Positions 1-64,000 of a stretch of DNA of 64,000 bases are shown one piece after another. The notes beneath the pieces are model-generated. The model had not been told where the DNA came from, made no database searches, and saw only the letters and a list, made by a program, of their open reading frames with translations. This DNA is from Gemmatimonadales bacterium. GTDB taxonomy: Bacteria > Gemmatimonadota > Gemmatimonadetes > Gemmatimonadales > JACORV01. The position numbers and the translations under genes were made by a program. Numbering within the stretch: the stretch's first letter is position 1; every line of letters starts with the position of its first letter. The stretch lies in NCBI GenBank assembly GCA_036493755.1, contig DASXPG010000028.1, forward strand, positions 138 to 64,137. The letters are read 5' to 3'.

Positions 1-1
1 G

Positions 2-1261
2 GTCGTCGCGGAGCTGAAGAAGATGTCGGTGCCGAGCAAGGGCAAGAAGGCGATCGCCCAGGTCGGCTCGATTTCGGCGAACAACGACAAGGAGATCGGC
101 GACCTGATCGCCGAGGCGATGGAAAAGGTCGGCAACGACGGCGTGATCACGGTCGAGGAGGCCAAGGGCCTGGCGACCGAGTTGGAGACCGTGGACGGCA
201 TGCAGTTCGACCGCGGCTATCTCTCGCCCTACTTCGTCACCGATCCCGACAAGATGGAAGGCATCCTCGAGGACGCCCTGATCCTGATCCACGACAAGAA
301 GATCAGCGCGATGAAGGACCTGCTCCCGGTCCTCGAGAAGGTCGCCCAGTCGGGCAAGCCTCTCCTCATCATCGCCGAAGACGTCGAGGGTGAGGCGCTG
401 GCCACGCTGGTCGTCAACAAGCTGCGTGGCACGCTGAAGGTCTGCGCAGTGAAGGCGCCCGGCTTCGGCGACCGCCGCAAGGAAATGCTGCGCGACATCT
501 CGGTGCTGACCGGCGGCAACGTCATCAGCGAGGAAGTCGGCTTCAAGCTCGAGAACGCGGTCCTCGCCGATCTCGGCAAGGCCAAGCGTGTGGTGGTGGA
601 CAAGGACAACACGACGATCGTCGACGGAGCCGGCAAGCGGCAGGCGATCGAAGGCCGCATCGGCGAAATCCGCTCGGCCATCGACAAGTCCACCTCGGAC
701 TACGACAAGGAGAAGCTGCAGGAGCGTCTGGCGAAGCTCGCCGGCGGCGTGGCGATCATCAACGTCGGTGCCGCGACCGAGACCGAGATGAAGGAAAAGA
801 AGGCCCGTGTCGAGGACGCGCTGCACGCGACCCGCGCGGCCGTTGAAGAGGGCATCGTCCCCGGCGGCGGCGTCGCGCTGCTCCGGGCCCAGGCGGTGCT
901 CGGCAAGTTCAAGGGCGACAGCGACGAGAAGATCGGCGTCGACATCGTCCGCCGCGCGCTCGAAGAGCCGATCCGCATCATCACGTTCAATGCGGGTGCC
1001 GAAGGCTCGATCATCATCGAGAAGGTGCGCGAGTCGAAGGAAAAGAACTTCGGCTACAACGCGCTGACCGGGGAGTTCGAAGACCTGGTTGCCGCGGGCG
1101 TCATCGACCCGACCAAGGTGACCCGCACCGCGCTGCAGAACGCGGCGTCGATCGCGGGCCTCCTGCTGACGACCGAGTGCGTCGTGGTCGAGCGGAAGGA
1201 AGAGAAGTCCTCCGCTCCGGCTGGTGGTGGCCCGGGCGCCGGCATGGGCGGGATGTACTAG
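2..1261 (+). CDS. groEL: Chaperonin GroEL, 5'-truncated by the window edge
   Basis: The frame is open from nt 2. The translation is unmistakable GroEL ([35 protein letters not shown]) and ends in the Gly/Met tail [11 protein letters not shown]. Stop TAG at 1259-1261. Confidence 0.97.
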
Positions 1262-1272
1262 GAGCGTTGGCC

Positions 1273-1307
1273 GTTAACTGTTGACCGTTAACGGTTGACG
1301 GTGACCG
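1273..1307. repeat. GTTGACS-type heptad repeat element (5 tandem 7-bp units)
   Basis: Reads gttaact|gttgacc|gttaacg|gttgacg|gtgaccg directly after the groEL stop. The same heptad architecture recurs at 33713, 37679 (reverse orientation) and 63068. Confidence 0.7.
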
Positions 1308-1319
1308 TAGAATGCAGGC

Positions 1320-1350
1320 GGCCCCGGAGAGTTCCGGGGCCGTTCTGCTT
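1320..1350 (+). terminator. Putative intrinsic terminator downstream of groEL
   Basis: A perfect 9-bp stem, GGCCCCGGA (1320-1328) / TCCGGGGCC (1333-1341), with a 4-nt loop gagt. It is followed by a moderately T-rich tail, gttctgctt. Confidence 0.55.
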
Positions 1351-1406
1351 GTGGGACACCACGGGCGCGCCTATCCTCTATTGAGTACTTCCATCCGGAG
1401 GTATGC

Positions 1407-2075
1407 ATGCGCGCCGCCTGCCTGACGATTCTCGTTTCCTCTCTGGTCGCCGCCGCGCCCGCATCGGCGCAGTCGTTCGGAGACACCACCCGCTTCGGCG
1501 CTCACATCATGCATCTGCGGGAGCAGGGGAGAACTCTCCGGCTCGAGCTGAGCAGCCCGGCCTACGGCGCGCTCTTTCGTCTCGTGGACGGCGAGCCGGC
1601 GCGCCTCGTGGATACGCGCGACTACGCGGCGGGAACGGCGATCTTGCGCGTGCCGATGGTGCTGCTCGAGGGCCAGACCGAACATCGGTACACACCTGGC
1701 GGAATCACCCGGACCGGAGCGGACGCGGGCTCGGAAGGCACCCGCGATGCCCGGGCCGCGGCGACCTGCATGAAGACGAGCGAGGTTCCCGCCACCACCG
1801 ACGCCAGACCCGGTCAGTCGCAGACACCCGCTCCGGTCTGTGCCACGTCCGGTCCGGCGATGCACTCGCACTCGACCACGGTGCAGTCCACACCCGAGTA
1901 CCAGCGCGATCGCTTGCTCCTGGTGCTCTCGGATCATCCGATCGACGGCGCCGCGCTCGCCCATCGGCTCGGCCAGGCTCCGTTCGCATCGGCCAATGCC
2001 GCGATGCGCGAGCTGCCCGCGCTGGTGAGCGGCGACTCCTCGACGGCCTGGGCCGCCTACCTGGTGCGCCGCTGA
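1407..2075 (+). CDS. Hypothetical secreted protein
   Basis: Of three overlapping ORFs, only this frame starts with a plausible signal peptide (MRAACLTILVSSLVAAAPASAQS). I recognise no conserved domain. Confidence 0.5.
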   Translation: MRAACLTILVSSLVAAAPASAQSFGDTTRFGAHIMHLREQGRTLRLELSSPAYGALFRLVDGEPARLVDTRDYAAGTAILRVPMVLLEGQTEHRYTPGGITRTGADAGSEGTRDARAAATCMKTSEVPATTDARPGQSQTPAPVCATSGPAMHSHSTTVQSTPEYQRDRLLLVLSDHPIDGAALAHRLGQAPFASANAAMRELPALVSGDSSTAWAAYLVRR

Positions 2076-2154
2076 GCACGAAGTACGCCCCGGAGTGACC
2101 CGCGTCACGCCTTTCCCGCTGGCGGGCCCCGGCGCGGCTTCTATCTTTTAGCCA

Positions 2155-4419
2155 GTGACCGAACCATCGGCTTCTCCCGGTCCCGCCCCTTCCGCACCTC
2201 CCGGGGCGGCTGGCGGTGCGCGCGCGAGTGAGAAGCGTGCGACACTGCCGCGTGAGCTGGCCGATTTCCTGATCGAATTCTCGATCGCGCTCCACAAGCA
2301 CGCGATGTACCCCGGCGGTCACCCGACGCTGGGCCCGGCGGCCGAGGGGGTGGCGCGGCGCCTCGACAGCCTGCTGCTCGAGCGCGGGACGCTGTCCCTG
2401 GGCGTCGCCCGCGAGCAGCTGATCATCGAAGGTGTCGCCACCGATCCGCGCAACCCGGTGCTGAAGGACCTCGCGGACCGGCTCCATCGCCACCACCTCG
2501 GCGCGATTTCCTTCCATCGCGGCGTGTCGCCGTTCGAGCTCGAGGAGGCGCTGAAGGTCGTCGCCACCGATGCCGACCGCGGCGCCGACCCGATCGGCCT
2601 GCGCCAGTCGGGCAACATTCCCAGCTGGAAACACCTCCAGCTCTTCCCGCTGACCTTCGACCGGCTGGAGCTGGTCGGCGGGCCGGATGAGGATGACGGT
2701 GGCGGTTCCACGGTCACCGGTGGGCGCGGCGCGCAGCTGTGGGTCGGGTTGGCGCGCGCGGCGCTCGCCTCCGAAGACGTGGGCAGCGGCACCGCGAGGA
2801 AGCCCAGGGCGCAGGTCAAGCCGCCCGAGCCCCACGCCTTCCGCGCCAACCTGGGGCCCGCGGAGCCGATGAGCGACGCCGAAATCGCGGAGACGTTAGG
2901 CGCCGCCGCCGGGCCCGATGAAGTCGAAGCCGGCGCCGCCGAGCCCGCGGCGGTGGCGCGGGCGATCGAACAGCACGAGCGCGGCACGGCCTACGACCAG
3001 GTGATCGTGGGCTACCTGCTCCAGAGCGCCGAGCTGCTCAAGCAGGGCGGCCAGGGCTCGCTCGCCCTCAAGAAGAAGATGAGCAAGCTGATTTCGTCGC
3101 TCGACGACAACACCCGGTCGCGGCTGCTGGAAATGTCCGGCGACAAGCGCCAGCGCAACCGTTTCATTCTCGACGCCTCGCAGGGAATGTCGATGGACGC
3201 CGTGGTGGACCTGGTCAACGCCGCGGCGTCGGGAAACGGTTCGCCCATCTCTTCGTCCATGCTGCGCATGCTGCAGAAGCTCAGCCTGCACGCCGAGCGC
3301 GGCTCGGCGCCCCGGCGCACCATGGCCGAATCGGCGATCCGCGAGCAGATCTCCGAGCTGGTGCAAGGCTGGGAGCTGGCCGACCCGAACCCCGACGGCT
3401 ATTCGGCGGCGCTCCAGAAGATGTCGATGTCGGCGCCGACGCTGGTGGTCGCCGAAGAAGCGGCGTTCGCTCCCGAGGCCGAGCGGATGGTGAAGATGTC
3501 GATCGAGACCGGCGGCGTGGGCGACCCGCTGGAGCGCGCCATTGGTGACATCGTGGCGTCGGGGAAGATTCTGAACCTGGTGGCGATGCTCGATGGCGCG
3601 CCGAGGCAGAATGACGCGACGAAGCGCATTCGCGACCGTGTCGAGGATCCCTCGATGATGCGCGCCGCCCTGGCGGCGCAGCCGGTGGACTTCGACCTGG
3701 TGGACCAGCTGATCTCGGCCAACCGCGACCGTGCCACCGGGCCGATGCTCGATGTGCTGACCGAATCGGAGTCGCGAACCCTGCGCCGCGCCCTGATCGA
3801 TCGCCTCATCCGCATGCCCGATCTGGTGCGTCCGCACCTCGCGTCCCGGGTGAACGACGAGCGCTGGTACGTCACCCGCAACATTCTCTTCATCGCCGCC
3901 GAGCTGCCGGGGACGCCGCTCGCCGTCGACGCCACCCCTTTCCGCCAGCACCCCGACTGGCGGGTCCGCCGCGAGGCGCTGCGGGTCCTCTTCCGCCACG
4001 CCGAGGAGCGAACCCGGGCCATCTGCACCGCGCTCTCCGACGAAGACCCGCGGCTCAAGCAGCTCGCCCTCAATGCCGTGGTCGAGGGCGGTTGCCCCGA
4101 GCCGGCGGTGCCGATCCTGGTGTCGATCGCCTCCGACGAAGAGAACGACAGCGAGCTGCGCGTCGGCGCCATCAAGGCCCTGGGCACCAAGGGCGGAACG
4201 TTGCCCCTCGAAGCGCTGCTCAAGCTGACCGAGATCAAGCGGCGGAGCATCATCGACGTCGTCTCCGGCAGCAGCGCCAGCGCCGAATTTCTCGCCGCCA
4301 TCACCGCGTTAGGCGCCTTGCGCGCCGAGACGCGGGCCCGCGAGCGGCTCGACCTCATTGCCAGAGGCCGGGATCCCGGTGCGGCCAGGGCCGCCGCCGA
4401 CGCCTTGAGGGGTGCATGA
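2155..4419 (+). CDS. Large regulatory-type protein with an N-terminal YPxGHP module (shared with the downstream HD-GYP protein) and C-terminal HEAT-like repeats
   Basis: 754-aa ORF with a GTG start. The N-terminus (FLIEFSIALHKHAMYPGGHPTLG...) aligns by eye with the N-terminus of the next gene. The C-terminus has HEAT-like helices (DPRLKQLALNAVVEGGCPEPAVPILVSIASDEENDSELRVGAIKALG). The stop overlaps the next start (ATGA at 4416-4419). Confidence 0.65.
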   Translation: MTEPSASPGPAPSAPPGAAGGARASEKRATLPRELADFLIEFSIALHKHAMYPGGHPTLGPAAEGVARRLDSLLLERGTLSLGVAREQLIIEGVATDPRNPVLKDLADRLHRHHLGAISFHRGVSPFELEEALKVVATDADRGADPIGLRQSGNIPSWKHLQLFPLTFDRLELVGGPDEDDGGGSTVTGGRGAQLWVGLARAALASEDVGSGTARKPRAQVKPPEPHAFRANLGPAEPMSDAEIAETLGAAAGPDEVEAGAAEPAAVARAIEQHERGTAYDQVIVGYLLQSAELLKQGGQGSLALKKKMSKLISSLDDNTRSRLLEMSGDKRQRNRFILDASQGMSMDAVVDLVNAAASGNGSPISSSMLRMLQKLSLHAERGSAPRRTMAESAIREQISELVQGWELADPNPDGYSAALQKMSMSAPTLVVAEEAAFAPEAERMVKMSIETGGVGDPLERAIGDIVASGKILNLVAMLDGAPRQNDATKRIRDRVEDPSMMRAALAAQPVDFDLVDQLISANRDRATGPMLDVLTESESRTLRRALIDRLIRMPDLVRPHLASRVNDERWYVTRNILFIAAELPGTPLAVDATPFRQHPDWRVRREALRVLFRHAEERTRAICTALSDEDPRLKQLALNAVVEGGCPEPAVPILVSIASDEENDSELRVGAIKALGTKGGTLPLEALLKLTEIKRRSIIDVVSGSSASAEFLAAITALGALRAETRARERLDLIARGRDPGAARAAADALRGA

Positions 4420-5678
4420 CCGGCACCGAGCTGGCTCCCCTCGCGGTTCGATTCCTCAACGCCTTCGCCCGCGCCCTCTCGACCATGACGCTCTATCCCG
4501 AGGGCCATCCGGAGCGGGAAGGGATCATCGATACCGCGCACGAAGCGCTGCGCGCCGTCCAGGCCATGGATCGGCGGGCCTCCTTCTCCTTCCTCGGCGA
4601 CGAGGTCATTCTCGGCCAGCGCCCCATCCGAGAATTGCGCGGCTGGGACTGGAGCCAGCGGCTGGCGTCGGCGGGGATTCAGCGGCTCGAGTTCGAGACC
4701 GAGGTGACGCGCGAGGAATTCGAAAGCTTCATGAGCGAGGCGCTCGCGCGTCTGACCCTGTCGGCGCTCCAGCAGCAGGCGCCCGCCAGCAGCGCCGGCA
4801 TCTCGGGTCCCATCAAGTTCGGCTCGGTCGGCATCCGCGAGCAGTACAGCGACGAAGAGATCGCCACCGCGAGCATCGATCTGTCGCTCGACGAGGAAGC
4901 GGAGACGGTGCGCTGGCTCCACGACGAGGCCCAGCGGGACAATGGCCTGCAGCTGGCCGAGGTCAGCGCCGTGGTCAGCTCGCTGGCGTCCGCGATGCAC
5001 GGCGACCAGGCCATCGTGCTGCCGCTGCTCCAGATTCGCCGCTACGACCAGTACACCACCACGCACTCGCTGAACGTCTGCGTCCTGGCGATGGGTCTCG
5101 CCGAATGGATGGGCCTGGGCGCGCGCGACGTGCGCGCCTTCGGCACCTCGGGGCTGCTCCACGACATCGGCAAGATCCGGATTCCCAGCGAAATCCTGAA
5201 CAAGGCGGGCCGCCTAGAGCCTAACGAGCGCCAGATCATGAACGCCCACCCAGTCGAGGGGGCGAAGATCATCATCAGCTCGGCGGAGAAGCTCGACCTG
5301 GCGGCGGTGGTGGCCTACGAGCACCACATCATGCTCAACGGCGGCGGTTATCCGACCTTCGATTATCCCCGCGATTGCCACCAGGCCAGCAAGCTGGTAC
5401 ACGTCTGCGATGTGTACGACGCGTTGCGCACCAACCGTCCCTACCGCGCCGCCTGGCATTCATCGAAGGTGCTGGCCTATCTCGAAGAGCGGTCGGGAAC
5501 CGAGTTCGATCCCGACGCCACCCGCGCCTTCGTCAAGATGATGGGGGAATGGGAACCAAAGGTGGCGTCACTGGCGGGCGAAGAAAGTGCACCCGATTCT
5601 ATCCTTGTCTCTCCTGTCTCTCCTGTCTCTCCCGTCTCTCCTGCCTCTCCTGTTTCTCCCGTCTCACCTCAGGGGTAG
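4416..5678 (+). CDS. HD-GYP domain protein (putative cyclic-di-GMP phosphodiesterase) with a (V/A)SP repeat tail
   Basis: HD motif: HSLNVCVLAMGLA...GLLHDIGKIRIP. HHxxxxGxGYP motif: AYEHHIMLNGGGYP. Also VCDVYDALRTNRPYR. I chose the ATG at 4416 (ATGA overlap) rather than the TTG at 4092 given in the ORF track. Confidence 0.85.
   Translation: MTGTELAPLAVRFLNAFARALSTMTLYPEGHPEREGIIDTAHEALRAVQAMDRRASFSFLGDEVILGQRPIRELRGWDWSQRLASAGIQRLEFETEVTREEFESFMSEALARLTLSALQQQAPASSAGISGPIKFGSVGIREQYSDEEIATASIDLSLDEEAETVRWLHDEAQRDNGLQLAEVSAVVSSLASAMHGDQAIVLPLLQIRRYDQYTTTHSLNVCVLAMGLAEWMGLGARDVRAFGTSGLLHDIGKIRIPSEILNKAGRLEPNERQIMNAHPVEGAKIIISSAEKLDLAAVVAYEHHIMLNGGGYPTFDYPRDCHQASKLVHVCDVYDALRTNRPYRAAWHSSKVLAYLEERSGTEFDPDATRAFVKMMGEWEPKVASLAGEESAPDSILVSPVSPVSPVSPASPVSPVSPQG
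5607..5669 (+). repeat. 7 x 9-bp tandem repeat (GTCTCTCCT) inside the 3' end of the HD-GYP gene
   Basis: Reads gtctctcct gtctctcct gtctctccc gtctctcct gcctctcct gtttctccc gtctcacct and encodes VSPVSPVSPVSPASPVSPVSP. Confidence 0.9.
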
Positions 5679-6473
5679 AACGAGCTGCTGGAGCGAGGCG
5701 CCGACATCGAATGAGTCGGTCGGCTGATCCTGCGTAGCGACGACGACGATTCCCGAGAAGGCGGTGCCGCGAAGCGCCGCCTTCGTGGTTTCCAGCGCCA
5801 GCGTCGGCATGTTGCAATGCTCGGAGAGATGCGCGAGCACCACCACGGCGAGCCCGGGATGGGCCACATCACTGATGAGGCGCGCCGCTTCGTTATTGCT
5901 CAAGTGTCCGGCGCGGCCGGCGATGCGCGCCCGCACGCTCGGCGGATAATCGCTGGAGCGCAGCAGCACCTCGTCATGGTTCGATTCGATGATCAGCGCG
6001 TCGAGGCCGCGGAAGGCGTGGCGCAGCGCGGCGGTCGGCGAGCCGACGTCGTAGGCGACGCCCAGCCGGCGGCCGTCGGGATCTTCGACGATGAGCATCA
6101 CCGGCTCGCGCGCATCGTGCGCCGTGGGGAACGCGGTCAGCCGCCACGAACCCATCAGCATCGGCCGCGCCGGAAACAGCGGCATCCGTGTCGTGGATTC
6201 GTGCAGGTGAACGCCGACCGCGGCGAGCGTCCCGGCGCTGGCCGCCACGGGGATTCCCCAGGTGCGCGAGGCCCGCGCCACGCCGCGGCAGTGATCGCCG
6301 TGCTCGTGGGTCAGCGCGATTCCCTGGATCCTGTCTGTGGCGCACCCGGCCCGCTCCAGCCGGCCGGCCAGCTCCTTCAGATGAAAGCCGGCGTCGATGA
6401 GCAGCGCGGCATTGCCCGACTCGACCAGCACCGCGTTGCCGCGGCTTCCCGACCCGAGCACCGTCAGGCGCAT
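5664..6473 (-). CDS. MBL-fold metallo-hydrolase
   Basis: MRLTVLGSGSRGNAVLVESG start and an HxHxDH motif (LTHEHGDHCRG). I chose the ATG at 6473 (residue 50 of the listed ORF). The gene overlaps the upstream gene end by 10 nt. Its 3' end overlaps the convergent HD-GYP gene by 15 nt. Confidence 0.85.
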   Translation of the reverse strand: MRLTVLGSGSRGNAVLVESGNAALLIDAGFHLKELAGRLERAGCATDRIQGIALTHEHGDHCRGVARASRTWGIPVAASAGTLAAVGVHLHESTTRMPLFPARPMLMGSWRLTAFPTAHDAREPVMLIVEDPDGRRLGVAYDVGSPTAALRHAFRGLDALIIESNHDEVLLRSSDYPPSVRARIAGRAGHLSNNEAARLISDVAHPGLAVVVLAHLSEHCNMPTLALETTKAALRGTAFSGIVVVATQDQPTDSFDVGASLQQLVLPLR

Positions 6474-7672
6474 GGCTTCCCCGTGCAGTGAGCCCAGATC
6501 GAGGCGAGATAGCGCTTCATGCGGTCGTCGAATTCCACGTTGCGCCGCGACAGCACCTTGGCGGCGGTCTGGGCGAAGATCTGGCAATCGACCACCTTGC
6601 CGGCTTCGTCGGTTCCCCACGCAAACGGTTTGACCGCGCTCTCGGGGCGCTTGCTCCCGAAGATATTCGCCCCGGTTCCGATCACGCAGCCCGTCGGCAG
6701 CATCGTGCCGATCGCCGTCTTCACGTGATCGCCGACCAGCGCGCCGAGAAACTGCATCCCGGTGTCGATGCGCTGGCCGCCGAGCTGGAGGCGGACGCTG
6801 CCGTAGGTGTTCTTGAGGTTCGAGTTGATCGTGCCGGCACCGAGATTCGCCCAGCGTCCGACGATCGTGTGCCCCAGGAATCCGTCGTGCGCCTTGTTGG
6901 AGTAGCCGAGAAAGATCGAGTTCGACACCTCACCGTGGACCACGCACCTCGGCCCGATGCTCGCTTCCCGCAGCTGTCCCCCGACGATCCTCGTCCCGCG
7001 GCCGATGACCAGCGGTCCCGCGAGCCTCACGAAGGTCCGGATCTCGGCGCCTTCCTGGATCCAGATCGGTCCGTTGCGGGTGTCGAAGACCACCATCGGC
7101 TCGACCAGCGCGCCGTCGGCGACGAGCAGGCTCTCGGGCGGGCCAAGGACGGTGCAGCCGGCGGGAATCCGTCCGCCCTCGTGATCGTCGAGCACGGCGT
7201 TGACGTCGGCGCGGAGGGTCTCGAGGAGATCGGCGACGATTTCCCACACCCCGGTGAGCCGCTTGCCGGGCAGAACCAGCGCCGGCCAGCTCGCGGGAAT
7301 GTTTTTCGGTCCCTTCCAGTCGGCACCGGAGCGGACCTGGGCGCCGATGACCTCGCCGGCGCTGTCGGTGAGCCTGACGCCCGGCGCATCGGCGAGACTC
7401 GTGAGATCCGGCCGCTCCTGGCCGGGCACGAATGTCGAGCGCAGGATGAGAGAGCTGCGCGCCTCGGGCGCCGAGACGACGGGCGGCGCACCAGGATCCG
7501 AGAAATCGGCCAGGTGCGGCGCCGCGAGATGCCCGGCGACGGCGCCGCAGACCTGCTCGACCCGCTCACGCAGCAGCCATGCGCCATGGCGCAGCTCGCC
7601 GATGGGACGCGACTCGGTGAAAGGCAGAAAGCGCGGGACGTCGGCGGGGTCGTCGTAGAGATAGACCGGCAT
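6464..7672 (-). CDS. Putative sugar nucleotidyltransferase with a left-handed beta-helix (hexapeptide-repeat) C-terminal domain
   Basis: The N-terminus MPVYLYDD...FLPFTESRPIGELRHG is typical of the 'putative sugar nucleotidyl transferase' family. The C-terminal half has hexapeptide repeats (IGPRCVVHGEVSNSIFLGYSNKAHDGFLGHTIVGRWANLGAGTINSN). Confidence 0.7.
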   Translation of the reverse strand: MPVYLYDDPADVPRFLPFTESRPIGELRHGAWLLRERVEQVCGAVAGHLAAPHLADFSDPGAPPVVSAPEARSSLILRSTFVPGQERPDLTSLADAPGVRLTDSAGEVIGAQVRSGADWKGPKNIPASWPALVLPGKRLTGVWEIVADLLETLRADVNAVLDDHEGGRIPAGCTVLGPPESLLVADGALVEPMVVFDTRNGPIWIQEGAEIRTFVRLAGPLVIGRGTRIVGGQLREASIGPRCVVHGEVSNSIFLGYSNKAHDGFLGHTIVGRWANLGAGTINSNLKNTYGSVRLQLGGQRIDTGMQFLGALVGDHVKTAIGTMLPTGCVIGTGANIFGSKRPESAVKPFAWGTDEAGKVVDCQIFAQTAAKVLSRRNVEFDDRMKRYLASIWAHCTGKPCA

Positions 7673-8706
7673 CAGGCTCCGCGCTCTCCGGCGAGATCCC
7701 GCGGCAGCTTGTCGAGAAGCTTCTTGAGATCGGGGGCCTTCGCCGCCGTCGTCACCAGGGTGACGCCGTGCGCGCGCACCACCACCGCGCCTTCGATGCC
7801 GAACACGACCGTCGGGCCATCCTCACTCCAGACCACGCAGTCCTTCGCATCGACCAGGTGCGCCATCCCCACGGCGATGTTGCCCGCGGCATCGGCGTTA
7901 CGCACGCGGCGGAGCGCGGCCCACGAGCCGACGTCGTCCCAGAGGAAGCTTCCTTCGATCACGGCGCCGCGGCTGGTCCGTTCGAAAAGCCCGACGTCGA
8001 TGCTGACCGGCTTCAGCGCCTTGAAGGCCGCCGCGGCGTCGCCCTTCTCGAAGAGCGGGAGGGCCGGCGCCAGCTCCGGCGTGTGCGCCACCAGCTCGGC
8101 CTTGAGCCGCGCCGCGGTCCAGGCGAAGAGGCCGGTGTTCCAGAGCGCTCCCTCGGTGATCAGCCTGCGCGCGGCGTCCTCCGTCGGTTTCTCGACGAAG
8201 CGGGCGATGCGCTTGCCGGTGCCTAACGGCTTGCCGGGGACGATGTAGCCGTAGCCGGTCTCGGGACGCACCGGCGTGGCGCCGACGGTCACCAGCACAT
8301 CCTCGCTCTCGGCCAGCTCGATCGCGCGGGTCGCGGCGGCACGGAATCGCTCGGCATCGCCGACCGCCCAGTCGGCGTGCATCGACAGCACCGACGCGGC
8401 GCTGTCGGCCTGCGCGGCGTGCGCCGTGGCCCAGGCAAGCGCCGGCGCGGTGGACGCGGCCCGCGGCTCGGCCAGCACATTTTCGGGCGGCAGCATCGGC
8501 AGCGCGTTACGGGTCGTCGCCTGGAGCGTCTTCGACGTGACGATCAGCACCCGTTGCGCGGGAATGAGCGGCAGAATGCGGCGCACCGCGTCGAGCAGGA
8601 GCGATTCGGAGCCGGCGAGATTGAGGAACTGCTTGGGTGCGGTCGCGCTCGAAAGAGGCCAGAAGCGGGAGCCGACGCCGCCGGCCAGGACGACGGCCCA
8701 GCGCAT
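7672..8706 (-). CDS. Mannose-1-phosphate guanylyltransferase-type nucleotidyltransferase
   Basis: The N-terminus AVVLAGGVGSRFWPLSSATAPKQFLNL carries the GGxGxRxWPLS signature of ManC/CpsB-type enzymes. There is a 1-nt TGATG overlap with the downstream gene. Confidence 0.85.
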   Translation of the reverse strand: MRWAVVLAGGVGSRFWPLSSATAPKQFLNLAGSESLLLDAVRRILPLIPAQRVLIVTSKTLQATTRNALPMLPPENVLAEPRAASTAPALAWATAHAAQADSAASVLSMHADWAVGDAERFRAAATRAIELAESEDVLVTVGATPVRPETGYGYIVPGKPLGTGKRIARFVEKPTEDAARRLITEGALWNTGLFAWTAARLKAELVAHTPELAPALPLFEKGDAAAAFKALKPVSIDVGLFERTSRGAVIEGSFLWDDVGSWAALRRVRNADAAGNIAVGMAHLVDAKDCVVWSEDGPTVVFGIEGAVVVRAHGVTLVTTAAKAPDLKKLLDKLPRDLAGERGA

Positions 8707-8707
8707 C

Positions 8708-9118
8708 TCAGCCCTCTCCGCCGATTTCGGCGTCGGGATCGTCGCCCAGCAGTCCGGCGATCTGGCGGTAAAGCTTCTTGGGCGAGAACGGCTTGGTGAT
8801 GATCGCCGCGGCGCCCTTCTCGCGCGCTTCTTCGACCTGGCCGATCTGGCCGGCCGCGGTGAGCACGACCATCGGAATCTTCGCCAGCCGCGCGTCCTTG
8901 CGGGCCTGAACGAGAAACTCGACGCCGGTCATGCCGGGCATGTTGAGATCCACGAGGACGCAGTCGATGTCGGTGTGCTGGCCGAGCGCGACGAGCCCCG
9001 CGGCGCCGTCGGGCGCCAGCGAGACCTTGTAGGGCCCGCGCTCGAATTGCATCCGCACGATTCGGCCGATGTGGGGTTCGTCATCGACGACGAGCAAATG
9101 GTGGGACGGTCCAGCCAC
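8708..9118 (-). CDS. Single-domain response regulator (CheY-like receiver)
   Basis: LLVVDDEPHIGRIV..., the phospho-acceptor context CVLVDLNMPGMTG, VVLTAAG and KPFSPKKL. GTG start at 9118, directly abutting the upstream stop. Confidence 0.85.
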   Translation of the reverse strand: MAGPSHHLLVVDDEPHIGRIVRMQFERGPYKVSLAPDGAAGLVALGQHTDIDCVLVDLNMPGMTGVEFLVQARKDARLAKIPMVVLTAAGQIGQVEEAREKGAAAIITKPFSPKKLYRQIAGLLGDDPDAEIGGEG

Positions 9119-9523
9119 CTAGAGCAGTCCGGCGATCTCCGCGCGGTGGCGGCTCAGATCGTAGAGCAGGGGACCGGCGTTGGTGCGCGGCCGCAGCATC
9201 ACCAGCAGCTTGGCGTCGCTGGACAGATTGGTGAGGATCGCGAGCCCCGAGGCGAATTCGATCACCCCGGTGGTCATCGCGCCGCGCCCCGCATGGTGAC
9301 CGAGCTGCTCGGTGGCCTGAACCACGTTCGGCACGAGCGCCGACAGTACCTCGGCATCCACGCCGTTGGCGGAGTGGCTGGCGATCGGCAGACCATCGTT
9401 GCCGAGGAGAATCACCGCCTCGACGCCCTCGCGGCGACCCAGGGCGTCAACGACGTCACGAATGCTGGCCATGATCCCCATCGTAGGAGGCCCCGGGGGC
9501 TCTGTCAAGCATTGTGACGACAT
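9119..9523 (-). CDS. Roadblock/LC7 (MglB-like) domain protein
   Basis: About 120-aa core (VEAVILLGNDGLPIASHS...GAMTTGVIEFASGLAILTNLSSDAKLLVMLRPRTNAGPLLYDL) typical of the roadblock/LC7 fold. The start is uncertain; internal ATGs are available. Confidence 0.75.
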   Translation of the reverse strand: MSSQCLTEPPGPPTMGIMASIRDVVDALGRREGVEAVILLGNDGLPIASHSANGVDAEVLSALVPNVVQATEQLGHHAGRGAMTTGVIEFASGLAILTNLSSDAKLLVMLRPRTNAGPLLYDLSRHRAEIAGLL

Positions 9524-9565
9524 TGCATGCAGGCTCTAACTCGTCTATTCTTCGAATCTTGCGCC

Positions 9566-10162
9566 ATGTCTGACCTTATGCGACGGTACCCGTGGCTGAC
9601 GGCCCTCGCCGCCAGCGCCTGCCTCGTGGGCTGCGGCAGCGGCATCGACGTGCCGCCGGCCACCACGGCGGTTACCCAGCAGCAGATCCACCTCTATGCC
9701 ATCGCTGGTACGCCGGTCGGAACGCCGTCGGCCTACGACATGGTCCAGCTCGGCGAGGTGCAGATTTTCCGCAGCAACAGCTGGGACTATGTCTTCGATC
9801 TCGGTCCCGACAGCAGCTACGGCCTCGGCACCACCGGCGACACCATCGCGGTCATTCTGCCGCGAGGCTACTTCGGCTTCGCCGAGGACGGCGGCGTGAT
9901 CTGGACGCTGTCGTCGTTCGACTCGGTGCTGGTCGCCCCGATCATCGGCTACGAGCAAAAGAAGGCGACCCGCGTGCGCGCGGGGGACACCTTCCTTGTT
10001 TCCTCGCGTGCCCAGGCCTGCAACTTCGGCGTCAGCCGGCCGCTCTACGCCAAGGGCCTGATCCAGTCCATCGACCTGGTCACCCGCAGCGCGGTGATCC
10101 TCATGGAAGTCGATACCAACTGCGGATTCATCGGCCTCGGCATAGGCATTCCAACTCACTGA
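9566..10162 (+). CDS. Hypothetical lipoprotein
   Basis: Signal peptide plus lipobox (LTALAASACLVGCGSG). The start could be ATG 9566 or ATG 9578. No recognisable domain. Confidence 0.55.
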   Translation: MSDLMRRYPWLTALAASACLVGCGSGIDVPPATTAVTQQQIHLYAIAGTPVGTPSAYDMVQLGEVQIFRSNSWDYVFDLGPDSSYGLGTTGDTIAVILPRGYFGFAEDGGVIWTLSSFDSVLVAPIIGYEQKKATRVRAGDTFLVSSRAQACNFGVSRPLYAKGLIQSIDLVTRSAVILMEVDTNCGFIGLGIGIPTH

Positions 10163-10165
10163 CGG

Positions 10166-11458
10166 ATGATTGACGCGCGCGTCTTCAAGGACGCGGACGC
10201 CTACGCGGCAGCCCGGCAGGGGCTGACTCGCCGCGGCGACGCGGCCCTCGGAGCGCTGCTCGATGAGCTGCGCGCCGAAGATGAAAAGCGCCGCCGAGCC
10301 ATCGCCGAGGGCGAGGCGCTCAAGGCCGAGCAGAACACCAAGAGCAAGCTCGTTGCCGAGACCAAGAAGAAGGGCGGGGACGCCAGCGCGCTCCTCGCCG
10401 AGCTGGGCGATCTGTCCCGGCGCGCGAGCGAGAGGCAGTCGGCCGCCGATGCCGCCGATGCCGCTTTTCGCGCGCGCCTCCTCAACGTTCCCAACACCCC
10501 GGCTCCCGATGTCCAGGCCGGCGACGCCAGCCACAATACCGTGGTCCGCAATTGGGGCGATGTGCCGGCAGCGGCCGAGTGGCGCAAGCCGCACTGGGAT
10601 CTTGCCAAAGAGCTGGGCATTCTGGATTTCGAGCGCGCCGCCAAGCTTGCCGGGGCAGGCTTCCCGCTCTACGTCGGACTGGGGGCGCGGCTGGAGCGCG
10701 CGCTGATCACCTATCTGCTCCAGCTTCAGGCGCAGACCCACGGCTATACCGAAATCGCGCCGCCCTTTGTGGTGAATCGCGCCACGATGACCGGCACGGG
10801 CCAGCTGCCCAAATTCGAAGACGATCTCTATCGCACCAGCACCGATGATCTCTTTCTGATCCCGACCGCCGAGGTGCCGGTCACCAACCTGCATCGCGAT
10901 GAGATACTCGCCGCGAGCGACCTCCCCCGCCGGTATACCGCGTACACGCCCTGCTGGCGGCGCGAGGCCGGTGCGGCCGGCGCCGATACCCGCGGCATCT
11001 TGCGGGTGCATCAGTTCGACAAGGTCGAAATCGTCTGGTTCACCGAGCCGTCGAAGTCAGACGAGGCGCTCGAACAGCTCACGTCGCATGCCGAGATGGC
11101 GCTGCAGAACCTGGGCCTCCCGTATCGCGTGCTGAAACTCGCGACCGGTGATCTCGGGTTCGCCAACTATCGGACCTACGATCTGGAGACCTGGGCGCCG
11201 GGTGTCGGCAAGTGGCTCGAGGTGTCGAGTTGCTCCAGCTACGGCGATTTCCAGGCGCGCCGGATGAACATCCGGTATCGCGCGGCCGCGGGCGCCAAAC
11301 CCGAGTTCGTGCACACCCTCAACGGCTCGGCGCTCGGATTGGCGCGGACCTTCATCGCGGTGCTGGAGAACTACCAGGAGCCCGACGGCTCGATTCGCAT
11401 TCCCGATGTCCTCGTTCCGCTCATGGGCGTGGACCGCATCGGACCTGGTCGTGCGTGA
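10166..11458 (+). CDS. serS: Seryl-tRNA synthetase
   Basis: N-terminal coiled-coil arm followed by a class II core (TAEVPVTNLHRDEIL, CWRREAGAAG...RVHQFDKVE, NGSALGLARTFIAVLENYQ). Confidence 0.95.
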   Translation: MIDARVFKDADAYAAARQGLTRRGDAALGALLDELRAEDEKRRRAIAEGEALKAEQNTKSKLVAETKKKGGDASALLAELGDLSRRASERQSAADAADAAFRARLLNVPNTPAPDVQAGDASHNTVVRNWGDVPAAAEWRKPHWDLAKELGILDFERAAKLAGAGFPLYVGLGARLERALITYLLQLQAQTHGYTEIAPPFVVNRATMTGTGQLPKFEDDLYRTSTDDLFLIPTAEVPVTNLHRDEILAASDLPRRYTAYTPCWRREAGAAGADTRGILRVHQFDKVEIVWFTEPSKSDEALEQLTSHAEMALQNLGLPYRVLKLATGDLGFANYRTYDLETWAPGVGKWLEVSSCSSYGDFQARRMNIRYRAAAGAKPEFVHTLNGSALGLARTFIAVLENYQEPDGSIRIPDVLVPLMGVDRIGPGRA

Positions 11459-12620
11459 TTCGGTCCGCCTCGCATCGCGGCCGGTGACGCTCTGGTCGCT
11501 GCTCGGGGTCGCTTCCTTCCTCATTGTGGTGTTCGCGGTGATGGTCGCGCGCCACCTGACGCGCGATGCCCGGCGCGCCTCGCAGAGCTATGCCGAGGTG
11601 TTCCGCGGACTGGCCAGCGCCAGCGAGGGCGGCGCCACCGACGCCCTCTTCCAGCAGATGACCGAAATCCGCGAGCAGGGCATCCCTATCGTCGTGACCG
11701 ACTCGGCCGGCGTCGCGACCGATACCTCGAACATGCCCGAGCCGATGGCGCTCGACTCGCCCGCGATGCGCACCTTCATCGGCACCCTCGACCGCTTCAA
11801 CGCGCCGCTGGTCGAGCCGCAGATCGGCATCATCCATTTCGGCGCGCCGCCGGTGCGCCGCGCGCTGCGCTGGATTCTGGCATCGATGGTCGCGTCACTG
11901 CTGGCGCTCCTGGGTACGGGCGTGCTGGCCAGGCGGGTGCAGGTGAGGGCGGGGCAGGACCGGGTCTTCGTCGCCATGGCGCGCGAGTCGGCGCACCAGC
12001 TCGGGACACCGCTTACGTCGCTCGCGGGCTGGATCGAGCAGCTGCGGGGCAGCGGCGATGAAGCGACGCGCGAAGTCGCCGAACATCTCGCTGCCGATTA
12101 CCGGCGGCTGGAGCGGGTGTCGCGCCGCTTCGAGCGCATCGGCCAGCCGCCGCGGGAAGAGCGGGTGGATGTCGGCGCCCTGGCGACGGCCGCCGCCGCC
12201 TATTTCCGCCCCCGGATGCCGCGGCTCGCCAATGCGGTGCAGATCGACGTCTCGGTGGATAGCCAGGCGCCGGTGGTGAGCGGCGATCCGCTATTGCTGG
12301 AGTGGGCGCTGGAGGCGCTGGTCAAGAATGCCGTCGACGCTCTGCGCGGGCGCAGCGGAACGATTCACCTCACCGTTGGCGACGAGCCCGATAGCGTCGT
12401 GCTCACCGTGGAAGACGACGGCCCCGGCGTGCCGCAGCCCATCGCCACCGATCTGTTCGAGCCGGGGATCACGACCAAGACCGGCGGCTGGGGTCTGGGT
12501 CTCGCGCTGACGCGGCGCATCGTCGAAGAAGGATTTCACGGCCGCGTGCAGCTCGAGCCGTCGGCGATGGGTGGGGCGCGGTTCGCGATGCGGTTGCCGC
12601 GCGCGGCGGGGTCGGCGTGA
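11406..12620 (+). CDS. Sensor histidine kinase
   Basis: TM segments, H-box ESAHQLGTPLTSLAGWIEQL, and HATPase boxes (LVKNAVDAL, EDDGPGV, GGWGLGLALTRRIV). The start may instead be GTG 11451. The listed start overlaps serS by 53 nt. Confidence 0.85.
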   Translation: MSSFRSWAWTASDLVVRDSVRLASRPVTLWSLLGVASFLIVVFAVMVARHLTRDARRASQSYAEVFRGLASASEGGATDALFQQMTEIREQGIPIVVTDSAGVATDTSNMPEPMALDSPAMRTFIGTLDRFNAPLVEPQIGIIHFGAPPVRRALRWILASMVASLLALLGTGVLARRVQVRAGQDRVFVAMARESAHQLGTPLTSLAGWIEQLRGSGDEATREVAEHLAADYRRLERVSRRFERIGQPPREERVDVGALATAAAAYFRPRMPRLANAVQIDVSVDSQAPVVSGDPLLLEWALEALVKNAVDALRGRSGTIHLTVGDEPDSVVLTVEDDGPGVPQPIATDLFEPGITTKTGGWGLGLALTRRIVEEGFHGRVQLEPSAMGGARFAMRLPRAAGSA

Positions 12621-14839
12621 GCGTCGCGCTCAACGAGCCGCAGCGCGCCGCGGTCGAGCACGTCAGCGGGCCGATCCTGGTGCTGGCCGGCGCCGGCTCG
12701 GGAAAGACGCGGGTGCTGACGGCACGCATCGCGCGGCTGATCACCGAGCATGGTGTGGATCCGCGCCGCGTCCTCGCGGTGACCTTCACCAACAAGGCCG
12801 CGGCCGAGATGAAGCATCGCGTCGGCACGCTGCTGGGAAAGGAGCCGTCGGGGCTGTGGATCGGCACTTTCCATTCGATCTGCGGCCGGCTGCTGCGCCG
12901 CGAGGCCCCACACCTCGGCTTCACCCGATCCTTCACGATCTACGACCAGGACGACTCGGAGGCGCTGGTGCGCCGCGTGGTGGACGACCTCGGCCTGCCG
13001 CCCAAGCTGTACACCGCGCGCAGCATGCAGCACGAGATTTCGCGGGCCAAGAATGCGATGCAGACGCCGGAGCAGTACGCCGCCGATTCGTACGACCCGT
13101 ATCACGCCAACATCGCGCGGGTCTACGGCGAGACGGTCAAGGCGCTGCGCCGGGCCAACGCCATGGACTTCGACGATCTGCTGCTGCATCCGCTCGAGCT
13201 CTTCACCAATCATCCCGAGCGGCTGGCGGAGTACCGGGCGCGCTTCCAGTTCATCCTGGTCGATGAGTACCAGGACACCAACCGCGCCCAGTACAAGCTG
13301 CTCCAGATGCTGGCCGGCGAGCGCGCCAACATTTTCGTGGTCGGCGACGACGACCAGTCCATCTATGGATGGCGCGGGGCCGATCTGCGGAACATCCTGG
13401 AATTCCAGAAGGATTTTTCCGGCGCGACCCTGGTGCGGCTCGAGGAGAATTACCGTTCCACGCGGCCGATCCTCGAGGTGGCCAACAGCGTCATCGCCGC
13501 CAATCGCGGCCGCATCGGCAAGACGTTGCACACCCGGCGGCCGGGTGGCGAGCGCGTCACCGTGGTGCGCGCCGCCGACGAGCGCGACGAAGCCGAGTGG
13601 CTGGTGCGCGAGTTCGGCCAGCGGGTCCGCACCGGCGACCTCCAGTACGAGGATATCGCCGTCCTGGTCCGCACCAACGCGCAGACCCGGGCCTTCGAGG
13701 AAGAGCTGCGCCGCAACGGCATACCGTATCGGGTGGTGGGCGCGGTCAGTTTCTACGAGCGCCGCGAAGTGAAGGACCTGATGGCGTATCTGCGGCTCAT
13801 CGTCAATCGCGATGACGACGAGGCCTTCAACCGGGCGGTGTCGGTGCCGCGCCGCGGCATCGGCGAGACCAGTCTCGTGGCGTTAGGCGCCGCGGCGAAG
13901 CAGTGGTCGTGGTCGATGCACAAGGCGGCGTCGGCGGCGGGACGGGTCAGCGACCTGAAGCCGAGGGCGCGTGAAGCGCTGATCCAGTTCGCCGCCGACA
14001 TCGACGCGATCGGCGCCGAGCTGGGCGCGCTGCAGCCATCGGAGGCGCTGCGCGGCATCATCCAGCGGCTGAGTTACGACAAGTACCTGCTGGAAGAAGA
14101 CGAGACCGGTCCGGAGCGGGTCGAAAACGTGAACGAGCTGGTGAACGCCGCGGCCGCCTGGTCGGAGGAGTGGGGCGTGCCCGCCGCCGACGAAGAGGGG
14201 ACGCCGCTGGAGCGTTTCGTGGCGCAGGCCGCGCTCACCTCGCGAGCCGAGGTTGGCGGCGACAAGCGGGGCCTCACGTTGATGACGCTGCACGCGGCCA
14301 AGGGGCTCGAGTTCAACCTCGTCGCCGTCGCCGGAATGGAAGAGGGACTTTTCCCGTTGTCGCGCGCCGAATCGCAGGAAGACATCGAGGAGGAGCGGCG
14401 CCTGGCGTACGTCGGCATCACCCGGGCGCGAGACAAGTTGTTTCTCTCCTACGCCGTCGCCCGGCGGCGCACCGGTCAGCTCTTGCCGGCATTTCCGTCG
14501 CGGTTCCTCGCCGACGTCCCGCCGTCGCTGGTGGAGGATCGCGTGACGCGGCCGTCGTGGGGCATGGCCCGTGAGCCGCGCCGCCAGCCGGTGGTACGCC
14601 GCGCCGCGCCGATGGCACTGGGGAGCGACATCGAGGACGCCTATCCCGACGTGAACGACGACACGCCGCTGTTCGTGAAAGGGGAGCGGGTGAAGCATCG
14701 CCGCTTCGGATCGGGCACGATCGAGTCGGTGGCCGGCCGCGGACGCGATCTCAAGGTCGCCGTGACCTTCGACGATGATACCGTGGGCCTCAAGCAGCTG
14801 CTGGCTGTCTATGCCGGCCTGGAAAGGGAGATCGAATGA
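12617..14839 (+). CDS. uvrD: ATP-dependent DNA helicase, UvrD/PcrA family
   Basis: Walker A motif LAGAGSGKTRVLT, motif II VDEYQDTN, and VGDDDQSIYGWRGA. GTG start in a GTGA overlap with the kinase stop. Confidence 0.93.
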   Translation: MSVALNEPQRAAVEHVSGPILVLAGAGSGKTRVLTARIARLITEHGVDPRRVLAVTFTNKAAAEMKHRVGTLLGKEPSGLWIGTFHSICGRLLRREAPHLGFTRSFTIYDQDDSEALVRRVVDDLGLPPKLYTARSMQHEISRAKNAMQTPEQYAADSYDPYHANIARVYGETVKALRRANAMDFDDLLLHPLELFTNHPERLAEYRARFQFILVDEYQDTNRAQYKLLQMLAGERANIFVVGDDDQSIYGWRGADLRNILEFQKDFSGATLVRLEENYRSTRPILEVANSVIAANRGRIGKTLHTRRPGGERVTVVRAADERDEAEWLVREFGQRVRTGDLQYEDIAVLVRTNAQTRAFEEELRRNGIPYRVVGAVSFYERREVKDLMAYLRLIVNRDDDEAFNRAVSVPRRGIGETSLVALGAAAKQWSWSMHKAASAAGRVSDLKPRAREALIQFAADIDAIGAELGALQPSEALRGIIQRLSYDKYLLEEDETGPERVENVNELVNAAAAWSEEWGVPAADEEGTPLERFVAQAALTSRAEVGGDKRGLTLMTLHAAKGLEFNLVAVAGMEEGLFPLSRAESQEDIEEERRLAYVGITRARDKLFLSYAVARRRTGQLLPAFPSRFLADVPPSLVEDRVTRPSWGMAREPRRQPVVRRAAPMALGSDIEDAYPDVNDDTPLFVKGERVKHRRFGSGTIESVAGRGRDLKVAVTFDDDTVGLKQLLAVYAGLEREIE

Positions 14840-14875
14840 CGACGCACGACATACGACGCACGACGCACGACCTTC
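14838..14875 (+). repeat. Tandem heptamer repeat (GACGCAC-type, about 5 units) in the uvrD-gatC spacer
   Basis: Reads gac|gacgcac|gacatac|gacgcac|gacgcac|gaccttc and fills almost the entire spacer between the uvrD stop (14837-14839) and the gatC ATG (14877). Confidence 0.85.
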
Positions 14876-14876
14876 C

Positions 14877-15176
14877 ATGAGCGTGACCAGAGAGCAGATC
14901 CGGCGGATTGCCGAGCTTGCCGAGCTGGCGGTGGACGACGCCGCCGCCGCCGAGCTCGAGGTGCAGCTCAACCGGATTCTTGGCTATGTCGAGCAGCTGG
15001 GCGAGCTGCCCAAGGACGACACCGCCCACGACGAGCGCGCCGTGACGCTGCGCCGCGACGAGCCCTCGGCGGACACGCTCCTCGATCGCCCCAATCACTG
15101 GGCGCCGGCGATGAAAGGCGATCTCTTCGTGGTGCCGCGGCTCGGCGAAGGCGAAGGCCCCGAGGAAGAAGAATGA
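14877..15176 (+). CDS. gatC: Asp/Glu-tRNA amidotransferase subunit C
   Basis: MSVTREQIRRIAELAELAVDDAAAAELEVQLNRILGYVEQL is typical GatC. I chose the ATG at 14877 inside the listed ORF. ATGA overlap with gatA. Confidence 0.9.
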   Translation: MSVTREQIRRIAELAELAVDDAAAAELEVQLNRILGYVEQLGELPKDDTAHDERAVTLRRDEPSADTLLDRPNHWAPAMKGDLFVVPRLGEGEGPEEEE

Positions 15177-16558
15177 TTCCCTCGCGTGACATCGCCACCA
15201 CCGCGGCAAAGCGAATCAAGGCCTGCGAGGACAAGGGACTTCATGCCTTCCTGGACTGGTCCGAGGCCGCGATGCTGGCGCAGGTCGAGCGGCTGCATCC
15301 GGCCGATGATGCGCTGCTGGGCGGCCGGGCGGTGGCGCTGAAGTCCAACATCTGCGAGGCCGACTACCAGACCAACTGTGGCTCGAAGATTCTCGAGGGA
15401 TGGCATTCGCCGTTCGAAGCGACCGCGGTGAAGCGGCTGCGCGAGCACGGCGCCATCGTCGCGGGGAAGACCACCTGCGACGAGTTCGCCATGGGCTCCT
15501 CGACCGAGCACTGTGCGTTCGGCCCGGCGAAGAATCCGATCGATCCGGAGCGGGTGCCTGGCGGTTCCTCGGGCGGCTCGGCCGTCGCGGTGGCCGCGGG
15601 GGCGGTGGACATGGCCCTGGGCTCCGAGACCGGCGGATCGGTCCGCCAGCCGGCGGCCTTCTGCGGCGTGGTGGGCATCAAGCCTACTTATGGAAGGGTC
15701 AGCCGCTACGGCCTGGTCGCCTTCGGCAGCTCGCTCGACCAGATCGGCACCTTCGGCCGCGACGTAAAGAGCGCCGCGCTGCTGCTGTCGGCCATCAGCG
15801 GCCGCGATCCGCGGGACGCGACCACCCTGGATCGCGTGCCGCTCACGCCTCCGGGACCGGCGCCGGCATCGCTCGCAGGAACGGTGATCGGCGTGCCGCG
15901 GGAATATTTTCCCGAGGGGCTCCATCCCGGGGTGAAAGCGGCCTGCGACCGGTCCCTCGCCACGCTCAAGTCGTTAGGCGCCCAGCTGCGCGACGTGTCG
16001 CTGCCACATACGAAGTACGCCATTCCGACCTACTACATCATCGCGCCGGCCGAAGCCAGCTCGAACCTGGCCCGCTACGACGGCGTGCGGTACGGGTTGC
16101 GCGCGCCGGGCCCCGACGTGCGGACGATGTACCGCGCGAGCCGCGGCGCGGGATTCGGCGCCGAGGTGCGGCGGCGCGTGCTGCTCGGCACCTACGTGCT
16201 GAGCGCCGGTTACTACGACGCTTACTACCGCCAGGCGCAGCGGACGCGGGCGAGAATCCGCGGCGATTTCGAGCAGGTGTTTGCTTCCGGCGTCCACGCA
16301 CTCTTCACGCCGACCACGCCGACCCCCGCCTTCAAGTTCGGCGAGAACACCGCGGACCCGCTGGCCATGTACCTGAGCGACATCTTCGTCTGCACCGCCA
16401 ACCTGGCCTGGGTGCCGGCATTGTCGTTGCCCATCGGGCGGGACCAGGGGTTGCCGATCGGCGGACAGTTCATCGGCGCCGAGGAAGGGGAAGGGACGAT
16501 CATCCGCATCGCCCAGGCCCTGGAAGCCGCGACCAATGCGACCGCGGAGGTCCGGTGA
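15173..16558 (+). CDS. gatA: Asp/Glu-tRNA amidotransferase subunit A
   Basis: Amidase signature (GGSSGGSAVAVAAG...GSETGGSVRQPAAFCG) and position between gatC and gatB. Confidence 0.95.
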   Translation: MIPSRDIATTAAKRIKACEDKGLHAFLDWSEAAMLAQVERLHPADDALLGGRAVALKSNICEADYQTNCGSKILEGWHSPFEATAVKRLREHGAIVAGKTTCDEFAMGSSTEHCAFGPAKNPIDPERVPGGSSGGSAVAVAAGAVDMALGSETGGSVRQPAAFCGVVGIKPTYGRVSRYGLVAFGSSLDQIGTFGRDVKSAALLLSAISGRDPRDATTLDRVPLTPPGPAPASLAGTVIGVPREYFPEGLHPGVKAACDRSLATLKSLGAQLRDVSLPHTKYAIPTYYIIAPAEASSNLARYDGVRYGLRAPGPDVRTMYRASRGAGFGAEVRRRVLLGTYVLSAGYYDAYYRQAQRTRARIRGDFEQVFASGVHALFTPTTPTPAFKFGENTADPLAMYLSDIFVCTANLAWVPALSLPIGRDQGLPIGGQFIGAEEGEGTIIRIAQALEAATNATAEVR

Positions 16559-18012
16559 GCGGCGCCTGGGAGACGGTGGTCGGGCTGGAGGTCCACGTCC
16601 AGCTGCTGACCCGGACCAAGATGTTCTGCGGTTGCTCGGCGGCCTACGGCGACCCGCCCAACACCAACGTCTGCCCCGTCTGCCTGGGGTTGCCGGGGGC
16701 GCTGCCGGTGCCTAACGAGTACGCCATCCGGCTGGCGGCGCGCGCCGCCTATGCGCTGGGGTGCACGGTACATCCGCGGTCGGTCTTCGCGCGCAAGAAC
16801 TATTTCTATCCCGATCTTCCCAAGGGCTACCAGATCTCCCAGTTCGACGAGCCCCTGGCCACCGCCGGACAGCTCGAGATCGTGTCGGAGACGCGGGGCC
16901 CGCTGACGGTGGGAATCACCCGGCTGCACCTGGAAGAAGACGCCGGGAAGAGCTTCCATGACCGCTTTCCCGGGCTCACCGCGGTGGACTTCAACCGGTC
17001 CGGCGTGCCGCTCATCGAAATCGTCAGCCAGCCCGATCTGCGCTCACCCGCCGAGGCGCGGGCCTATCTCGTGGCGCTCAAGCAGGTATTGCGCTGGCTC
17101 GGCGTGAGCGACTGCAACATGGAGGAGGGGTCGCTGCGGGTGGACGCGAACCTGTCGATCCGCCGACTCGGCGATCCGTTAGGCACGCGCACCGAAGTCA
17201 AGAACATGAACTCCTTCAGCGGCGTCGAGCGTGCGCTCACCGTGGAGCGGGAGCGCCAGGTCGCCTTGGTGGAGTCGGGCGGAAAGGTGGTGCAGGCCAC
17301 GCTCACCTTCGATGCCGCGAAGGGCGAGGTGCGGGCGATGCGCACGAAGGAAGAGAGCCACGATTACCGCTACTTCCCCGAGCCGGATCTTCCGCCGCTG
17401 GTGCTGGCGCCGGCGTGGCTCACGAGCGAGGAGAACAGCTTGCCCGAGCTGCCGGCGGCGCTGCGCCGCAGATTCCAGGATTCCTACGGCATCGGCGCGG
17501 GCGAAGCGGCGGTCGTCGCGGCCACGGCCGGTGTGGCCTCGCACTTCGAGCGACTCGCCCAACTCCTGGGCGAGGGGGCGGGGAAGGAAGCCTGGAACTG
17601 GGAAGCAAATGAGGTGCTGACCCATAGCGACGGCGAGATCGTCCCCGAGGCGCTGACGCCCGAACGGATTGCCGAGGTCGTGGTCCTGGTTCGCGCCGGG
17701 ACCGTCAGTCGCCAGGCGGCGAAGAAGGTTCTCGCCGAGATGCTGGCAAACCCGGCACCGGCCGCGGAGATCGCGTCGGCCCTCGGCCTGGTGCAGGTGC
17801 AAGACAGTTCGGCGATCGACAGCTGGGTCGCGGAGACATTGGCGGCGCATCAGAACGAAGTCGCGCGCTACAAGGCCGGCGAAACGAAGGTCCTGGGATT
17901 CCTCACCGGGCAGGTGATGAAGCGATCGAAGGGCAAGGCCGACCCCAAGGCGGTCGGAGCCGCCCTGGCGAAGGCCCTGGCCGGCTTAAGCGACGGACCC
18001 GCGACCGCCTAA
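16555..18012 (+). CDS. gatB: Asp/Glu-tRNA amidotransferase subunit B
   Basis: WETVVGLEVHVQLLTRTKMFCGCS..., YFYPDLPKGYQISQ, and a C-terminal GatB/YqeY domain. GTG start at 16555 in a GTGA overlap with gatA. The upstream part of the listed 870-aa ORF is an out-of-frame overlap with gatA. Confidence 0.95.
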   Translation: MSGAWETVVGLEVHVQLLTRTKMFCGCSAAYGDPPNTNVCPVCLGLPGALPVPNEYAIRLAARAAYALGCTVHPRSVFARKNYFYPDLPKGYQISQFDEPLATAGQLEIVSETRGPLTVGITRLHLEEDAGKSFHDRFPGLTAVDFNRSGVPLIEIVSQPDLRSPAEARAYLVALKQVLRWLGVSDCNMEEGSLRVDANLSIRRLGDPLGTRTEVKNMNSFSGVERALTVERERQVALVESGGKVVQATLTFDAAKGEVRAMRTKEESHDYRYFPEPDLPPLVLAPAWLTSEENSLPELPAALRRRFQDSYGIGAGEAAVVAATAGVASHFERLAQLLGEGAGKEAWNWEANEVLTHSDGEIVPEALTPERIAEVVVLVRAGTVSRQAAKKVLAEMLANPAPAAEIASALGLVQVQDSSAIDSWVAETLAAHQNEVARYKAGETKVLGFLTGQVMKRSKGKADPKAVGAALAKALAGLSDGPATA

Positions 18013-18923
18013 CGCCAGGGCCGCTCCAGCGGATTTTGCGCCCAGTAGCCCAGGTCCTGTCTCGGCACGCCGAAGTGCTCCTCGGCCACATGCACCACGC
18101 GCTCCGGCTCGCGGCGCCCGCCGGTTTCGAGCGCCAGCCGCCGCATCCGCTTGGCCGCGTTGAGGGCGTCGTGCCCCGACGGATCCGACCGGCGCGCCAG
18201 CGCGGTGTCGCCTTTGATCAGCAGGTCCATCACGTAGTCGAAGCTCACCGCCATGTGCCGCTCCACCACGGTGTCTTCGAGTCCCCAACGGCTCGCCTCG
18301 GCCGCTATCTGCACCACACGATTCCAGCTCGCCAGGTCGCCCAGCTGCACCATGCCGCGGAACAGCCGCCGGTTGGTGCGGAGGCTGAAGATCGTCGGCG
18401 AGAGGATGCGGTCGAGGTGCGCGTCGTTTTCGCGATGGTCGAACTGGATCACTTCATACGCGCGGCGGCCGTAGGTCTCGCCGATGTACATGTCGAAGCG
18501 CGCTTCCCAGTACGAGTGCCCCAGCGCCTTGGTGCTCGAGGTCACGACGAGCTGGCGCGGCACATAGTGGTTGTGCGCGACCACGTCGGCGGCGAGGTGC
18601 GCCAGGTAGCCGAGGCCGAAGGCGCGCAACCGCTCGCTGCCGGCGAGGTCGTAGATCTCCTGGCCGACGTGCCACGAGTGGCTGTGCCGTCCGACCGGGA
18701 CGTACTTCTTGGCGAACGAGGTGTCGGCGGCGATGGAGCCGTACAGAAAATCGACCGGGTAGGCCCGCAGCAGCTCGGCGACGGAACCGGGAAGGAGCGG
18801 GATGTTGGCGAGGACCGACTGGCCGAGGAAAATGTGCGTGCCCGGCGACCATGCCCACGCGTGGGATGGATGCAACACGATCAGCAGCGTAACGACGGCG
18901 GCGATGACCAGCGTCCGTCGCAC
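18009..18923 (-). CDS. Secreted zinc-dependent phospholipase C-like family protein
   Basis: A signal peptide followed by [13 protein letters not shown] and several His-rich boxes ([20 protein letters not shown]). The family assignment is from memory of PF00882-like proteins. The stop overlaps the gatB stop within the octamer GCCTAACG. Confidence 0.55.
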
Positions 18924-18931
18924 CGGGTTCC

Positions 18932-19348
18932 TCAGTCGCCCGCGCCGCGCCGCCGCTGGAAAGCCCTGCGGGCCACGCCGAGGACGCCGCCCGCCTGGCG
19001 CGCCGTGCGCATGAATGCGGCGACTTCGAGCGCGGTGTCCTGCGCTTCCTCCTGGAGCACTTCGACGAGGGCGTCGAGATCCTGGAGCCGGCCCTCAACG
19101 GAATCGATGCCGCGCTGGAGCTTCATCCGCGTCTCGGCGCTGAGCGTGGCGAAGCCTTCGATCTCGCCTTTGACCCGGCCGGTGATCTGGTGCGCATCGT
19201 CGGTGATCTTGTGGAGCTTCTGCTGGAGCCTCTCGAGCTGGCGGTGCGCGGAGAGGACGACGTAGACCATGGTGCCGCCCAGCGTCGCGCAGCTGAAAGC
19301 GATGACGACCAGCGACAATGCAATCGTCGGACCAATCCAGGTCGGCAT
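18932..19348 (-). CDS. Small membrane-anchored coiled-coil protein (DUF948/YtxH-like)
   Basis: Only the last 138 codons of the 634-aa listed ORF are plausible. They begin at ATG 19348 ([25 protein letters not shown]) with a TM helix, then a heptad-like coiled coil. The rest of the ORF is antisense to murA. Confidence 0.55.
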
Positions 19349-19402
19349 GGGTGCAAGGTAATCGGCTTGCTGAGGGCTCCGCCACCGCGTAACGTCCGGC
19401 GC

Positions 19403-20680
19403 ATGCCCAGCTTCATCGTCGAAGGCGGCCACCGCCTGCACGGCACCGTGCGCCCCGCCGGCAACAAGAATGCGGCGCTGCCGATCCTCGCCGCGACGCT
19501 CCTCGCCGATGGTCCGGTGACCATCCATAACGTCCCGCGGATTCGCGATGTGGACGCGATGATCGCGCTGATGGCGGCGCAGGGCGTCATCTTCAGCTGG
19601 GCCGACGACCACACCCTCATCGCCGACGCGCGGCAGGCGCGCCCCGGCGATCCGGATCCGGCGCTCTGCGCTTCGATCCGCGCCTCGATCCTCCTGGCCG
19701 GGCCGATGCTGGGGCGGTTTGGCCGAGTGCGGCTGCCGCCTCCGGGCGGCGACGTCATCGGCCGGCGGCGCGTCGATACGCATCTGCTCGCCCTCCAGCG
19801 CCTGGGCGCGGAGGTGACGGTCGGCGCGACCTACGACTTCGCGGCGAAGAAGCTCGTCGGGGACGACATCTTCCTCGACGAGGCCAGCGTCACCGGCACC
19901 GAGAATGCGCTCATGGCCGCGGCCATGGCGAAGGGCCGGACGATCCTTCGTAACGCGGCGAGCGAGCCGCATGTGCAGGATCTCGCCAACCTGCTGGTGC
20001 GGATGGGCGCGCAGATCGAAGGCATCGGCTCCAACACCTTGACCATCGAGGGCGGGCGCCCGCTGGGCGGCGCCGAATTCGCGATCGGCCCCGATCACAT
20101 CGAGATCGGCTCCTTCATCGGACTCGCGGCGGTCACCGATTCGGCGATCACCATCGAAGGCGTGCGCGCGCCCGATCTGCGCGCCACGCTGCTGGGTTTC
20201 GAGCGGCTCGGCATCGTGGCGCGGGTCGATGGTGACCGGCTCATCGTCGACAAGGGCCAGCCCCGCCGGATCAGCGAGGACATGGGCGGCCACGTCCCCA
20301 AGCTCGAAGACGCCATCTGGCCGGGCTTCCCGGCGGATCTGATGAGCATCGCGATCGTCACGGCGACCCAGTGCGCCGGGACGATTCTCTTTTTCGAGAA
20401 GCTCTTCGAGTCGCGGCTCTTCTTCGTGGACAAGCTGATCGGCATGGGCGCGCGCATCGTGCTCTGCGATCCGCATCGCTGCGTCGTCGGCGGGCCCTCG
20501 CGGCTGCGCGGCCAGAAGGTCGAGAGCCCCGACATCCGCGCCGGGATGGCGATGCTTCTCGCCGCGCTGGCGGCCGAAGGAACGAGCACCATCCACAACA
20601 TCGGACAGATCGAGCGGGGCTACGAGCGAATCCATGAACGGCTCAGTGCGCTCGGAGCCCATATTGAACGCAAAGACTAG
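19403..20680 (+). CDS. murA: UDP-N-acetylglucosamine 1-carboxyvinyltransferase
   Basis: [50 protein letters not shown] is canonical MurA. ATG at 19403. Confidence 0.95.
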
Positions 20681-20694
20681 AACACGGCAAGTGT

Positions 20695-20730
20695 GCAGAC
20701 GCCACCGACGCCGCAGACGCCGCAGTGAAG
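20695..20730 (+). repeat. 4 x 9-bp tandem repeat (GCAGACGCC-type) in the murA-pgeF spacer
   Basis: Reads gcagacgcc|accgacgcc|gcagacgcc|gcagtgaag. The listed pgeF GTG start (20725) lies inside the last unit. Confidence 0.8.
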
Positions 20731-21447
20731 ACAGCAACCGAAGCCGGTGTGTGGGGTGAGCGATTCGGGCTGGCTGCCGGAGTCTCGGATCGCTCGAACG
20801 GCTCGTTAGGCCTCTCGCTTCCCGAACCCGCCGCAACCGTCATGGCGCGTTTCCGCGCCTTCCGTGATTCCCTGCGGCCGGGCTTCAGTGCCCTTCAGAT
20901 CGCGCACCAGGTTCACGGCACGACCATCGCGCGGCATGCGGGCGTCGCCGAGGGATTCCATGTGCGCGACGACACCGACGGGCACCTCACGGCACAGCGC
21001 GGGCTGCTGGTGGCGGTCACGATCGCCGATTGCGTGCCCGTCTACCTCGCCCGTGATGACGGCAGCGCCATCGCCCTGCTGCACTGCGGCTGGCGCGGCA
21101 CGGCGGCTGGAATGCTGGAGGCCGGGATTGCTGCGCTGAGCGGTTCTGGCCATGGACTGCCCGTGTGCCCTTCCGCCCGTCTGTCGGTTTTTCTCGGTGT
21201 CTCGATCTGCGGCGACTGCTATGAGGTCGGACCCGAGGTCGTGCAGGCCGTGGAAGGTCGGCCGGTCACCGGCAAGACCCGCTTCGACCTGCGCGGCGCG
21301 CTCCTTCGACGGGCCGAGGCAGCGGGGGTGAAGGAAATCTCCGTCTCGTCGCTCTGCACCGCGCATCACGGCGAGCGCTTCTTTTCACATCGCGGAAGCA
21401 GTGGGGATGGCGGGCGGCAGATCGCCTGGCTCGGGATCCCATCCTGA
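20725..21447 (+). CDS. pgeF: Peptidoglycan editing factor PgeF (YfiH/DUF152, laccase-domain protein)
   Basis: HQVHGTTI, VTIADCVPVYL and LHCGWRGTAAG motifs. The start is uncertain: GTG 20725 lies in a tandem repeat and ATG 20842 is an alternative. Confidence 0.85.
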   Translation: MKTATEAGVWGERFGLAAGVSDRSNGSLGLSLPEPAATVMARFRAFRDSLRPGFSALQIAHQVHGTTIARHAGVAEGFHVRDDTDGHLTAQRGLLVAVTIADCVPVYLARDDGSAIALLHCGWRGTAAGMLEAGIAALSGSGHGLPVCPSARLSVFLGVSICGDCYEVGPEVVQAVEGRPVTGKTRFDLRGALLRRAEAAGVKEISVSSLCTAHHGERFFSHRGSSGDGGRQIAWLGIPS

Positions 21448-21503
21448 GTCGCAGTACCTCGTTCCGCCCGGACATCGAGGGCCTGCGAGGCGTCGCGGTA
21501 TTC

Positions 21504-23390
21504 ATGGTTGTCGCCTACCACTGCGGCATACCCGGCTTCGGCAGCGGCCTCATCGGTGTGGATGTGTTCTTTGTCCTCTCGGGCTACCTGATCACCGGAC
21601 TGCTGGCGGCCGAGGTCGAGCGAGCGGGACGAGTGGAGCTTCTCCAGTTCTATGCGCGCCGGATCCGGAGGCTGCTGCCGGCGGCGTCACTTCTGCTGGT
21701 GGTGACCATGGCCGCGGCGGCGGTGTTGCAGTCCCCGGCCGAGATGGAAGCGGTGGGACACGCCGCTCGCGCCACCGCCGTCTACGCCGGCAATTTCTAT
21801 TTCCGCACTGCCGCCGCCGATTATTTTGCCCGCAGCGAAAGAGTCAATCCGCTCCTCCATACCTGGACCCTGGGAGTCGAGGAGCAGTTCTACCTCTTCT
21901 GGCCGATCCTGGTCATGCTGGGACTACAGGTCTGGCGCTCGCGGCGCGCGCTGCTGACGCTGCTATTCGGCCTGACGGCGTTGTCGCTCGCGTTCTGCAT
22001 CCGCACCTCGTCAATCCACGCGTCGGTTGCCTTCTACATGTTGCCTGCCCGGGCGTGGGAGTTCGGCGTGGGCGGGCTCGCGGCGCTGGCCCAGCCATCG
22101 CTCCGGTTTTCCGCCAGGGTCCGCGTCGTCGTCGGTTGGGGTGCGCTGGCGGCGTTGGCGGCATCGGCCTGGTTGTTGCCCGCGGTGTCCCACGCCTTCC
22201 CTGGCTGGGTCGCGGCCATTCCGGTCCTGGCGACCGCGCTGGCGCTCGTATCGGGAGTGCCCGAGACGGCCGGGGGTGCAGGGATGATGCTCGGATCGCG
22301 GCTGCTGCAGCTGCTGGGACGGCTCTCGTACTCCTGGTACCTGTGGCACTGGCCCTTCCTGGTGCTCGCGGCCGACATCGTCCTCATCCCGTCCATCTGG
22401 CTGAAGTCGGGTGTGGCGCTGGCGGCACTCGGCGTCGCGGCAATCACCCAGCGGCTGGTCGAAAATCCCATCCGCTCTCACCCCCGTCTCGTCGCCAGCC
22501 TGCGCGCCACTTTCGCGATGGCCGCGGTGCTCACGTTCGGCAGCGCCGCCCTGGGCACGGCACTCATCCGTCATGCGGCAGCCCGTGGTCGGTTGCCCAC
22601 ACTGGCGGCGATTGCCACCGCTCGCGACGACAGGGGGCGTTTCCCGCGCGATGCGTGCCTGCCGACCACCGACCATCCTGCCCAGGCCCGTTTCTGCGTA
22701 CTGGGCGACACGGCTTCGGCCATTTCGCTGGTCCTCTTCGGGGATTCGCACGCCATGCAATGGTTCAACGCGCTGGATGATGTCGCGCTCCAGCGCCGGT
22801 GGAGATTGATCGTCCTGGCCAAACCCGGTTGTCATGCCGCCGGGACGCCCTCGTGGGACGCCGTCTATGGCGATTGTCTGCGTTGGCGCGAGAATGCGCT
22901 GGCGACCATCGATTCGATTCATCCGGAGATGGTGGTCATCGCGAACTCGACCGCACAGCTTCCATCGAGGGATATAGCAGGCTTGCGCGCCGCGACCGCC
23001 GGAACGCTGCGCCGGATTGCTGCGCACTCGCGCGTCATGCTGATCCGCGACAATCCATTTTTTTCCTATGACGTGTCGGACTGCCTGGGCCGGCACGGAG
23101 GACTGAGTGGCGGCGCCAGTTGTTCGCAGCCTGCGTCCCGGGTGGTACGGCCCGACGTCTTCGCCGCTGAATCGAGCGCCGCGCGGGATGTGCCCGGCGT
23201 CGGGCTGCTGGATCTGACGGGCCGGCTCTGTGCCGGGAATTACTGCTCGGTGGTGCAGGGTGGCAGAATGGTTTACCGCGACGCGGGGCATCTCACGGCC
23301 GGGTTCGCCGAACGCCTCGCCCCGGTTCTCGACTCGGCTCTGACCGCGCTGACAGGGCAGGCACGCATGAGCGGGCCGACGCCGCGCTAA
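21504..23390 (+). CDS. Acyltransferase family 3 membrane protein with a C-terminal SGNH-like domain (OafA-like)
   Basis: Multi-TM acyltransferase-3 core plus a C-terminal LVLFGDSHAMQW box. 21504 is the first canonical start. The conserved N-terminal motif RPDIEGLRGVAV is encoded in frame upstream (21465-21500) with no ATG/GTG/TTG, so the real start is probably non-canonical (for example CTG 21444). Confidence 0.85.
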   Translation: MVVAYHCGIPGFGSGLIGVDVFFVLSGYLITGLLAAEVERAGRVELLQFYARRIRRLLPAASLLLVVTMAAAAVLQSPAEMEAVGHAARATAVYAGNFYFRTAAADYFARSERVNPLLHTWTLGVEEQFYLFWPILVMLGLQVWRSRRALLTLLFGLTALSLAFCIRTSSIHASVAFYMLPARAWEFGVGGLAALAQPSLRFSARVRVVVGWGALAALAASAWLLPAVSHAFPGWVAAIPVLATALALVSGVPETAGGAGMMLGSRLLQLLGRLSYSWYLWHWPFLVLAADIVLIPSIWLKSGVALAALGVAAITQRLVENPIRSHPRLVASLRATFAMAAVLTFGSAALGTALIRHAAARGRLPTLAAIATARDDRGRFPRDACLPTTDHPAQARFCVLGDTASAISLVLFGDSHAMQWFNALDDVALQRRWRLIVLAKPGCHAAGTPSWDAVYGDCLRWRENALATIDSIHPEMVVIANSTAQLPSRDIAGLRAATAGTLRRIAAHSRVMLIRDNPFFSYDVSDCLGRHGGLSGGASCSQPASRVVRPDVFAAESSAARDVPGVGLLDLTGRLCAGNYCSVVQGGRMVYRDAGHLTAGFAERLAPVLDSALTALTGQARMSGPTPR

Positions 23391-23442
23391 GAGAGGCGGC
23401 GCCGGAGTCGCGCATCGCCGGACGCCTGCATACATTCGCCGC

Positions 23443-25170
23443 GTGCGCTATCCGGTATTTCTGATTCCTCTCCTCACCGCCGCGCGTCTTGCTGCCCAGT
23501 GCCCCGACGGCTCGCCGCCACCCTGTAATCGCGCGCGCCCTCGGCCCGCGGCCCCGGTGCTCAGCGTCGCCATCCTCGATTTCCAGAATCTCTCCCACGA
23601 TACCAGCGACGCTTATCTCGCCGACGGTGTCGCGGAAGAGGTTGCCGAGCGGCTGGTCCGGGTGCAACGTCTCACCGTGGTGTCCCGGACGGCCGTCGAG
23701 CGCCTGCCCAACGCGTCCACCATGCCCACCTCGGACCTTGGTCGGGCGCTGAACGTGTCCTTCCTGGTGACCGGTTCGGTGCGCCGGGCCGGGGGCCGCG
23801 TGCGGGTGGGTGTCGCGCTGCTGCGCGCTGCGACCGGGGTGCAGGGATGGGCCGACCAATACGATCGCGACCAGGGCGACCTGCTCGAGATGCAGGACGA
23901 GATCGCGTCGAGCGTGGCAAGCGAAATCACCGGGCGCCTGCTGCCCGCCGAGTCGCACGCGCTGGAGCGCCGGCCCGCACCGAACCCGGGGGCATACGAC
24001 GCCTATCTCAAGGGTCTTGCGGTTCTCAAGGTGCACCCGGTCGCCGGACACAGCGAGGCGCTGCCGTGGTTCGCTCGCGCCGTCAGCCTCGATTCGTCGT
24101 TCGCCGACGCCTGGGGGATGATCGGGCTCTGCGACGCGCTGATTCACGACCTCACCGCTCCCGCCACCGATACGGTGATCATCCAGGGCCGGGCCGCGGC
24201 CGATCGTGCCATCACGCTCGCCCCCGAAGGCAGCATCGGACACGTGGCGCTCGGCTTCGTGCTGTACCGCGCCGGGTACGACTATGCCGGAGCCGAACGC
24301 GAGTTTCGGCTGGCGATCGCGCATGATCCCAACAGCCGGGATGCCTACAGCGGGCTGGCGACGATCTACAAGCGACAGGGGCGCTGGGAAGAGTCGATTG
24401 CCGCGCGGATGCGTGCCATCACGCTGGACCCGCTCGATCCCGCCCAACCCGGCGAAATGGCGGTCGTCATGCAATACCGGCATCGCTGGGCGGAGACGCA
24501 GGCATGGATGGAGCGAGTCGAGCTGCTGGCGCCGGGGGAGTCGCTCACGGTTCGCTATTTCAGGATTGCTGATCTGCTCCTGGAGGGTCGCCTCGACTCG
24601 ATCCAGGCAGAAATCTCACGCCACCCGTCGTCCGACGCGCTCATCTACGGGCCCATTGTTGCCGTGAACCTGCTCGACACCGCCCGGATTCGCGCCGCGG
24701 TGCACGGCGCGCGAGTCGAAGGCGACCCTGTGTATCAATACCTTAACATGCAGGACATCGCGCAGCTCGCGGGCCTGCGTGACCTGCATCGGGAGATGGT
24801 CGATTCGCTCCGAGCCGCGCTCGCTCGCGCCCCGGCGGCGGATACTTCGACCAACTCCGTCGAAGGGGCGCTTCACATGGCCTTTGTGCTGGCCGCCTTC
24901 GGCGACAGCGCGGCAGCCGGGCGACTCCTCGCGCGGGCCGAGGCCGGGCTGGGTGCCCTGAACGACGTCCTCCGGCGGGGCGATGCGGAAGAGAACATCA
25001 CCGAGCTGCTGATGCGCCTGGGTCGCACGTCCGAGGTCCTCGAGCGGCTGCCGCGCCAGCTCTCCGGAACCGGACCGCTGACTGCCGCGGTGCTGCGCAT
25101 CGACCCGGTTTACAAGCCCCTCTGGGACGACTCGCGCTTCGAGGCCATCCTGGCGGCGCACCCCAATTGA
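23443..25170 (+). CDS. Secreted protein with an N-terminal TolB-N/FlgO-like module and TPR repeats
   Basis: Signal peptide, then a CPDGSPPPC motif, then the SVAILDFQNLSHDTSDAYLADGVAEEVAERL module. This module also occurs in the next gene and in the C-terminal half of the kinase at 56777. TPR-like helices follow. Confidence 0.75.
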   Translation: MRYPVFLIPLLTAARLAAQCPDGSPPPCNRARPRPAAPVLSVAILDFQNLSHDTSDAYLADGVAEEVAERLVRVQRLTVVSRTAVERLPNASTMPTSDLGRALNVSFLVTGSVRRAGGRVRVGVALLRAATGVQGWADQYDRDQGDLLEMQDEIASSVASEITGRLLPAESHALERRPAPNPGAYDAYLKGLAVLKVHPVAGHSEALPWFARAVSLDSSFADAWGMIGLCDALIHDLTAPATDTVIIQGRAAADRAITLAPEGSIGHVALGFVLYRAGYDYAGAEREFRLAIAHDPNSRDAYSGLATIYKRQGRWEESIAARMRAITLDPLDPAQPGEMAVVMQYRHRWAETQAWMERVELLAPGESLTVRYFRIADLLLEGRLDSIQAEISRHPSSDALIYGPIVAVNLLDTARIRAAVHGARVEGDPVYQYLNMQDIAQLAGLRDLHREMVDSLRAALARAPAADTSTNSVEGALHMAFVLAAFGDSAAAGRLLARAEAGLGALNDVLRRGDAEENITELLMRLGRTSEVLERLPRQLSGTGPLTAAVLRIDPVYKPLWDDSRFEAILAAHPN

Positions 25171-26723
25171 TGCATCTGTCCGGTCGATCGATCGTGGCGC
25201 TCATCGCCTTGCTGGCCGGCGCGCGTTCGTTGCGCGCCCAGTGCCCCGATGGCACGCCGCCACCGTGCACCCGCGCCGCGCCCCGCGCGACGGCTCCGAG
25301 CGGCAACAGCGTCGCGGTCCTGGCATTCGAGAATCTCAGCCGTGATACCGGCGATGCCTACATCGCCGAAGGATTGACCGAAGAGATCACGGCCCGCCTG
25401 GGACAGGTAAATCGGCTCGCCGTCACCTCGCGCACTTCGGTGCGCCGGCTGCGCAACGCGGCCGACTTGCAGACGCCGGAACTGGGCCGCGCGTTGAATG
25501 CCGTCTACCTCCTGAACGGCAGCGTGCGCCACGCCGGCGAGCGGCTGCGGGTGACGGTCGAGCTGGTCCGCGCGACGTCGGGCGCGCGCGTCTGGGGCGA
25601 CCAGTTCGATCGCAACACCGGCGATTTGTTGACCATTGAAGAAGATATCGCCCGCGCCGTGGCGACCGACATCGCCGGACAGTTGCTGCCGGCCGAGCGA
25701 GTCACCCTGGCCGCGCGGCCGACGCAGAGCACCGAGGCATACGACCACTACCTTCGCGGGCTCCGTGCCTTGCGATCATTCAGCCCCGCGACGCTGGGAA
25801 CGGCGGTGCAGGAGAACGAGGCGGCGTTGCGCCTGGATTCCGCGTTTGCGAGTGCGCGGGGCAATCTGTCGCTGGCCTATGCGCTTTCGCTCAACTGGGG
25901 ATACGCCCTGCCGGGTATTGCCTTCCAGCAGCTGCTGCCGTTGGCAATGCGGGAATCGGGGCGTGCGCTGCGCGACAGCCCGAACTCGGCGCAGGCGTGG
26001 CTTGCACGCGGCGTCCTGTTGATATTTCTTCGGCCACGAACCTTCGACGGTGCGGAGGAGGCGATCCGGCACGCCCTCAGCCTCGACCCGGACAACGCCC
26101 AGATCTACCAGTGGCTCGCGCTGCTCAGGCGGCGGCTCGGCGACTTCGAGCACTCGCGGCAGTACTATGCTCGGTGTAGCGATCTGGACCCCAGCCAGGT
26201 CATCTGCGTCGCCGACCGAGGTTTCCTCGCCTACCAGCTTCGCCAGTACGAGGAGGCTCGGCGATGGTATGACAGCGCGCTGGTGATCGACACGGTCGCG
26301 TGGCAGAACTTCCTGTTCGCCGCACGCGCCTCCTGGGGCGCGGGGGACAGCGCGGGCGCGCTGAGGCAGGCGCGGCTTGGCGCGGTACGCAGCGGCGGCC
26401 AGCTCATCGCGCTCGCCACCCTGGCGCAACTGGAGGGACTCACCGGAGCGGTCGGCGCGGGGCACGCGATGATCGATACCATCGCCACGCGGCTGGAAGC
26501 ACTCGACAGCGTCAGCGTGCGCGACGGATACGAAGCGGCGCTGGCGCTGATCGGCACCGGGCAGAACGAGCGCGCGCTCGCGCTGCTCGCGAAGACCCGG
26601 CCGGTCGGGGCGTGGCTCTGGACCTACCTGGTGTTTCCGGGATTCGATCCGGTGAGAAACGACCCGCGCTTCCAGCGAATCTTCGCCGAGGCGCGTCCGC
26701 CTAACGCACCAACTCTGCCCTGA
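25170..26723 (+). CDS. Paralogous secreted TolB-N/FlgO-like + TPR protein
   Basis: Same architecture as the upstream gene (AQCPDGTPPPC, SVAVLAFENLSRDTGDAYIAEGLTEEITARL). ATG 25170 shares one base with the upstream TGA. TTG 25167 is the start in the ORF track. Confidence 0.75.
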   Translation: MHLSGRSIVALIALLAGARSLRAQCPDGTPPPCTRAAPRATAPSGNSVAVLAFENLSRDTGDAYIAEGLTEEITARLGQVNRLAVTSRTSVRRLRNAADLQTPELGRALNAVYLLNGSVRHAGERLRVTVELVRATSGARVWGDQFDRNTGDLLTIEEDIARAVATDIAGQLLPAERVTLAARPTQSTEAYDHYLRGLRALRSFSPATLGTAVQENEAALRLDSAFASARGNLSLAYALSLNWGYALPGIAFQQLLPLAMRESGRALRDSPNSAQAWLARGVLLIFLRPRTFDGAEEAIRHALSLDPDNAQIYQWLALLRRRLGDFEHSRQYYARCSDLDPSQVICVADRGFLAYQLRQYEEARRWYDSALVIDTVAWQNFLFAARASWGAGDSAGALRQARLGAVRSGGQLIALATLAQLEGLTGAVGAGHAMIDTIATRLEALDSVSVRDGYEAALALIGTGQNERALALLAKTRPVGAWLWTYLVFPGFDPVRNDPRFQRIFAEARPPNAPTLP

Positions 26724-26729
26724 GCGGTT

Positions 26730-27125
26730 CTAGCGCGTCGTCAGGACGATCGCGCCGCCCAGATTGTCGAGTCCCAGCTCACCCTGCGCTTCCGACGGCG
26801 ACAGATAGCGGATTCCCGTCAGGCCGCTGAGGTTCATCTGCGACAGCACGGTCAGCGTCCCCATCAGATGAATGTCCATATAGACATTGGGCTGGACCGG
26901 AAAGCCGTTCACGTTGTTGAGTGAGCGCAGCCACTCGGGATGAACGCGCTGGATGAGATCGTAGACGTTGCCCGTCCCCTGAGCCATCGCCTCCTGGATC
27001 TCGATGATGCTGATGCGGTTGCGCTGGGGCGCACCCGGCGTGGGACCGGAGCCAGGGTGGTGGCCGGCGCAGCCCGCACCGAGGGCGAGAGTGACGATCG
27101 CAAGTTGTTTGATCAGGACGCGCAT
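26730..27125 (-). CDS. Small lipoprotein, possibly with a TonB-plug-like fold
   Basis: Only the last 131 codons of the listed ORF are plausible, starting at ATG 27125 (MRVLIKQLAIVTLALGAGCAG, lipobox). The tail IRYLSPSEAQGELGLDNLGGAIVLTTR resembles the end of TonB-receptor plug domains; this is a weak judgement by eye. Confidence 0.5.
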   Translation of the reverse strand: MRVLIKQLAIVTLALGAGCAGHHPGSGPTPGAPQRNRISIIEIQEAMAQGTGNVYDLIQRVHPEWLRSLNNVNGFPVQPNVYMDIHLMGTLTVLSQMNLSGLTGIRYLSPSEAQGELGLDNLGGAIVLTTR

Positions 27126-27228
27126 AACGAGAAGCTCCGGCAGGAGGATCCGGTCCAAAGATACACGCCTGTGCCCGGGGTGTTTCGCTGAGGTAGCATG
27201 GGCCCGGGACCTCCGCGCCGGGCGACGC

Positions 27229-27258
27229 TTGACGGCAAGCGGCGCCCCGGGGTACGTT
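27229..27258 (+). promoter_or_regulatory. Candidate sigma70-like promoter for the rimP-nusA-infB operon
   Basis: TTGACG (27229-27234), then a 17-18 bp spacer, then GTACGT/TACGTT. It lies about 45 nt upstream of the leader terminator. This is a weak match by eye. Confidence 0.25.
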
Positions 27259-27302
27259 TCTTCGCTGTCCGGCAGAGGGGCTGAGCCGGATCGGCAGTTG
27301 GA

Positions 27303-27336
27303 TGTGGGGGAGGTCAGCCCCACATTTTCTTTTTTT
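27303..27336 (+). terminator. Intrinsic terminator/attenuator in the rimP-nusA leader
   Basis: Stem TGTGGGG (27303-27309) / CCCCACA (27318-27324), 8-nt loop, then ttttcttttttt (27325-27336). It is oriented with the downstream operon and there is no upstream plus-strand gene for it to terminate. Confidence 0.7.
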
Positions 27337-27345
27337 GGGACTCCA

Positions 27346-27813
27346 TTGGACCGGCACGAGCTCGAAGCGCGATTGGCCGAGTTGCTGGCGGCGCTTGGTT
27401 TCGAGCTGGTGGACCTGCGCCATGGCGGCTCGGCCCGCCGCCCGCATCTCTCCGTCCGCATCGATTGGGCCGAAGCTGTGCCCGGCCGCACGGTGACCGT
27501 GGACGACTGCGCCGTCGTGAGCCGCGCGCTGGAAGCGTGGCTCGACGAAACGGGCGTGGGCGAGGGTCGGTACATCCTCGAGGTTTCGAGCCCCGGTATG
27601 GACCGGCCGCTGCGGCGGCTGCAGGACTGGCGGCGCTTCACGGGCCGCAAAGTGGACGTGCTGATCCCGCAGTGGGGCGGGCGATTCAGGGTCACCCACA
27701 TCGGTGTTGTCGACGGTCCGGAGCCCTCGGTGGAGCTGGAAATGCCCAAGGGTGATCGACGGACCATTACGCTGGCGGAAATCAAGGAAGCGCGCCTCGC
27801 CGTCGACTGGTAG
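27346..27813 (+). CDS. rimP: Ribosome maturation factor RimP
   Basis: DRHELEARLAELLAALGFELVDL... is a typical RimP N-terminus, and the gene lies just before nusA. I chose TTG 27346, immediately after the leader terminator (155 aa). GTG 27304 and earlier starts would lie inside or upstream of the terminator. Confidence 0.8.
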   Translation: MDRHELEARLAELLAALGFELVDLRHGGSARRPHLSVRIDWAEAVPGRTVTVDDCAVVSRALEAWLDETGVGEGRYILEVSSPGMDRPLRRLQDWRRFTGRKVDVLIPQWGGRFRVTHIGVVDGPEPSVELEMPKGDRRTITLAEIKEARLAVDW

Positions 27814-27832
27814 GCGCCGGAGTCAATCGCAC

Positions 27833-29164
27833 ATGGCAAGCAGTTCGGAAGTTCTGAGCGCGTTCAAGGAGCTGGCCCAGCTCAAGCAGCTGGACCGGAC
27901 GGAATTGCGCGACCTGATCCGGGATGGCGTGCTCGCGGCGCTGGCCAAGAAATACGGCCCCAACGTGCGGGCCGAAATCGAGATCGACGAAATGACCGGC
28001 ACCATCAAGATCACGGTGCTGAAGGAAGTCGTCGCCGAAATCGAGGATTCGAGCCGGCAGGTCTCGCTCGAGGAAGCGCGCTACGACGATCCCGATTTCC
28101 AGGTCGGCGACGTCCTGGAGACCGACGTCGATTTCGCCGAGTTCGGCCGCTCCGCGGTGCAGGCGGCGAAGCAGCGCATCATCCAGCGGGTCCGCGAGGG
28201 CGAGCGCTCCCGCATCCGCGAAGAATTCGCCGGACGCGAGGGCGAGCTGCTCTCCGGCGAGGTCCAGCAGATCGAGCGTGGCAAGCTGGTGATGATGCTG
28301 GCCAAGTTCCGCGAGGCCGAAGCGATCATCCCCTACCGCGAGCAGAATCACCGCGAGCATTTCCACCAGGGCGACACCATCCGCGCCTGCCTCAAGCGGC
28401 TGGAAGAGACACCCAAGGGTCCGCGGCTGATCCTCTCCCGCGCCGACCCGATGTTCGTGAAGGCGCTCTTCCGCCTCGAGGTGCCGGAAATCCAGCAGCA
28501 GATCGTGGATATCCGCGCCGCGGCGCGCGAAGTCGGCAGCCGCACCAAGATCGCGGTCTTCTCGCGCGACGACGGGATCGATCCGGTCGGCGCCTGCGTC
28601 GGCCTCAAGGGCTCGCGGGTGCAGGCGGTCGTCAACGAGCTGGGCGGCGAGCGTATCGACATCGTGCCCTGGAGCCCCGACCCCGAGCGGTTCGCCCGGC
28701 TGGCGCTGGCCCCGGCGCGCGTGGCGCGCGTCTTTTCTGATCCCGAGACCAAGACCATCCAGGCGATCGTCGACGAAGACCAGCTGAGCCTCGCGATCGG
28801 CCGCAACGGCCAGAACGTGCGGCTCGCCTCCGAGCTGACCGGCTGGAAGATCGATCTCTATTCCAGCCGCGAATGGCTGGAACGCGGTGGCGAGGGCGGA
28901 CTCTTCGCGCCGCTGCCGCTCAAGCAGGACGAGGACGCGGCCGCCGTGGCGGTGTCGCTGGCCGAGCTTCAAGGGATCACGCAGGATCTGCTCTCGGTGC
29001 TGACCTCCGCCGGCTACAAGACGCTCGGCGACATCATCGATCTCGAAGGCGATGAGATCAAGGCGCTGCCGGGAATCACCGAAGAGATGGCCGGCCGGCT
29101 CATCGCGCTGATCGACGAGCTGACCATGGGCGATGAAACCGACGCCGCGGTCGGAGCGCCGTGA
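27833..29164 (+). CDS. nusA: Transcription termination/antitermination factor NusA
   Basis: MASSSEVLSAFKELAQLKQLDR..., S1 and KH regions (GSRTKIAV...DPVGACVGLKGSRVQAVVNELGGERIDIV), and a C-terminal HhH region. ATG at 27833. Confidence 0.95.
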   Translation: MASSSEVLSAFKELAQLKQLDRTELRDLIRDGVLAALAKKYGPNVRAEIEIDEMTGTIKITVLKEVVAEIEDSSRQVSLEEARYDDPDFQVGDVLETDVDFAEFGRSAVQAAKQRIIQRVREGERSRIREEFAGREGELLSGEVQQIERGKLVMMLAKFREAEAIIPYREQNHREHFHQGDTIRACLKRLEETPKGPRLILSRADPMFVKALFRLEVPEIQQQIVDIRAAAREVGSRTKIAVFSRDDGIDPVGACVGLKGSRVQAVVNELGGERIDIVPWSPDPERFARLALAPARVARVFSDPETKTIQAIVDEDQLSLAIGRNGQNVRLASELTGWKIDLYSSREWLERGGEGGLFAPLPLKQDEDAAAVAVSLAELQGITQDLLSVLTSAGYKTLGDIIDLEGDEIKALPGITEEMAGRLIALIDELTMGDETDAAVGAP

Positions 29165-29499
29165 GCGATGACGAACGCCGGGCCCTGGGACTCCTGGGGC
29201 TGGGCGCGAAGGCCGGACGGATCGCCATCGGTGTCGAAGCGGCCCACTCGGCCCTCCGCGCCGGCAAGGCCGAAGCGATCGTGATGCCGGCGGACGCGAG
29301 CCCCCGCTCGAAGGAGCAGCTCGTGGCGCTCGCCGGACACAAGAAGGTCCCGCTGTTCACCTTCTCCCAGGCGGAGAAGCTGGGCGCGGCGTTGGGCCGG
29401 CCGGCGGTGCACGGTGTCGCGGTACTCGACCGGCAGCTGGCGAAGGGATTGAAGAGCTACGCAGTCGCGCATGAACTGAAGGAGAAGGCGGCAGGATGA
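29161..29499 (+). CDS. YlxQ/L7Ae-family RNA-binding protein
   Basis: Small ORF between nusA and infB (LGLGAKAGRIAIGVEAAHSALRAGKAEAIVMPADASP). GTGA overlap with nusA and ATGA overlap with infB. Confidence 0.8.
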   Translation: MSDDERRALGLLGLGAKAGRIAIGVEAAHSALRAGKAEAIVMPADASPRSKEQLVALAGHKKVPLFTFSQAEKLGAALGRPAVHGVAVLDRQLAKGLKSYAVAHELKEKAAG

Positions 29500-32330
29500 G
29501 TATCCGGGTACACGATCTGGCAGCCGAGCTGGCGATGTCCAGCGACGAGCTGATGGGAATGCTCCGCGAGATGGAAATCTCGGTGCGGAGCCACATGAGT
29601 GCGCTCGAGGACGACAAGGTCGCCCGGGTGCGCACGCGTATCGAGCGCAAGCGGCTCGAGGAGCGCAAGAAGGCGCGTGGCGTCGACGAGACGCCCAAGT
29701 CGCGGCGTCGCGCCGTGGCAAAGGCCGCGCCCGCTGCTGCTGCGTCCGCCGAGGGCGCTGTCGTGGTTGCCGCCGCGCCCGCCGCGCCGAAGGTCGCGCG
29801 CAAGAAGGCGGCGGCGCCGCCGCCGCCCGAGCCCATCGTCGCGATCGATCTCAAGCCCAAGCGTCGTCGCCGTACCGCGGCCGAAGTGGCCGAGGTCGAA
29901 GCCGCCGCCGCCGCGGTGCTCGCGGCTGAAGCCGCGGCGAAGGAGCCGGAGGTCGAGGAGCTCTTCGTCGAGGAGCTCGAACCCGCCGAGGCATTGCCGC
30001 CCAAGCCCAGCGCCGACGAGCTGTTCCCGCCGGAGCTGGCGCCGCCTCCATCGGAGCCCGCCGAGCGGATGCCGACCGAGCTGCCGGCACCGGTGGCATC
30101 GGCCGCACCATCCGTTCCATCTCCGTCCGTGCCGTCGCGCGCGTCGGATGCCGCGCCGCAGTCGGGCTCGCGGCCGCCCTTCATCCCGCGCCCGGTCGAT
30201 CGGGGCATGACGTCGCGTCCCCGTCCCGTGGCATCCGCCGCGCCGGGCACCGGCGTGCCGCCGCGTCCCATCGCGTCGGCCGCTCCAGGTGGTGCCGGCG
30301 GGGCCGGCGGCGCGGTCGACGATCGTCGCCGCGGCACGACGGGCAAGGGGAAGAAAGGGAAGAAAGGCGGAAAAAAGGGTTGGGTGGACCAGGAGGCGGT
30401 GGCCGAGAACGTCGCGCGCACCTTGGCATCCATTACCCGCGGTACCGCCATCAAGAAGGGTCCGCGCCGCCGCGATGACGGCTCCCGCGAGCTCGAAGCC
30501 GCGATGGAGGCCGAGGAGAAGGAGAAAGAGCGGACCCTGGTCCGGGTCAACGAGTTCATCTCGGTGGCCGAGCTGGCGCAGACGCTGAAGATGCCGGCCT
30601 CGCAGATCGTGACCTTCGCCTTCAAGGAAATGGGGATGATGGTCACGGTGAACCAGCGGCTCGACTTCGATCAGATCGAGCTGATCTGCTCGGCGTTCGG
30701 GTTCCAGGCGGTGAAGGAATCGGAGTACGCCGCCGAGCAGAATGAGGCTCCCGCGGCCGATGCGCCCGAGACACTCGTGACGCGTCCGCCGGTCGTCACC
30801 ATCATGGGCCACGTCGACCACGGCAAGACCTCGCTCCTCGACTTCATCCGCAAGGCGAACGTCGTCGCGGGCGAGTCGGGCGGGATCACGCAGCACATCG
30901 GCGCGTACGAAGTCGCGCTGCCCAGCGGCCGGCACATCACCTTCCTCGACACGCCGGGCCACGAGGCCTTCACGGCGATGCGCGCCCGCGGGGCGCAAGT
31001 CACCGACATCGTGGTACTGGTCGTCGCGGCCGACGATGCCATCATGCCCCAGACCATCGAAGCGATCAGCCACGCCAAGAACGCCGGCGTGCCGATGATC
31101 GTCGCCATCAACAAGATCGATCTGCCTTCGGCCGACGTCGAAAAGGTCAAGCGCGACCTGCTCCAGCATCAGGTCGTTCTCGAAGAGTTCGGCGGCAACG
31201 TCCTCTACACCGCCATTTCGGCGAAAACGGGAGCGGGCGTTCCGCAACTCCTCGACCAGGTGCTGCTCCAGGCCGACATCCTCGAGCTGAAGGCCAACCC
31301 GGAGCGTGCGGCGATCGGCAGCGTCATCGAAGCCCAGCTCGATCCGGGGAAGGGACCGGTCGCCACGGTGCTGGTCACCAACGGCACGCTGCGAACCGGC
31401 GACAACTTCATCTGCGGCGCCTTCTCGGGCCGGGTGCGCGCGCTGCAGGATGAGCGCGGCCGCACCGTGAAGGAAGCAGGTCCCTCCGAGCCGGTGCAGG
31501 TCCTCGGTTTCGAAGGCGTCCCCCAGGCGGGCGACACCTTCAGCGTCGTCGCCGATGCGACGGCGGCGCGCGAAATCGCCCAGAAGCGCCAGCGGCTCGA
31601 CCGCGAGGCGCAGAACCGGCGCACCAGCCGCGCCGGCGTCACGCTGGAAGAATTCTTCGCGCAGCGCGCCGAGGGTGAAGTCGGCAAGCTCGCGCTCATC
31701 ATCAAGGCCGACCAGGGCGGCCCGGCGGAAGCGCTCGCCGACTCGCTGGCCCAGCTCTCGACCGCCGAAGTAAAGGTCGAGGTCGTCCATCGCGGCGTCG
31801 GCGCCATCACCGACAGCGACGTGCTGCTCGCCAAGGCGTCGAACGCCATCATCATCGGCTTCCACGTCCGGCCCGACAGCAACGCCCGCGCCTCCGCGGC
31901 GCGCGAGCACGTGGACATCAAGCTCTACCGCGTGATCTACGAAGCGGTCGAGGATGTGAGAGCGGCGCTCGAAGGCCTCCTCAAGCCCGAAGAGAAAGAG
32001 ACCATTCTCGGCGAGGCCGAGGTGCGGCAGCTGTTCAAAATCTCGGGCGTCGGCGTCATCGCCGGCTGCTTTGTCCGCAGCGGCGTGATCCAGCGGGCCG
32101 CGAAGGTGCGCGTGATCCGCGACGGGACGCAGGTCTACCAGGGCGGTCTCAGCTCGCTGAAGCGCTTCAAGGACGATGTGAAGGAAGTAAAGGACGGCCT
32201 GGAGTGCGGCATCGGGATCGAGAATTACAACGACCTCAAGAACGGCGACGTGATCGAGTCGTTCAAGATCGAGTCGATCGCCCGGACGCTGCAGGGCCAG
32301 GCGAGCGGCGGAGGCCGGGCGCAGGAGTAG
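29496..32330 (+). CDS. infB: Translation initiation factor IF-2
   Basis: Ala/Pro/Glu-rich N-terminal region and a G domain ([25 protein letters not shown]). Confidence 0.97.
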
Positions 32331-32333
32331 GCC

Positions 32334-32615
32334 ATGATCGTCGGCGTTCGGCGCTGGGAGCTGCACCTGGCGGGCTGCCAGTCGCTGAAGGACAAGCGGC
32401 GGATCGTGAAGTCGCTGAAGGACCGCATGCACGCCCGGTTCAACGTGTCGGCGGCCGAAGTCGATCATCAGGACGTGTGGCAGCGCGCTTCCCTCGCCGC
32501 TGCGGTCGTCAGCGGCGACGCGCGCCATGCCGAGGAGGTGCTCACCTCCTGCGACAACCTCGTGCAGGATGAGCCGCTGGCCCACATCATTTCGAGCGAG
32601 ATGTTCCTCCAATGA
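32334..32615 (+). CDS. DUF503 (YlxP-like) protein
   Basis: MIVGVRRWELHLAGCQSLKDKRRIVKSLKDR is characteristic of DUF503, and the gene sits in the conserved position after infB. Confidence 0.85.
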   Translation: MIVGVRRWELHLAGCQSLKDKRRIVKSLKDRMHARFNVSAAEVDHQDVWQRASLAAAVVSGDARHAEEVLTSCDNLVQDEPLAHIISSEMFLQ

Positions 32616-33088
32616 AACATCGCCGCGCCGGCCCGCCCGGCCGCCGTCCCCGCCGCGTCGCCGAGCAGGTGCGCCAGGTGGTGACGACGTTTCTCCAGGA
32701 AGAAGCGCGCGATCCGCGCATCGGCCTTGTGACCGTGACCAATGTCGAGATCTCCGGCGACCTCCAGCATGCCACGGTGCAATACGTGGTACACGGCGGT
32801 TCCGAGCAGCAGGCCCAGACCGAAGAGGGTCTCGCCGCGGCGGCGGCCGCGGTGCGCCGGCGTATCGGCGCCGAGATGGCGCTGCGCGTCGTCCCCGAGG
32901 TGGTGTTCGTCCTCGACAAGGGGACCGAGCACGCGGCGCATATTGCGCGGTTGCTCGCCGGGATACCAAAGACAGAAAGTGACGGAAGTGACGGAAGTGA
33001 CGGAAGTGACGGAAGTGACCGAAGTGACGGAAGTGACGGAGGTGACGGAGGTGACGGAGGTGATGCGGGAGAGCTGAAGTCTGATTGA
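32612..33088 (+). CDS. rbfA: Ribosome-binding factor A with a (S/G)DG repeat tail
   Basis: RVAEQVRQVVTTFLQEEARDPRIGLVTVTNVEISGDLQHATV is the RbfA core. ATGA overlap with DUF503. The C-terminus is ESDGSDGSDGSDGSDRSDGSDGGDGGDGGDAGE. Confidence 0.92.
   Translation: MKHRRAGPPGRRPRRVAEQVRQVVTTFLQEEARDPRIGLVTVTNVEISGDLQHATVQYVVHGGSEQQAQTEEGLAAAAAAVRRRIGAEMALRVVPEVVFVLDKGTEHAAHIARLLAGIPKTESDGSDGSDGSDGSDRSDGSDGGDGGDGGDAGELKSD
32978..33067 (+). repeat. About 10 x 9-bp tandem repeat (AGTGACGGA) at the 3' end of rbfA
   Basis: Units agtgacgga x4, agtgaccga, agtgacgga x2, ggtgacgga x2, ggtgatgcg. Confidence 0.9.
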
Positions 33089-33137
33089 CGGGATTCTGCT
33101 TATCGACAAACCTGCCGGCCCGACGTCGCACGATATC

Positions 33138-33956
33138 GTGGCCATGGTTCGCCATGCGCTGGGTGAAGGACGGGTCGGGCACGCGGGCACGCTCGATCCA
33201 CCGGCGACGGGATTGCTGGTGGTGCTCACGGGGCGCGCGACGCGGCTCGCCCAGTTTGTCTCGATGCTCCCCAAGCGCTACAGCGGCGTGGTCCGCTTCG
33301 GTACCGAGACGTCGACCGACGACGCAACCGGCGCAGTGGTCGGCGAGTCAGATGATTCCTGGCGCGGCCGGCTTCAGCCGGAACTCGATGCGGCGCTGCG
33401 CAATGTGCAGGGTCGCACCCGCCAGATGCCTCCGGCGGTCAGCGCCAAGAAAATCGGCGGCGAACGGGCGTATCGGCAGGTTCGGCGCGGCGAGAAGCCG
33501 GCCCTCGAGCCGGCGAGCGTCGTCATCGAGCGGCTGCGCTGCGAGTGGTTCGACCGCCAGAGCGGCGAAGTCCATGTCGACGTCGTCTGCTCGTCGGGGA
33601 CCTACGTGCGCGCCATCGCGCGCGACGTCGGCCGCGAGCTGGGGACGAAGGCGCATCTCGCGTCGCTGAGGCGGACGGAGATCGGGAGCTGGAAAGTCGA
33701 TGACAGTCTGCCGTTGACCGTCGACGGTCCACCGTTGACGGTTGACGGCAAACATTTCCGCCCCATGTCCGAAGCCGTCGCCCATCTTCCCGCCGTCCTG
33801 CTGCCGGCCGAGGAGGCGAAGCGGTTCACCCAGGGCCGGAAAATTCCTTCGCCGCTGCCCGATGGGCCCGTCGCGGTCTTCAGCGCCGCCGAGCTGCTCG
33901 GAGTCGCGAAGCAGTCCCTCGGGCTGCTGCACCCCGACGTCGTGCTGATCGGATGA
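33138..33956 (+). CDS. truB: tRNA pseudouridine(55) synthase TruB (coordinates from the first canonical start; the true start is probably 33081-33102)
   Basis: GHAGTLDPPATGLLVV catalytic motif. The conserved N-terminal GILLIDKPAGPTSHDIV is encoded in frame at 33090-33140, upstream of the first GTG/ATG and downstream of an in-frame TGA (33075). Only CTG, ATT or ATC codons are available there. The gene contains a 35-bp heptad-repeat insertion (LTVDGPPLTVDG). Confidence 0.9.
   Translation: MAMVRHALGEGRVGHAGTLDPPATGLLVVLTGRATRLAQFVSMLPKRYSGVVRFGTETSTDDATGAVVGESDDSWRGRLQPELDAALRNVQGRTRQMPPAVSAKKIGGERAYRQVRRGEKPALEPASVVIERLRCEWFDRQSGEVHVDVVCSSGTYVRAIARDVGRELGTKAHLASLRRTEIGSWKVDDSLPLTVDGPPLTVDGKHFRPMSEAVAHLPAVLLPAEEAKRFTQGRKIPSPLPDGPVAVFSAAELLGVAKQSLGLLHPDVVLIG
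33713..33747 (+). repeat. GTTGACS-type heptad repeat element inside the truB coding sequence
   Basis: Reads gttgacc|gtcgacg|gtccacc|gttgacg|gttgacg and translates in frame to LTVDGPPLTVDG. Confidence 0.8.
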
Positions 33957-34900
33957 GCGACGATCGCACCGTCGTCACCGTCGGGACCTTCGACGGTGTG
34001 CACCGCGGGCATGGCGCAGTGCTCGATGAAATCGCTCGGCGCGCCAGGGCATCGGGCCGCCGCAGCGTCCTCGTCACCTTCGATCCCCATCCCCTCGAAA
34101 TCGTGAATCCGCAGGCCGCGCCGCAGCTGCTCACGCTGGCGGATGAGAAGCGGCAGATCCTGTCGCAGTCACCGGTGGATGAAGTCGCCTTCGTGCCGTT
34201 CACGCCCGTACTGCGTGACCTCTCGCCCGACGCATTCGTGCGCGAGGTCCTCGAGGCCCGGTTTCGCATCGCGGAGCTGGTGATCGGACACGATCACGGC
34301 TTCGGTCGTGACCGTTCCGGTGACGTCGAGTTTCTCCGCAGGCTGGGCGCGACGGATGGGTTCGCCGTAGACGTCGTCCCGGCGGTCTTGCTTCCCGACG
34401 GCCGGCCGATTTCGTCGACGCTGATCCGGCGCGCCATCGCGGGCGGTGACCTCGACACCGCGGCCCGGGCCCTGGGTCGCCGGTACAGCGTCTCGGGTCA
34501 GGTGGAGCAGGGCGCGGGGCGGGGCAAAACCATCGGCATCCCGACCATCAACCTGGCGTTGCCCAGTCCCCGGAAGCTGCTCCCGCCCGACGGCGTTTAC
34601 GCCTGCCAGGTCGTATGGGACGGGAATACCTGGGGCGCCATGGCAAATCTGGGCCCTCGGCCGACCTTCGGTGAGCACGCCCGGGGGCTCGAGGCGCACC
34701 TCTTCGAGTTCAGCGGCGATCTCTATGGCAAGGCGGTCACCGTGGAATTCGTGAAGCGGCTGCGCGACGTGATCAAGTTCGCCTCGGTCGATGCGCTCAA
34801 GCTGCAACTCGGCGCGGACCGACAAGCGGCACTGGCCGCTTTGAGAAAGCCCGAGAAACCGGTTACCTTCCAAGGCTCCCAGAACCCCGCTCAACCTTAA
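33953..34900 (+). CDS. ribF: Bifunctional riboflavin kinase / FAD synthetase
   Basis: VVTVGTFDGVHRGH (nucleotidyltransferase motif) and a C-terminal riboflavin kinase domain (GRGKTIGIPTINL). ATGA overlap with truB. Confidence 0.93.
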   Translation: MSDDRTVVTVGTFDGVHRGHGAVLDEIARRARASGRRSVLVTFDPHPLEIVNPQAAPQLLTLADEKRQILSQSPVDEVAFVPFTPVLRDLSPDAFVREVLEARFRIAELVIGHDHGFGRDRSGDVEFLRRLGATDGFAVDVVPAVLLPDGRPISSTLIRRAIAGGDLDTAARALGRRYSVSGQVEQGAGRGKTIGIPTINLALPSPRKLLPPDGVYACQVVWDGNTWGAMANLGPRPTFGEHARGLEAHLFEFSGDLYGKAVTVEFVKRLRDVIKFASVDALKLQLGADRQAALAALRKPEKPVTFQGSQNPAQP

Positions 34901-34910
34901 CCACGACAAC

Positions 34911-36662
34911 ATGTTCGACAGCGTCAGAACCCGGCTCATCATCATCGGCTTGCTGGTCGTCGCCTCGATTGGGGCGCTCTGGCCCCGTTCCGTCACGACC
35001 CGCATCGAAGGCCGCGATCAGGTCATGCACGACACCGTCGTGCGTGAGGTCAATCTGAAGTACGGCCTCGACCTCCAGGGCGGCATTCACATGGCGCTGG
35101 AGCTCGACGAGAGCGGCGGCAAGGTCGCCAACTGTTCCGACGCCATCGATCGCGCGCTGAAGGTGATACGCACCCGCGTCGACGAGTTCGGCGTTTCCGA
35201 GCCGCTCATTCAGAAGCAGGGTGCCTGCCGGATCGTCGTCGAGCTGGCCGGCATCACCGATCCCGAACGCGCCCGCGCGATCGTCAAGCGGTCGGCGTTC
35301 CTCGAATTCGAAATGACCGATAAGGACGGCCTCTTCGCGCAGGCGCTGCGCCCGATGGATCGCGCGCTCTCGGCTGCGGGAATCAACGAGACTACCGTCG
35401 GCCGCCAGCTGTCGGACAGCGCCGGCGGCGCGGCGCGGCGTGCGCCCGCAACACCCGCGCCCACCACGGTCGAGAACCTCCTGAGCCAGTCGCATCCCGA
35501 CACCGCCAAGCTGGCGGTTCGCGATACCGCCAAGGCGGGGCGCGCTGCGCGGGGCGCGAGGGCCGACACGACCAAGCACGACACCGCCGCCACCGACACC
35601 ACGGCGATGCTGAACGGTCCGCTCACATCGTTGCTGAATGCCGGCGGGATGCCCGGTGAGTACATGGTGCTGGAAGAGAAGTACCCGATCGTCGACCGCA
35701 TGCTGCACGATCCGGTGGTCCAGCGGCTGATCCCGCGCGGAATCATTTTCCACTGGGCCGCCGACCCGACGTCGCGCGGCGCGCGGGCCTACCGCGGTCT
35801 CTATGCGTTGCAGGAAAAGCCGATCATGACCGGCGAGTACCTCACCGACGCGACGGCGCGGCTCGATCCCAACAACCAGGCGATCGTCGAATTCCAGCTG
35901 TCGCGGCGCGGCGGCCGCACCTTCGAGCGCGAGACGGGTCGCCACGTCAACGACTTCATGGCGATCGTGCTCGACCACAAGGTCCAGAGCCGTCCGCCGG
36001 TCATCAAGGGACAGATCGGTGCGCGCGGCGAAATCGAGCTGGGAAGCGCCAGCCTCCAGGAGGCGCAGGACCTCGCCCTGGTGCTGAAGGCCGGCTCGCT
36101 GCCGGCGCCGCTCATGATCGTCGAGGATCGCACCGTCGGCGCGAGTCTGGGCAAGGACTCGATCCGCGATGCGGAAATTGCCGGCCTCGTCGGCATCGGA
36201 CTGGTCATCATCATCATGATCGGCTACTACCACTTCGCCGGCGTGCTGTCGATCATCGCACTCGGCTTCTACGTCCTCTTTACCATGGGCGGGCTCGCGG
36301 CCTTCGACACCACGCTGACGTTGCCGGGGCTGGCGGGCTTCATCCTGTCGATCGGTATCGCAGTAGACGCCAACGTGCTGATCTTCGAGCGTATCCGCGA
36401 AGAGCTGGTGCACGGCAAGTCGGTGCGGCTGGCAATCGACGCGGGCTTCGCCATGGCGATGAACGCCATCGTCGACTCCAACGTCTCCACCATTTTGACG
36501 GCCGCCTGCCTCTTCTGGTTCGGCACTGGCCCGGTCAAAGGCTTCGCGGTCACCCTCATCGTGGGCATTCTTGCCTCGATGATCACTTCGATCTTCGTCG
36601 TCCGGACGTTCTTCATGATGTATCTGGCGAAGAAGACCCAGCTCCAGACGCTGAGTATCTGA
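34911..36662 (+). CDS. secD: Protein translocase subunit SecD
   Basis: N-terminal TM helix, large periplasmic domain (LDLQGGIHMALELD) and a C-terminal 5-TM bundle. It is followed directly by secF. Confidence 0.93.
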   Translation: MFDSVRTRLIIIGLLVVASIGALWPRSVTTRIEGRDQVMHDTVVREVNLKYGLDLQGGIHMALELDESGGKVANCSDAIDRALKVIRTRVDEFGVSEPLIQKQGACRIVVELAGITDPERARAIVKRSAFLEFEMTDKDGLFAQALRPMDRALSAAGINETTVGRQLSDSAGGAARRAPATPAPTTVENLLSQSHPDTAKLAVRDTAKAGRAARGARADTTKHDTAATDTTAMLNGPLTSLLNAGGMPGEYMVLEEKYPIVDRMLHDPVVQRLIPRGIIFHWAADPTSRGARAYRGLYALQEKPIMTGEYLTDATARLDPNNQAIVEFQLSRRGGRTFERETGRHVNDFMAIVLDHKVQSRPPVIKGQIGARGEIELGSASLQEAQDLALVLKAGSLPAPLMIVEDRTVGASLGKDSIRDAEIAGLVGIGLVIIIMIGYYHFAGVLSIIALGFYVLFTMGGLAAFDTTLTLPGLAGFILSIGIAVDANVLIFERIREELVHGKSVRLAIDAGFAMAMNAIVDSNVSTILTAACLFWFGTGPVKGFAVTLIVGILASMITSIFVVRTFFMMYLAKKTQLQTLSI

Positions 36663-36663
36663 C

Positions 36664-37677
36664 ATGAGACGACTCTTCGCCAACGCTAACTACGACTTCA
36701 TCGGCCTGCGGCGCATCGCCTACCTGCTGACGGGGCTAATCATCATCCCCGGGATGCTGATGGTCCTGTTCAAGGGCCTCAACTACAGCATCGAGTTCAC
36801 CGGCGGGACGCTGGTGCAGGTCAAGGCCAGGACGCCGGCCATGACCGTCGGCGCGCTGCGTTCTGCGCTGGACAAAGTAGGCCTCAACGGCGCCCAGATC
36901 TCGCAGTTCGGCGGCAACGACGAATTCGTGATCCGCGCCCGCCTGGCTGCGTCATCCAGCACGATCGATGAGCACACGGCGGAGCGGACCCGGGCCCTCG
37001 TGGACTCGACCCTCACGAAGACCTTCGGCGCGAACACCTACACCGCGGGTCGCGGCGAAGCGGTGGGTCCCAAGGTCGGCGGTGAGCTGCGCCGGCTGGC
37101 CCTGCTCGCCATTCTCGTCTCTTTCGCGCTGACCATGGTGTACCTGGCCTTCCGCTTCGAGTGGCGCTTCGGCGTCGCGGCGACGCTGGCCACGGCCCAC
37201 GACATCCTGGCGACGCTCGCCTTCATCATGTACATGAGGCTCGAGGTGTCGCTGATCGTGGTCTCGGCGATCCTGACGGTGGTGGGTTATTCGCTCAACG
37301 ACACCATCATCATCTTCGACCGCACCCGCGAGAACCTGCACAAGTACAAGCGCCAGGATCTCGCCGGCATCCTCAACCGGTCGATCAATGAGACGCTGCC
37401 GCGCTCGATCCTGACCCACGGGACGGCGCTGGCCACCACGCTGGCGATGCTGATCTTCGCCGGCGAAGTGATCCGGCCCTTCGCCTGGGTGATGGCGTTC
37501 GGAATCTTCACCGGAACCTTCTCGTCGATCTACATCGCCTCGCCGATGCTGCTGCTCATCGAGCAGAAGTGGCCGGGGAAGGATGCCCGCGGCGTGAAGG
37601 CCCGGGTGATGCCCGCCGGCCCTCCGGCCGGGGGAATGCCGTCGGGACTTGGCATCCAGGTTCCGTCAGGACGATAG
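36664..37677 (+). CDS. secF: Protein translocase subunit SecF
   Basis: NYDFIGLRRIAYLLTGLIII...LNYSIEFTGGT plus the conserved GYSLNDTIIIFDRTREN motif. Confidence 0.93.
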   Translation: MRRLFANANYDFIGLRRIAYLLTGLIIIPGMLMVLFKGLNYSIEFTGGTLVQVKARTPAMTVGALRSALDKVGLNGAQISQFGGNDEFVIRARLAASSSTIDEHTAERTRALVDSTLTKTFGANTYTAGRGEAVGPKVGGELRRLALLAILVSFALTMVYLAFRFEWRFGVAATLATAHDILATLAFIMYMRLEVSLIVVSAILTVVGYSLNDTIIIFDRTRENLHKYKRQDLAGILNRSINETLPRSILTHGTALATTLAMLIFAGEVIRPFAWVMAFGIFTGTFSSIYIASPMLLLIEQKWPGKDARGVKARVMPAGPPAGGMPSGLGIQVPSGR

Positions 37678-37678
37678 G

Positions 37679-37716
37679 GTTAACGGTCCGTCAACCGTCA
37701 ACGGTTGACCGTCAAC
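37679..37716 (-). repeat. GTTGACS-type heptad repeat element filling the secF-tatD spacer
   Basis: The reverse complement reads gttgacg|gtcaacc|gttgacg|gttgacg|gaccgtt. The element lies between the secF stop (37677) and the tatD ATG (37718). Confidence 0.8.
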
Positions 37717-37717
37717 C

Positions 37718-38494
37718 ATGATCGACTCGCATTGCCACCTTGCCGACCCCGCCTTCGCCGCCGACCTCGAAGCGGTGATCGGCCGGGCCCGGGAGGCCGG
37801 TGTCGAAGGAGTCGTCGTTGTCGCTGAAGGACTCGAGTCCTCTCTTGCGGCCCGCGCGTTGTGCGCGGGCCGCGATGGTTTCTGGCCCACCGCGGGCATT
37901 CATCCTCACCGGGCATCCGAATTTTCTGATACCGTTGCTCGCCAGCTGCAACTTCTGATTGCCGATTCTGCCACGGCGGGCGTCGGGGAGACTGGTCTCG
38001 ACTACCACTACGACCACAGCCCGCGCGATCAGCAGCGCGCCTCGTTCTCGTGGCACCTGGTGATGGCATCGGCGACGGGAAAGCCGGCGATCGTGCATGC
38101 CCGCGACGCCGACCACGATGCCGCCGAGCTGATCGGCCAGGCACCGGCCGGTGCCAAGGGCGTGCTTCACTGTTTCGCGTCGGGGCCGGAGCTGCTCGAG
38201 GCGGGACTGGCCCGGGGTTGGAGCGTCTCTTTCAGCGGGATGATCACCTTCAAGAACTGGACCGAGCGGTGGGCGGTCGACCGGCTCGCCGACGACCAGA
38301 TCCTGATCGAGACCGATGCCCCGTTCCTGGCACCGATGCCGCATCGCGGCAAACGCAACGAACCGGCCTTCGTCGCCCATACCGCGGCGAAACTGGCCGA
38401 GCTGCGCGGCACGACCCTTGAGCACATCGCGTCGATCACCAGAGCTAACGCTGAGCGACTCTTTCGCGTAAAATCTCCGACCGCGAAGACCTGA
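37718..38494 (+). CDS. TatD-family metal-dependent hydrolase
   Basis: MIDSHCHL start, GETGLDYHY, and the H/D metal-ligand pattern typical of TatD/YcfH. Confidence 0.9.
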
Positions 38495-38526
38495 TCCCGG
38501 ACCCTCAAACCCGGATTTCTGCTGTC

Positions 38527-40194
38527 ATGAACGTTCCCTCCGATATCGCCATCGCCCAGGCCGCCAAGCTGCGGCCCATCGCCGACATCGCCCGCGAGCT
38601 GGGGCTCACCGACGACGAGCTCGAGCTCTACGGCAAGTACAAGGCGAAGGTGCGCCTCGACGCGATCGAGAAGCGACAGCCCAAGGGGCGGTTGATCCTG
38701 GTCAGCGGCATCACTCCCACCGCCGCCGGCGAAGGAAAGTCCACGGTCTCGGTCGGACTGACCCAGGCGCTGCGGAAGCTGGGCAAGAATGCCGTGGTGT
38801 GTCTGAGGGAGCCCTCGCTGGGACCGGTCTTCGGCGTGAAGGGCGGGGCGGCCGGCGGCGGCTATTCGCAGGTGGTGCCGATGGAGGACATCAACCTCCA
38901 CTTCACCGGTGACTTCCACGCGATTTCCTCGTCCCACAACCTTCTCTCGGCCCTGATCGACAACCACATCCACCAGGGCAACGCCCTCGCCATCGACAGC
39001 CGCCGCATCACCTGGCCGCGGACGATGGACATGAACGACCGGGCGCTGCGGCAGATCGTGGTCGGGCTGGGCGGCACCGGCAACGGGCCGACCCGCGAAG
39101 AGCGCTTCGTGATTACGCCGGCCAGCGAGATCATGGCGATCCTCTGCCTCGCGACCGACCGTGCCGATCTCGAGGAGCGGCTGGGGCGCATCATCATCGG
39201 TACGACGTCGGACAAGAAGCCGATCCGGGCCGCCGATCTCAAGGGCACCGGGGCGATGGCGCTGCTGCTGCGTGACGCGCTACAACCCAACCTGGTGCAG
39301 ACGCTGGAAGGCGGTCCCGCGATCGTCCACGGCGGCCCCTTCGCCAACATCGCCCACGGCTGCAACACGGTGATGGCAACCAAGCTGGGGCTGCGCCTGG
39401 GCGATTACGTGGTGACCGAGGCCGGCTTCGGCGCCGACCTGGGGGCCGAGAAATTCCTCGATATCAAGTGCCGCTTCGCGGGACTGAATCCCGAGGCCTG
39501 CGTGATCGTGGCGACGGTGCGGGCGCTCAAGATGCACGGCGGCGCCGACAAGAAGAATCTCAGCGTCCCCGATGTGGGGCAGGTCGAGAAGGGCTTCGCC
39601 AACCTGGCGCGACACGTCGAGAACGTCCGCAAGTTCGGCGTCCCGCCGGTGGTGGCGCTCAACCGATTCAGCGCCGACACCGACGACGAGCTGGCCAAAG
39701 TCCAGGCGCTGGCGTCCGCGCTCGGCGTGCCGGTGGCGTTGAGCGAGGTCTGGGCGAAGGGTGGCGAAGGCGGCAAGGCGGTGGCGGAGGCGGTGCTCAA
39801 GACACTGGACGCGAAGAAGGGCTCGTATCATCCGCTGTACGAGGTGAACAAGCCCATCAAGGAAAAGATCGAGACCATCGCGCGCGAGATTTATCGCGCC
39901 GACGGCGTGAACTTCACGGCCTCGGCGTCGAAGAGCATCGAGCAGATGGAGGCGATCGGCCTGGGGCAGACGCCGGTCTGCATGGCCAAGACCCAGTATT
40001 CCTTCTCCGACGATGCCACCAAGCTCTGCGCCCCGACCGGCTTCCGGATTACGGTGCGCGACGTCTATCCGTCGGCGGGAGCGGGATTCGTGGTGGCGCT
40101 CGCCGGGGACATCATGACCATGCCGGGGCTCTCGAAGACGCCCTCGGCGGAGAAGATTCGCGAGAAGGATGGCGTCATCGAGGGACTCTTCTAA
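38527..40194 (+). CDS. fhs: Formate--tetrahydrofolate ligase
   Basis: [14 protein letters not shown], the P-loop-like [15 protein letters not shown] and [12 protein letters not shown] motifs. Confidence 0.95.
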
Positions 40195-40207
40195 ACGAGG
40201 GCATCAC

Positions 40208-40591
40208 ATGGCAGATCTCAAGTTCGTCTCCACCGATCGCGCTCCCAAGGCCATCGGCCCGTACAGCCAGGGCGTCATTGCCAACGGTTTCCTGTTTACC
40301 GCGGGCCAGGTCGCGTTCGATCCGGCCACGATGGAAATCGTCGCCGGAGACGTAAAGGTCCAGACAGCGCGGGTAATGGAAAATCTGCAGGCTGTGCTCA
40401 CCGCCGCGGGCACCAGCTTCGAGCGGGTGGTGAAGTGCACCGTCTTCCTGGCGACGATGGATGACTTCCCGGCCATGAACGAGGTCTATGCCCGGGCCTT
40501 CGGCGGCCACAAGCCGGCCCGCTCCACGGTGGCGGTAAAAACCCTCCCCAAGAACGCGCTGGTCGAAATCGACGTCGTCGCCGCCCTCTAG
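40208..40591 (+). CDS. ridA: RidA-family reactive intermediate deaminase
   Basis: APKAIGPYSQGVIANGFLFTAGQV...RVVKCTVFL...ARSTVAVKTLPKNALVEIDVVA. ATG at 40208. Confidence 0.9.
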   Translation: MADLKFVSTDRAPKAIGPYSQGVIANGFLFTAGQVAFDPATMEIVAGDVKVQTARVMENLQAVLTAAGTSFERVVKCTVFLATMDDFPAMNEVYARAFGGHKPARSTVAVKTLPKNALVEIDVVAAL

Positions 40592-40665
40592 GCGGTGCCT
40601 TCCGCATGGTCCGGCGAAATCCTATCTTAGCGGCCGTCCTTATGCCGCTTTCGAGGGGAGAACGC

Positions 40666-41937
40666 ATGCGTCGTTCGATCACGCTGTCGGTCATCGCCGC
40701 CCTGGCCGCCGTACCACTACAGGCCCAGGGGATGCGCGAGCAGCTCCAGCAGCTCTTCGTGTTCGGGAGCTGCGGACTCCCGCTCTGTCTCGACCTGAGC
40801 AGCGCGCACGGAAATCACTTCATCCCCTCGGTGCAGGCCGGCAACCAGACGGTGATCGGGTTCGTCACCGGCGCCGTGGAGAAGAGCGCGGCCAACGCAC
40901 CCATCAGCTCCACCAGCAGCGGCGCCACCTACTCGATCGTCAACGGTCTGCCGGTGCGCACCTCGACCTCGGCGGGGCCGATTTTCGCGGAGCGCTCCCA
41001 GACCCTGGGGCGGGGCCGGCTCTTCATCGGCACCAACGTCAGCACCATCCACTACTCGACGCTCAATGGCACGCCGACCGATAACATGGAGTTCACCTTC
41101 TCGCACCAGGACGTCCCCCCCGCCGGGCTGGGGAATCCCTTGTTCGAGAACGACGTCATCCGGCTGAATCTGGCGCTCGACATCAACGCCACGATCGCTT
41201 CGGTCTTCATGACGTACGGAGTCGCCGACTTCATCGACATCGGTATCGCGCTCCCCTTCGAGCGGCTCAGCCTCCACGGCGCGAGCACCGCGCGCATCGA
41301 TCCCTTCAGCTTCCCCACGCCGCACCATTTCGCCGGCACCGATTCGGCCCCGGTCCTGAACGCGTCCAAGACCGTCAACAGCGACGCCTCCGGAATCGGC
41401 GACGCCGTGGTACGGGTCAAGGTGAACCTGAGCCAGAACAACAAAGCGGGGGTCGCGCTGCTCGGTGAAGTGCACTTGCCGAGCGGCAGCACCGACAACC
41501 TGCTCGGCTCCGGCAACACCAGCGTGCGCGCCCTCGCGGTGTATGCCGAGCAGTTCGGCGCCTTCGCGATACACATGAACGGTGGGTACGCGCTGCGTAG
41601 CGGTTCGCTGGAGAACGACGCGGTGCTGGCGACGGCGGGATTCGACAACCTGATGACGCCCTGGTCGACGCTGGCCTTCGATCTCATTACCGAGTGGCCT
41701 ATCGGTCCGCCGAAGGTCCAGCTCCCCGGGCCGATCGACTTCGTGTCTCCGGTGCAGCGCGAGGTTCCTTCGACGTCGATCCCGACTCGCGCGGAGAACC
41801 GGTTCGATGCATCATTGGGGCTGAAATTCAACATGCGGCGCGGCGCGGTGATCATGACCAACGTGATCGTGCCGCTGCATCACGGCAGCCTGCAGCCCGA
41901 TTTTATCTGGACTGGTGGATTGGAGTTCAGCTTCTAA
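40666..41937 (+). CDS. Putative outer-membrane beta-barrel protein
   Basis: Signal peptide (MRRSITLSVIAALAAVPLQAQG), alternating beta-strand-like sequence and a C-terminal aromatic ending (GGLEFSF). ATG 40666 is preceded by GGGGAG. Confidence 0.6.
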   Translation: MRRSITLSVIAALAAVPLQAQGMREQLQQLFVFGSCGLPLCLDLSSAHGNHFIPSVQAGNQTVIGFVTGAVEKSAANAPISSTSSGATYSIVNGLPVRTSTSAGPIFAERSQTLGRGRLFIGTNVSTIHYSTLNGTPTDNMEFTFSHQDVPPAGLGNPLFENDVIRLNLALDINATIASVFMTYGVADFIDIGIALPFERLSLHGASTARIDPFSFPTPHHFAGTDSAPVLNASKTVNSDASGIGDAVVRVKVNLSQNNKAGVALLGEVHLPSGSTDNLLGSGNTSVRALAVYAEQFGAFAIHMNGGYALRSGSLENDAVLATAGFDNLMTPWSTLAFDLITEWPIGPPKVQLPGPIDFVSPVQREVPSTSIPTRAENRFDASLGLKFNMRRGAVIMTNVIVPLHHGSLQPDFIWTGGLEFSF

Positions 41938-42000
41938 GCGGCTGGACTGCTTGACTGCCTGAGGGCTCGACAAGTACTTGGAGCGGGCGGGGGCCTGCTC

Positions 42001-42034
42001 GGGCCGGACCTTCGGGTTCGGCCCTTTTCTTTCT
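42001..42034 (+). terminator. Intrinsic terminator between convergent genes
   Basis: Stem GGGCCGGA (42001-42008) / TTCGGCCC (42017-42024, one G-U pair), 8-nt loop, then ttttctttct. Confidence 0.6.
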
Positions 42035-43616
42035 AGTTGTTCGGCGCGCCCTGCAGAATCCAGTCGCGGACCAGGTGGATCTGGTTCGCCGACATCAGCC
42101 CCGACGTCGGCATCACGGCGCCGCACGATGGCGTGGCGGTCTTGATCTTGGCGTAGGCGAAGCTGTTCAGCGTGTCGTTGGCCACGATGCGCACCAGTCC
42201 CGGACAGGAGAACCCGCCGGTCGTCGACGCGTTCACCAGGGTGCCATAGTTGAAGCTGTGGCAGGTATTGCAGTTCCGGGTGACGATATCGGCGATGTTG
42301 TAGCTGAACGACACACCCACCTGCACGGTGTCGGTCACCGATGTGAACCCGGGTGAAGAGAACTGCAGGATCTGCATCCCGGCGCCGAGGGTATCGGTCG
42401 AAACTCGAGTCCCTTTGATCAGCAGGCCGCTGAAGGTGGCGCGTCCGGCAACCGCATTGACCGTGGTCGGCGAGCCGCTCAGCGTCCCATTCCCCGAAAT
42501 CAGCGTAACCGTCACCGGGTTGGTCGCACCCGGCACCCGGTTGCCGAATCCGTCGCGGATGTCGACAGTCGGCTGGGTCGAGAAGCTCGCATTCGCCACG
42601 GCGACGGTGTGCGTGCTGACGCCGATCTGGGTCGCGGTCGCGTTCGAGACGTTGACGGTGTCTTTCTGGACCAGGATGACCGTTCCGTTGACCTTGGCCG
42701 TGATCACCTTCCCCTCGGCGAAGGTCGAGCTGATCGCGCCGGTCGCCTGGCCGCCGGTGTCGGTGGTGTCGGGCGGCTGGCTCAAGGTATTGCCCGTCCC
42801 AGTCGCGGTCAGGGTCACGGTCGCGCCGCTGATGGTGCTGCCGGCCGAATCGCGCACCGTCACCGTGATGGTCGCGATGGATGAACCGCTGCTCGGCGCG
42901 ATCGCCGAGGGTGAGGCAGTGACGGTCGACATCGAGGCGCTCGGCGCGCCGACAGTGCCGGTCGCGGTGAAGACGGCGGGATTCCCGGTGACGCCGCTTC
43001 CGGCGATCGTCGCCGTCATCGAGTCGGCGCCATGGAAGGGCCCGAGGGTCCAGGCGGTCGACGCCTTGCCGTCGAAGCCGGTCACGGCGGTCGGCGGATT
43101 GACCTGCCCGCCATTGCCGGTCACCGCGAAGGTCACGGTAACGTTCGCTACCGGATTGCTCTGCGCGTCCAGAACCTCCACCGTCGGGGCTGCCGCGACG
43201 GCCGAGTTGACGGCCGCGCTCTGGGTGTTGCCGCCGGTGATGGTGAGCGTCGCCGGCGCGCCGGTCACGATGATGACCGAATGGCCCGAGACAGTGCCCA
43301 CCGCGGCACCGATGGTCGTGGTCCCCGGTGCGACCGCGTGCACCAGGCCACCGGTGTCGACCGTTGCGACCCCTGATGCGGACGAGGTCCACGTGACCAG
43401 ACGCTGGCTCTCGAGGGTCGAGAGAGAATCGAGCGGGGCCGCCTTCACCCGGACGGTATCGCCGACGCGCAGCGCGACGGTGTCGGGGGAGACCAGGACG
43501 CTTTTCACCGCGGCGAGCTGCGGGATGCTGAGATCGGCGCAACCGGCGATGAGGAGAACAGCGGCGAGGGCGCCCAGGATCGATCGCGTGGTCTGCGAAA
43601 AATTTGTCGTCATCAT
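42033..43616 (-). CDS. Surface lipoprotein with Ig-like (Big_2/invasin-like) repeats and a C-terminal CxxCH cytochrome-c-like domain
   Basis: Start ATG 43616 (MMTTNFSQ...LLIAGCADL, lipobox) in an ATGA overlap with the upstream kinase stop. Big_2-like segment: VSPDTVALRVGDTVRVKAAPLD...VTWTSSASGVATVD. C-terminus: NCNTCHSF...CGAVMPTSGLMSANQIHLVRDWILQGA, which resembles Planctomycete-type PSCyt1 domains (from memory). The listed 881-aa ORF extends spuriously into the kinase gene. Confidence 0.75.
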   Translation of the reverse strand: MMTTNFSQTTRSILGALAAVLLIAGCADLSIPQLAAVKSVLVSPDTVALRVGDTVRVKAAPLDSLSTLESQRLVTWTSSASGVATVDTGGLVHAVAPGTTTIGAAVGTVSGHSVIIVTGAPATLTITGGNTQSAAVNSAVAAAPTVEVLDAQSNPVANVTVTFAVTGNGGQVNPPTAVTGFDGKASTAWTLGPFHGADSMTATIAGSGVTGNPAVFTATGTVGAPSASMSTVTASPSAIAPSSGSSIATITVTVRDSAGSTISGATVTLTATGTGNTLSQPPDTTDTGGQATGAISSTFAEGKVITAKVNGTVILVQKDTVNVSNATATQIGVSTHTVAVANASFSTQPTVDIRDGFGNRVPGATNPVTVTLISGNGTLSGSPTTVNAVAGRATFSGLLIKGTRVSTDTLGAGMQILQFSSPGFTSVTDTVQVGVSFSYNIADIVTRNCNTCHSFNYGTLVNASTTGGFSCPGLVRIVANDTLNSFAYAKIKTATPSCGAVMPTSGLMSANQIHLVRDWILQGAPNN

Positions 43617-45943
43617 CGCATCGATTTGATGAGCCAGCCGGCTGCGCTGTGCTCGAATGAGGCCTGGAAGTGCACCGGCAGATGCTCGGTGCGGCGATTC
43701 TCCTGGCTGTAGAACTGGTATTCGCCGCTTACCGTGGCGTTCGCGGCATCGCCCTGGATATCGAGGCCCGATACCGCCAGCTGTACGTGAAGTTGCTCGA
43801 GGGTTCGCAGCGTGCCGGCGACCTGGTCTTCCTGCGCCGACGACATGCCGGGATACACCTTCCGCACCTCGGAAACCTGACGGGACTCGAGGGCTCGCGC
43901 GTAGGCCTGCACTACCGACGCGATGGCATCGCGGGGATTCACCGCCGCGGCGGCCGGCGGGGGCGGCGGCGGCGCGGGAGCCGGGGCCGGCGCGGCGAGT
44001 GGGGCGGCAGCCGGTGCGGGTGCTGATGTCGGCGCCGCGGCGACGACCTGCGCCTGGGGCGCGGGCGGCGGATTCGCCGCCGCGGCCGCGACCACCTGGA
44101 TGTTCGACTGTTGGCTGATCGAGCCGGCCCGCGCGGTGATGATCACGCTTCCCGGCGCGTGGGCGGTAATCAGGCCCGCCCGCGTGACCGTTGCCACGTT
44201 CGGCGCGCTGCTCGACCAGTTCACGTTGCCGTCGCTGGAGCGCGCGCCGCGGGTATCCACCGGCGTACCGCGCAGCTGCGCCGAGCCGCCAACGGTGAGC
44301 GAAGGAGGCGCACCCTGGACGAGAATCCGCGACGCGGGGCCGGCGGGGGCGCTGCCGGCGACGGGAAGGGGCGCGGTGACGGTGATCTGCGTATTGGTCT
44401 GGAGACCGCCCGAGGCGACCATGATGCGCGCGATTCCCGGCGCCTTGCCGCTGACCAGGCCGGCGCCGTTGATGGTCGCGATGGCGGGATCGGCGCTGAT
44501 CCACGTCACGGGCGTGCTCACGGAGCCGCCGGCCGAATCGCGAGGGGTGGCGCTGAGCTGGAGCGTGGCGCCGACGTCGAGGGCGCCGGCGGCCGGGTCC
44601 ACCAGGATGGCCGACACGTGCGCCGTGCTCGCCGCCGCAGGGGGTGCCGTGACGGCGCCGCGCGACCAGGGATGCCACGCCACAACACCGATGGCGGCGA
44701 TCACCACCGCCGCAACAGCGCCGTACATCGCGGTGGGCGACTTCTTTGACTGGCCCGCCGCGAGGGCTTTTGACGCGCTGGTACGAATCGTGGCCGCTCC
44801 GGCGGCCGCGGCGGCGGCCGAGCGGGAAGCCGCGGCCGTCTTTTTCATGGTCCGGGAGCGAATGGGCGTCGGACTGAGCGGCGTGCTGATCCGCTTGAGG
44901 ATCAGCGGATTCACGCCTTCCCTGGCCATTTTCATCAGCCGCATCCGCAGCGGATCGTCGAACGCCAGGTTTACCGTACCGATGGCCTCGACCGCGGCTT
45001 CCAGGGTGGGGAAGCGGTCTTCCGGCTCCTTGGCCAGCATCTTCATGACCGCGTCGTGCAGCTCGGCCGGGACCTCGGGATGCTGGTCACGGAAGGGTGG
45101 CGGCGGCTCGTGGACGTGCTTGTAGAGCAGGCTGACGATGCTGTCGCCCTGGAAGGGCAGGTGCCCGCTCAGCATTTCGTAGGTCACGACGCCTAACGAG
45201 TACTGGTCGGAGGCGCCGGTGATCTTGCCGGCGGTGCACTGCTCGGGACTCATGTAATGGGGCGTCCCCACCGTCGCGCCGGTCATGGTGAGGCCGCGCG
45301 CCTCGGAGACCTTGGCGATGCCGAAGTCGGTGACCACCGGCTGGCCTTCGACGTCGATCATCAGGTTGGCGGGCTTGATGTCGCGGTGGACCACGCCGCG
45401 GCGGTGGGCGTAGCCCAGCGCGTCGCCAACCTTGGAGATGATCGACTGCACCATCCGGGGCGGCAGCGGGCCGAGCTCCTTGACGATCGAATCGAGGGGC
45501 CGCCCCTCGACGAACTTCATGATGAAAAAGAGCAGGTCTTCGGTATCGCGGACCGCGAAGATCGGGATGATGTGCGGGTGGCTGAGCTGCGCGGCGGTGC
45601 GGGCTTCGAGCTTGAAGCGGTCGATCATCCCTTCGCCTTCGAGGAGCGAGGGGAGCATGACCTTGATGGCGACTTTGCGGGAGAGCTGGAGCTCGTGGCC
45701 GAGGTAGACGGTGGCCATGCCGCCGCGGCCCAGCTCGGTCAGGATCTCGTATTCGCCGGCGGTGGCATCCCGGAGGCGTTCCAGGAGGGCGTCATGCATC
45801 GCCTGGGTGGCGCTGGGAGCGACCTGCTTCGTTTCGAGGTGGTCCTGGATCCGGGACACGTTGTTGCCGCAGGTTGCGCAAAACTTGGCCCCCGGATCGA
45901 CGGGGTGGCCACACTGCGCGCAGGCGACGGTCTGGGTCGTCAC
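43613..45943 (-). CDS. Ser/Thr protein kinase with an N-terminal zinc ribbon, a TM segment, extracytoplasmic Big_2-like domains and an NTF2-like tail
   Basis: CAQCGHPVDPGAKFCATCGN, kinase motifs (VAIKVM, HRDIKPANLM, DFGIAK, GTPHYMSPEQ), TM segment AVAAVVIAAIGVVAW, and Big_2-like VTWISADPAIATINGAGLVSGKAPG. GTG start at 45943. Confidence 0.9.
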   Translation of the reverse strand: MTTQTVACAQCGHPVDPGAKFCATCGNNVSRIQDHLETKQVAPSATQAMHDALLERLRDATAGEYEILTELGRGGMATVYLGHELQLSRKVAIKVMLPSLLEGEGMIDRFKLEARTAAQLSHPHIIPIFAVRDTEDLLFFIMKFVEGRPLDSIVKELGPLPPRMVQSIISKVGDALGYAHRRGVVHRDIKPANLMIDVEGQPVVTDFGIAKVSEARGLTMTGATVGTPHYMSPEQCTAGKITGASDQYSLGVVTYEMLSGHLPFQGDSIVSLLYKHVHEPPPPFRDQHPEVPAELHDAVMKMLAKEPEDRFPTLEAAVEAIGTVNLAFDDPLRMRLMKMAREGVNPLILKRISTPLSPTPIRSRTMKKTAAASRSAAAAAAGAATIRTSASKALAAGQSKKSPTAMYGAVAAVVIAAIGVVAWHPWSRGAVTAPPAAASTAHVSAILVDPAAGALDVGATLQLSATPRDSAGGSVSTPVTWISADPAIATINGAGLVSGKAPGIARIMVASGGLQTNTQITVTAPLPVAGSAPAGPASRILVQGAPPSLTVGGSAQLRGTPVDTRGARSSDGNVNWSSSAPNVATVTRAGLITAHAPGSVIITARAGSISQQSNIQVVAAAAANPPPAPQAQVVAAAPTSAPAPAAAPLAAPAPAPAPPPPPPAAAAVNPRDAIASVVQAYARALESRQVSEVRKVYPGMSSAQEDQVAGTLRTLEQLHVQLAVSGLDIQGDAANATVSGEYQFYSQENRRTEHLPVHFQASFEHSAAGWLIKSMR

Positions 45944-46038
45944 GAAACGATTCCTGGAATCGCGGCCTCAATCATTAAAGTAAGCGGATCAACCGTACAG
46001 ATTATCGTGACGGGCGGCCATCGGCAATGGTCGGCCAT

Positions 46039-46067
46039 TTGACATTCCTTGCCGCTGCCGGGAGACT
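46039..46067 (+). promoter_or_regulatory. Candidate promoter of the hydroxylase/peptide/kinase unit
   Basis: A perfect TTGACA (46039-46044), then a 17-bp spacer, then GAGACT. It lies only about 6-10 nt before the GTG/ATG at 46073/46076, which would imply a near-leaderless mRNA. Weak. Confidence 0.25.
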
Positions 46068-46072
46068 AAGCG

Positions 46073-46951
46073 GTGATGGATCGGCTCTCGGATCTGGCGC
46101 ATCGGGCGGGCCTGGCGGTGCTGGCACAGGCCACCGGCTACGCGTTCCTCATGTACCTGGTCTTCTCGCTGCTGGTACTGTGGCTGGAGACCCGCCGAGG
46201 TGGGCGCGCCGGCCTGCTGCGCTCCCGCGCCTTCATGAACGATGTGCTGTACGCGCTCTTCTACCGGGGCGGTCTTTACGCCGTGTTCGTGTGGGCGTTG
46301 CTCGTCAATCTGTTCCAGCGGCAGCTCGCATTTCTGCAATTGGGGCTGCTACGTGACGTGCCGATGATTGTCTCGGTCCCTTTATACTGGCTGGTCGGTG
46401 ACTTCCTTTTTTACTGGTTTCACCGGCTGCAGCACCGCGTACCGGCATTGTGGGCATTTCATCGTGTTCACCACGCCGCGCAATCGCTGAACACCTTCAG
46501 CCAGAATCGCCGACATCCGGTCGAATACACGCTCAACAGCCTGGTGTTCTATCTGCCGCTGGCATTCGTGCTGGGCCTCTCGACCAAGTCGTGGGTCCCC
46601 TGGTTCATGACGGCACAGCTGCTCGAGTCGCTTCAGCATGCCCAGCTGGATTGGGGATTCGGGCCGTTGTACCGGCTGGTCGTAAGCCCGGTGTTCCACT
46701 CCATCCACCACTCCAGCGATCCCCGGCATTTCAACCGCAATTTCGGTCCGATGCTGAGCGTCTGGGACTATATCTTCGGGACCGCCGCGGCCGATGCCGT
46801 CAGACCTGCGCAGTACGGTATCGAGGGGACGGTGATGCCGGAATCGTTGGCCGCGCAAACGGTTGGTCCGTTCCTGGTGCTCGCGCGATCCGGCCTGCGG
46901 CTCGATGCCCCCACGTCGGCCGCGGCTGTAGAGCCTGCGCCGCCGCTATAA
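46073..46951 (+). CDS. Fatty acid hydroxylase / sterol desaturase superfamily membrane protein
   Basis: Multi-TM protein with the three His boxes of membrane di-iron hydroxylases (FHRLQH, HRVHH, HSIHHSSD). Confidence 0.85.
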   Translation: MMDRLSDLAHRAGLAVLAQATGYAFLMYLVFSLLVLWLETRRGGRAGLLRSRAFMNDVLYALFYRGGLYAVFVWALLVNLFQRQLAFLQLGLLRDVPMIVSVPLYWLVGDFLFYWFHRLQHRVPALWAFHRVHHAAQSLNTFSQNRRHPVEYTLNSLVFYLPLAFVLGLSTKSWVPWFMTAQLLESLQHAQLDWGFGPLYRLVVSPVFHSIHHSSDPRHFNRNFGPMLSVWDYIFGTAAADAVRPAQYGIEGTVMPESLAAQTVGPFLVLARSGLRLDAPTSAAAVEPAPPL

Positions 46952-47033
46952 CCTGGAGCATTGACGCATCGAGCCCCGCGCATCACCTTCTTGTTGCCGC
47001 GCACAGTCATCCGTCCTGTTTCCAGGGAGAGCC

Positions 47034-47150
47034 ATGCGTCCCGACGCCCAGAAGCGCCCGTACGAGCCGCCAACAGTCAAAGTGCTCGATGAGAGCGAAA
47101 TGCTGGCCCAGTTCCAGATCACCAGTGCCGGCACCAGCTGGTGGGGCTGA
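47034..47150 (+). CDS. Unannotated 38-aa ORF, a candidate RiPP precursor peptide: MRPDAQKRPYEPPTVKVLDESEMLAQFQITSAGTSWWG
   Basis: My own translation; the ORF is below the ORF-track size cutoff. ATG 47034 is preceded by AGGGAGAG, and the stop TGA is at 47148-47150. It carries a YxxPxV...VLD leader-like motif and a Ser/Thr/Trp-rich C-terminus. It is flanked by a kinase and lies near PqqD-like and AsnB-like genes. Confidence 0.6.
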   Translation: MRPDAQKRPYEPPTVKVLDESEMLAQFQITSAGTSWWG

Positions 47151-48129
47151 TCCGGCCGTCCACGCTGTAATTCCTTCGCACGATGAGCTGGCGTGCTTTG
47201 CGCGTCAGGCAGTCGGGCGCCGCTGGTATCGGTTTGCGGACGCGTTTCTCGCTCTGTCCGCGGATGACCCACCTTTTCTCGAACGGTTCCACGAGTTGTA
47301 TGGCGCGCTGGCGTCGGATTCCCCGCCGCCCGGCGCGACGGTGCTCGATTGTGTCCTCATCTCCGGTCAATCGGACCTGCCGGTAATCGTAGGGATCTCG
47401 TCACTCGGGAAGCCAGTGAACTCTCTGGCCGCACTGGTGACACGCACGGGCTATCAAGAGGCAGTCCCCGCGGAGCAATGGCAGCGGTTTCGCGCACCAC
47501 TCGCAACTCTCCCAGGGGTATCGATCAGTTGCGACTGGGTGCTTGCCGATCGCCATTCGAGCTGGCAGTGGCAGGTGGCGAACCTGGTGGTCAACCTCGT
47601 CCTCGCCCTCCAGCCTGAGTTCCTCTTCTTCCATGCGGGCGCCGTGAACCTCGGCGGTCGCGGGGTGCTGTTGCTGGGGGCAAGCGGCCGGGGGAAGACC
47701 AGTGTGGCGCTGGCGCTTGCCGGGCGGGGACATGTCTACTACGGAGACGAGATCGGTGCCGTGCGCGCCGCGACACGTGAACTGGTGCCGATACCGCGCT
47801 CGGCCATGGTGCGAGCGCCGGAAGTGCTCGGGGCGGATCCGGCGGCGCGGATTCGCGTGACCGTCGACCGTCATCCGCGGTATCCGGTCGCACTGGCGGG
47901 CCTGATTTGTCTGCGCGCATTCGCGGACCGGACGGTCCTTACACGGTCTCGACCCACTTCCGATATGCTCGGTTTGATTACTCCGATGTCCTGCTCACTG
48001 GCATCTCGCGGGCCCGCACAGCTGGCCCTCGATCTGCTCCGACTCATCGAGGACATTCCCTGTTACGTGCTGGACTCCGCATCGCCGGCCAGCGCCGCCG
48101 AAGCTATTGAGGCCGCATTGATGTCCTGA
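47089..48129 (+). CDS. HPr kinase-related P-loop kinase (HprK-like)
   Basis: FFHAGAVNLGGRGVLLLGASGRGKTSVALALAGRGHVYYGDEI matches the HprK/HprK-related kinase P-loop region. The start is uncertain. The first in-frame canonical start after the hydroxylase gene is ATG 47089, which is out of frame inside the 38-aa ORF. The next canonical in-frame start I see is a TTG roughly 200 nt downstream. Confidence 0.7.
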   Translation: MRAKCWPSSRSPVPAPAGGADPAVHAVIPSHDELACFARQAVGRRWYRFADAFLALSADDPPFLERFHELYGALASDSPPPGATVLDCVLISGQSDLPVIVGISSLGKPVNSLAALVTRTGYQEAVPAEQWQRFRAPLATLPGVSISCDWVLADRHSSWQWQVANLVVNLVLALQPEFLFFHAGAVNLGGRGVLLLGASGRGKTSVALALAGRGHVYYGDEIGAVRAATRELVPIPRSAMVRAPEVLGADPAARIRVTVDRHPRYPVALAGLICLRAFADRTVLTRSRPTSDMLGLITPMSCSLASRGPAQLALDLLRLIEDIPCYVLDSASPASAAEAIEAALMS

Positions 48130-49038
48130 CGCCCCCCCCGGACGTTTCCAGGCCCGAAGCCTCTGCGCCAATCGATCGACATCCAGAAACGTCAATACCA
48201 GCCATGTCTCCCCGACGTGGATGCTGAGAATGAGCATGATGCCCACCGCGAAAGCGAGCAGCACCGGCAGCAGGATTGCGCGGGCGATTTTCGAGAACAC
48301 CGCCAGCACGACCGACCATTCCAGCACTACCGTCACGATCCCGATGATCAGGCACAGCGTTGGGTGCGCTGCGAGCCAGAATGCCAGCGAGTGGAAACGC
48401 CACCTCGGGTCCAGCGCGAAAACAAGTAGCCAGCGACGAATGCTTTCGGCGCTGCTCCACCGCCAGCCACTTGCCTCGGCCTTCGCGAATGCGGCGAAGA
48501 GGTAGATCTGGGCAACGAAGAGCCAGGTGAGCCGGAGCGGCCAGCCATATCGCCACGACGGCTCATGATCTGAAGCCGGCGAACGCGGCCAGAGCTGGTA
48601 GCCGCCGGCGCCCGGTGCGCAGGCCAGAACCACCAGGATGAGCGGCGTGAGCGTCAGCCCGCGCGCAAAGGGCGTAGGTGTCCAGATGAAGGTTTCCAGC
48701 GGCGCGAGGTGATAGACGAGAAGGCTCGCGACCACGCAGGCCACGCGCGGGAGTACGCCGAGCGCCACGCATACCAGGGCGATGATCGCTATCGTTTGCA
48801 GGCTCTGCTCGAATACCGGGTGACCCGGGAAGAGCAGGTAGCGCCACCGGAGACCCGAAGGAATGCTTATCCAGAAGATCGGCAGCCCGGACACCGCCGC
48901 GTAGTTGCGGGAGAACATCATCCACAACGCGTGGAGCGCCACGAGCGACCGCACCCAGGTGAGATTCAGTGGCGACGCGGGCTCGAACCAGAATTCATCC
49001 CACAGCCGGCGCATCCGTTCTACCAGCCGATTCATCAT
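47995..49038 (-). CDS. HTTM-domain (vitamin-K-dependent gamma-carboxylase-like) integral membrane protein
   Basis: The start MMNRLVERMRRLWDEFWFEPASPLNLTWVRSLVALHALWMMF, followed by multiple TM helices, is typical of HTTM/SdpB-like proteins. ATG 49038 is in an ATGA overlap with the upstream gene. The 3' 135 nt overlap the convergent kinase gene. Confidence 0.7.
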   Translation of the reverse strand: MMNRLVERMRRLWDEFWFEPASPLNLTWVRSLVALHALWMMFSRNYAAVSGLPIFWISIPSGLRWRYLLFPGHPVFEQSLQTIAIIALVCVALGVLPRVACVVASLLVYHLAPLETFIWTPTPFARGLTLTPLILVVLACAPGAGGYQLWPRSPASDHEPSWRYGWPLRLTWLFVAQIYLFAAFAKAEASGWRWSSAESIRRWLLVFALDPRWRFHSLAFWLAAHPTLCLIIGIVTVVLEWSVVLAVFSKIARAILLPVLLAFAVGIMLILSIHVGETWLVLTFLDVDRLAQRLRAWKRPGGASGHQCGLNSFGGAGRRCGVQHVTGNVLDESEQIEGQLCGPARCQ

Positions 49039-49682
49039 TGTTGCGCTGGGAATGTGTAGAGGATAGTCCGCCGCATCGCAGCTGGATCGCGCGCCCGCGT
49101 CTCGACGTTCCAGTGCTCCCAATAGAGGCGAATGCCGACGAACGCGGTATTGGGAACGTCGTCGCGGTTTTGCCAGCGTCGGGCGAGGAGAAGGTGACTG
49201 GGCGCCGCGAGATCGCGGAGTCTCCGGGTCACCACGCCGGGCCACTGCCCGGCGCGAGCCGCGAGCCGCGCCGATTCGGTTTTTTTAAGCAGGAACGCGC
49301 CGACGCTGTCGCGCGCGGGACCGCTCAGCGAGTTGACGTTTCGCATGAGCCACGTGAGCAGCTCTTCGTAGGTGAATGGCTCCCAGGCGCGATAGTCGAT
49401 GGGGTATTCGTCGCCATTGCTGGTGACGGCGACGGCCTGAACCACGGCGTATGCTGAATCGGATACCTCGGTCGGACCGACGCGCTGCATGAGGCGCCAG
49501 TAAGAAAACGGCCAGAGATCGCGCTGAGAAATGCCCGCCAGGAATGAGACGCCCAGGATATAGGCGATGAAGCAATTGATCCAGCGGCGGCTTACAGCTT
49601 CGCCGCGACCGCCCGCGATGATCACGATCAGACCGAGTATGACGAAGCCGGCGAAGCCGAGTGCGGCAATGAGGTAGGTCAC
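49035..49682 (-). CDS. Hypothetical 2-TM membrane protein (partner of the HTTM protein)
   Basis: GTG 49682 (VTYLIAALGFAGFVILGLIVIIAGG) is in a GTGA overlap with the formyltransferase stop. Two TM helices precede a soluble domain. I recognise no family. Confidence 0.55.
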   Translation of the reverse strand: MTYLIAALGFAGFVILGLIVIIAGGRGEAVSRRWINCFIAYILGVSFLAGISQRDLWPFSYWRLMQRVGPTEVSDSAYAVVQAVAVTSNGDEYPIDYRAWEPFTYEELLTWLMRNVNSLSGPARDSVGAFLLKKTESARLAARAGQWPGVVTRRLRDLAAPSHLLLARRWQNRDDVPNTAFVGIRLYWEHWNVETRARDPAAMRRTILYTFPAQQ

Positions 49683-50575
49683 GCCGGGGCGGCCCGCCCG
49701 GCAGCCACGGCCGAAAGGTGCACCCGTCCATCGCGACACCAGAGTTCCCAGCCGTGGTCTCCACGGGTCACGATCCCCGGCCGTTCCAACGGATCCATGA
49801 CATCGTATCCATGCACCGATCGGTACTGCACTGGGCGACCGCGTTCATCCAGCAGCGGCTCATGAAAGCGTCCACACATCCCGGCGAGGAAATGCCAGAC
49901 CCGCTCGGCACTCCAGCTGTCGAACGCCACCATTGCCATGCCGGGGCGCACCGATGGCGCGCGCGTCGCGCTGGTCTCGTCTTGCTCCACCGGTGAGATT
50001 CCGTTCGCGAGCGCAATCAGTCCGATGCGGAAGAGATCGCCTCCGGCGGCCGAGGCCTGGAGGTACGCTTGCTCAACGGGGAGGCCTCGTGCCAGCGGCC
50101 AGCGACGCTGCGCCAGGATCGGACCGCTGTCGGCGCGCGCGGTCGCCACATGGAGTGTGATGCCTGTCTCGCGGTCGTCGTGGTAATAGGTCCAGAAAAA
50201 CGGATTCGCGCCGCGATGCCGCGGCAGCAACGAGGGATGCAGATTCACCACGCCTCGCGCCGGAAACTGAAGCACCTCGGCAGGAAGAACCCACGGAAAG
50301 AGTGCCACGCAGAGCAAATCCGGAGCGAGACGCGCCAGGCCCTGAAGAAGGCGCGGATCGCGGCGCGATGCGCAGCGAATCACCGGGATGCCTCGCTGCG
50401 CGGACCAGGCCGCTGCATCGTCGCCCAGCGCCGGACGACGGCGTACCATGCCAGCCGCGCGTGCGCGCCACCCGCCCTCGGGAAGCACCACCGCGGCGAT
50501 CTGGTGATCGCACGCGAGTGCCGTCAGCGAGTCGAGTGCAAGGGGTCCGCCGGTTGTGGCGAAGATGATCCGCAC
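49679..50575 (-). CDS. Formyltransferase (Fmt/ArnA-N-like)
   Basis: GTG 50575 gives an MRIIFATTGGP start, like Fmt. NLHPSLLPRHRGANPFFW is the formyltransferase catalytic box, followed by ADSGPIL. The listed start at 50689 would overlap the divergent gene. Confidence 0.8.
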   Translation of the reverse strand: MRIIFATTGGPLALDSLTALACDHQIAAVVLPEGGWRARAAGMVRRRPALGDDAAAWSAQRGIPVIRCASRRDPRLLQGLARLAPDLLCVALFPWVLPAEVLQFPARGVVNLHPSLLPRHRGANPFFWTYYHDDRETGITLHVATARADSGPILAQRRWPLARGLPVEQAYLQASAAGGDLFRIGLIALANGISPVEQDETSATRAPSVRPGMAMVAFDSWSAERVWHFLAGMCGRFHEPLLDERGRPVQYRSVHGYDVMDPLERPGIVTRGDHGWELWCRDGRVHLSAVAAGRAAPA

Positions 50576-50670
50576 GATACGTTCCTGCACGGCCGGAGGC
50601 GTGGCGGGTCTGACCGAGCAGCGAAGATGGGTGCAGTGCTTCGTGCCGTCAATCCAGAACAGGTGCCGGT

Positions 50671-51201
50671 GTGAGAGCTGACGCGGCACGAATCGAGGAC
50701 CCTCGGCTGCTGACCACAGCGGCCGAACTGTTCGCGCGCGCCGAGCGCACCATTGAGTGCTCGGTGCGCGGGACCAGCATGTCGCCCACGCTTCCGGACG
50801 GTTGCCGCATCCGGGTGCGGTGCGGGGTTCCGGCCCGCGTGCCCGTCGGCGAGATCGTGGTTCTCGCCGTCGCTCCGGGAATCCTCATCACCCATCGGGT
50901 GCTGAAGGCGCGAGGGTGGAATGGCGGCCGGGGCCATCTCCTGACGCAAGGCGATGGGGCGGTGCTTTGCGACGAGCCGATCCCGATGCGCGCGTTCGTC
51001 GGCTGCGTGATTGCCTTCGATGACGGCGCGGGCTGGATCGTCCCAGGGAATCGGCCACGACGGACGCTCGCGGCGCGATGGGGCGCCGCATCGCATCGGC
51101 TGCTCATCGCGGCCCTGATGGCCGTACATCCCGAGCTGGCGCGGCAGATCGCGCGCTTGTCGTACTTCCTTTGCGGGATTGATCCGCCGGCATCGGCTTG
51201 A
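50671..51201 (+). CDS. S24/S26-family serine peptidase, SipW/ER-type (Ser-His) signature
   Basis: RGTSMSPTLPDG (catalytic Ser box), GEIVVL and GILITHRVL. In the last box, bacterial SPase I and LexA have the catalytic Lys (KRV/KRL); a His at this position is typical of SipW/Sec11-type enzymes (from memory). Hydrophobic C-terminal tail. Confidence 0.65.
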   Translation: MRADAARIEDPRLLTTAAELFARAERTIECSVRGTSMSPTLPDGCRIRVRCGVPARVPVGEIVVLAVAPGILITHRVLKARGWNGGRGHLLTQGDGAVLCDEPIPMRAFVGCVIAFDDGAGWIVPGNRPRRTLAARWGAASHRLLIAALMAVHPELARQIARLSYFLCGIDPPASA

Positions 51202-51228
51202 CGATGCCTTCACGGGCACGGAACTTGG

Positions 51229-51531
51229 ATGCTCATGAACAATGGAGAAGCCACGATGCGTTACCATCGCGCGCCCGGTATCGAGGCGGCACCGATGCAG
51301 GACGAGACCGTCCTCTTCGATCCGAATACGAAGAAGTTCTGCATCCTGAACGCGACCGCTGCGCACCTGTGGGAGTCCCTCGAACGGCCGTGTTCCGCCG
51401 CCGAGCTGGCCGCGTCGATCGTGGGAGCCTTCGACGGGGTCGACCCGAAGATCGCGGAGCGTGACGTCCAGGTCGCGCTGAAGGACCTGGTGGGCCTGGG
51501 CATCGTCGGCGCCAGCGGCGCGGACGCCTAA
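51229..51531 (+). CDS. PqqD-family protein (RiPP recognition element-like peptide chaperone)
   Basis: ETVLFDPNTKKFCILNATAAHLWESLERPCSAAELAASIVGAFD...AERDVQVALKDLVGLGIV is the classic PqqD/RRE pattern. The start is ATG 51229 or ATG 51256. Confidence 0.8.
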   Translation: MLMNNGEATMRYHRAPGIEAAPMQDETVLFDPNTKKFCILNATAAHLWESLERPCSAAELAASIVGAFDGVDPKIAERDVQVALKDLVGLGIVGASGADA

Positions 51532-51551
51532 CGCTGATCCGGGGGTCAATC

Positions 51552-52109
51552 ATGGAGTTGTCCGTTCGCGGGCGCGGCGATGCCGTCGCGACATTCCGTT
51601 TCATCAATGTCCATCTCATGGAAACACTGGCGGGCTGGGTCCCGACGACGCCGGAGCTGGAGGTCAAGGTCCTGTTCGGCCGCCATCTCTGGGATTTCGC
51701 GCAGCACGCCGACGCGTTCGGCAAGCGCGCGGCGGAGCTTCGTCTCCAGCTCCACGCTTCTCGCGCGCCGACCGCCGAATTGCAAGGCGTCCTCGATGAT
51801 CTGCGGAGGACAACGCGCACGGCGCAGCGGCTGGGGCGACTCTACCACGGCGTTGTCCCGGGTGTCGAACGGCTCTACACCGCGTACCTCGCGCAGGTCG
51901 ACGAGCTGATGGACGAGCCGACCGTCCGCATCATCGGGCACGGGCTGCTCGACACCGGTCGCATGGGGCGCGAAGCCGAAAGCCTGAGTGCTCAAGGCGG
52001 GCCGTCGCTGGAGAACGGCGCCGGATCCACGGCATCCGGCGGACCGTTCGGGTCACTCGATCGCGTGATCGACTTCCGGCCTGCGGTCGCCGCCGAGGCC
52101 GAGGCCTGA
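51552..52109 (+). CDS. Hypothetical helical protein, possibly a degenerate ferritin-like (DUF455-related) subunit
   Basis: By eye, HLMETLAGWVPTTPELEVKVLFGRHLWDFAQHADAFGKRAAELR parallels LEIAAQALVDFADAPWDLKLRLARQAADEARHTALLYRRLRELG of the next gene. The first ExxH reads FAQH, so one ligand is lost. Confidence 0.4.
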   Translation: MELSVRGRGDAVATFRFINVHLMETLAGWVPTTPELEVKVLFGRHLWDFAQHADAFGKRAAELRLQLHASRAPTAELQGVLDDLRRTTRTAQRLGRLYHGVVPGVERLYTAYLAQVDELMDEPTVRIIGHGLLDTGRMGREAESLSAQGGPSLENGAGSTASGGPFGSLDRVIDFRPAVAAEAEA

Positions 52110-52138
52110 GCGTCGCCACGGCGTTCGCCACCAGGGAA

Positions 52139-52921
52139 GTGCGAGGGGTCACGCTCCAGGAGGACCCCGCGCGCGAGCCCTGCTTCCACTGCGTTACGCT
52201 GGACTCGGAGATGCAGGAGTGGCCCGGGATGTCGGATATTTCCCGCCGCGAGCGCCTGCATCGCCACATGAACAACGAGTGCGGCGCGCTCGAGATCGCG
52301 GCCCAGGCCCTGGTCGATTTTGCCGACGCGCCGTGGGACCTGAAGCTTCGTCTCGCGCGCCAGGCGGCGGACGAAGCGCGGCACACCGCGCTCCTCTACC
52401 GGCGGTTGCGGGAGTTGGGCGGCACCAAGGGTGAATTCCCGGTCGCGAATATCGAGTGGGGCATTACCGGGATGATCGAAAACCTCGCGGGCCGGCTGGC
52501 GATCCAGAACCGGACTTTCGAGGCGGGACTCATCGACCTGCTGGGCAATCTGCGAAATACCTGGCGCGAAGCCGGTGATCACGCCACCGCCGACCTGCTC
52601 GACGGCATCCTCGCGGACGAGATCGTGCACGTCCGGTACGGCAATCGCTGGATTCGCCGCCTCACCGAGCAACGGCCGGCCGTATTGCTCCAGGTCGCGA
52701 TGGCGGTGCGTCTGCTGCGCCAGGCTCTGCGAGGGCTCGCGCCGGCGGACGGCGATGTCAATCGCTCCGGCCTGGTGCTCACGACCAAGCTACCGCCGGC
52801 GGTCTACGTATCCGGGCGGCTCGAAGCCGAATTCACGGAGGCCGAGGTCGAAGAGGTTCTGCGTCAGGCCGGATTCCGATCCATCCTTCCGCACCCACTC
52901 GTGGAGCAGGCCCGTGGCTGA
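52139..52921 (+). CDS. Ferritin-like di-iron protein (DUF455-like)
   Basis: Two ExxH boxes about 100 residues apart (ADEARH ... ADEIVH), an intervening conserved Glu (NRTFEAG), and an all-helical character. Confidence 0.6.
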   Translation: MRGVTLQEDPAREPCFHCVTLDSEMQEWPGMSDISRRERLHRHMNNECGALEIAAQALVDFADAPWDLKLRLARQAADEARHTALLYRRLRELGGTKGEFPVANIEWGITGMIENLAGRLAIQNRTFEAGLIDLLGNLRNTWREAGDHATADLLDGILADEIVHVRYGNRWIRRLTEQRPAVLLQVAMAVRLLRQALRGLAPADGDVNRSGLVLTTKLPPAVYVSGRLEAEFTEAEVEEVLRQAGFRSILPHPLVEQARG

Positions 52922-53660
52922 AGCCGTCGTCCCCCTCGATCCGGCCTTGTTCGGTCCCGGCCAGGCGCGTGACGCGCGCTTTACCGTGCGCGAACGCTGG
53001 GGCGAGATGGCCAATAACCCGCCGCGCACGCCCGCCTACCAACGGGAGTTTCTCCATCGCCAGGCCAATGAAGAGGCCAACGTCATGGAGCAGGCCGCGC
53101 AGAGTCTCGTGGACTTCCCGGACGAGCCATGGGAGATCCGCCTCTGCCTGGCACGCCAATGCGCCGATGAGGGCCGTCACGTCCTGCTCTACCTGCGCCT
53201 GCTGCGCGAGCGTGGCATCGGCATCGGCGAATATCCGGTGCTGAACTTCCAGTACCGCGTGCTGAGCCGCATCGACTCGCTGGTGGGCCGGCTCGCCGTG
53301 GAGAACCGGACCTTCGAGGCAGATGGGCTGGATGCCGCGACGTTCGGCGTCGCGGAGGCAAGGAAGGACGGCGACCATGCTCTCGCCGACGTACTCGACG
53401 CCCAGCAAGCGGACGAAATCGTGCATGTCGGGTTTGCCAACGCCTGGATCCGGCGCGAGGTCGAGCGCGATCCGCGCACCGTGTTGCGCATGGCAGCGGC
53501 GATCACCCGGGCCGCGCGCGCGTTCGCCACGGTGTTCGAAGGCGGCATGCAGGTGCGCTACCCGGTGGCGCAGGACGAGCGCCGAGAGGCCGGTTTTCAG
53601 GATCGGGAAATCCGGGTCGCCGCGGACCTGTCCGCTGCCCGGCGTCGCGGGGAGTCGTGA
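52914..53660 (+). CDS. Ferritin-like di-iron protein (DUF455-like), tandem paralog
   Basis: Same box pattern as the upstream gene (ADEGRH ... ADEIVH, NRTFEAD). GTG 52914 overlaps the upstream gene by 8 nt. The listed 361-aa ORF start is an out-of-frame extension. Confidence 0.6.
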   Translation: MAEAVVPLDPALFGPGQARDARFTVRERWGEMANNPPRTPAYQREFLHRQANEEANVMEQAAQSLVDFPDEPWEIRLCLARQCADEGRHVLLYLRLLRERGIGIGEYPVLNFQYRVLSRIDSLVGRLAVENRTFEADGLDAATFGVAEARKDGDHALADVLDAQQADEIVHVGFANAWIRREVERDPRTVLRMAAAITRAARAFATVFEGGMQVRYPVAQDERREAGFQDREIRVAADLSAARRRGES

Positions 53661-53664
53661 TGCC

Positions 53665-55572
53665 GTGTGCGGAATAGCGGGTTTCGCGAGCGCATCGCCC
53701 GATGCCGATGATGTAAATCGGCTCCGACGCGCGCTGGGAGTTCTCCAGCACCGCGGACCCGACGATGAAGGTTGGCTGACCCACCCCACCACCCCTGACC
53801 GCGGCCCGCTCGTCGGGCTCGGCAATCGCAGGCTCCGCATCATCGATCTCTCGCCTGGTGGCCATCAGCCCATGACGACGGCTGACGGCCGGTACTCCAT
53901 CACGTACAACGGCGAGATCTACAACTACCGCGAGCTACGCTCCGACCTCGAAACGGCCGGGCATCGCTTCGTGTCGAGCAGCGACACCGAAGTTCTGCTC
54001 CACGCCTGGGCCGCGTGGGGTACGGATGCCTTGCCGCGCCTGGACGGGATGTTTGCTTTTGCCATACTCGATCGTGTCGAGCAACGGCTGACGCTGGCAC
54101 GCGACCCCGCCGGGATCAAGCCGTTGTTCTTTCACGTCACGCTCCCGGACGCCATCGTGTTCGCTTCCGAGATCAAGGCGATTCGCGAGTTGCGGACCGT
54201 CGGCTCGCGCGTCAATCCAACACGCTTGAGAGATTACCTGGTCGAGCGCTTTACCGGTCGCGGCGACGCGACACTGCTGGAGGACGTTCAGCAGGTGCCG
54301 CCGGGTCACTATCTCACCGTCTCGCTGCGGCAGCCGGGCGTTCCTGCGCTAACGCGTTACTGGGAGTACGGCACCGAAGAAAGCCGCCCCGTGAGTTTCG
54401 CGTCGGCCGTGGACGAGCTTCGGGATCTGCTGACGGACAGCGTTCGCAGTCACCTGCGCAGCGACGTGCCGCTCGGCTTCTTGCTGTCCGGCGGCCTGGA
54501 TTCATCCTCGGTCCTGACGATCGCGCGCCAGGTGCTCGGTGCCGATGCCGATCTGCGAACGTACAGCTATATCGACGATGACCCGATGCTCAACGAGAGC
54601 ATCTATCAGGTGTGCGTGACGGCAGCGAATCGCGCGACACGTCATGCTGTCCGTGTCGAACCGGAAGAGCTGGTGCGGGACTGGGACCAGTTCATGGACA
54701 TCCAGCAGGAGCCGTTCTTCAGCCCGGTCGTGTACGTGCAGTACCGGGTATTGGAGCGCGCCCGCGAGGACGGCGTCAAGGTGATCCTCGGGGGCCAGGG
54801 CGCGGACGAGCTCTTCGCGGGGTACCAGCGGTTCGCGACCGCCCGCGCCGCCTCGCTCTGGCGCCAGGGCCGCTGGATGGACGCGGGCCGCCTCATCGGC
54901 TCGGCAGCGCAACGATGGCAAACGCCGCGGCTCTCGTTGATGCGAACCAGCCTTGCGCTCGCGCTGCCGCCGCTGGTGGCCGACGCCTATCGGGCGGTCC
55001 GCCATGCCGGGCGGGCGACCAGTGTGCCCGACTGGCTCAACACCGGTTGGTTCACGGGGCAGGGCGTGCCGCCCGTCAGGCAATGGTCTCCGGCCGGCGA
55101 TGACGTGCTGCGGGAATTCCTGGAATACACCCTGACGAGCACGCACCTTCAGGATCTCATGCGCTTCGAGGATCGCAGCGGGATGGCCCTGTCCATGGAG
55201 AGCCGCGTACCGTTTCTCGCGCCGCGCCTGCTGCGCTTCGCCTCGGCGTTGCCGGAGGAATTCCTCGTTTCGGAGAGCGGGAAGTCCAAGTTCATCTTGC
55301 GCGAGGCAATGCGCGGCTTGGTACCGGACGCGATCCTCGACCGGCGTGTGAAGGTCGGCTTCTCGGTGCCGGTTGTACGGTGGCTGGTGCAGTCCTCGTC
55401 GTGGGTTGAGGGCAAACTGGCGATGGCCGAGGATTGTCCCGCGGTGTTCGCGCCGGCTCTTCGCAGGCGCTGGCAACAGGTCCAGCAGGGTGACGTCGTC
55501 GGCGCATACGAGCTGTGGGGTATCTTCTCGCTGTTGACGTGGGCCGAGCGGGGGGCCATGCAATGGCAGTAA
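53665..55572 (+). CDS. Asparagine synthetase B-family glutamine amidotransferase
   Basis: The GTG 53665 start is followed by CGIAGF (the Ntn glutaminase Cys). Also HRGPDD, YNGEIYN, and the PP-loop LSGGLDSS in the synthetase domain. Confidence 0.9.
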   Translation: MCGIAGFASASPDADDVNRLRRALGVLQHRGPDDEGWLTHPTTPDRGPLVGLGNRRLRIIDLSPGGHQPMTTADGRYSITYNGEIYNYRELRSDLETAGHRFVSSSDTEVLLHAWAAWGTDALPRLDGMFAFAILDRVEQRLTLARDPAGIKPLFFHVTLPDAIVFASEIKAIRELRTVGSRVNPTRLRDYLVERFTGRGDATLLEDVQQVPPGHYLTVSLRQPGVPALTRYWEYGTEESRPVSFASAVDELRDLLTDSVRSHLRSDVPLGFLLSGGLDSSSVLTIARQVLGADADLRTYSYIDDDPMLNESIYQVCVTAANRATRHAVRVEPEELVRDWDQFMDIQQEPFFSPVVYVQYRVLERAREDGVKVILGGQGADELFAGYQRFATARAASLWRQGRWMDAGRLIGSAAQRWQTPRLSLMRTSLALALPPLVADAYRAVRHAGRATSVPDWLNTGWFTGQGVPPVRQWSPAGDDVLREFLEYTLTSTHLQDLMRFEDRSGMALSMESRVPFLAPRLLRFASALPEEFLVSESGKSKFILREAMRGLVPDAILDRRVKVGFSVPVVRWLVQSSSWVEGKLAMAEDCPAVFAPALRRRWQQVQQGDVVGAYELWGIFSLLTWAERGAMQWQ

Positions 55573-55760
55573 CGGTGTTTCCCGGGACGCCCGACACGGC
55601 CTGGATCAACGAGCTCAGCGACGAGGAGTGCATGGAGGTGTTCTGGCTCTACGTCGATCCGCCCGAACCATTCCTGAATGCGCACCCGGCCCCCTTGCTG
55701 GGCGCGGCGATGCGGCATGCGCTCCGGCTCATCGTGGCCGATCAGCGGGGACCGGCGTGA
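55563..55760 (+). CDS. Hypothetical 65-aa protein
   Basis: ATG 55563 overlaps the asnB-like stop by 10 nt. The stop is in a GTGA overlap with the next gene. The coupling suggests the ORF is real. No recognisable domain. Confidence 0.4.
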   Translation: MAVTVFPGTPDTAWINELSDEECMEVFWLYVDPPEPFLNAHPAPLLGAAMRHALRLIVADQRGPA

Positions 55761-56776
55761 ACGACACCTCGACCGACCGCGCCTTCTGCGAGCGCATGTT
55801 GCCCGGTGTGTCGCGCACCTTCGCGCTCACCATCCGGCTGCTGCCGCCGGGCCTCGAGTATCCGGTGCTGGTCGCGTACCTCCTGTGCCGCGTCGCCGAC
55901 ACCATCGAAGACTCGACCCTCTTGCCGGTGGCGTTGAAGGTGTCGTTGCTCGAACACTTCCGGACTTGCCTCGACGACGACGGTCCCGATGCCGCGGCGC
56001 TGCACGCGGCATTCGCCGGTACGTCCGACGAAGAGACGCTGGCCCGCGAAGCCGACATCGTGCTGCGCGAATTTCGTCGTCTGCCTGGAGCGCAACGCGC
56101 GGCGATCCGGCCCTGGGTGCAGGAGATGTGCACCGGCATGGCATCGTTCGTCGCCGCGGGCGGCAGCGAAGGCTCGGGCCGGCTCCAGATGCTGGCCAGC
56201 GTCGAGGAGCTGGAGCGCTACTGCTATTTCGTCGCCGGGACCGTGGGTCACCTGCTGACGGCGCTCTTCCGGCTGCACGATGGCGAGATGACCGAGGCGC
56301 AGTACCAGCGCCTTGAATCCCTCGCAACCAGCTTCGGCCTCGGTCTCCAGATGACCAACATCGTGAAGGACGTGGCCGATGACCGCGGGCGGGGCGTGAG
56401 CTTCGTGCCGCGCGAGCTGTTCGAGACCAGCGGCATCAAGCCGGAGGATCTGCCGGCGGCGGCGCGCGATGGATTGGCGGGGCGGGTGATGCAGCCGCTG
56501 ATCGCGCGGGCCCGGCGGCACCTCGCGTCGGCCCTCGACTACTGCACCACGCTGCCGCGCCGGCAGTATCGCATCCGGCTCTTCTGCCTGACGTCGCTCT
56601 ACTTCGCGGCGCGCACCCTGCGGCTGGCGCGGCGCGAACCGGCGCTGCTGGGCGGCGAGCGCAAGATCAAGATCAGCCGTGGCGCGGTGTATCGGACCCT
56701 GGCGATGACCTATCTCGTCGCGCCCGTCGATGCTTTGGTCCGCGCGTATTTCGTTCGGCTCGAAGGAGCCGGCTAG
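55757..56776 (+). CDS. Squalene/phytoene synthase family protein (squalene synthase-like)
   Basis: FCERMLPGVSRTFALTIRLLP is the N-terminal box of squalene-synthase-type enzymes. Two Asp-rich motifs are present (VADTIED and KDVADD). GTG at 55757. Confidence 0.8.
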   Translation: MNDTSTDRAFCERMLPGVSRTFALTIRLLPPGLEYPVLVAYLLCRVADTIEDSTLLPVALKVSLLEHFRTCLDDDGPDAAALHAAFAGTSDEETLAREADIVLREFRRLPGAQRAAIRPWVQEMCTGMASFVAAGGSEGSGRLQMLASVEELERYCYFVAGTVGHLLTALFRLHDGEMTEAQYQRLESLATSFGLGLQMTNIVKDVADDRGRGVSFVPRELFETSGIKPEDLPAAARDGLAGRVMQPLIARARRHLASALDYCTTLPRRQYRIRLFCLTSLYFAARTLRLARREPALLGGERKIKISRGAVYRTLAMTYLVAPVDALVRAYFVRLEGAG

Positions 56777-59041
56777 GTGACTTCGCCGAACGTCGCGATC
56801 GACGTGCTCGGCAGCCTGAAGGAGTCGCTCGCGGGCCGCTACCAGGTCGAGAAGGAATTGGGGAGCGGCGGGATGGCGTGGGTCTACCGCGCCAAGGACA
56901 TGCGCCACCACCGGCCGGTCGCGGTGAAAGTACTGCGGCCCGATATCGCCGCCGCGATGGGAGCCGATCTCTTCCTGCGCGAGATCGAAATCCTCGCGGC
57001 GCTGACCCATCCACACATCCTTCCGCTGCACGACTCGGGCGCCGCCGGCGCGCTGCTGTATTACGTGATGCCCTTCGTCGAGGGGGAATCGCTGCGCGAC
57101 CGGCTGGTGCGCGAGCGCCGGCTCCCGTTAGGCGAGGCGCTGCGGCTGGCCCGCGGCGTGGCCATGGCGCTGGACTATGCCCACCGGCGCGGCATCATCC
57201 ACCGCGACATCAAGCCCGAGAACATCCTCATCCTCGAGAACGAGCCGATGCTGGCCGACTTCGGCATCGCACTGGCCCAGCGTGATGGCCGGCCGGCCGA
57301 AGCGGCGGGAGTGTCGATCGGCACGCCGGTCTACATGAGTCCCGAGCAGGCGCTGGCCGATGGGCGCATCGACGGACGCACCGACCAGTACTCGATCGGT
57401 ATCGTGCTGTACGAAATGCTCGCCGGCCAGCCGCCCTACGTCGGCGGCGACATGCTGGCCATCACCGCGCAGAAGCTGGTCGATCCGCTCCCCGAAATCG
57501 CCGAGATCATCGGCGGCGTGGTGTCGCCGGCGCTGACGACGCTGCTTGCCAAAGTTCTGGACCACAGTCCCGATGCGCGCTACGGCAGCGCCGCGGAGCT
57601 GGCGGAGGCGCTGGATGAAATCGAAGCGGCGCGGCATGGGCGGAGCACCGTGCCGGTGCGCGTCACCCGCCGGGCGTCGGTCGCGGTCATGCCCCTTGCA
57701 AACGTCAGCGGCGATCCGGCCGACGAATTCTTCAGCGACGGCATCAGCGAAGAGCTAACCAATATCCTGGCCGCGGTGGATGGACTCGACGTCGTGGCAC
57801 GCGCGTCGGCGTTCGCCTTCAAGGGCCGCACCGACAGCCGCGAAATCGGCCGCAAGCTCGGCGTGACCCACCTCCTGCGGGGCGAGGCGCAGCGCATCGG
57901 CGAGAAGGTGCGCATTTCGGCCGAGCTGCTGTCGGCCGGCGACGGCGGCACAATCTGGTCGGACGACTTCGACCGGCGGCTCGACGAGGTGGGCAGCGTC
58001 CGCGACGAGATCATTCGGAACGTCACCGTTCGCCTGGTGCAGGGCGACACTCCCGAAGAAATCCACGGGCGGGTGTCGGTCAGCTCCGAGGCCTACGACC
58101 AGTTTCTGAAGGGTCGCTTCCACTGGAATCGCCGGACGGCGAGCGAGCTGGAGAAGAGCATCGACTGCTTTCATCGCGCCATCGAGGGCGAGCCGTCGTT
58201 CGCGCGGGCCCATGCTGGTCTCGCCGATAGCTATCTCATCCTCGGCGTGTACGGGATGCGCTCGACCGCGACGGTGATGCGTGAGGCCGAGCATGCGGCG
58301 CGGGTCGCCTTGGCTCTCGACGCGACGCTCGCCGAGGCGCTGACGACGCGCGGTTGCGTGCGGGCGATGTATGGCTGGGAGTGGGATGCTTCGGATGCCG
58401 ACTTCCGCCGCGCCATCGCGCTCAATCCGCAGTACCCGACGGCCAAGCAGTGGTATGCGATGAACTGTCTCGCGCCGCGGGGCCGCTTCCAGGATGCGCT
58501 GGAGCAGCTCGAAAATGCGCGCAAGCTTGACCCGTTGTCGCTGGCGGTGCGGATCAGCGTGGGGCTGGTCTGGCTCTTCGCGCGCGACGCCGAGCGGGCG
58601 GAAGAGGTGCTGCGCGAAGCGATCGAGCTCGACAAGAGTTTTGGCGTCGCGCATTTCTTCCTGGGGCGCGTCCTCGAGTATGCCGGCCGCCTCGGCGAAG
58701 CCGCCGATGCGTTCGAGCTGGCCATTGCGCACACCGAGCGCAGCACCGAAGCGGTGGCCGCGCTGGCGCGGGCCAGGGCGTTGATCGGACGTCGCAAGGA
58801 CGCCGACGATTTGCGCGAAGAGCTGGAGCGTCGCGCGCTCGCCGGGGAATACGTCTCACCGGCGCTCTTTGGGCAGATTCAACTGGGCCTGGGCAACAAG
58901 GACCAAGCGATCACGTGGCTGGAGCGCGCGGTCGATGCACGCTCCGCCGACGCGGCTTGGCTCGCGGTGAATCCCACCTTCGACGGACTGCGCGACGACG
59001 AACGCTTTGCCGCTATTCTTCAGAGAATCGGCTTAAAGTAG
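56777..59041 (+). CDS. Ser/Thr protein kinase fused to a TolB-N/FlgO-like module and TPR repeats
   Basis: Kinase motifs VAVKVL, HRDIKPENIL, DFGIA and GTPVYMSPEQ. These are followed by SVAVMPLANVSGDPADEFFSDGISEELTNIL, the same module as in the genes at 23443 and 25170, and then TPR-like helices. The GTG start lies directly after the upstream TAG. Confidence 0.9.
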   Translation: MTSPNVAIDVLGSLKESLAGRYQVEKELGSGGMAWVYRAKDMRHHRPVAVKVLRPDIAAAMGADLFLREIEILAALTHPHILPLHDSGAAGALLYYVMPFVEGESLRDRLVRERRLPLGEALRLARGVAMALDYAHRRGIIHRDIKPENILILENEPMLADFGIALAQRDGRPAEAAGVSIGTPVYMSPEQALADGRIDGRTDQYSIGIVLYEMLAGQPPYVGGDMLAITAQKLVDPLPEIAEIIGGVVSPALTTLLAKVLDHSPDARYGSAAELAEALDEIEAARHGRSTVPVRVTRRASVAVMPLANVSGDPADEFFSDGISEELTNILAAVDGLDVVARASAFAFKGRTDSREIGRKLGVTHLLRGEAQRIGEKVRISAELLSAGDGGTIWSDDFDRRLDEVGSVRDEIIRNVTVRLVQGDTPEEIHGRVSVSSEAYDQFLKGRFHWNRRTASELEKSIDCFHRAIEGEPSFARAHAGLADSYLILGVYGMRSTATVMREAEHAARVALALDATLAEALTTRGCVRAMYGWEWDASDADFRRAIALNPQYPTAKQWYAMNCLAPRGRFQDALEQLENARKLDPLSLAVRISVGLVWLFARDAERAEEVLREAIELDKSFGVAHFFLGRVLEYAGRLGEAADAFELAIAHTERSTEAVAALARARALIGRRKDADDLREELERRALAGEYVSPALFGQIQLGLGNKDQAITWLERAVDARSADAAWLAVNPTFDGLRDDERFAAILQRIGLK

Positions 59042-59044
59042 CCC

Positions 59045-59141
59045 GGGGGCGGATCGGGCCTGGTGGTCTGACCAGTCTTCAAAACTGGCTGGACTTCGCT
59101 CCGCGAAGTTTGGTGGGTTCGATTCCCACACGCTCCCGCCA
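59045..59141 (+). tRNA. selC: tRNA-Sec (anticodon UCA)
   Basis: Folded by hand, 97 nt. Acceptor GGGGGCG(G) pairs with (A)CGCUCCC, followed by G and an encoded CCA. The D stem is 6 bp (CGGGCC/GGUCUG) with a 4-nt loop UGGU. The anticodon stem CCAGU/ACUGG closes the loop CUUCAAA, giving anticodon UCA. The variable arm is long (GGACUUCGC...GCGAAGUUU). The T arm is GUGGG-UUCGAUU-CCCAC. The eighth acceptor pair would be a G-A mismatch. Confidence 0.8.
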
Positions 59142-59246
59142 TAACCGATTTGCGGCCCCCAATCGCTCGCAATGCACCAATTCTGGGCAATGAGCCTCAT
59201 TCGCTAGCGAAGACTTCCGGCGCAGTATTTGCCGACCTGACGGCCT

Positions 59247-62200
59247 GTGATGGGCCGTCCCCTCTTTCGTTTCCTCGGTGCCGCGGGTCTCGCGCTGGCA
59301 GGTCTTTCCGGATGCCGGCCGGCGACGGATGCGACGCCAATCGGGCCTCCGGGATTTCCCGCCAAGCTCGAGTTCCAGGTCCAGCCGGCTGATGCCCAGT
59401 CCGGCGTGTCCATCGCACCTTCGATTCAGGTGGCGATTGTCGACGCCGGTGGAGCGGTGGTCACCGCAGCCACCAATCGCGTTACCCTCGGCATTGCGGC
59501 GTCCAGCGGCGCCAGCTTGTCGGGGGACCGCAGCGCGGATGCTGTCGGCGGGATCGCGACCTTCACGAATCTGGATCTGGACGGCAAAGCGGGTGCGTAC
59601 GCGCTCATCGCCACGAGCGACAACCTGTCTGATGCGACGAGCACCGCTTTCACCCTGGCTCCGGGACCCTTGTCGCGACTGGTCTTCGACTCATTTCCCG
59701 GCGGTGCCAGCACCGGTGCCGCGCTCCCCAGTGTGATCGTACGCGAAGAGGACGGCTGGGGGAATGTCGTTGCAACGGCGAGCGACACGGTGACGATGAC
59801 GCTCGCTTACAACCCGCAGGCCGCTCTCTTCTCCGGCGGCACCACGGTGGTCGCCGTCGCGGGTGTGGCGACGTTCACCAACCTCCACATCGACAAACCC
59901 GACAGCAACTATCACCTGATCGCCTCCGTGACCCGCAAGTTCGTGACGACCAGCGATCGGCTGATCGTCGTTCCGTACGTCGGCACCGCTTCGCGGCTGG
60001 CATTCCAGGCCATGCCGCTGCGCGCCGCGACCGGCTTCGCCCTCGCGCCGGTCCAGGTCGCGTTGCTCGATCCATCGGGGTCATTGGTGTACGCCAACGA
60101 CACCGTGCAAGTCACCGTGCATGACGCCTCAGGCAGTTCCATCGCGACGGCGAGCGCCGTCGCGGCTCTCGGCGTGGCCAGCTTCAGCGATCTGCGCATC
60201 AACCAGGCCGGCGCTGGCTACACTCTGAGCGCGACAGCGACCGGCCGCACCTCCGCGACGAGCGCCGCGTTTCCCGTGATCGCACCAATGAGCGCGCAAC
60301 CGCCGGCGGCTCTGGCCGCGGGAGAATTCGTGACCTGCGCCGCCAGCACCTCCGGCCCGCGCTGCTGGGGCGATGATCTGGCGGGCATGCTCGGCGATAA
60401 CCGTCCCTTCTCCAGCCTCTCGCCGATCGCGGTGAGCGGCGGGCTGCACTTCGCCTCCATCGAGACCGCGCGCCTGATGGAGATCAGCCAGGAGGACGGC
60501 ATCACCGGCAACGTCCAGTCGTGCGGCCTGACGAGCGCGGGAGCGGCGTGGTGCTGGGGAGAGCCACTGGCGGGTTCCAGCGATCGGTTCACCTCCGCGC
60601 CGGTGCTGGTTCCGGGCGGGCTCTCATTTTCATCGCTGACGCTGGCGCGATCCGACGCCTGCGGCCTGACGGTGAGCGGCGCCGCGTACTGCTGGGGCAC
60701 GAACGACGACAATGAATTGGGCAACGGCCGCACCTATACCGGGAGCTCGACTCCCGTGGCCGTGAACGGTGGCATCACCTTCAGTGCCCTGGGGGCGGGC
60801 GCCAAGCATGTTTGCGGACTCGATACGGCCGGCGCCGCCTGGTGCTGGGGAATTCTCGGCGACACCACGGGCCGGCCCGTGCGCGTGACTGGCGCGCCGG
60901 TATTCACCAGCCTCGCATCCGGCGGCTGGCACAGCTGCGGACTCACGGCCGCGGGCGCGGCGTGGTGCTGGGGAAGCAACTTTGTCGGTCAGCTCGGCGA
61001 TGGGTCCACCACCGATCGCCCCCAGCCGGTCGCGGTCAGCGGCGGACACCAGTTCACGATCATCAGCGGCGGGATGAATCAGACCTGCGCGCTGGATGCT
61101 GGTGGTGCGGCGTGGTGTTGGGGAAGCGGCAGCGGCCCCACGCCGGCTGCCGTGCCGGGCGGTCTTGCTTTCGCGAGCATCGATGCCGGCAACCGAGGCA
61201 CCTGCGGCCTGACGAGCGCCGGCAAGGCGTTTTGCTGGGGCGACAATTCTTCGGGCGAGCTGGGCGACGGCACCACCACGTCGAGCGCGACGCCGGTGCC
61301 GGTCAGCGGAAGCATCACCTTCGCGGCGATCCAGGCCGGCGCATTGTCAGGGTGCGGCCTCGCCAATGATGGCGCAGCATGGTGCTGGGGAGACAACGGA
61401 GACGGTGAGCTCGGCGACGGTCATCCGCTCAGCAGTTACATCCCGACGTCCGTCAGCGGGGGCATGGCCTTCAATCAATTTGCCGCCGGGACCTGGCACA
61501 GCTGCGCGCTCACGGCGGCTGGTGCGGCGTGGTGCTGGGGCATTGGCCCATATCTCGGCAGCGGATCGAGCGGGATCTCGGGCGCCGTTCCCGTCGCTGT
61601 CGCCGGTGGCCAGACCTTCAGCCAGCTGACCATTGACCAGACGCGGAGCTGCGGACTGACGCCGGCCGGCAGCGTCTGGTGCTGGGGCTTTACCTCCGGA
61701 CAATCCGCGGCGGCCCAGCCGATACACGAGGCGAACGGTTTCAGCTTTGCCGCGATCGCGACCGCAAGTGAGCACACCTGCGGCCTCGAGGCGGACGGCT
61801 CCGCCTGGTGCTGGGGTGCGCGCAACGATTACGGTCAGCTCGGCAATGCCGGCGCCGCGAGTCTGAGTCCGGTCGCGGTCAGTGGCGGGTTCTCATTCAT
61901 CAGCATCGTGGCCGGCCAGAGTCACACCTGCGGTCTCACGCCGGCTGGAGAAGCGTTCTGCTGGGGGCTCAACTACGCGCAAGACGGTGCCGGCTTCCTG
62001 GGGGCTGGCCTCGCCAGTTACTTCAGCACCATGCCGGTACGCGTGAGCGGCAATCACGTCTTCGCGGCGCTGAGCGCCGCGGGGGATCATACCTGCGGCC
62101 TCACCACAGCCGGTGAAGGGTGGTGCTGGGGATACAACTGGGGCGGCCTCCTCGGCGACGGGACTACGGCCAATTCGAATGTGCCGGTGATGGTCGCGGG

Positions 62201-62570
62201 ATCGGTGCGATTTGCCAGCATCAACGCCGGGAGCAGTCACACTTGCGGCGTCACGGCCGGTGGAGAGGCCTGGTGCTGGGGCGACAACGACTGGAAGGAA
62301 CTCGGCGCCGCGACGACGGGCGTCTCGGGCGGCAGCACCATCAGCGCGACGCCGGTGCTGGTATCCGGTGGATTCCAGTTCAGCCCCACCGCGCCCGCTT
62401 CAGTTCGCGCCATCGTCGCCGCGCCGCGGGCGAGGCCGGTTGCGGCGCCGCATGCCGGTCCCGCGGTCCTGGCTTCGATGAACAGCGCTGCGTGCGCAGC
62501 GAATCTTCCCATTGCGCTCAAGGCGCGATATCGGGCGACGATCACCCGGCTGTGCGGGCCGCGCCGCTGA
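59247..62570 (+). CDS. Giant surface lipoprotein with N-terminal Ig-like repeats and about 14 RCC1-type beta-propeller repeats
   Basis: Lipobox LALAGLSGCRP (GTG 59247 or ATG 59250). Four Ig-like modules of about 95 aa, each ending in ...GIATFTNLDLD/GVATFTNLHID. I then counted 14 repeats of the (H)xCGLTxxGxAWCWGxNxxGQLGDG pattern by eye (RCC1/BLIP-II type). Confidence 0.85.
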   Translation: MMGRPLFRFLGAAGLALAGLSGCRPATDATPIGPPGFPAKLEFQVQPADAQSGVSIAPSIQVAIVDAGGAVVTAATNRVTLGIAASSGASLSGDRSADAVGGIATFTNLDLDGKAGAYALIATSDNLSDATSTAFTLAPGPLSRLVFDSFPGGASTGAALPSVIVREEDGWGNVVATASDTVTMTLAYNPQAALFSGGTTVVAVAGVATFTNLHIDKPDSNYHLIASVTRKFVTTSDRLIVVPYVGTASRLAFQAMPLRAATGFALAPVQVALLDPSGSLVYANDTVQVTVHDASGSSIATASAVAALGVASFSDLRINQAGAGYTLSATATGRTSATSAAFPVIAPMSAQPPAALAAGEFVTCAASTSGPRCWGDDLAGMLGDNRPFSSLSPIAVSGGLHFASIETARLMEISQEDGITGNVQSCGLTSAGAAWCWGEPLAGSSDRFTSAPVLVPGGLSFSSLTLARSDACGLTVSGAAYCWGTNDDNELGNGRTYTGSSTPVAVNGGITFSALGAGAKHVCGLDTAGAAWCWGILGDTTGRPVRVTGAPVFTSLASGGWHSCGLTAAGAAWCWGSNFVGQLGDGSTTDRPQPVAVSGGHQFTIISGGMNQTCALDAGGAAWCWGSGSGPTPAAVPGGLAFASIDAGNRGTCGLTSAGKAFCWGDNSSGELGDGTTTSSATPVPVSGSITFAAIQAGALSGCGLANDGAAWCWGDNGDGELGDGHPLSSYIPTSVSGGMAFNQFAAGTWHSCALTAAGAAWCWGIGPYLGSGSSGISGAVPVAVAGGQTFSQLTIDQTRSCGLTPAGSVWCWGFTSGQSAAAQPIHEANGFSFAAIATASEHTCGLEADGSAWCWGARNDYGQLGNAGAASLSPVAVSGGFSFISIVAGQSHTCGLTPAGEAFCWGLNYAQDGAGFLGAGLASYFSTMPVRVSGNHVFAALSAAGDHTCGLTTAGEGWCWGYNWGGLLGDGTTANSNVPVMVAGSVRFASINAGSSHTCGVTAGGEAWCWGDNDWKELGAATTGVSGGSTISATPVLVSGGFQFSPTAPASVRAIVAAPRARPVAAPHAGPAVLASMNSAACAANLPIALKARYRATITRLCGPRR

Positions 62571-63049
62571 CGCGCGGTTTTGAGGGACAGCGCGAAGCAC
62601 TTTCACTCGCCAAGTCGGCCGAATATCTCCTCGACGAGTGCCGGATGGTGCTTCCCGGCATCCAGGCACTCTTCGGGTTTCAGCTTATCGCAGTTTTTTC
62701 TGACGGTTTCAACGCCCGCGTAACGCCCGCCGAGCAGCGATTGCATCTGGCGGCGATCACTCTGGTGGCGGTAGCCATCGCGTTGATCATGACGCCGGCG
62801 GCGTACCACCGGATCCACGGTACCCGGGAAATCACCGAGATCTTCGTCAAACTCAGCAACCGGCTGGTGCTCTGGAGCATGGCGCCGCTCGCCGCCGGCA
62901 TCGCCATGGACCTGTACATCGTGGCGCGGTTGATCTCTGGCCGCGGGATCGCCGCCGCCCTCGCTGCCATTGCCCTCATCGTCTTCGTCTTCCTCTGGGG
63001 TGTACTGCCGCGGATCAGCCGGCTGCAGCGGATGATTGCCGGCCCTTGA
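62552..63049 (+). CDS. Small membrane protein (DUF6328-like)
   Basis: LSLAKSAEYLLDECRMVLPGIQALFGFQLIAVFSDGFNARV followed by TM helices resembles the DUF6328 family (from memory). I chose GTG 62552, a 19-nt overlap with the RCC1 gene. ATG 62645 is an alternative. Confidence 0.5.
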   Translation: MRAAPLTRGFEGQREALSLAKSAEYLLDECRMVLPGIQALFGFQLIAVFSDGFNARVTPAEQRLHLAAITLVAVAIALIMTPAAYHRIHGTREITEIFVKLSNRLVLWSMAPLAAGIAMDLYIVARLISGRGIAAALAAIALIVFVFLWGVLPRISRLQRMIAGP

Positions 63050-63067
63050 TCGCCCCGACGGTCTGCT

Positions 63068-63109
63068 GTTGACTGTCGACCGTGAACAGTCGACTGTGTT
63101 TCGTGTCCA
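63068..63109 (+). repeat. GTTGACS-related heptad repeat element spanning the start of the lipid kinase gene
   Basis: Reads gttgact|gtcgacc|gtgaaca|gtcgact|gtgtttc|gtgtcca. It is more degenerate than the other three copies. Confidence 0.55.
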
Positions 63110-64000
63110 CGCTGGTGATTCTCAATCCCTGGTCGGGCCGGGGCTACGGCGCGAAGGCCCGCAGCCGCGTTGAGCGCGGGCTCCGCGATACCGGCGTAAC
63201 GTTCGACCTGGTCGAGACGACAGGACCCGGTCACGCGACCGGCCTGGCGCGCGAGGCGGCGGCGGCCGGCATCGAGCGGGTGATCGTGGCGGGCGGCGAC
63301 GGCGCGATCCACGAAGCCGTGAACGGGCTGATGCAGGCGCCTCCGGCCGCCGACGGCGCGACCGGCCCGGCGCTCGGCGTCATCCCCCTCGGCACCGGCA
63401 ACGACTTCGCCAAGCTGGTCGGGATCTACCAGCAGCCTCCCGAGGTTGCGGCGGCGCGGATGATGCGCGCCACCGGCGAGCTTTTCGACGTCGGCCTATG
63501 CCTCGGCGAGTACTTCGACAACATGATGGGCGCGGGATTCGATGCCGAGACGGTGCGGCATGCCAACGCGATCAAGTGGCTCCGGGGCGTCGCGGTCTAT
63601 CTCGCGGCGATCTACCGGACCTTCGCGACCTTCAAGGCGCCGCGACTCGAAATCGTCAGCCAGGAACACCGCGAGTCGGGGGAGATGATGATGCTCGCCG
63701 CCTCCATCGGTGTATCAGGTGGCGGCTCCTTCTACCTTACGCCACAGGCCGATCCGCGCGACGGCCGGCTCGACATCTGCTTGATCCGCAAAGTCGGGCT
63801 GATGACCTTTCTCAGGGCCGTGCCCCGGGTCATGAAGGGGACGCACACCGATCTCGACGAGGTCACGCTGTTCCGAACCACGAAGGTGACGATCCGCTCC
63901 ACCGATGGACGGCCGCTCCTGCTGCAACTCGACGGCGAGCTGCGGGAGACGGGCGTGCCGGAGGTCGAGATCACGATCGTGCCGGCGCGCCTGCGCGTAC
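63082..64000 (+). CDS. Diacylglycerol/lipid kinase family protein (YegS/BmrU-like), 3'-truncated by the window edge
   Basis: Not in the ORF track because there is no stop within the window. My translation from GTG 63082 is VNSRLCFVSTLVILNPWSGRGYG...ERVIVAGGDGAIHEAVNGL...VIPLGTGNDFAKLVG, which carries the DAGK catalytic-domain motifs GGDG and GTGNDFA. Confidence 0.85.
   Translation, partial: MNSRLCFVSTLVILNPWSGRGYGAKARSRVERGLRDTGVTFDLVETTGPGHATGLAREAAAAGIERVIVAGGDGAIHEAVNGLMQAPPAADGATGPALGVIPLGTGNDFAKLVGIYQQPPEVAAARMMRATGELFDVGLCLGEYFDNMMGAGFDAETVRHANAIKWLRGVAVYLAAIYRTFATFKAPRLEIVSQEHRESGEMMMLAASIGVSGGGSFYLTPQADPRDGRLDICLIRKVGLMTFLRAVPRVMKGTHTDLDEVTLFRTTKVTIRSTDGRPLLLQLDGELRETGVPEVEITIVPARLRV

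Follow-up and report, generated by a model that had tools for sequence, protein, structure and literature searches.

The four heptad arrays carried by a 64,000-nucleotide stretch of Gemmatimonadales DNA, referred to here as the window, are true copies of a species-specific, hairpin-forming repeat family of about 70 members. These arrays are probably the gene-less arms, or miniatures, of a foldback family whose full-length form is a cassette encoding a PF05635 protein, and on this reading they would be insertional passengers, not regulators.

The window is contig C28 of a Gemmatimonadales MAG, designated G000 (3.15 Mb in 228 contigs, 67% GC, 81% complete), and the closest named relatives of its TruB likewise belong to the Gemmatimonadales. 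Comparisons were made across 41 related genomes, seven of them of one genus, which are kin to one another and not independent samples. Genes were called with a crude codon-usage finder (2,792 genes, approximately 93% coding), and the counts of intergenic and coding copies given below are therefore approximate. A sequence-only reading of the window had described tandem heptads at four loci. All four arrays are present, each with a profile E-value of about 1e-6:

Copy 1, 1265-1307 (+): six heptads at 1266-1307, GTTGGCC GTTAACT GTTGACC GTTAACG GTTGACG GTGACCG; profile match 1265-1299 (+), E=1.2e-6.
Copy 2, 33706-33753: head GTCTGCC, then GTTGACC GTCGACG GTCCACC GTTGACG GTTGAC, then GGCAAAC; profile match 33720-33754 (-), E=7.6e-7.
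Copy 3, 37678-37717 (+): GGTTAAC GGTCC GTCAACC GTCAACG GTTGACC GTCAACC; profile match 37686-37717 (+), E=1.9e-6.
Copy 4, 63059-63102 (+): array at 63061-63102, with head GTCTGCT, then GTTGACT GTCGACC GTGAACA GTCGACT and a degenerate GTGTTTC; profile match 63059-63094 (+), E=1.7e-6.

The first copy lies in the groEL 3' UTR, beginning 4 nt past the stop codon (TAG 1259-1261), and its sense RNA folds at -23.7 kcal/mol (z=-3.9); as had been proposed, the groEL terminator is a separate structure, a hairpin at 1320-1341 downstream of the array. The second is a compact palindrome in the linker of truB (33138-33956) and forms a near-perfect 19-bp hairpin (-36.1 kcal/mol, z=-8.1). The elements had been said to encode nothing, which proved incorrect: the truB copy is read in frame, as PLTVDGPPLTVDGK, a reading confirmed by the Pfam domains of the protein (PF01509, PF09157 and PF16198) and by a linker whose length is hypervariable across homologs. 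The third copy occupies the entire 40-nt spacer between the secF stop codon (TAG 37675-37677) and the tatD ATG (37718), in which no Shine-Dalgarno (SD) motif was found. It does fill this spacer, as was claimed, but it is not simply in reverse orientation, R- and Y-spaced units being mixed within it. The fourth, located in the spacer before a lipid kinase gene, abuts the start of the gene instead of spanning it, because the array ends where the GTG start (63103) begins. None of the four window copies carries an ORF. A three-unit pattern, allowing at most one mismatch, matched the window 10 times and matched none of 100 shuffled sequences, and on the sense strand the single copies yielded more stable folds than shuffles, with z ranging from -2.1 to -8.1.

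An Rfam scan returned no family overlapping the arrays and no rRNA within the window; a selenocysteine tRNA was located at 59045-59137 (+) (RF01852, 70.9 bits). Two 9-bp tandem repeats, at 5606-5669 (TGTCTCTCC x7) and 32977-33063 (AAGTGACGG x9.7), extend an HD-GYP protein and RbfA in frame as tails, according to the sequence-only reading. Their period is a multiple of three, and they thus differ in kind from the heptads.

Genome-wide, GTYRAC hexamers are spaced at 7, 14 and 21 bp on 151, 104 and 59 occasions, respectively, against about five for other distances. Arrays of at least three units number 64 at period 7, while periods 5, 6, 8, 9, 10 and 11 gave 0, 2, 0, 2, 0 and 0, and a profile consisting of the head plus four units identified 69 distinct loci (E at most 0.01). 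Base frequencies, estimated without bias by masking one position per round, were G1.99, T2.95, C3.59 (T.34), G4.58 (A.39), A5.82 (G.15) and C6.98, with a spacer base that is C or G and more rarely T or A. The unit is therefore GTYRAC+N, a better description than the GTTGAC(C/G) first proposed, and its 7-bp period is strict. Variation within the unit consists almost wholly of transitions.

Orienting the arrays by their spacers reveals a polar element. A conserved head, GYYTGCY (most often GTCTGCC), precedes some four GTYRAC-Y units, after which comes a degenerate final unit; the whole arm module measures roughly 35-40 nt. The number of units peaks sharply at four (44 of the 64 arrays, with 10 arrays of five units, eight of three and one each of six and seven). 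Two arms placed head-to-head constitute a hairpin of about 70 nt, and all 12 adjacent inverted couples are arranged in this manner, none being tail-to-tail, with the general form (R-GTYRAC)n GGCAG...CTGCC (GTYRAC-Y)n. The folding energies of the couples span -28 to -62 kcal/mol. The suggestion that the arrays are palindromic holds.

Period 7 is the most frequent tandem-repeat period in G000 (183 arrays with at least three copies), and further dispersed heptamer families were found there, namely GACGCAC (x21), GGGGAAC (x18) and GGGAATC (x6). One of these is represented in the window:

(GACGCAC)n array, 14839-14871 (+): member of a second heptamer family of G000, from the tandem-repeat scan; 21 arrays genome-wide.

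GTYRAC is thus one of several heptamer families in this genome. The GACGCAC, GGGGAAC and GGGAATC arrays also tend to have about four units and at times occur as inverted couples, and the GGGAATC unit is identical to the G-quadruplex repeat of Xanthomonas.

The description of the family as dispersed at gene boundaries holds. Of the 64 arrays, 31 are intergenic, nine lie at gene edges and 24 fall inside predicted genes. Among the 69 profile matches, 33 are intergenic and 12 are at gene edges, an over-representation outside genes given that about 93% of the genome is coding. The intragenic arrays, approximately 24, are in frame and contribute peptides such as GRRSTVDGRQ, PSTVNRQPST and LTVDG to genes that include truB, tgt and murG. 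Annotators should read short in-frame inserts of the type VDGRRST or PSTVNRQ, where housekeeping proteins contain them, as repeat modules instead of functional motifs.

PF05635 ('23S rRNA intervening-sequence protein', IVS-protein, Avd-like) is present in 7/7 genomes of the genus. G000 has a single such gene, and it resides between two copies of the repeat family:

PF05635 gene, G000:C72:4386-4694: the sole member in G000; 102 aa, covering profile positions 1-93 of 106; Pfam E=4.7e-33.
Cassette, G000:C72:4274-4709 (436 bp): the full-length family member, with arms at 4274-4306 (-) and 4677-4709 (+), both family-profile matches.

Both arm matches had been recorded before the PF05635 gene was sought, and by our own rough estimate the chance expectation for this arrangement is about 1e-6. 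The arms can form a duplex of -44 kcal/mol, and the protein-coding genes on either side leave a 467-bp gap in which the cassette sits. Relative to its ortholog in the congener G004, the G000 gene is without the C-terminal helix (approximately 25 residues), its TAG stop lying inside the right-arm array, which suggests that a deletion joined ORF and arm. In G004 the orthologous cassette has remained intact, encoding a protein of 122 aa (74% identical) between GTCGACA/GTCGACT arms. G004 and G000 are the only genomes rich in GTYRAC arrays among the 41 related genomes; the G004 units are GTCGAC+A/T, its arrays are longer and those of G000 are more degenerate. This degeneracy, taken with the truncated PF05635 gene, indicates that the family may be decaying, or no longer active, in G000.

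The arrangement is general within the genus. At every one of the 11 readable loci, the PF05635 gene has inverted arrays of 7-8-nt units on either side, some 80-120 nt before the ORF and 20-150 nt after it, the unit differing from paralog to paralog. Where tested, the arm units are those of dispersed families in the same genome (GCTGATG in G004, GTGGGACR in G005 and CTGGAAT in G001). TTCAGCY arrays also occur in G004, one of them about 125 nt from the PF05635 gene on contig C28 of that genome. PF05635 paralogs with unrelated arms are only 27-61% identical. No PF05635 gene with GACGCAC, GGGGAAC or GGGAATC arms was found in the 81%-complete G000 assembly. Outside the phylum of the host, a decayed PF05635-like gene of Microcoleus lies between (GTTGACA)n and (GTCAACA)n, and a cyanobacterial STRR-type unit is therefore tied to the same cassette layout.

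We know of no catalytic activity for PF05635. The family is related to Avd, the accessory protein of DGRs (PMC10053308), and the G000 protein has a weak bAvd-like Pfam match and also matches PDB 2GSC, whose structure is a pentamer built of four-helix bundles. No reverse transcriptase (PF00078) that might act as a DGR-like partner was found in the 81%-complete G000 assembly, and a limited literature search returned no report linking PF05635 to dispersed heptamer repeats.

Sister species have repeat families of their own. G003 carries (TTCRRCT)n, with about 130 matches; a reversed-pattern control is invalid for this periodic unit, whose reversal is nearly the same pattern, and the contrast between genomes was used instead. 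The 8-mer GTGGGACR has 171 matches in G005 and 0-19 in other genomes, the second family of G004, (GCTGATG)n, has 64 matches and occurs in G004 only, and (CTGGAAT)n was found only in G001. Judged by these matches, each dispersed unit family appears mostly confined to one genome. Units of 8 nt (GACTTGGC, GTTGAAGC and GTGGGACR) occupy the same slots and cassette arms at loci of G001 and G005 (L126, L194 and L222), so the period is not strictly seven across the genus. The idea that the arrays are HincII-type (GTYRAC) restriction sites was discarded on account of the sister family TTCRRCT, which is not palindromic; a palindromic core is therefore not essential.

Comparison of orthologous sites provides one clean case of presence and absence. 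At C127:13338, a 37-nt module is inserted between a TAA stop codon and the start of the next gene (TAAG^TGGC), whereas at the empty site G004, G003 and G001 have one and the same sequence, TAAGTGGC; no target-site duplication was seen at this insertion. At other sites, a fixed slot holds an array in several species, made up of different units. The secF-tatD slot contains a GTCGAC-W couple in G004, degenerate GTCTACC heptads in G003 and (GACTTGGC)x3 in G001, with no array in G002 or G005. The truB linker of G004 holds a GTCGAC-W array at the corresponding position, and the groEL 3' UTR of that genome a different heptad array, (GGCAGCT)x4. No array was found in the kinase spacer of G004, G002 or G006, in which the upstream neighbourhood differs. 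Two slots 180 nt apart in murG hold GTCGACA/GTCGACC in G000, GCTGATG/ATCAGCC in G004 and GGCAGGC/GCCYGCC in G003, the two arms being complementary within each of the three species although the sequence changes. The loop slot of tgt also carries differing units across species, with length differences that are multiples of three. Ordinary transposition does not explain slots that hold unrelated units in sister species, and these count against the foldback reading.

Of the known systems, the ORF-bearing intervening sequences (IVS) of 23S rRNA from Coxiella, Leptospira, Xanthomonas and others resemble the cassette in being about 430 bp long, with a PF05635/S23p ORF between stem-forming inverted repeats, and in their sporadic distribution and suspected mobile-element origin. 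In Coxiella, heptamers adjoin the ORF: the S23p gene is preceded by three tandem copies of GACAGAT, a number that differs from strain to strain. The first of these repeats is the site of RNase III cleavage, and a mobile origin has been put forward for the element (PMC4990558). Unlike these elements, the present cassette is situated between protein-coding genes and not in helix 25 or 45 of 23S rRNA, its arms are whole arrays of 4-10 heptads, and it is accompanied by dozens of dispersed gene-less arms, a feature for which a limited literature search returned no report in IVS elements.

The likeness to STRR and REP elements pointed out by the sequence-only reading holds on both counts. Heptamer arrays of the GTCAAC-N/GTTGAC-N type abound in Microcoleus, Nostoc and Calothrix, and the head-to-head couples are like REP dimers. 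The published STRR3 unit, CAACAGT, is a rotation of GTCAACA. With the STRR and other long simple-sequence repeats (GGGAATC in Xanthomonas, GGGGAYT in Nostoc), the G000 family shares dispersed 7-nt tandem units, enrichment outside genes and a preference for four units. It differs in its polar head, its head-to-head couples and its protein-coding full-length form, and in its host, one of the Gemmatimonadales with 67% GC rather than a heterocystous cyanobacterium as in the original definition of STRR. For GGGAATC/GGGGAYT repeats, four units are preferred and positions near gene ends have been described (Rehm 2015, PMC4692102); the preference seen here does not stem from G-quadruplexes, because GTYRAC is not G-rich.

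Akin to REP, BIME and REPIN elements, and especially the CGTC REPs, the family consists of short, high-copy palindromes with a species-specific consensus, mainly in head-to-head dimers and with some intragenic copies. The CGTC-tagged REPs likewise form head-to-head dimers without a dedicated transposase (Di Nocera 2013). The body of the present element is a tandem heptad array plus a GTCTGCY head, however, in place of one 20-40 bp stem-loop; it is without the GTAG tag, and the RAYT genes are flanked by other repeats. In its behaviour, the family also resembles RPEs and MITEs, which are small non-coding palindromes, in being found in frame within housekeeping genes (truB, tgt and murG here), and in the relation between a putative autonomous element and miniatures with shared ends. 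Unlike in MITEs, the one clean insertion has no target-site duplication. The putative autonomous partner has the same arms and encodes a four-helix-bundle protein with no known transposase activity.

Under the foldback reading, some of the four window arrays would be single arms and others compact hairpins. The short copies would behave as miniature derivatives of the cassette that entered stop/start junctions, 3' UTRs and, without breaking the reading frame, tolerant protein loops, and would persist at fixed slots while the repeat unit turns over together with the arms of the resident cassette. The PF05635 protein may recognise its own arm repeats and help to spread or homogenise them and, by analogy with the 23S IVS elements, transcribed couples may form RNase III-type stems. 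The copies themselves would be selfish or neutral passengers and not regulators of groEL, truB, tatD or the kinase gene. Causality might also be reversed, with the cassette landing in, or being tolerated between, pre-existing arrays. Counting against the foldback reading, too, are the single clean insertion with no target-site duplication, a full-length member whose protein has no known catalytic activity, the negative search for a reverse transcriptase, the truncation of the G000 gene, the three other G000 heptamer families for which the 81%-complete assembly yielded no PF05635 cassette, and couples whose two arms resemble each other no more than random family members do.

One alternative, along the lines put forward for the TAACTGA heptamers of Beggiatoaceae, is that the arrays act in cis, a host factor binding the RNA or DNA and thereby controlling translation initiation of the downstream gene or the polarity of its operon. 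In 17 cases an array stops 0-15 nt short of a predicted start codon, 13 times in sense orientation, and an SD-like motif precedes not one of these 17 genes, compared with about 31% genome-wide (within 22 nt and with crude start calls); the tatD and kinase copies match this pre-start pattern. The same placement has been reported for TAACTGA repeats, which precede start codons in Beggiatoaceae, Cyanobacteria and Bacteroidota (MacGregor 2015, PMC4679880), and those of the marine Beggiatoaceae are similar also in comprising 2-6 heptamers in sense orientation, in place of an SD motif, and in their patchy distribution. Their unit is GATAACT rather than GTYRACN, though, and a third of the copies in G000 are intragenic and many are paired hairpins. 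Most family members are sited away from start codons, about a third of the copies being intragenic and some others belonging to 3' UTRs. In co-directional spacers, orientation relative to transcription is not significantly biased (approximately 11 against 7 by hand count). Where a short spacer is taken up by a 35-nt module, no SD would be expected. Furthermore, the same site holds unrelated units or no array in sister species, which is not how a conserved regulatory site would behave, and we consider cis-regulation unlikely. Another idea, that the arrays are sigma-70 -35 (TTGAC) promoter elements, was set aside, since the tatD copy has no well-placed -10 (by eye) and many units read GTCGAC or GTCAAC. 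Whatever their origin, the paired arrays could instead be kept by the host as RNA structures, either RNase III sites or REP/BIME-like stabilisers of 3' ends. The long stems of the couples, the stability of single window copies on the sense strand relative to shuffles and the persistent complementarity of the murG arms in three species all speak for this proposal, as does the excision by RNase III of the similarly arranged 23S IVS elements (PMC4990558). Against it, the folding of couples has no consistent strand preference relative to transcription, and co-variation between the two arms of a G000 couple does not exceed chance: by hand count, about 17% of units are identical against about 21% expected from random draws of the family, which gives no support for selected pairing of the arms. 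Complementarity between arms across species can also arise unselected; in quasipalindrome correction, template switching between inverted repeats restores complementarity without selection. Host-maintained RNA structure is accordingly rated as quite unlikely.

Local replication slippage, by which the arrays would be ordinary long simple-sequence repeats with neither mobility nor a partner protein, agrees with the predominance of period 7 in G000 and with heptamers being the commonest long simple-sequence repeat in prokaryotes (Mrazek 2007, as summarised in PMC4679880). It is also in keeping with within-unit variation that is almost all transitions and with units of an array changing in concert between species. 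It leaves unaccounted for the recurrence of one unit and one head at 69 loci, the 12:0 excess of head-to-head couples, the peak at four units, the insertion of a whole 37-nt module and the genome-specific match of dispersed units with PF05635 cassette arms; slippage is already disfavoured on these grounds, and we hold it to be very unlikely. Mobilisation as REP/REPIN elements by a RAYT (Y1 transposase) would suit the head-to-head dimers, the enrichment outside genes and the species-specific consensus, and PF01797 is restricted, within the genus, to G000 and G004, which are also its two carriers of GTYRAC arrays. However, the Y1_Tnp genes of G000 (C161 and C71) and G004 (C50) are flanked by other, low-copy palindromes, G003 and G005 are without PF01797 and have about 130-170 matches of their own units, and G009, which is 100% complete, carries arrays and is also without PF01797. 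RAYT mobilisation was consequently rejected as improbable in the extreme. The Y1 genes have their own palindromes (G000:C161:4281-4562, CCGTCGTTTACGACGG; G000:C71:6910-7170, GCGGGCTCTCAGCCCGC; L137 on G004:C50, CAGCGGCTGAGAGCCGCTG) in a layout that corresponds to a classical REPtron, unrelated to the heptads.

The foldback reading, in which the window arrays are miniatures of the PF05635 cassette, can be extended to a bolder proposal that we put forward only tentatively and think less likely to be right than wrong. PF05635 proteins may be the trans-acting part of an unrecognised class of element, in which each paralog would recognise its own 7-8-nt unit and install, copy or rewrite modules, each some four units long, at fixed slots, gene junctions and protein loops among them. 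If true, this would explain why the units in a slot differ between sister species and yet match the resident cassette, and it would also explain STRR and other heptamer families across bacterial phyla.

Catalogues of dispersed heptamer repeats go back to 1990 (STRR, long simple-sequence repeats, GGGAATC and TAACTGA) and, to our knowledge, neither an origin nor a partner was ever found for them. With PF05635, these long-puzzling bacterial repeats gain a candidate protein partner. The genus is a compact natural experiment, each of its seven genomes having a dominant 7-8-nt unit of its own, one or more PF05635 cassettes with that unit in the arms, and slots shared with the others in essential genes such as tgt, murG and truB, and what had been a descriptive puzzle is now open to direct tests.

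What the first reader, a model, noticed from the sequence alone, without database searches (positions are those of the whole stretch)
46073..56776. Candidate undescribed peptide-modification (RiPP-like) gene cluster: lasso-type recognition parts combined with non-lasso chemistry
About 10.7 kb are organised as tightly coupled units.

(a) Plus strand: a membrane fatty-acid-hydroxylase-family protein, a 38-aa ORF and an HprK-like kinase.

(b) Minus strand: a formyltransferase, then a 2-TM protein (GTGA overlap), then an HTTM membrane protein (ATGA overlap).

(c) Plus strand, divergent from (b): a SipW-like S26 peptidase, a PqqD-like protein, three ferritin-like proteins, an AsnB-family amidotransferase, a 65-aa ORF and a squalene-synthase-family protein. 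All are separated by 30 nt or less, or overlap.

A PqqD/RRE protein, an Asn-synthetase homolog, an HprK-like kinase and a YxxPx(L/V) leader are the recognisable parts of kinase-associated lasso-peptide loci. Four things do not fit a lasso system:
- There is no transglutaminase-like B2 cysteine protease; a Ser/His S26 peptidase is present instead.
- After the leader-like VLDESEML segment, the peptide has no Asp/Glu to act as macrolactam acceptor.
- The AsnB homolog keeps the N-terminal catalytic Cys (CGIAGF) of a real glutamine amidotransferase.
- The locus adds oxidative and other enzymology not known for lassos: two or three DUF455-like di-iron proteins, a membrane hydroxylase, an HTTM protein and a formyltransferase.

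NCBI/TIGRFAM names such as 'HprK-related kinase A' and 'HPr-rel-A system PqqD family peptide chaperone' exist for an uncharacterised pairing (from memory), and this locus may be a variant of it. By eye the 46-49.7 kb part looks slightly less GC-rich than its surroundings. The cluster boundaries are uncertain: the hydroxylase, the squalene-synthase-like gene and the flanking kinases may or may not belong to it.
Basis: partly seen in the sequence, partly recalled or inferred. Interest (0 to 1): 0.9.

Follow-up and report, generated by a model that had tools for sequence, protein, structure and literature searches.

The report
Undescribed Trp-Trp peptide-modification gene cluster
This stretch of an uncultured soil bacterium's genome (Gemmatimonadales) encodes a small peptide with an invariant Trp-Trp pair plus a conserved set of enzymes to modify it; the same combination recurs in at least 80 uncultured bacterial species from several phyla and I found no description of it.

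Summary
All 14 ORFs exist with the stated families and junctions.

In 80 related loci, all from metagenome-assembled genomes (Gemmatimonadota, Acidobacteriota, Proteobacteria and others), there is a fixed core:
- PqqD
- a small ORF
- an HprK-like kinase
- a 185-aa ferritin-fold protein
- two DUF455 di-iron proteins
- a soluble Ser/His S26 peptidase

Frequent additions are AsnB, a formyltransferase/2-TM/HTTM trio, an FA-hydroxylase and NTP_transf_5.

The 38-aa ORF belongs to a precursor family with invariant Y..P (the lasso-type YxxPxL leader motif), invariant Q (preceded by F in all but one), and invariant WW. The residues flanking WW vary. In relatives, an EpiD-type flavoprotein occurs only where the precursor ends in Cys (p=3e-7), as expected of a tailoring enzyme.

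It is not a lasso system: there is no B2 protease and no Asp/Glu acceptor, and the AsnB is a true glutamine amidotransferase. It also falls far below the NCBIfam HPr-rel-A cut-offs.

Boundaries are 46,073–55,760. The squalene-synthase gene and both Ser/Thr kinases are not part of it.

The chemistry is inferred, not shown. No paper or curated model describes the system.

The parts
46073..46951 (+). Membrane FA-hydroxylase-superfamily di-iron protein (accessory tailoring enzyme)
   Evidence: PF04116 2e-30. The three His boxes (HxxxH, HxxHH, HxxHH) are invariant in 34 homologues. Present in 21/37 full-flank related loci. 45% identical to the L002 copy.
47034..47150 (+). Precursor peptide, 38 aa: MRPDAQKRPYEPPTVKVLDESEMLAQFQITSAGTSWWG
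   Evidence: GGGAGAG ribosome-binding site. A homologous small ORF is present in 68/82 loci. Invariant Y, P, Q and WW, with F before Q in 65/66. Codon-position variability 0.38/0.26/0.52. 296 called small proteins in the public collection match the profile.
47125..48129 (+). HprK-like P-loop kinase. The only in-frame start upstream of the conserved N-terminus is GTG 47125, which overlaps the precursor ORF by 26 nt
   Evidence: Hpr_kinase_C 1.7e-6; TIGR04352 34 bits. In 75 homologues the Walker A Gly190/Lys191 are invariant, position 192 is always Thr or Ser, and Asp208 is kept in 74/75. Present in 74/80 loci and 37/37 full-flank loci. Start analysis.
47995..49038 (-). HTTM-domain polytopic membrane protein (accessory)
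   Evidence: PF05090 3e-4 alone; 6/8 family members hit it, best 3e-13. Multiple TM segments. 44% identical to the L002 copy. Present in 23/37 full-flank loci, always next to the 2-TM gene.
49035..49682 (-). 2-TM protein with a soluble C-terminal domain and no known family; obligate partner of the HTTM gene
   Evidence: No Pfam or NCBIfam hit. ATGA overlap with the HTTM start and GTGA overlap with the formyltransferase stop. Present in 23/37 full-flank loci.
49679..50590 (-). Formyltransferase (fmt/ArnA-N type)
   Evidence: Formyl_trans_N 1e-23; TIGR00460 88 bits, below its 201.5 cut-off. Catalytic Asn112/His114/Asp150 are invariant and the SLLP motif nearly so in 31 homologues. Present in 24/37 full-flank loci.
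50671..51201 (+). Soluble SipW/ER-type Ser/His S26 peptidase (candidate leader peptidase)
   Evidence: TIGR02228 9e-7. Ser36, His75, Arg76 and Asp95 are invariant in 65 homologues. No terminal TM segment. Present in 34/37 full-flank loci.
51229..51531 (+). PqqD-family RRE protein (leader-binding chaperone)
   Evidence: PF05402 6e-12 over the full domain; best NCBIfam hit is lasso PqqD NF033530, 34 bits. Present in 34/37 full-flank loci, normally directly upstream of the precursor.
51552..52109 (+). 185-aa ferritin-fold protein without canonical di-iron ligands (probable non-catalytic partner subunit); signature gene of the system
   Evidence: No Pfam or NCBIfam family. AlphaFold pLDDT 93. Best PDB matches are PaaC/PaaA, YciF, Dps and CADD, with TM about 0.55-0.62 and E about 0.02. 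401 homologues. Natural fusions to DUF455 exist.
52139..52921 (+). DUF455 ferritin-like di-iron protein, paralogue a
   Evidence: PF04305 2e-28. Ligand set E47, E79-x-x-H82, E128, E161-x-x-H164 kept in 79 of 81 aligned homologues, with none substituted. Present in 80/80 loci.
52914..53660 (+). DUF455 ferritin-like di-iron protein, paralogue b
   Evidence: PF04305 1e-23. Ligand set E54, E86-x-x-H89, E135, E168-x-x-H171 kept in 78-80 of 80 homologues. Present in 79/80 loci.
53665..55572 (+). Glutamine-hydrolysing AsnB-type amidotransferase with N-terminal Cys
   Evidence: TIGR01536 414 bits, above its 267 cut-off; lasso cyclase NF033535 268 bits, below 525. Starts GTG-TGC. An (M/V/L)CG(I/V) start is present in 35 of the 46 homologues from related loci; the SGGxDS PP-loop is conserved. 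Present in 29/37 full-flank loci.
55563..55760 (+). 65-aa conserved protein of unknown function, found only in Gemmatimonadota copies of the cluster
   Evidence: 65% identical to the L002 copy. Present in 16/80 loci and in 10 of the 12 Gemmatimonadota full-flank loci. No family.

Best explanation
Window 46,073-55,760 is one biosynthetic gene cluster for a ribosomally made, enzymatically modified peptide (RiPP) of a family I could not find described anywhere.

Shown:
- The 38-aa ORF is a member of a conserved precursor family. The N-terminal part has a conserved leader, (K/R)P-x-Y-x-x-P-x-(I/V/L)-x-V-M-x-E-x-E-(V/I)-L-x-x-F-Q. The C-terminal part has an invariant Trp-Trp flanked by variable residues.
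- It always travels with a PqqD/RRE protein, an HprK-like P-loop kinase, a three-gene ferritin-like set (two DUF455 proteins with complete E/ExxH/E/ExxH di-iron sites, plus a 185-aa ferritin-fold protein without them), and a soluble Ser/His S26 peptidase.
- The predicted catalytic residues are invariant or nearly invariant in every enzyme family.

Inferred:
1. PqqD binds the YxxPx(I/V/L) leader motif as lasso B1 proteins do, and presents the peptide to the other enzymes.
2. The DUF455a/DUF455b/185-aa proteins form a heteromeric O2-dependent di-iron oxygenase. This is the class-defining enzyme, and it oxidises the core. The invariant Trp-Trp is the most likely target (hydroxylation or cross-link).
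3. The kinase phosphorylates a core Ser or Thr. In relatives that carry NTP_transf_5, the phosphate is probably decorated further.
4. The S26 peptidase removes the leader in the cytoplasm.
5. The AsnB enzyme has an intact glutaminase Cys, and the core has no Asp or Glu. It therefore probably amidates a carboxylate, most plausibly the C-terminus.
6. The formyltransferase, the 2-TM/HTTM pair and the membrane FA-hydroxylase form an accessory module for tailoring or export at the membrane.
For: Gene families and active sites.

Synteny:
- All 13 genes are conserved in rearranged order in L001-L006.
- In 37 related loci with full 10-kb flanks, kinase, p185, DUF455a and DUF455b are present in 37/37. 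The precursor is in 36, S26 in 34, PqqD in 34, AsnB in 29, the formyltransferase in 24, 2-TM and HTTM in 23, and FA-hydroxylase in 21. NTP_transf_5 is in 30.

Precursor family:
- 66 unique sequences with invariant Y, P, Q and WW (F before Q in 65/66).
- No Asp/Glu after FQ in 57/66; Ser/Thr after FQ in all 69 precursor ORFs examined.
- Codon-position variability 0.38/0.26/0.52.
- 296 called homologues in public data.

Tailoring genes track the core sequence: the HFCD flavoprotein occurs in 11 of 21 loci whose precursor has Cys at or near its C-terminus and in 0 of 46 others, Fisher p=2.7e-7. Loci of the Proteobacteria type have Cys-rich cores, a third DUF455, an ABC exporter and an AsnB-like gene lacking the Cys.

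p185 has a ferritin fold most like PaaC/PaaA. Natural p185-DUF455 fusion proteins exist, which argues for a physical complex.

The S26 peptidase has no membrane anchor.

Precedent: in lasso systems the YxxPxL motif spans -17 to -12, and the RRE protein accelerates phosphorylation of the precursor by an HPr-kinase homologue (PMC10368454; PMC8498205).
Against: - No product, modification or enzyme activity has been observed. Every chemical step is inferred from family membership.
- The target of the di-iron enzymes is a guess from invariance.
- The cleavage site is ambiguous: before the invariant FQ if lasso spacing holds, or after T-x-A if the signal-peptidase -3/-1 rule holds.
- The weak family scores for the kinase (34 bits) and peptidase (29 bits) leave their exact activities open.
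- In this genome the precursor and kinase sit 3.5 kb from PqqD, across a divergent operon. This is atypical for the family.
- All relatives are metagenome-assembled genomes, so expression is unknown.
- The strong conservation of the precursor, including FQ and WW, would also fit a peptide-derived cofactor.
Confidence: 0.7

Rival explanations
1. The peptide is the scaffold for a small peptide-derived cofactor or metabolite, in the style of PQQ or mycofactocin. One example would be a tryptophan-derived quinone excised from the WW motif. On this reading the product is not a secreted modified peptide.
For: - The precursor is unusually conserved for a RiPP, with invariant Q and WW (F before Q in 65/66) across four or more phyla.
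- Usually there is one precursor copy per locus.
- A PqqD chaperone, oxygenases and a dedicated peptidase recall PQQ and mycofactocin logic (established knowledge of those pathways).
- The cluster sits among housekeeping genes.
Against: - There is no radical-SAM enzyme, which starts both the PQQ and mycofactocin pathways.
- Residues flanking WW and the C-terminal tails are variable and lineage-specific.
- C-terminal Cys co-varies with an EpiD-type decarboxylase.
- ABC exporters flank a minority of loci (nine by HMM search), mainly of the Proteobacteria type.
- These are traits of peptide natural products.
Confidence: 0.13
2. It is a divergent lasso-peptide cluster. The AsnB homologue makes a macrolactam, and the S26 peptidase substitutes for the B2 protease.
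For: - PqqD scores best against lasso B1 models (NF033530, 2e-8).
- The leader has YxxPx(I/V/L).
- An HPr-kinase homologue and an Asn-synthetase homologue are typical of phosphorylated lasso loci.
- Loci of the Proteobacteria type have an AsnB-like protein without the glutaminase Cys, and some have a Glu in the core.
Against: - No transglutaminase-like B2 is found in the window regions scanned (38.4-62.6 kb, plus ten ORFs at 18.9-34.9 kb). No additional conserved family that could supply one emerged from clustering ORFs of the 80 loci.
- 57/66 precursors have no Asp or Glu after FQ.
- The window AsnB passes the true asparagine-synthase model (414 against a cut-off of 267) and fails the lasso cyclase model (268 against 525). 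It also keeps Cys1.
- The invariant genes of the system are the ferritin-like trio, not AsnB, which is present in 29/37 full-flank loci.
Confidence: 0.03
3. There is no peptide natural product. The small ORF is a regulatory or signalling peptide, or a kinase substrate. The ferritin-like proteins serve iron or oxidative-stress functions, and the membrane enzymes modify lipids (OlsE-like hydroxylase, ArnA-like formyltransferase).
For: - The FA-hydroxylase's best NCBIfam match is ornithine-lipid hydroxylase OlsE (4e-22).
- The formyltransferase resembles fmt and ArnA.
- Ferritin-fold proteins such as YciF and Dps are stress proteins.
- The accessory genes are absent from about 40% of loci.
Against: - Tight operon coupling of PqqD, peptide, kinase, ferritin-like trio and peptidase across phyla.
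- Complete oxygenase-type di-iron ligand sets in both DUF455 paralogues.
- A dedicated soluble S26 peptidase.
- Tailoring genes co-vary with the peptide C-terminus.
- No regulator domain is present in the core.
Confidence: 0.06
4. The three units are unrelated operons adjacent by chance, and the 38-aa ORF is a spurious ORF in GC-rich DNA.
For: GC-rich DNA produces many spurious ORFs: 155 ORFs of at least 35 aa in 17 kb. The three units lie on different strands.
Against: - 13 genes are conserved together in rearranged order at 36-65% identity.
- The core recurs in 80 species-level genomes.
- The small ORF is conserved at the protein level, with third-position variation dominating.
- It was called independently by other pipelines.
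Confidence: 0.01

Closest known systems
Kinase-associated (phosphorylated) lasso peptide clusters, e.g. paeninodin, pseudomycoidin, BsfA
   Same: - A PqqD-type RRE protein.
- A leader with YxxPx(L/I/V).
- An HPr-kinase homologue that acts on the precursor, in an RRE-assisted way in BsfK/BsfB1.
- An Asn-synthetase-family gene.
- A nucleotidyltransferase gene also occurs in some lasso clusters, and NTP_transf_5 is in 51/80 relatives of this locus; I did not test whether the two belong to the same family.

Sources: PMC8498205, PMC10368454.
   Different: - No B2 cysteine protease; a soluble Ser/His S26 peptidase is present instead.
- No Asp/Glu acceptor in the core.
- The AsnB is a genuine glutamine amidotransferase.
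- The invariant enzymes are three ferritin-like proteins that no lasso cluster has.
- The core has an invariant Trp-Trp.
NCBIfam 'HPr-rel-A system' (HprK-related kinase A, TIGR04352, plus PqqD family chaperone, TIGR04353); uncharacterised
   Same: Pairing of an HprK-like P-loop protein with a PqqD protein. These are the best or near-best NCBIfam hits for both window proteins.
   Different: Scores are far below the curated cut-offs (34.2 against 200; 23.8 against 35), and only the P-loop segment of the kinase aligns. I could not test whether the HPr-rel-A system has a WW precursor, DUF455 genes or an S26 peptidase.
Multicomponent ferritin-like di-iron oxygenases, especially phenylacetyl-CoA oxygenase PaaA/PaaC
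   Same: A catalytic ferritin-like subunit with E/ExxH/E/ExxH ligands is paired with a ferritin-fold subunit lacking them. The best structural matches of p185 are PaaC and PaaA. Fusion proteins support a complex.
   Different: The structural similarity is at fold level only (E about 0.02, TM about 0.55, 13-18% identity). The substrate here would be a peptide. There are two catalytic-type paralogues. No reductase or ferredoxin partner gene is in the cluster.
Iron-dependent oxidases of other RiPP classes (MNIO/DUF692 enzymes such as MbnBC)
   Same: The logic is the same: a non-heme iron oxidase plus a partner protein acts on a leader-bearing precursor (PMC9060507, PMC12257519; listed).
   Different: The fold is unrelated (TIM-barrel MNIO against a four-helix ferritin-like bundle). 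No DUF692 gene is present here.
Dedicated S26 maturation peptidases (SipW for TasA; SodX for Ni-SOD)
   Same: S26 family with a Ser/His-type catalytic motif. A weak hit to the Ni-SOD maturation protease model TIGR02754 (0.003) and to archaeal/ER-type signal peptidase TIGR02228. These enzymes do dedicated pro-peptide removal rather than general secretion (established knowledge).
   Different: No membrane anchor. The substrate has no signal-peptide-like hydrophobic segment. The gene is embedded in an RRE-containing operon.

Membership tests
Lasso peptide biosynthetic cluster | Transglutaminase-like B2 cysteine protease for leader removal | tested here: not met
   Pfam scans of the ORFs tested between 38.4 and 62.6 kb and of ten ORFs between 18.9 and 34.9 kb show none. 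Clustering ORFs of the 80 related loci gave no additional widely shared family that could supply one.
Lasso peptide biosynthetic cluster | Lasso cyclase: an Asn-synthetase homologue without glutaminase Cys, scoring above NF033535 or NF033561 | tested here: not met
   NF033535 268 bits against a cut-off of 525; NF033561 73 against 300. It passes TIGR01536 (414 against 267) and keeps Cys1.
Lasso peptide biosynthetic cluster | Core peptide with an Asp/Glu acceptor at position 7-9 | tested here: not met
   The window peptide has no Asp or Glu after the leader segment. 57/66 family members have none after FQ.
Lasso peptide biosynthetic cluster | PqqD-type RRE (B1) and a YxxPxL leader motif | tested here: met
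   PF05402 6e-12. Y and P are invariant, and I/V/L is at +5 in 63/66 precursors. Motif definition from PMC10368454. Binding itself was not tested.
NCBIfam HPr-rel-A system | Kinase scores at least 200 bits on TIGR04352 | tested here: not met
   34.2 bits, residues 157-229 only. The L013 homologue scores 39.7 bits.
NCBIfam HPr-rel-A system | PqqD protein scores at least 35 bits on TIGR04353 | tested here: not met
   23.8 bits.
RiPP biosynthetic cluster (generic definition) | A conserved, translated small ORF next to the enzymes, with a conserved leader and a more variable core | tested here: met
   Leader positions are invariant or nearly so. The residues flanking WW and the C-terminal tail vary by lineage.
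RiPP biosynthetic cluster (generic definition) | RRE domain protein co-encoded with the precursor | tested here: met
   PqqD is present in 34/37 full-flank loci, usually immediately upstream of the precursor.
RiPP biosynthetic cluster (generic definition) | Tailoring genes co-vary with core sequence | tested here: met
   The HFCD flavoprotein occurs only in loci whose precursor ends in Cys (11 of 21 loci with a C-terminal or near-C-terminal Cys, against 0 of 46 others; p=2.7e-7). This was seen in relatives; the window itself has neither.
RiPP biosynthetic cluster (generic definition) | A post-translationally modified product is made | not testable with these tools
   Needs expression and mass spectrometry.
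PQQ / mycofactocin / SynChlorMet-type peptide-derived systems | A radical-SAM (SPASM) maturase acting with the PqqD protein | tested here: not met
   No radical-SAM domain in any cluster ORF. ScmD model 26.9 bits against a cut-off of 100.
Housekeeping type I signal peptidase | A membrane-anchored S26 enzyme acting on Sec signal peptides | tested here: not met
   The catalytic Ser/His motif is present. There is no terminal TM segment in the enzyme and no hydrophobic segment in the peptide. TIGR02228 28.8 bits against a cut-off of 51.85.
DUF455 (PF04305) ferritin-like family | Passes the Pfam gathering score; di-iron ligands E/ExxH/E/ExxH present | tested here: met
   100 and 85 bits against a cut-off of 34.3. 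Ligands are kept in at least 78 of the 80-81 homologues of both paralogues.

The most novel reading that the evidence does not exclude
This is the founding example of a new RiPP class, spread through uncultured Gemmatimonadota, Acidobacteriota and Proteobacteria. The class-defining step would be oxidation of an invariant Trp-Trp (hydroxylation or cross-linking) by a heteromeric DUF455 di-iron oxygenase. That enzyme would be recruited through a lasso-type PqqD/YxxPxL interaction, and a soluble S26 Ser/His peptidase would act as leader peptidase. If so, it would give DUF455 its first biochemical function that I know of. It could also give bacterial HTTM proteins and an HprK-like kinase roles in peptide maturation outside lasso systems.
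Probability: 0.45. Interest if true: 0.85.

Novelty: new variant of a known kind. Interest (0 to 1): 0.75.

Why it matters
RiPP classes are defined by their chemistry, and new classes regularly bring new enzymology and new bioactive scaffolds.

- This system links two protein families of unknown function (DUF455 and the 185-aa ferritin-fold family) and an unusual leader peptidase type to a defined peptide substrate. Their function therefore becomes directly testable.
- It is widespread in soil phyla that are almost uncultured and whose secondary metabolism is largely unread: 80 species-level genomes were kept in a single capped scan, 296 precursor clusters were found, and about 1,000 representative p185-like proteins.
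- Standard lasso rules would be expected to miss it, because it has no B2 protease.
- It shows lasso-type recognition parts (PqqD, the YxxPxL leader, an HPr-kinase homologue) working as a portable module with unrelated chemistry.

Tried and rejected
- **Kinase homologue search.** It returned only the window protein itself and one relative. The word-index search is too insensitive for this divergent family, so I switched to the 185-aa protein as the anchor.
- **Sequence search of DUF455a against the PDB.** Only marginal ferritin/ADO/TMO-type hits, and no close structure.
- **Promoter and terminator scan of 45.8-57 kb.** At or below shuffle expectation, so uninformative for operon structure.
- **Literature searches.** Terms covered DUF455, HPr kinase, PqqD, ferritin-like, signal peptidase, nucleotidyltransferase and RRE-containing clusters. 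Only lasso papers and unrelated hits came up. No description of this system was found, within a library that lacks most subscription journals.
- **Single-linkage clustering of six-frame ORFs.** It merged families through long stop-to-stop ORFs and antisense shadows. For example, the 'NTP' cluster also hit FMT, FAH and AsnB. I replaced it with iterated HMM counts.
- **SdpA/SdpB-like reading of the 2-TM/HTTM pair.** Considered from memory. No NCBIfam hit supports it.
- **GC dip at 46-50 kb as a sign of horizontal transfer.** Too small and not unique in the window.
- **Squalene synthase and the flanking Ser/Thr kinases as cluster members.** Rejected on co-occurrence: 0/80 and 8-9/80 loci.
- **Second structure-prediction job.** Not used.

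Full report
**1. What is in the window**

The DNA is about 67% GC, so raw ORF lists are noisy: 155 ORFs of at least 35 aa in 17 kb.

| Coordinates | Strand | Gene | Evidence |
|---|---|---|---|
| 46073-46951 | + | Membrane FA-hydroxylase | PF04116 2e-30 |
| 47034-47150 | + | 38-aa ORF | GGGAGAG ribosome-binding site |
| 47125-48129 | + | HprK-like P-loop protein | |
| 47995-49038 | - | HTTM membrane protein | |
| 49035-49682 | - | 2-TM protein | No family |
| 49679-50590 | - | Formyltransferase | Formyl_trans_N 1e-23 |
| 50671-51201 | + | S26 peptidase | TIGR02228 9e-7 |
| 51229-51531 | + | PqqD | PF05402 6e-12 |
| 51552-52109 | + | 185-aa protein ('p185') | No family |
| 52139-52921 | + | DUF455, paralogue a | PF04305 2e-28 |
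| 52914-53660 | + | DUF455, paralogue b | PF04305 1e-23 |
| 53665-55572 | + | AsnB | TIGR01536, 414 bits |
| 55563-55760 | + | 65-aa ORF ('p65') | No family |
| 55757-56776 | + | SQS_PSY | PF00494 3e-53 |

- All junctions in the plus-strand operon are 29 nt or less, or overlap.
- The source is a Gemmatimonadales metagenome-assembled genome.
- The surrounding genes are housekeeping or ordinary: FTHFS, NusA, IF-2, TruB, RibF, Ser/Thr kinases and an RCC1-repeat protein. None is a transglutaminase-like protease.

**2. Is it one system?**

*The nearest relative.* The kinase has only one detectable relative by word-indexed search. The contigs carrying that relative (L001-L006) contain homologues of all 13 genes from the FA-hydroxylase to the 65-aa ORF. 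Identities are 36-65% and the gene order differs. These contigs also carry an NTP_transf_5 gene and a DCC1-like gene, and they lack a squalene synthase.

*The wider family.* I used p185 as the anchor. It has 401 homologues, all annotated 'hypothetical'. A scan of one genome per GTDB species found 92 relatives, of which the best 80 loci were kept. All 80 are metagenome-assembled genomes. By record title, 30 are Gemmatimonadota, 32 Acidobacteriota and 14 Proteobacteria. One each is Acidimicrobiia, Rokubacteria, Methylomirabilia and Chloroflexota.

*Co-occurrence.* The table covers the 37 loci with full 10-kb flanks (NTP_transf_5).

| Gene | Loci out of 37 |
|---|---|
| Kinase, p185, DUF455a, DUF455b | 37 each |
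| Small ORF | 36 |
| S26 peptidase | 34 |
| PqqD | 34 |
| NTP_transf_5 | 30 |
| AsnB | 29 |
| Formyltransferase | 24 |
| 2-TM and HTTM | 23 each |
| FA-hydroxylase | 21 |
| 65-aa ORF | 10 (10 of the 12 Gemmatimonadota loci) |
| Squalene synthase | 0 |

The usual order is PqqD, peptide, kinase, p185, DUF455a, DUF455b, S26. The flanking Ser/Thr kinases appear in only 8-9 of the 80 loci.

*Conclusions on boundaries.*
- The functional unit in the window is 46,073-55,760.
- The window carries a rearranged version, in which the peptide and kinase are separated from PqqD.
- The squalene-synthase gene overlaps the p65 stop codon but is a lineage-specific passenger.

**3. The small ORF is a precursor peptide**

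An iterated HMM over six-frame ORFs finds a homologous small ORF in 68 of 82 loci, counting the window and L002. Many of the loci without one are truncated.

Across 66 unique sequences:
- Tyr, Pro (Y-x-x-P), Gln and the Trp-Trp are invariant. Phe precedes the Gln in 65 of 66 (one has Tyr).
- The consensus is (K/R)P-x-Y-E-x-P-x-(I/V/L)-x-V-M-x-E-x-E-(V/I)-L-x-x-F-Q-(I/V/M)-T-x-A-...-W-W-...
- After FQ, 57 of 66 sequences have no Asp or Glu, and 60 of 66 have no Lys or Arg. All 69 precursor ORFs examined contain Ser or Thr there.

Mean pairwise nucleotide differences at codon positions 1, 2 and 3 are 0.378, 0.260 and 0.522. That is the pattern of a translated sequence under purifying selection. 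Other pipelines called the ORF independently. A profile search of the public protein collection returns 296 clusters of 41-76 aa, all named 'hypothetical' or unnamed.

Three core styles are visible:
- Gemmatimonadota: FQITSAxxSWWG(M). The window belongs here.
- Acidobacteriota: FQITQ(S/A)MxxWWxxxxC.
- Proteobacteria and a few other phyla: FQMTAAEISxAxCWWxxCPxxCP.

The conserved part is the leader. The variable positions flank WW.

**4. Tailoring genes track the core sequence**

- An HFCD flavoprotein (PF02441, the EpiD/LanD type) occurs in 11 loci. All 11 have a precursor ending in Cys. It is absent from all 46 loci whose precursor lacks a Cys at or near the C-terminus (Fisher p=2.7e-7).
- The third core style comes with an extra DUF455 gene, often an ABC exporter, and an AsnB-like protein without the glutaminase Cys. 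It lacks the formyltransferase/2-TM/HTTM trio.

This co-variation is what RiPP families show. It argues against a housekeeping role.

**5. The enzymes look active**

Conservation in the homologue alignments:
- **Kinase:** Walker A Gly190/Lys191 are invariant, the next position is always Thr or Ser, and Asp208 is kept in 74 of 75.
- **S26 peptidase:** Ser36, His75, Arg76 and Asp95 are invariant in 65 sequences. This is the SipW/ER-type Ser/His arrangement.
- **Both DUF455 paralogues:** the E, ExxH, E, ExxH ligand set is kept in at least 78 of the 80-81 sequences.
- **FA-hydroxylase:** all eight His of the three His boxes are kept in 34 of 34.
- **Formyltransferase:** Asn, His and Asp are kept in 31 of 31.
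- **AsnB:** an (M/V/L)CG(I/V) start is present in 35 of the 46 homologues from related loci, plus the SGGxDS PP-loop.

The S26 peptidase has no terminal transmembrane segment, and the peptide has no signal-like hydrophobic stretch. This is therefore not general secretion machinery.

p185 models confidently (pLDDT 93) as a ferritin-like helical bundle. Its best PDB matches are PaaC and PaaA of phenylacetyl-CoA oxygenase, then YciF, Dps and CADD. That similarity is at fold level only (E about 0.02, TM 0.55-0.62). p185 lacks an ExxH pair.

A full HMM search gives about 1,000 representative relatives at E≤1e-3 and 355 at E≤1e-10. Seven of the ten longer hits I scanned are natural fusions of a p185-like domain to a DUF455 domain. 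This is Rosetta-stone evidence that the two work as a complex.

**6. Most likely mechanism (inferred)**

1. PqqD binds the YxxPx(I/V/L) leader, as lasso B1 proteins bind YxxPxL at positions -17 to -12. In the lasso system Bsf, the RRE protein also accelerates phosphorylation of the precursor by the HPr-kinase homologue (PMC10368454; PMC8498205).
2. The DUF455a/DUF455b/p185 complex is the class-defining O2-dependent oxidase. The only invariant core feature is Trp-Trp, so that is the best guess for its target.
3. The kinase phosphorylates a core Ser or Thr. Thr at FQ+2 is present in 56 of 66 sequences. Ser or Thr directly before WW is present in 41 of 66.
4. NTP_transf_5, where present, may decorate the phosphate, as the (possibly unrelated) nucleotidyltransferase does in pseudomycoidin.
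5. The S26 peptidase removes the leader. Two cleavage sites are compatible with the data:
   - before the FQ pair, if lasso spacing holds (core FQITSAGTSWWG);
   - after T-x-A, if the signal-peptidase -3/-1 rule holds (core GTSWWG).
6. AsnB has an intact glutaminase Cys, and the core has no acidic residue. It most plausibly amidates the C-terminal carboxylate.
7. The formyltransferase, the 2-TM/HTTM pair and the FA-hydroxylase form an accessory membrane-associated module. HTTM membership is supported at family level: 6 of 8 members hit PF05090, best 3e-13.

None of these steps has been observed.

**7. Comparison with known systems**

- **Lasso clusters.** The locus fails three of the four defining features: the B2 protease, a cyclase-type Asn-synthetase homologue, and an acceptor residue in the core. 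It shares only the RRE and leader motif.
- **NCBIfam HPr-rel-A pairing.** This is the closest curated relative of the kinase and PqqD proteins, but both score far below the cut-offs.
- **PQQ, mycofactocin and SynChlorMet systems.** These are excluded because there is no radical-SAM enzyme.
- **Curated models.** No NCBIfam model (June 2026 release) covers p185, the DUF455 pair, the 2-TM protein or the 65-aa protein. Pfam covers only the DUF455 pair, as a domain of unknown function.
- **Literature.** Seven full-text searches found no paper linking these parts. That library lacks most subscription journals, so a description elsewhere cannot be excluded.

**8. Verdict**

The locus is a member of a large, phylogenetically broad gene-cluster family that appears undescribed and follows RiPP logic. 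It combines lasso-like recognition parts with a ferritin-like di-iron trio and an S26 leader peptidase.

I rate it a new variant of a known kind: RiPP logic with new class-defining enzymes. The chemistry remains to be determined experimentally.

Noticed in passing
Related loci, e.g. L066:4466-5152, L050:7807-8427, L070:7722-8387: An HFCD flavoprotein (PF02441, EpiD/LanD type) is present only in loci whose precursor ends in Cys: 11 of 21 loci with a C-terminal or near-C-terminal Cys against 0 of 46 others. This suggests oxidative decarboxylation of the C-terminal Cys in the Acidobacteriota subtype. It is not present in the window.
   Followed up: partly
Related loci, e.g. L050:12505-13650, L009:12136-13236: A His-rich polytopic membrane protein of about 370 aa with no Pfam family lies downstream of DUF455b in 32/80 loci (in L009, between DUF455b and S26). 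It has motifs such as PHY(L/Y)SSF, YHVSxQSxG(I/L)LS(I/L)YR and HFYLDGxxWAF. It is absent from the window.
   Followed up: partly
Proteins P0156, P0172, P0183, P0186, P0217, P0219, P0272 (public collection): Natural fusion proteins of 409-550 aa carry an N-terminal p185-like domain and a C-terminal DUF455 domain. This points to a broader family of two-domain ferritin-like proteins. Their genomic context could not be retrieved.
   Followed up: partly
window 47995-48129: The kinase (+) and HTTM (-) ORFs converge and overlap by 135 nt. The last roughly 45 residues of the HTTM ORF are not conserved in the L002 homologue, so the overlap is probably read-through to the first available stop codon in GC-rich DNA.
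   Followed up: partly
window 47125-47296: The public (JGI) gene call starts the kinase at TTG 47296. This removes about 57 residues, part of which aligns with the L002 homologue. The only in-frame upstream start is GTG 47125, inside the precursor ORF (26-nt overlap), which suggests translational coupling or a non-canonical start.
   Followed up: partly
window 55757-56776: A squalene/phytoene-synthase-family gene overlaps the stop of the 65-aa ORF (GTGA) and abuts the Ser/Thr kinase-TPR gene that starts at 56777. It is found in none of the 80 related loci. It is either a passenger in the operon or a strain-specific addition.
   Followed up: partly
window 55563-55760 and L002:4522-4749: A small acidic protein (65-75 aa) with the motif ECM(E/D)(V/I)FWLYVDPPEPFL is found only in Gemmatimonadota versions of the cluster (10 of 12 full-flank loci). 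It has no family and no obvious role; immunity, chaperone or regulator are possible.
   Followed up: partly
window 40465-41937 and 43613-45943: A 490-aa protein (48% identical to a 435-aa protein that directly flanks the cluster in L002) and a Ser/Thr kinase with Big_2 domains are neighbours of the cluster only in a few close relatives (L010, L012, L033). This is conserved local synteny within Gemmatimonadales rather than cluster membership.
   Followed up: partly
window 59247-62570: A large (1107-aa) protein has many RCC1 repeats after an N-terminal region that carries only a marginal, sub-threshold Pfam hit. It lies downstream of the kinase-TPR gene and is unrelated to the finding.
   Followed up: no
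L035 and L074: These two loci (L035 8659-8880 and 15125-15502; L074 8221-8880 and 16846-17094) carry two separate copies of the precursor gene with identical cores (FQVPVVAGSWWG), one before the kinase and one after PqqD.
   Followed up: no

Follow-up and report, generated by a model that had tools for sequence, protein, structure and literature searches.

A conserved peptide gene with a Trp-Trp motif beside kinase, signal-peptidase-type and ferritin-like genes in a Gemmatimonadales bacterium

The closest known system to the locus described here is that of the linear polyphosphorylated peptides (LPP), which are specified by the lppA-K-B-S-D-N genes of Paenibacillus alginolyticus (Popov et al., Nat Commun 2026, PMC13381572). 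In this system LppB binds the YxxP leader of the precursor, cleavage by the SpI-like peptidase LppS requires LppB, and the kinase LppK polyphosphorylates Ser3 of the core (PMC13381572). LPP precursors are 35-200 residues long with highly variable C-termini, their leaders follow the consensus YxxPxVLxHQxIxFETxxS and end in F-E-T|, and the system is stated to be restricted to Bacillota (PMC13381572). A [Y/W]xxPx[L/V/I/F/A] motif is documented for the recognition proteins of both lasso peptides and LPP; leaders of the paeninodin type carry WxxP, while those of LPP and of most other lasso peptides carry YxxP (PMC13381572).

The locus lies in a window of 64,000 nucleotides (the whole stretch of DNA that was analysed) from a Gemmatimonadales bacterium, where a first-pass annotation had pointed to a 38-codon ORF with a lasso-like leader, next to a kinase gene. 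We analyzed this ORF and its neighbours together with related loci. The ORF is probably the precursor (A) gene of a ribosomal-peptide cluster with putative recognition, kinase, peptidase, oxygenase and amidation steps, and its product belongs to an undescribed family, the Trp-Trp family, which spans Gemmatimonadota, Acidobacteriota and numerous metagenome contigs that are unassigned.

The peptide gene and its family

The ORF starts at ATG 47034 and stops at TGA 47148-47150, and the GGAG core of the Shine-Dalgarno-like AGGGAGAG ends 4 nt ahead of the start (Table 1). The first-pass translation matches its product, MRPDAQKRPYEPPTVKVLDESEMLAQFQITSAGTSWWG, exactly, and it is also true that the C-terminal part, which ends in TSAGTSWWG, has no Asp or Glu past E22. 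In DNA of 65% G+C a 38-codon ORF is by itself no evidence of a gene, and it is conservation that lifts this one above chance. A homologous intact ORF, one per locus, occupies the same position and adjoins the kinase gene in nine of nine related loci, each time with a GGAG/GAGG motif 4-9 nt upstream. Changes follow the peptide frame: there are 10 synonymous and 3 non-synonymous ones between the ORF and its closest relative (L004), with a dN/dS of 0.054, and dN/dS is 0.33 in comparison with L001, whose kinase is only 46% identical. The peptide ORF is a real gene under purifying selection.

These results bear on what the first-pass annotation had expected. Conserved small ORFs beside HprK-like genes, with a PqqD gene in the cluster, do exist in related genomes, and the loss or interruption of the ORF in syntenic loci, named as grounds for giving it up, was not seen in any of the nine. 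The other such ground was that the kinase gene might have its 5' end here; ATG 47089, rightly placed in the kinase frame, corresponds to GAC GAG in L001 and L004, and in both of these loci stop codons interrupt the kinase frame in the stretch that separates the peptide gene from the kinase gene. The description of the ORF as hidden holds in part: JGI had annotated it as a hypothetical protein (L002 2266-2382), and JGI is also the sole source with this exact sequence, so that it was apparently overlooked when NCBI annotated the contig. A promoter and terminator scan found none, and an Rfam search of both strands of the peptide region gave no match.

A profile search of 1.84 billion representative proteins (threshold E <= 0.001) returned 77 matches, 75 of which share the motif and are either small peptides or PqqD-peptide fusions, and the family comprises at least 75 peptide clusters at 50% identity. 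The related loci were obtained through protein look-ups and not through pattern scans, which yielded one chance match without an ORF in the genome collection (L005) and nothing in the metagenome collection; the kinase as query led to 2 relatives and the 185-aa protein of the cluster (unk185) to 401. Pfam and NCBIfam hold no model for the peptide or its family, and no chain of the Protein Data Bank matches it. Literature searches on DUF455/PF04305, on ferritin-like proteins with RiPP/PqqD and on HprK with signal peptidase turned up no paper on the family, which is not mentioned in RRE-Finder either; of the papers found, the LPP one alone bears on it.

Residue counts were taken over 83 family peptides. 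Their consensus is Y-x-x-P-x-(I/V)...F-Q-x-T-x-A, followed by 3-7 variable residues, a nearly invariant W-W and a short tail. In the present peptide the N-terminal 32 residues form a gap-free conserved leader (Y10xxP13xV15...E...L...F27-Q28-x-T30-x-A32), and the C-terminal part is short and variable apart from W36-W37. The YxxPx(L/I/V) motif pointed out in the first pass recurs with gap-free spacing (Y in 82/83 peptides, P in 83/83, I/V/L in 83/83), and the leader is of the Y type because it carries YxxP and not the paeninodin-type WxxP; the paeninodin-type string WQEPTIEVLD, to which it had been likened, was not found in the LPP paper. At the junction, F is kept in 79/83 peptides, Q in 83/83, T in 70/83 and A in 72/83. 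The WW pair is present in 81/83, lying 9, 10 or 13 residues past the conserved F, and is followed by 1-3 residues in 57 of these 81; tails range from 1 to 13 residues across the family, 15 of them with conserved-looking Cys patterns, and predicted cores from 6 to 20. An Asp or Glu after the conserved F-Q occurs in only 7/83 peptides and is missing from the other 76, including this one. No Ser or Thr of the core is invariant across the family, and complementarity between Ser and Thr positions is not significant (peptides without both: 0, versus about 1 expected). Natural PqqD-precursor fusions exist, and in an AlphaFold2 model of one of them the leader appears as a strand and a helix (pLDDT 75-81), with linker and core below 50.

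Gene content of the cluster

The cluster extends over about 46.07-55.57 kb of the window (Table 1). Seven loci are complete, namely the window, L006, L008 and L010-L013, while L014 ends before the peptidase position. The genes for the peptide, the PqqD protein, the kinase, unk185, DUF455a, DUF455b and the peptidase are present in 7/7 of them; unk185 and both DUF455 genes directly follow the kinase gene in most loci, with overlaps of 1-4 nt.

Table 1. Features of the peptide locus, with positions in the window
Feature	Position	Strand	Remarks
Membrane fatty-acid-hydroxylase-family di-iron enzyme, clade-specific accessory	46076..46951	+	PF04116 E 2e-30
Shine-Dalgarno-like AGGGAGAG	47024..47031	+	read from sequence, 5' of peptide gene
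Probable precursor peptide gene	47034..47150	+	38 codons + stop; product MRPDAQKRPYEPPTVKVLDESEMLAQFQITSAGTSWWG
Leader motif Y10-E-P-P13-T-V15	47061..47078	+	predicted PqqD-type binding site
Junction F27-Q28-I29-T30-S31-A32	47112..47129	+	predicted leader/core boundary; exact bond putative
HprK-like kinase	47125..48129	+	P-loop GASGRGKT; start probably GTG 47125 (or ATG 47089), overlaps peptide ORF end in another frame
Predicted core GTSWWG	47130..47147	+	W36-W37 at 47139-47144
HTTM-like polytopic membrane protein, accessory	47995..49038	-	weak HTTM match, E 3e-4
215-aa protein, accessory, always paired with HTTM-like gene	49035..49682	-	no Pfam family
Formyltransferase-family protein (Fmt/ArnA-like), accessory	49679..50590	-	PF00551 E 1e-23
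SEC11/SipW-type (archaeal-type) signal peptidase I homologue, predicted leader peptidase	50671..51201	+	predicted triad Ser36-His75-Asp95
Discrete PqqD-type RiPP recognition element	51229..51531	+	PF05402 E 6e-12
unk185, 185-aa ferritin-like helical bundle, cluster-family marker	51552..52109	+	no Pfam/NCBIfam family
DUF455 ferritin-like di-iron protein, paralogue a	52139..52921	+	PF04305 E 2e-28
DUF455 ferritin-like di-iron protein, paralogue b	52914..53660	+	48% identical to a
Glutamine-dependent asparagine-synthase-type amidotransferase (AsnB)	53665..55572	+	starts fMet-Cys-Gly-Ile

Kinase, recognition protein and peptidase all score under the curated cut-offs of their nearest NCBIfam models. 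The kinase, recognised as HprK-like in the first pass, matches Hpr_kinase_C with an E of 1.9e-6, which is under the Pfam gathering cut-off, and reaches 34 bits against HprK_rel_A (TIGR04352; cut-off 200); its P-loop is kept in 6 loci. The kinase start must lie upstream of 47230 because the conserved N-terminal motif (W/Y)YRF(A/G)DG needs it, and the start given by JGI, TTG 47296, which drops this motif, is therefore too short. The best NCBIfam matches of the PqqD protein are lasso PqqD chaperones, under cut-off, and it scores 23.8 bits against TIGR04353 of the HPr-rel-A system (cut-off 35). Among solved proteins its best matches are TbiB1 and 9x90_B, both lasso B1 proteins, followed by the PqqD-family 9x8z_B, in line with the earlier view that a protein of this type reads the leader. 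The peptidase gene, 27 nt upstream of the PqqD gene, has homologues in every complete locus; the protein scores 29 bits against TIGR02228, under cut-off, and its best solved relative is human SEC11A, with which GxSMxP, HRV and GD align, motifs that are kept in 6 loci.

Two cleavage sites had been suggested for such a peptidase. T-x-A satisfies the (-3,-1) rule of signal peptidases, and the TSA|G site agrees with the T-x-A found throughout the family and with a cluster peptidase of the S26B/SEC11 type. MLA|Q was rejected, Lys being frequent at the corresponding family position -1. The bond itself is ambiguous, as analogy with the F-E-T| of LPP points to cleavage after T30, the lasso rule to cleavage after S31 and the signal-peptidase rule to cleavage after A32; the last of these, which would release GTSWWG, is favoured.

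Three ferritin-like proteins are encoded in the cluster. unk185 has 401 homologous clusters at 90% identity, and the peptide was present in 7/7 of the homologue contexts examined. Its AlphaFold2 model (pLDDT 94) resembles PaaA/PaaC, YciF and the beta subunit of toluene monooxygenase (TM 0.5-0.65, E 0.02-0.2), and unk185 lacks a canonical second ExxH. In both DUF455 paralogues all di-iron ligands are intact, E, ExxH, E and ExxH being invariant in 16 sequences, and the DUF455 profile aligns to the ferroxidase site of bacterioferritin. A match of DUF455a to Crov588 (6nyr), a leucine-rich repeat protein, is spurious. For DUF455, a widespread family, the literature searched yielded no characterised member, and the ferritin-like proteins have no evident reductase or ferredoxin partner nearby.

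AsnB passes the asparagine synthase model TIGR01536 (418 bits, cut-off 267) and fails the lasso cyclase model NF033535 (268 bits, cut-off 525). Its homologues in related clusters start with (M/V)CG and keep the catalytic Cys1 in 9/9 cases. It is encoded in 6/7 whole-cluster loci, and L010, otherwise complete, lacks it.

The remaining genes vary more. A fatty-acid-hydroxylase-family gene adjoins the peptide or PqqD gene in L001, L004, L006, L008, L013 and L014. HTTM-like homologues have a firm HTTM match in L013 and L014 and occur also in L001, L006, L008 and L012, and in these last four loci tblastn places homologues of the 215-aa protein beside them. Formyltransferase homologues are found in L006, L008, L013 and L014, and NTP_transf_5 genes in L006, L008, L012 and L013. 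Neither an NTP transferase nor an MsbA-like exporter is among the ORFs scanned at 36.6-62.6 kb of the window, and no locus has an ABC exporter or a LanB/PEARL-type ligase; the called genes of the window cluster and of 9 related loci contain no radical SAM domain. No B2 transglutaminase-like cysteine peptidase turned up when the cluster ORFs were scanned with Pfam and NCBIfam. A Trp halogenase gene adjoins the L006 cluster, and a gene for a prolyl-oligopeptidase-type S9 peptidase abuts that of L010.

Proposed pathway and alternative readings

By analogy with lasso peptides and LPP, the PqqD protein would bind YxxPxV as a beta-strand and present the peptide to the enzymes, the kinase would phosphorylate a Ser or Thr near the leader/core junction, and the peptidase would cut off the leader at or next to T30-S31-A32. 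Gene content suggests the further chemistry. The ferritin-like trio may act as an O2-dependent oxygenase that modifies Trp-Trp by hydroxylation or cross-linking, and the AsnB-type amidotransferase may amidate the C-terminus, the sole carboxylate of the core. Further tailoring or export could, in this clade, be the task of the membrane hydroxylase, the HTTM-like pair and the formyltransferase. The invariant W-W, the three ferritin-like proteins and the Trp halogenase in one related cluster are consistent with Trp chemistry.

More specifically, we tentatively suggest, as a reading that may well prove wrong, that unk185 and the two DUF455 proteins form a hetero-oligomeric ferritin-like di-iron oxygenase which defines the class and acts, through LPP-type machinery, on Trp-Trp in a core of 6-8 residues to give a cross-link or a Trp-derived quinone-like chromophore. 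DUF455 would thereby acquire its first biochemical role, and ribosomal-peptide biosynthesis its first ferritin-like oxygenase.

Among the alternatives, the one that survives best, although it is unlikely, is that the locus is an LPP system outside Bacillota, whose peptide is only polyphosphorylated and cleaved, the ferritin-like proteins and AsnB belonging to an unrelated neighbouring pathway. The recognition protein, HprK-like kinase and SpI-like peptidase common to both systems speak for it, as do the YxxPxV and F-x-T junction of LPP leaders and the NTP_transf_5 genes of four related loci. Such a neighbouring pathway would be hard to reconcile with the presence of unk185 and both DUF455 genes in every complete locus, mostly straight after the kinase gene, or with the recovery of the peptide through unk185; moreover, past YxxPx(V/I) the leader consensus departs from that of LPP, the short cores with invariant WW differ from LPP precursors of 35-200 residues, and the window has no MsbA-like exporter.

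Somewhat less likely again is that the peptide is a sacrificial scaffold, on whose W-W a Trp-derived small molecule (cofactor or signal) is built and then excised, as for PQQ, mycofactocin and pearlins. An invariant WW near the C-terminus amid variable residues would suit this, and so would the PqqD protein, oxygenases and peptidase of the cluster, the S9 peptidase gene abutting L010 and the halogenase gene beside L006. A radical SAM enzyme is the defining catalyst of the PQQ and mycofactocin pathways, and none of the loci encodes one or a LanB/PEARL-type ligase; nor is there a second conserved protease to free WW from tails of 1-13 residues, whose Cys patterns, in 15 cases, suggest that the tail matters in the product. 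To our knowledge ferritin-like enzymes are without precedent in such scaffold pathways.

That the peptide is a lasso precursor, for which the AsnB homologue would serve as macrolactam cyclase and the kinase would do the tailoring known from paeninodin, is very improbable. Its leader is indeed of the lasso type YxxPxV, the best matches of the PqqD protein are lasso B1 proteins, an Asn-synthase homologue lies within the cluster, and a cut after S31 would put T30 at -2 and make A32 core position 1. Lasso peptides, however, rely on an acidic isopeptide acceptor (Asp or Glu) in core positions 7-9, and 76/83 peptides have neither residue after F-Q. The cluster ORFs scanned include no transglutaminase-like B2 protease, the conserved peptidase is of the Ser-His-Asp signal-peptidase type, AsnB keeps Cys1 in all copies and scores as a true asparagine synthase, L010 does without it, and with 6-8 residues the core is too short to be threaded. 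The product is not a lasso peptide, and the first-pass term lasso-like fits the leader and not the product.

The last alternative, that the ORF is no gene and is either the kinase 5' end or a chance ORF in G+C-rich DNA, could appeal to ATG 47089 and GTG 47125, both in the kinase frame, to a kinase gene that probably overlaps the last 26-62 nt of the ORF and to the many spurious ORFs on both strands, but it is already refuted by the conservation data, namely substitutions that track the peptide frame, a kinase frame stopped in L001 and L004, and an ORF that is intact in all related loci and has 75 homologous peptide clusters, with no Rfam match on either strand.

If a precursor of the Trp-Trp family processed by LPP-type machinery is the right reading, the LPP trio (recognition protein, HprK-like kinase and a leader peptidase of the signal-peptidase type) reaches Gemmatimonadota and Acidobacteriota, and DUF455 gains a candidate substrate in a peptide whose Trp-Trp pair is invariant. 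These are soil phyla, hard to grow and with few known natural products. The family is not rare and offers a good genome-mining lead; minimal clusters of the L010 type, whose seven genes take up about 4.2 kb and whose core has about ten residues, suit heterologous expression and mass spectrometry.

Comparison with known systems

Like the Trp-Trp family, the PQQ and mycofactocin pathways start from a small precursor that has conserved aromatic residues close to its C-terminus, and they combine a PqqD-family chaperone with oxidative enzymes and a peptidase. They differ in their use of radical SAM chemistry, in place of which the oxygenases here are ferritin-like di-iron proteins, and the family tails past WW vary in length. 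Lasso clusters of the paeninodin type likewise have a PqqD-type B1 protein reading [Y/W]xxPx[L/V/I], an HprK-like kinase gene beside the precursor gene and an Asn-synthase-family gene. Their leader has W where Tyr stands here, and the Trp-Trp cluster lacks the B2 cysteine protease and the acidic acceptor, has a core too short for a lasso and encodes an AsnB that is a true glutamine amidotransferase with Cys1.

As regards the oxygenase, unk185 folds like PaaA/PaaC of phenylacetyl-CoA epoxidase (PaaABC) and like the beta subunit of toluene monooxygenase, and it is co-transcribed with two ligand-complete ferritin-like proteins, a layout like that of a hetero-oligomeric hydroxylase. Similarity in sequence to PaaABC and toluene-4-monooxygenase hydroxylase is negligible, the genes nearby include none for a reductase, ferredoxin or effector subunit, and the presumed substrate is a peptide.

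The Trp-Trp family joins LPP-like machinery to ferritin-like iron proteins, a pairing for which no precedent was found in the literature searched. LPP, which are polyphosphorylated at a core Ser, occur in Bacillota, and the Trp-Trp family, for which phosphorylation is a prediction, occurs in Gemmatimonadota and Acidobacteriota. The distance from Y to F is 13 in LPP leaders and 17 here, four residues longer, the junction is F-E-T-x-x-S there and F-Q-x-T-x-A here, and only YxxPx(V/I) is common to both. The Trp-Trp core has 6-20 residues with invariant WW, in contrast to the long and variable LPP C-termini; three conserved ferritin-like proteins and usually AsnB accompany it, none of which is reported for LPP, and of the five genes conserved in LPP two (NTP transferase LppN and MsbA-like exporter LppD) are missing from the window, although several loci of the family have NTP_transf_5 genes. 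Neither system has a macrolactam cyclase. The two systems share a small precursor whose N-terminal leader carries YxxPx(V/I), a conserved aromatic-x(1-2)-Thr junction ahead of the core, a discrete recognition protein of the PqqD type, and an HprK-like kinase together with an archaeal/SipW-type Ser-His-Asp signal peptidase, here the predicted leader peptidase, in which the spacing from Ser to His is the same 39 residues (S29/H68 in LppS, S36/H75 here).

A peptide gene ahead of the kinase gene

A frame of 38 codons runs from ATG 47034 to TGA 47148-47150, with AGGGAGAG upstream at 47024-47031, and its translation is MRPDAQKRPYEPPTVKVLDESEMLAQFQITSAGTSWWG; all three agree with the first-pass annotation. 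The frame alone proves nothing, because the region (about 64% G+C) is crowded with overlapping chance ORFs on both strands; no Rfam family is matched at the peptide region on either strand. The adjacent kinase has one relative, 46% identical; it lies on L001, a metagenome contig of 51.8 kb, where JGI calls a 40-codon gene with the product MSPKVSEKRPYEAPSITVVDESALLTQFQITSAATGWWTA. As in the window, this gene is flanked by a fatty-acid-hydroxylase-family gene and the kinase gene. In a closer relative, locus L004, the homologous peptide is MRPDAQAKRPYEPPTIKVLDESEMLAQFQITSAGTSWWF. In a codon-by-codon comparison (Nei-Gojobori), 10 synonymous and 3 non-synonymous changes separate the window from L004 (dN/dS 0.054), and dN/dS against L001 is 0.33. 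Judged from these alignments, the ORF is a real gene.

ATG 47089 is in frame with the downstream kinase gene, and it had been suggested that the stretch might instead be the true 5' end of that gene. This is excluded, since in both L001 and L004 the ATG is replaced by GAC GAG and stop codons located between the peptide and kinase genes shut the kinase frame. The kinase start must include the conserved N-terminal motif (W/Y)YRF(A/G)DG, upstream of which only GTG 47125 and ATG 47089 lie in frame, both inside the peptide ORF; the kinase gene of the window probably shares the final 26 nt of the peptide ORF, read in a different frame. The start called by JGI, TTG 47296, is too short and would drop this motif. 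In L004 (511-600), peptide and kinase share one frame with a single TGA between them.

Leader and core of the peptide family

A profile of three peptides, searched against 1.84 billion representative proteins (E <= 0.001), returned 77 matches, of which 75 clearly belong to this type of peptide. The family alignment, composed of the profile-search peptides and those from the fetched loci, holds 83 sequences and is gap-free between Tyr and Phe-Gln. Counting this Tyr (Y10 in the window) as position 0, it carries Y at 0 (82/83), P at 3 and I/V/L at 5 (both 83/83), E at 10 (75/83), E/D at 12 (79/83), L at 14 (82/83), F at 17 (79/83), Q at 18 (83/83), T at 20 (70/83) and A at 22 (72/83). A spacer of 3, 4 or 7 variable residues then leads to Trp-Trp, present in 81 of the 83 peptides; the tail past it has 1-3 residues in 57 of these 81 and otherwise 5-13, often with Cys. 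The conserved Y, P and I/V/L, together with the PqqD gene of the cluster, bear out the first-pass reading of the ORF as a precursor whose leader is read by PqqD, and the Trp-Trp family is, on sequence grounds, real. No Pfam or NCBIfam model matches its peptides, which are hypothetical or nameless in the source databases.

Three types of core can be told apart: WW followed by 1-3 residues, often WWVM or WWG; WW followed by 5-13 residues that show Cys patterns, for example WWATGMC or WWMPCTTGCP; and the 'FQMTAAEISAAGCWW' group, in which the spacer is longer and WW is immediately preceded by Cys. In four metagenome proteins (P0140, P0167, P0173 and P0186) a single ORF comprises a PqqD domain, a linker of about 25 residues, leader and core. 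A natural fusion of a recognition protein with its own substrate is unusual.

The cluster and its relatives

The source organism is a Gemmatimonadales metagenome-assembled genome. The gene map was built from Pfam and NCBIfam scans, JGI calls on the identical contig (L002) and homologue alignments.

Genes of the cluster in the window
Feature	Position	Strand	Remark
Membrane fatty-acid-hydroxylase-family enzyme	46076-46951	+	
Precursor peptide	47034-47150	+	
HprK-like kinase	47125-48129	+	P-loop GASGRGKT
HTTM-like membrane protein	47995-49038	-	
Unknown 215-aa protein	49035-49682	-	
Formyltransferase-family protein	49679-50590	-	
Signal-peptidase-like protein	50671-51201	+	
PqqD protein	51229-51531	+	
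unk185 (family marker)	51552-52109	+	185 aa; identical to protein of locus tag VGI92_01960
DUF455 paralogue a (DUF455a)	52139-52921	+	
DUF455 paralogue b (DUF455b)	52914-53660	+	48% identical to paralogue a
AsnB-type amidotransferase	53665-55572	+	

The HTTM-like ORF and the kinase 3' end overlap by 135 nt (47995-48129); the final ~45 residues of the annotated HTTM-like protein are not conserved among homologues, so this C-terminal end may stem from read-through into the kinase gene. A squalene/phytoene-synthase-family gene directly 3' of AsnB (55628-56776, +) probably does not belong to the system, since it is not seen beside related clusters.

unk185 has 401 homologous clusters, and seven long contexts of its homologues (45-57% identity; L006, L008, L010, L011, L012, L013, L014) were fetched, from Gemmatimonadales, Acidobacteria and unassigned metagenomes. 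All seven contain exactly one family peptide, adjoining the kinase gene. The conserved set, established by tblastn with the window proteins and by gene calls in L013 and L014, consists of peptide, PqqD, kinase, unk185, both DUF455 paralogues and the signal-peptidase-like protein, the last seen in all contexts except L014, whose contig ends before its position. AsnB is present in all but L010, with two copies each in L013 (145-2106, 2461-4335) and L014 (1145-3124, 5516-7435), all beginning (M/V)CG. Most loci are ordered PqqD, peptide, kinase, unk185, DUF455a, DUF455b, with overlaps of 1-4 nt from the kinase onwards; order and overlaps indicate a single operon. The L006 kinase homologue (7323-8276, -; 36% identical in tblastn) is located 3' of the peptide gene; the NCBI gene calls of that assembly (GCA_036679605.1) miss it and place a 77-aa gene on the opposite strand instead.

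Other genes are clade-specific: the fatty-acid hydroxylase, the HTTM-like protein together with the 215-aa protein, the formyltransferase, an NTP_transf_5 nucleotidyltransferase, an Asp/Arg beta-hydroxylase in L013 (6735-7424) and a Trp halogenase in L006 (78-1379). A further protein of 340-357 aa, matching no Pfam family and absent from the window, is encoded 3' of the second DUF455 gene in L012 (8504-9577), L013 (12127-13146) and L014 (12116-13183), with 58-65% identity among the three. The window (42033-45943, -) and L008 (1-3173, -) share the same two flanking genes, a Ser/Thr kinase with Big_2 domains and a Big_1/invasin-like gene; despite this their cluster arrangement differs, which suggests that the cluster was rearranged in situ, not acquired separately.

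The peptidase motifs GxSMxP, HRV and GD, giving Ser36, His75 and Asp95, are kept in six loci, and the alignment to its best solved relative, human SEC11A, covers exactly these motifs; the enzyme is thus predicted to be a signal peptidase of the ER/archaeal/SipW type, and a LexA-type or lasso B2 protease is ruled out on the same basis. The PqqD protein finds its best matches, all weak, among lasso-type B1 chaperones. unk185 is modelled by AlphaFold2 as a helical bundle (pLDDT 94) that in fold comes closest to PaaA/PaaC of phenylacetyl-CoA epoxidase, YciF-type ferritin-like proteins and the toluene-4-monooxygenase beta subunit (TM-scores 0.5-0.65, E-values 0.02-0.2). In both DUF455 paralogues the ferritin-like ligand set E, ExxH, E, ExxH is invariant (16 sequences), and the DUF455 profile aligns onto the bacterioferritin ferroxidase site. 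The AsnB homologue begins fMet-Cys-Gly-Ile, as do all nine homologues of related clusters, scores above the NCBI asparagine-synthase model cut-off and fails the lasso cyclase model; it is a predicted working glutamine amidotransferase.

Proposed maturation and comparison with known systems

By analogy with lasso peptides and with the linear polyphosphorylated peptides (LPPs) of Bacillota, the PqqD protein would bind Y10-V15, the kinase would phosphorylate a Ser or Thr near the leader/core junction, and the peptidase, aided by the PqqD protein, would take off the leader at T30-S31-A32. Cleavage after A32 is favoured, because family position 22 holds small residues only, one Asn excepted (A, S, G, T, V, N), and so fits the -1 site of a signal peptidase; N, Q, L, P and H are also accepted at position 20. 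The LPP register, with the cut after T30, is possible. The TSA|G site proposed earlier for an S26-type peptidase stands as a predicted site, given the conserved T and A and the signal-peptidase-type enzyme of the cluster. In an AlphaFold2 model of a PqqD-precursor fusion, the leader is modelled at pLDDT 75-81 as a strand (I-R-V-M) plus a helix that runs up to the conserved Thr, with core and linker below pLDDT 50; natural fusions such as P0140 lend modest support to the proposed leader handling. From gene content, the three ferritin-like proteins may work together as an oxygenase whose target is the Trp-Trp pair (W36-W37), AsnB may amidate the C-terminal carboxylate, which is the sole carboxylate in most cores, and the membrane proteins and formyltransferase could serve in tailoring or export of the product.

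A PQQ-type or mycofactocin-type system is rejected because no locus contains a radical SAM enzyme. The lasso label of the first-pass annotation is likewise abandoned, since, of four defining features tested, three are lacking. The literature searched, with subscription journals mostly outside its scope, holds no description of the Trp-Trp family.

The closest parallel is found in the LPPs, described in 2026 and restricted to Bacillota according to their authors; their leaders follow the consensus YxxPxVLxHQxIxFETxxS, the recognition protein LppB is needed for cleavage after T-1, core Ser3 is polyphosphorylated, and the unphosphorylated precursor is poorly cleaved (PMC13381572). Both systems have the recognition protein, kinase and peptidase type, with 39 residues from Ser to His in the peptidase, and both share the YxxPx(V/I) motif and the aromatic-then-Thr junction. 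The Trp-Trp family, however, belongs to a different phylum, has no exporter and, in the window, no NTP transferase; its leader is otherwise unlike that of LPPs (Y-to-F spacing 17 versus 13), its core is short with an invariant Trp-Trp, and it has the conserved ferritin-like trio and AsnB. It is best described as LPP-like delivery and processing machinery joined to a new precursor family and to conserved ferritin-like di-iron proteins.
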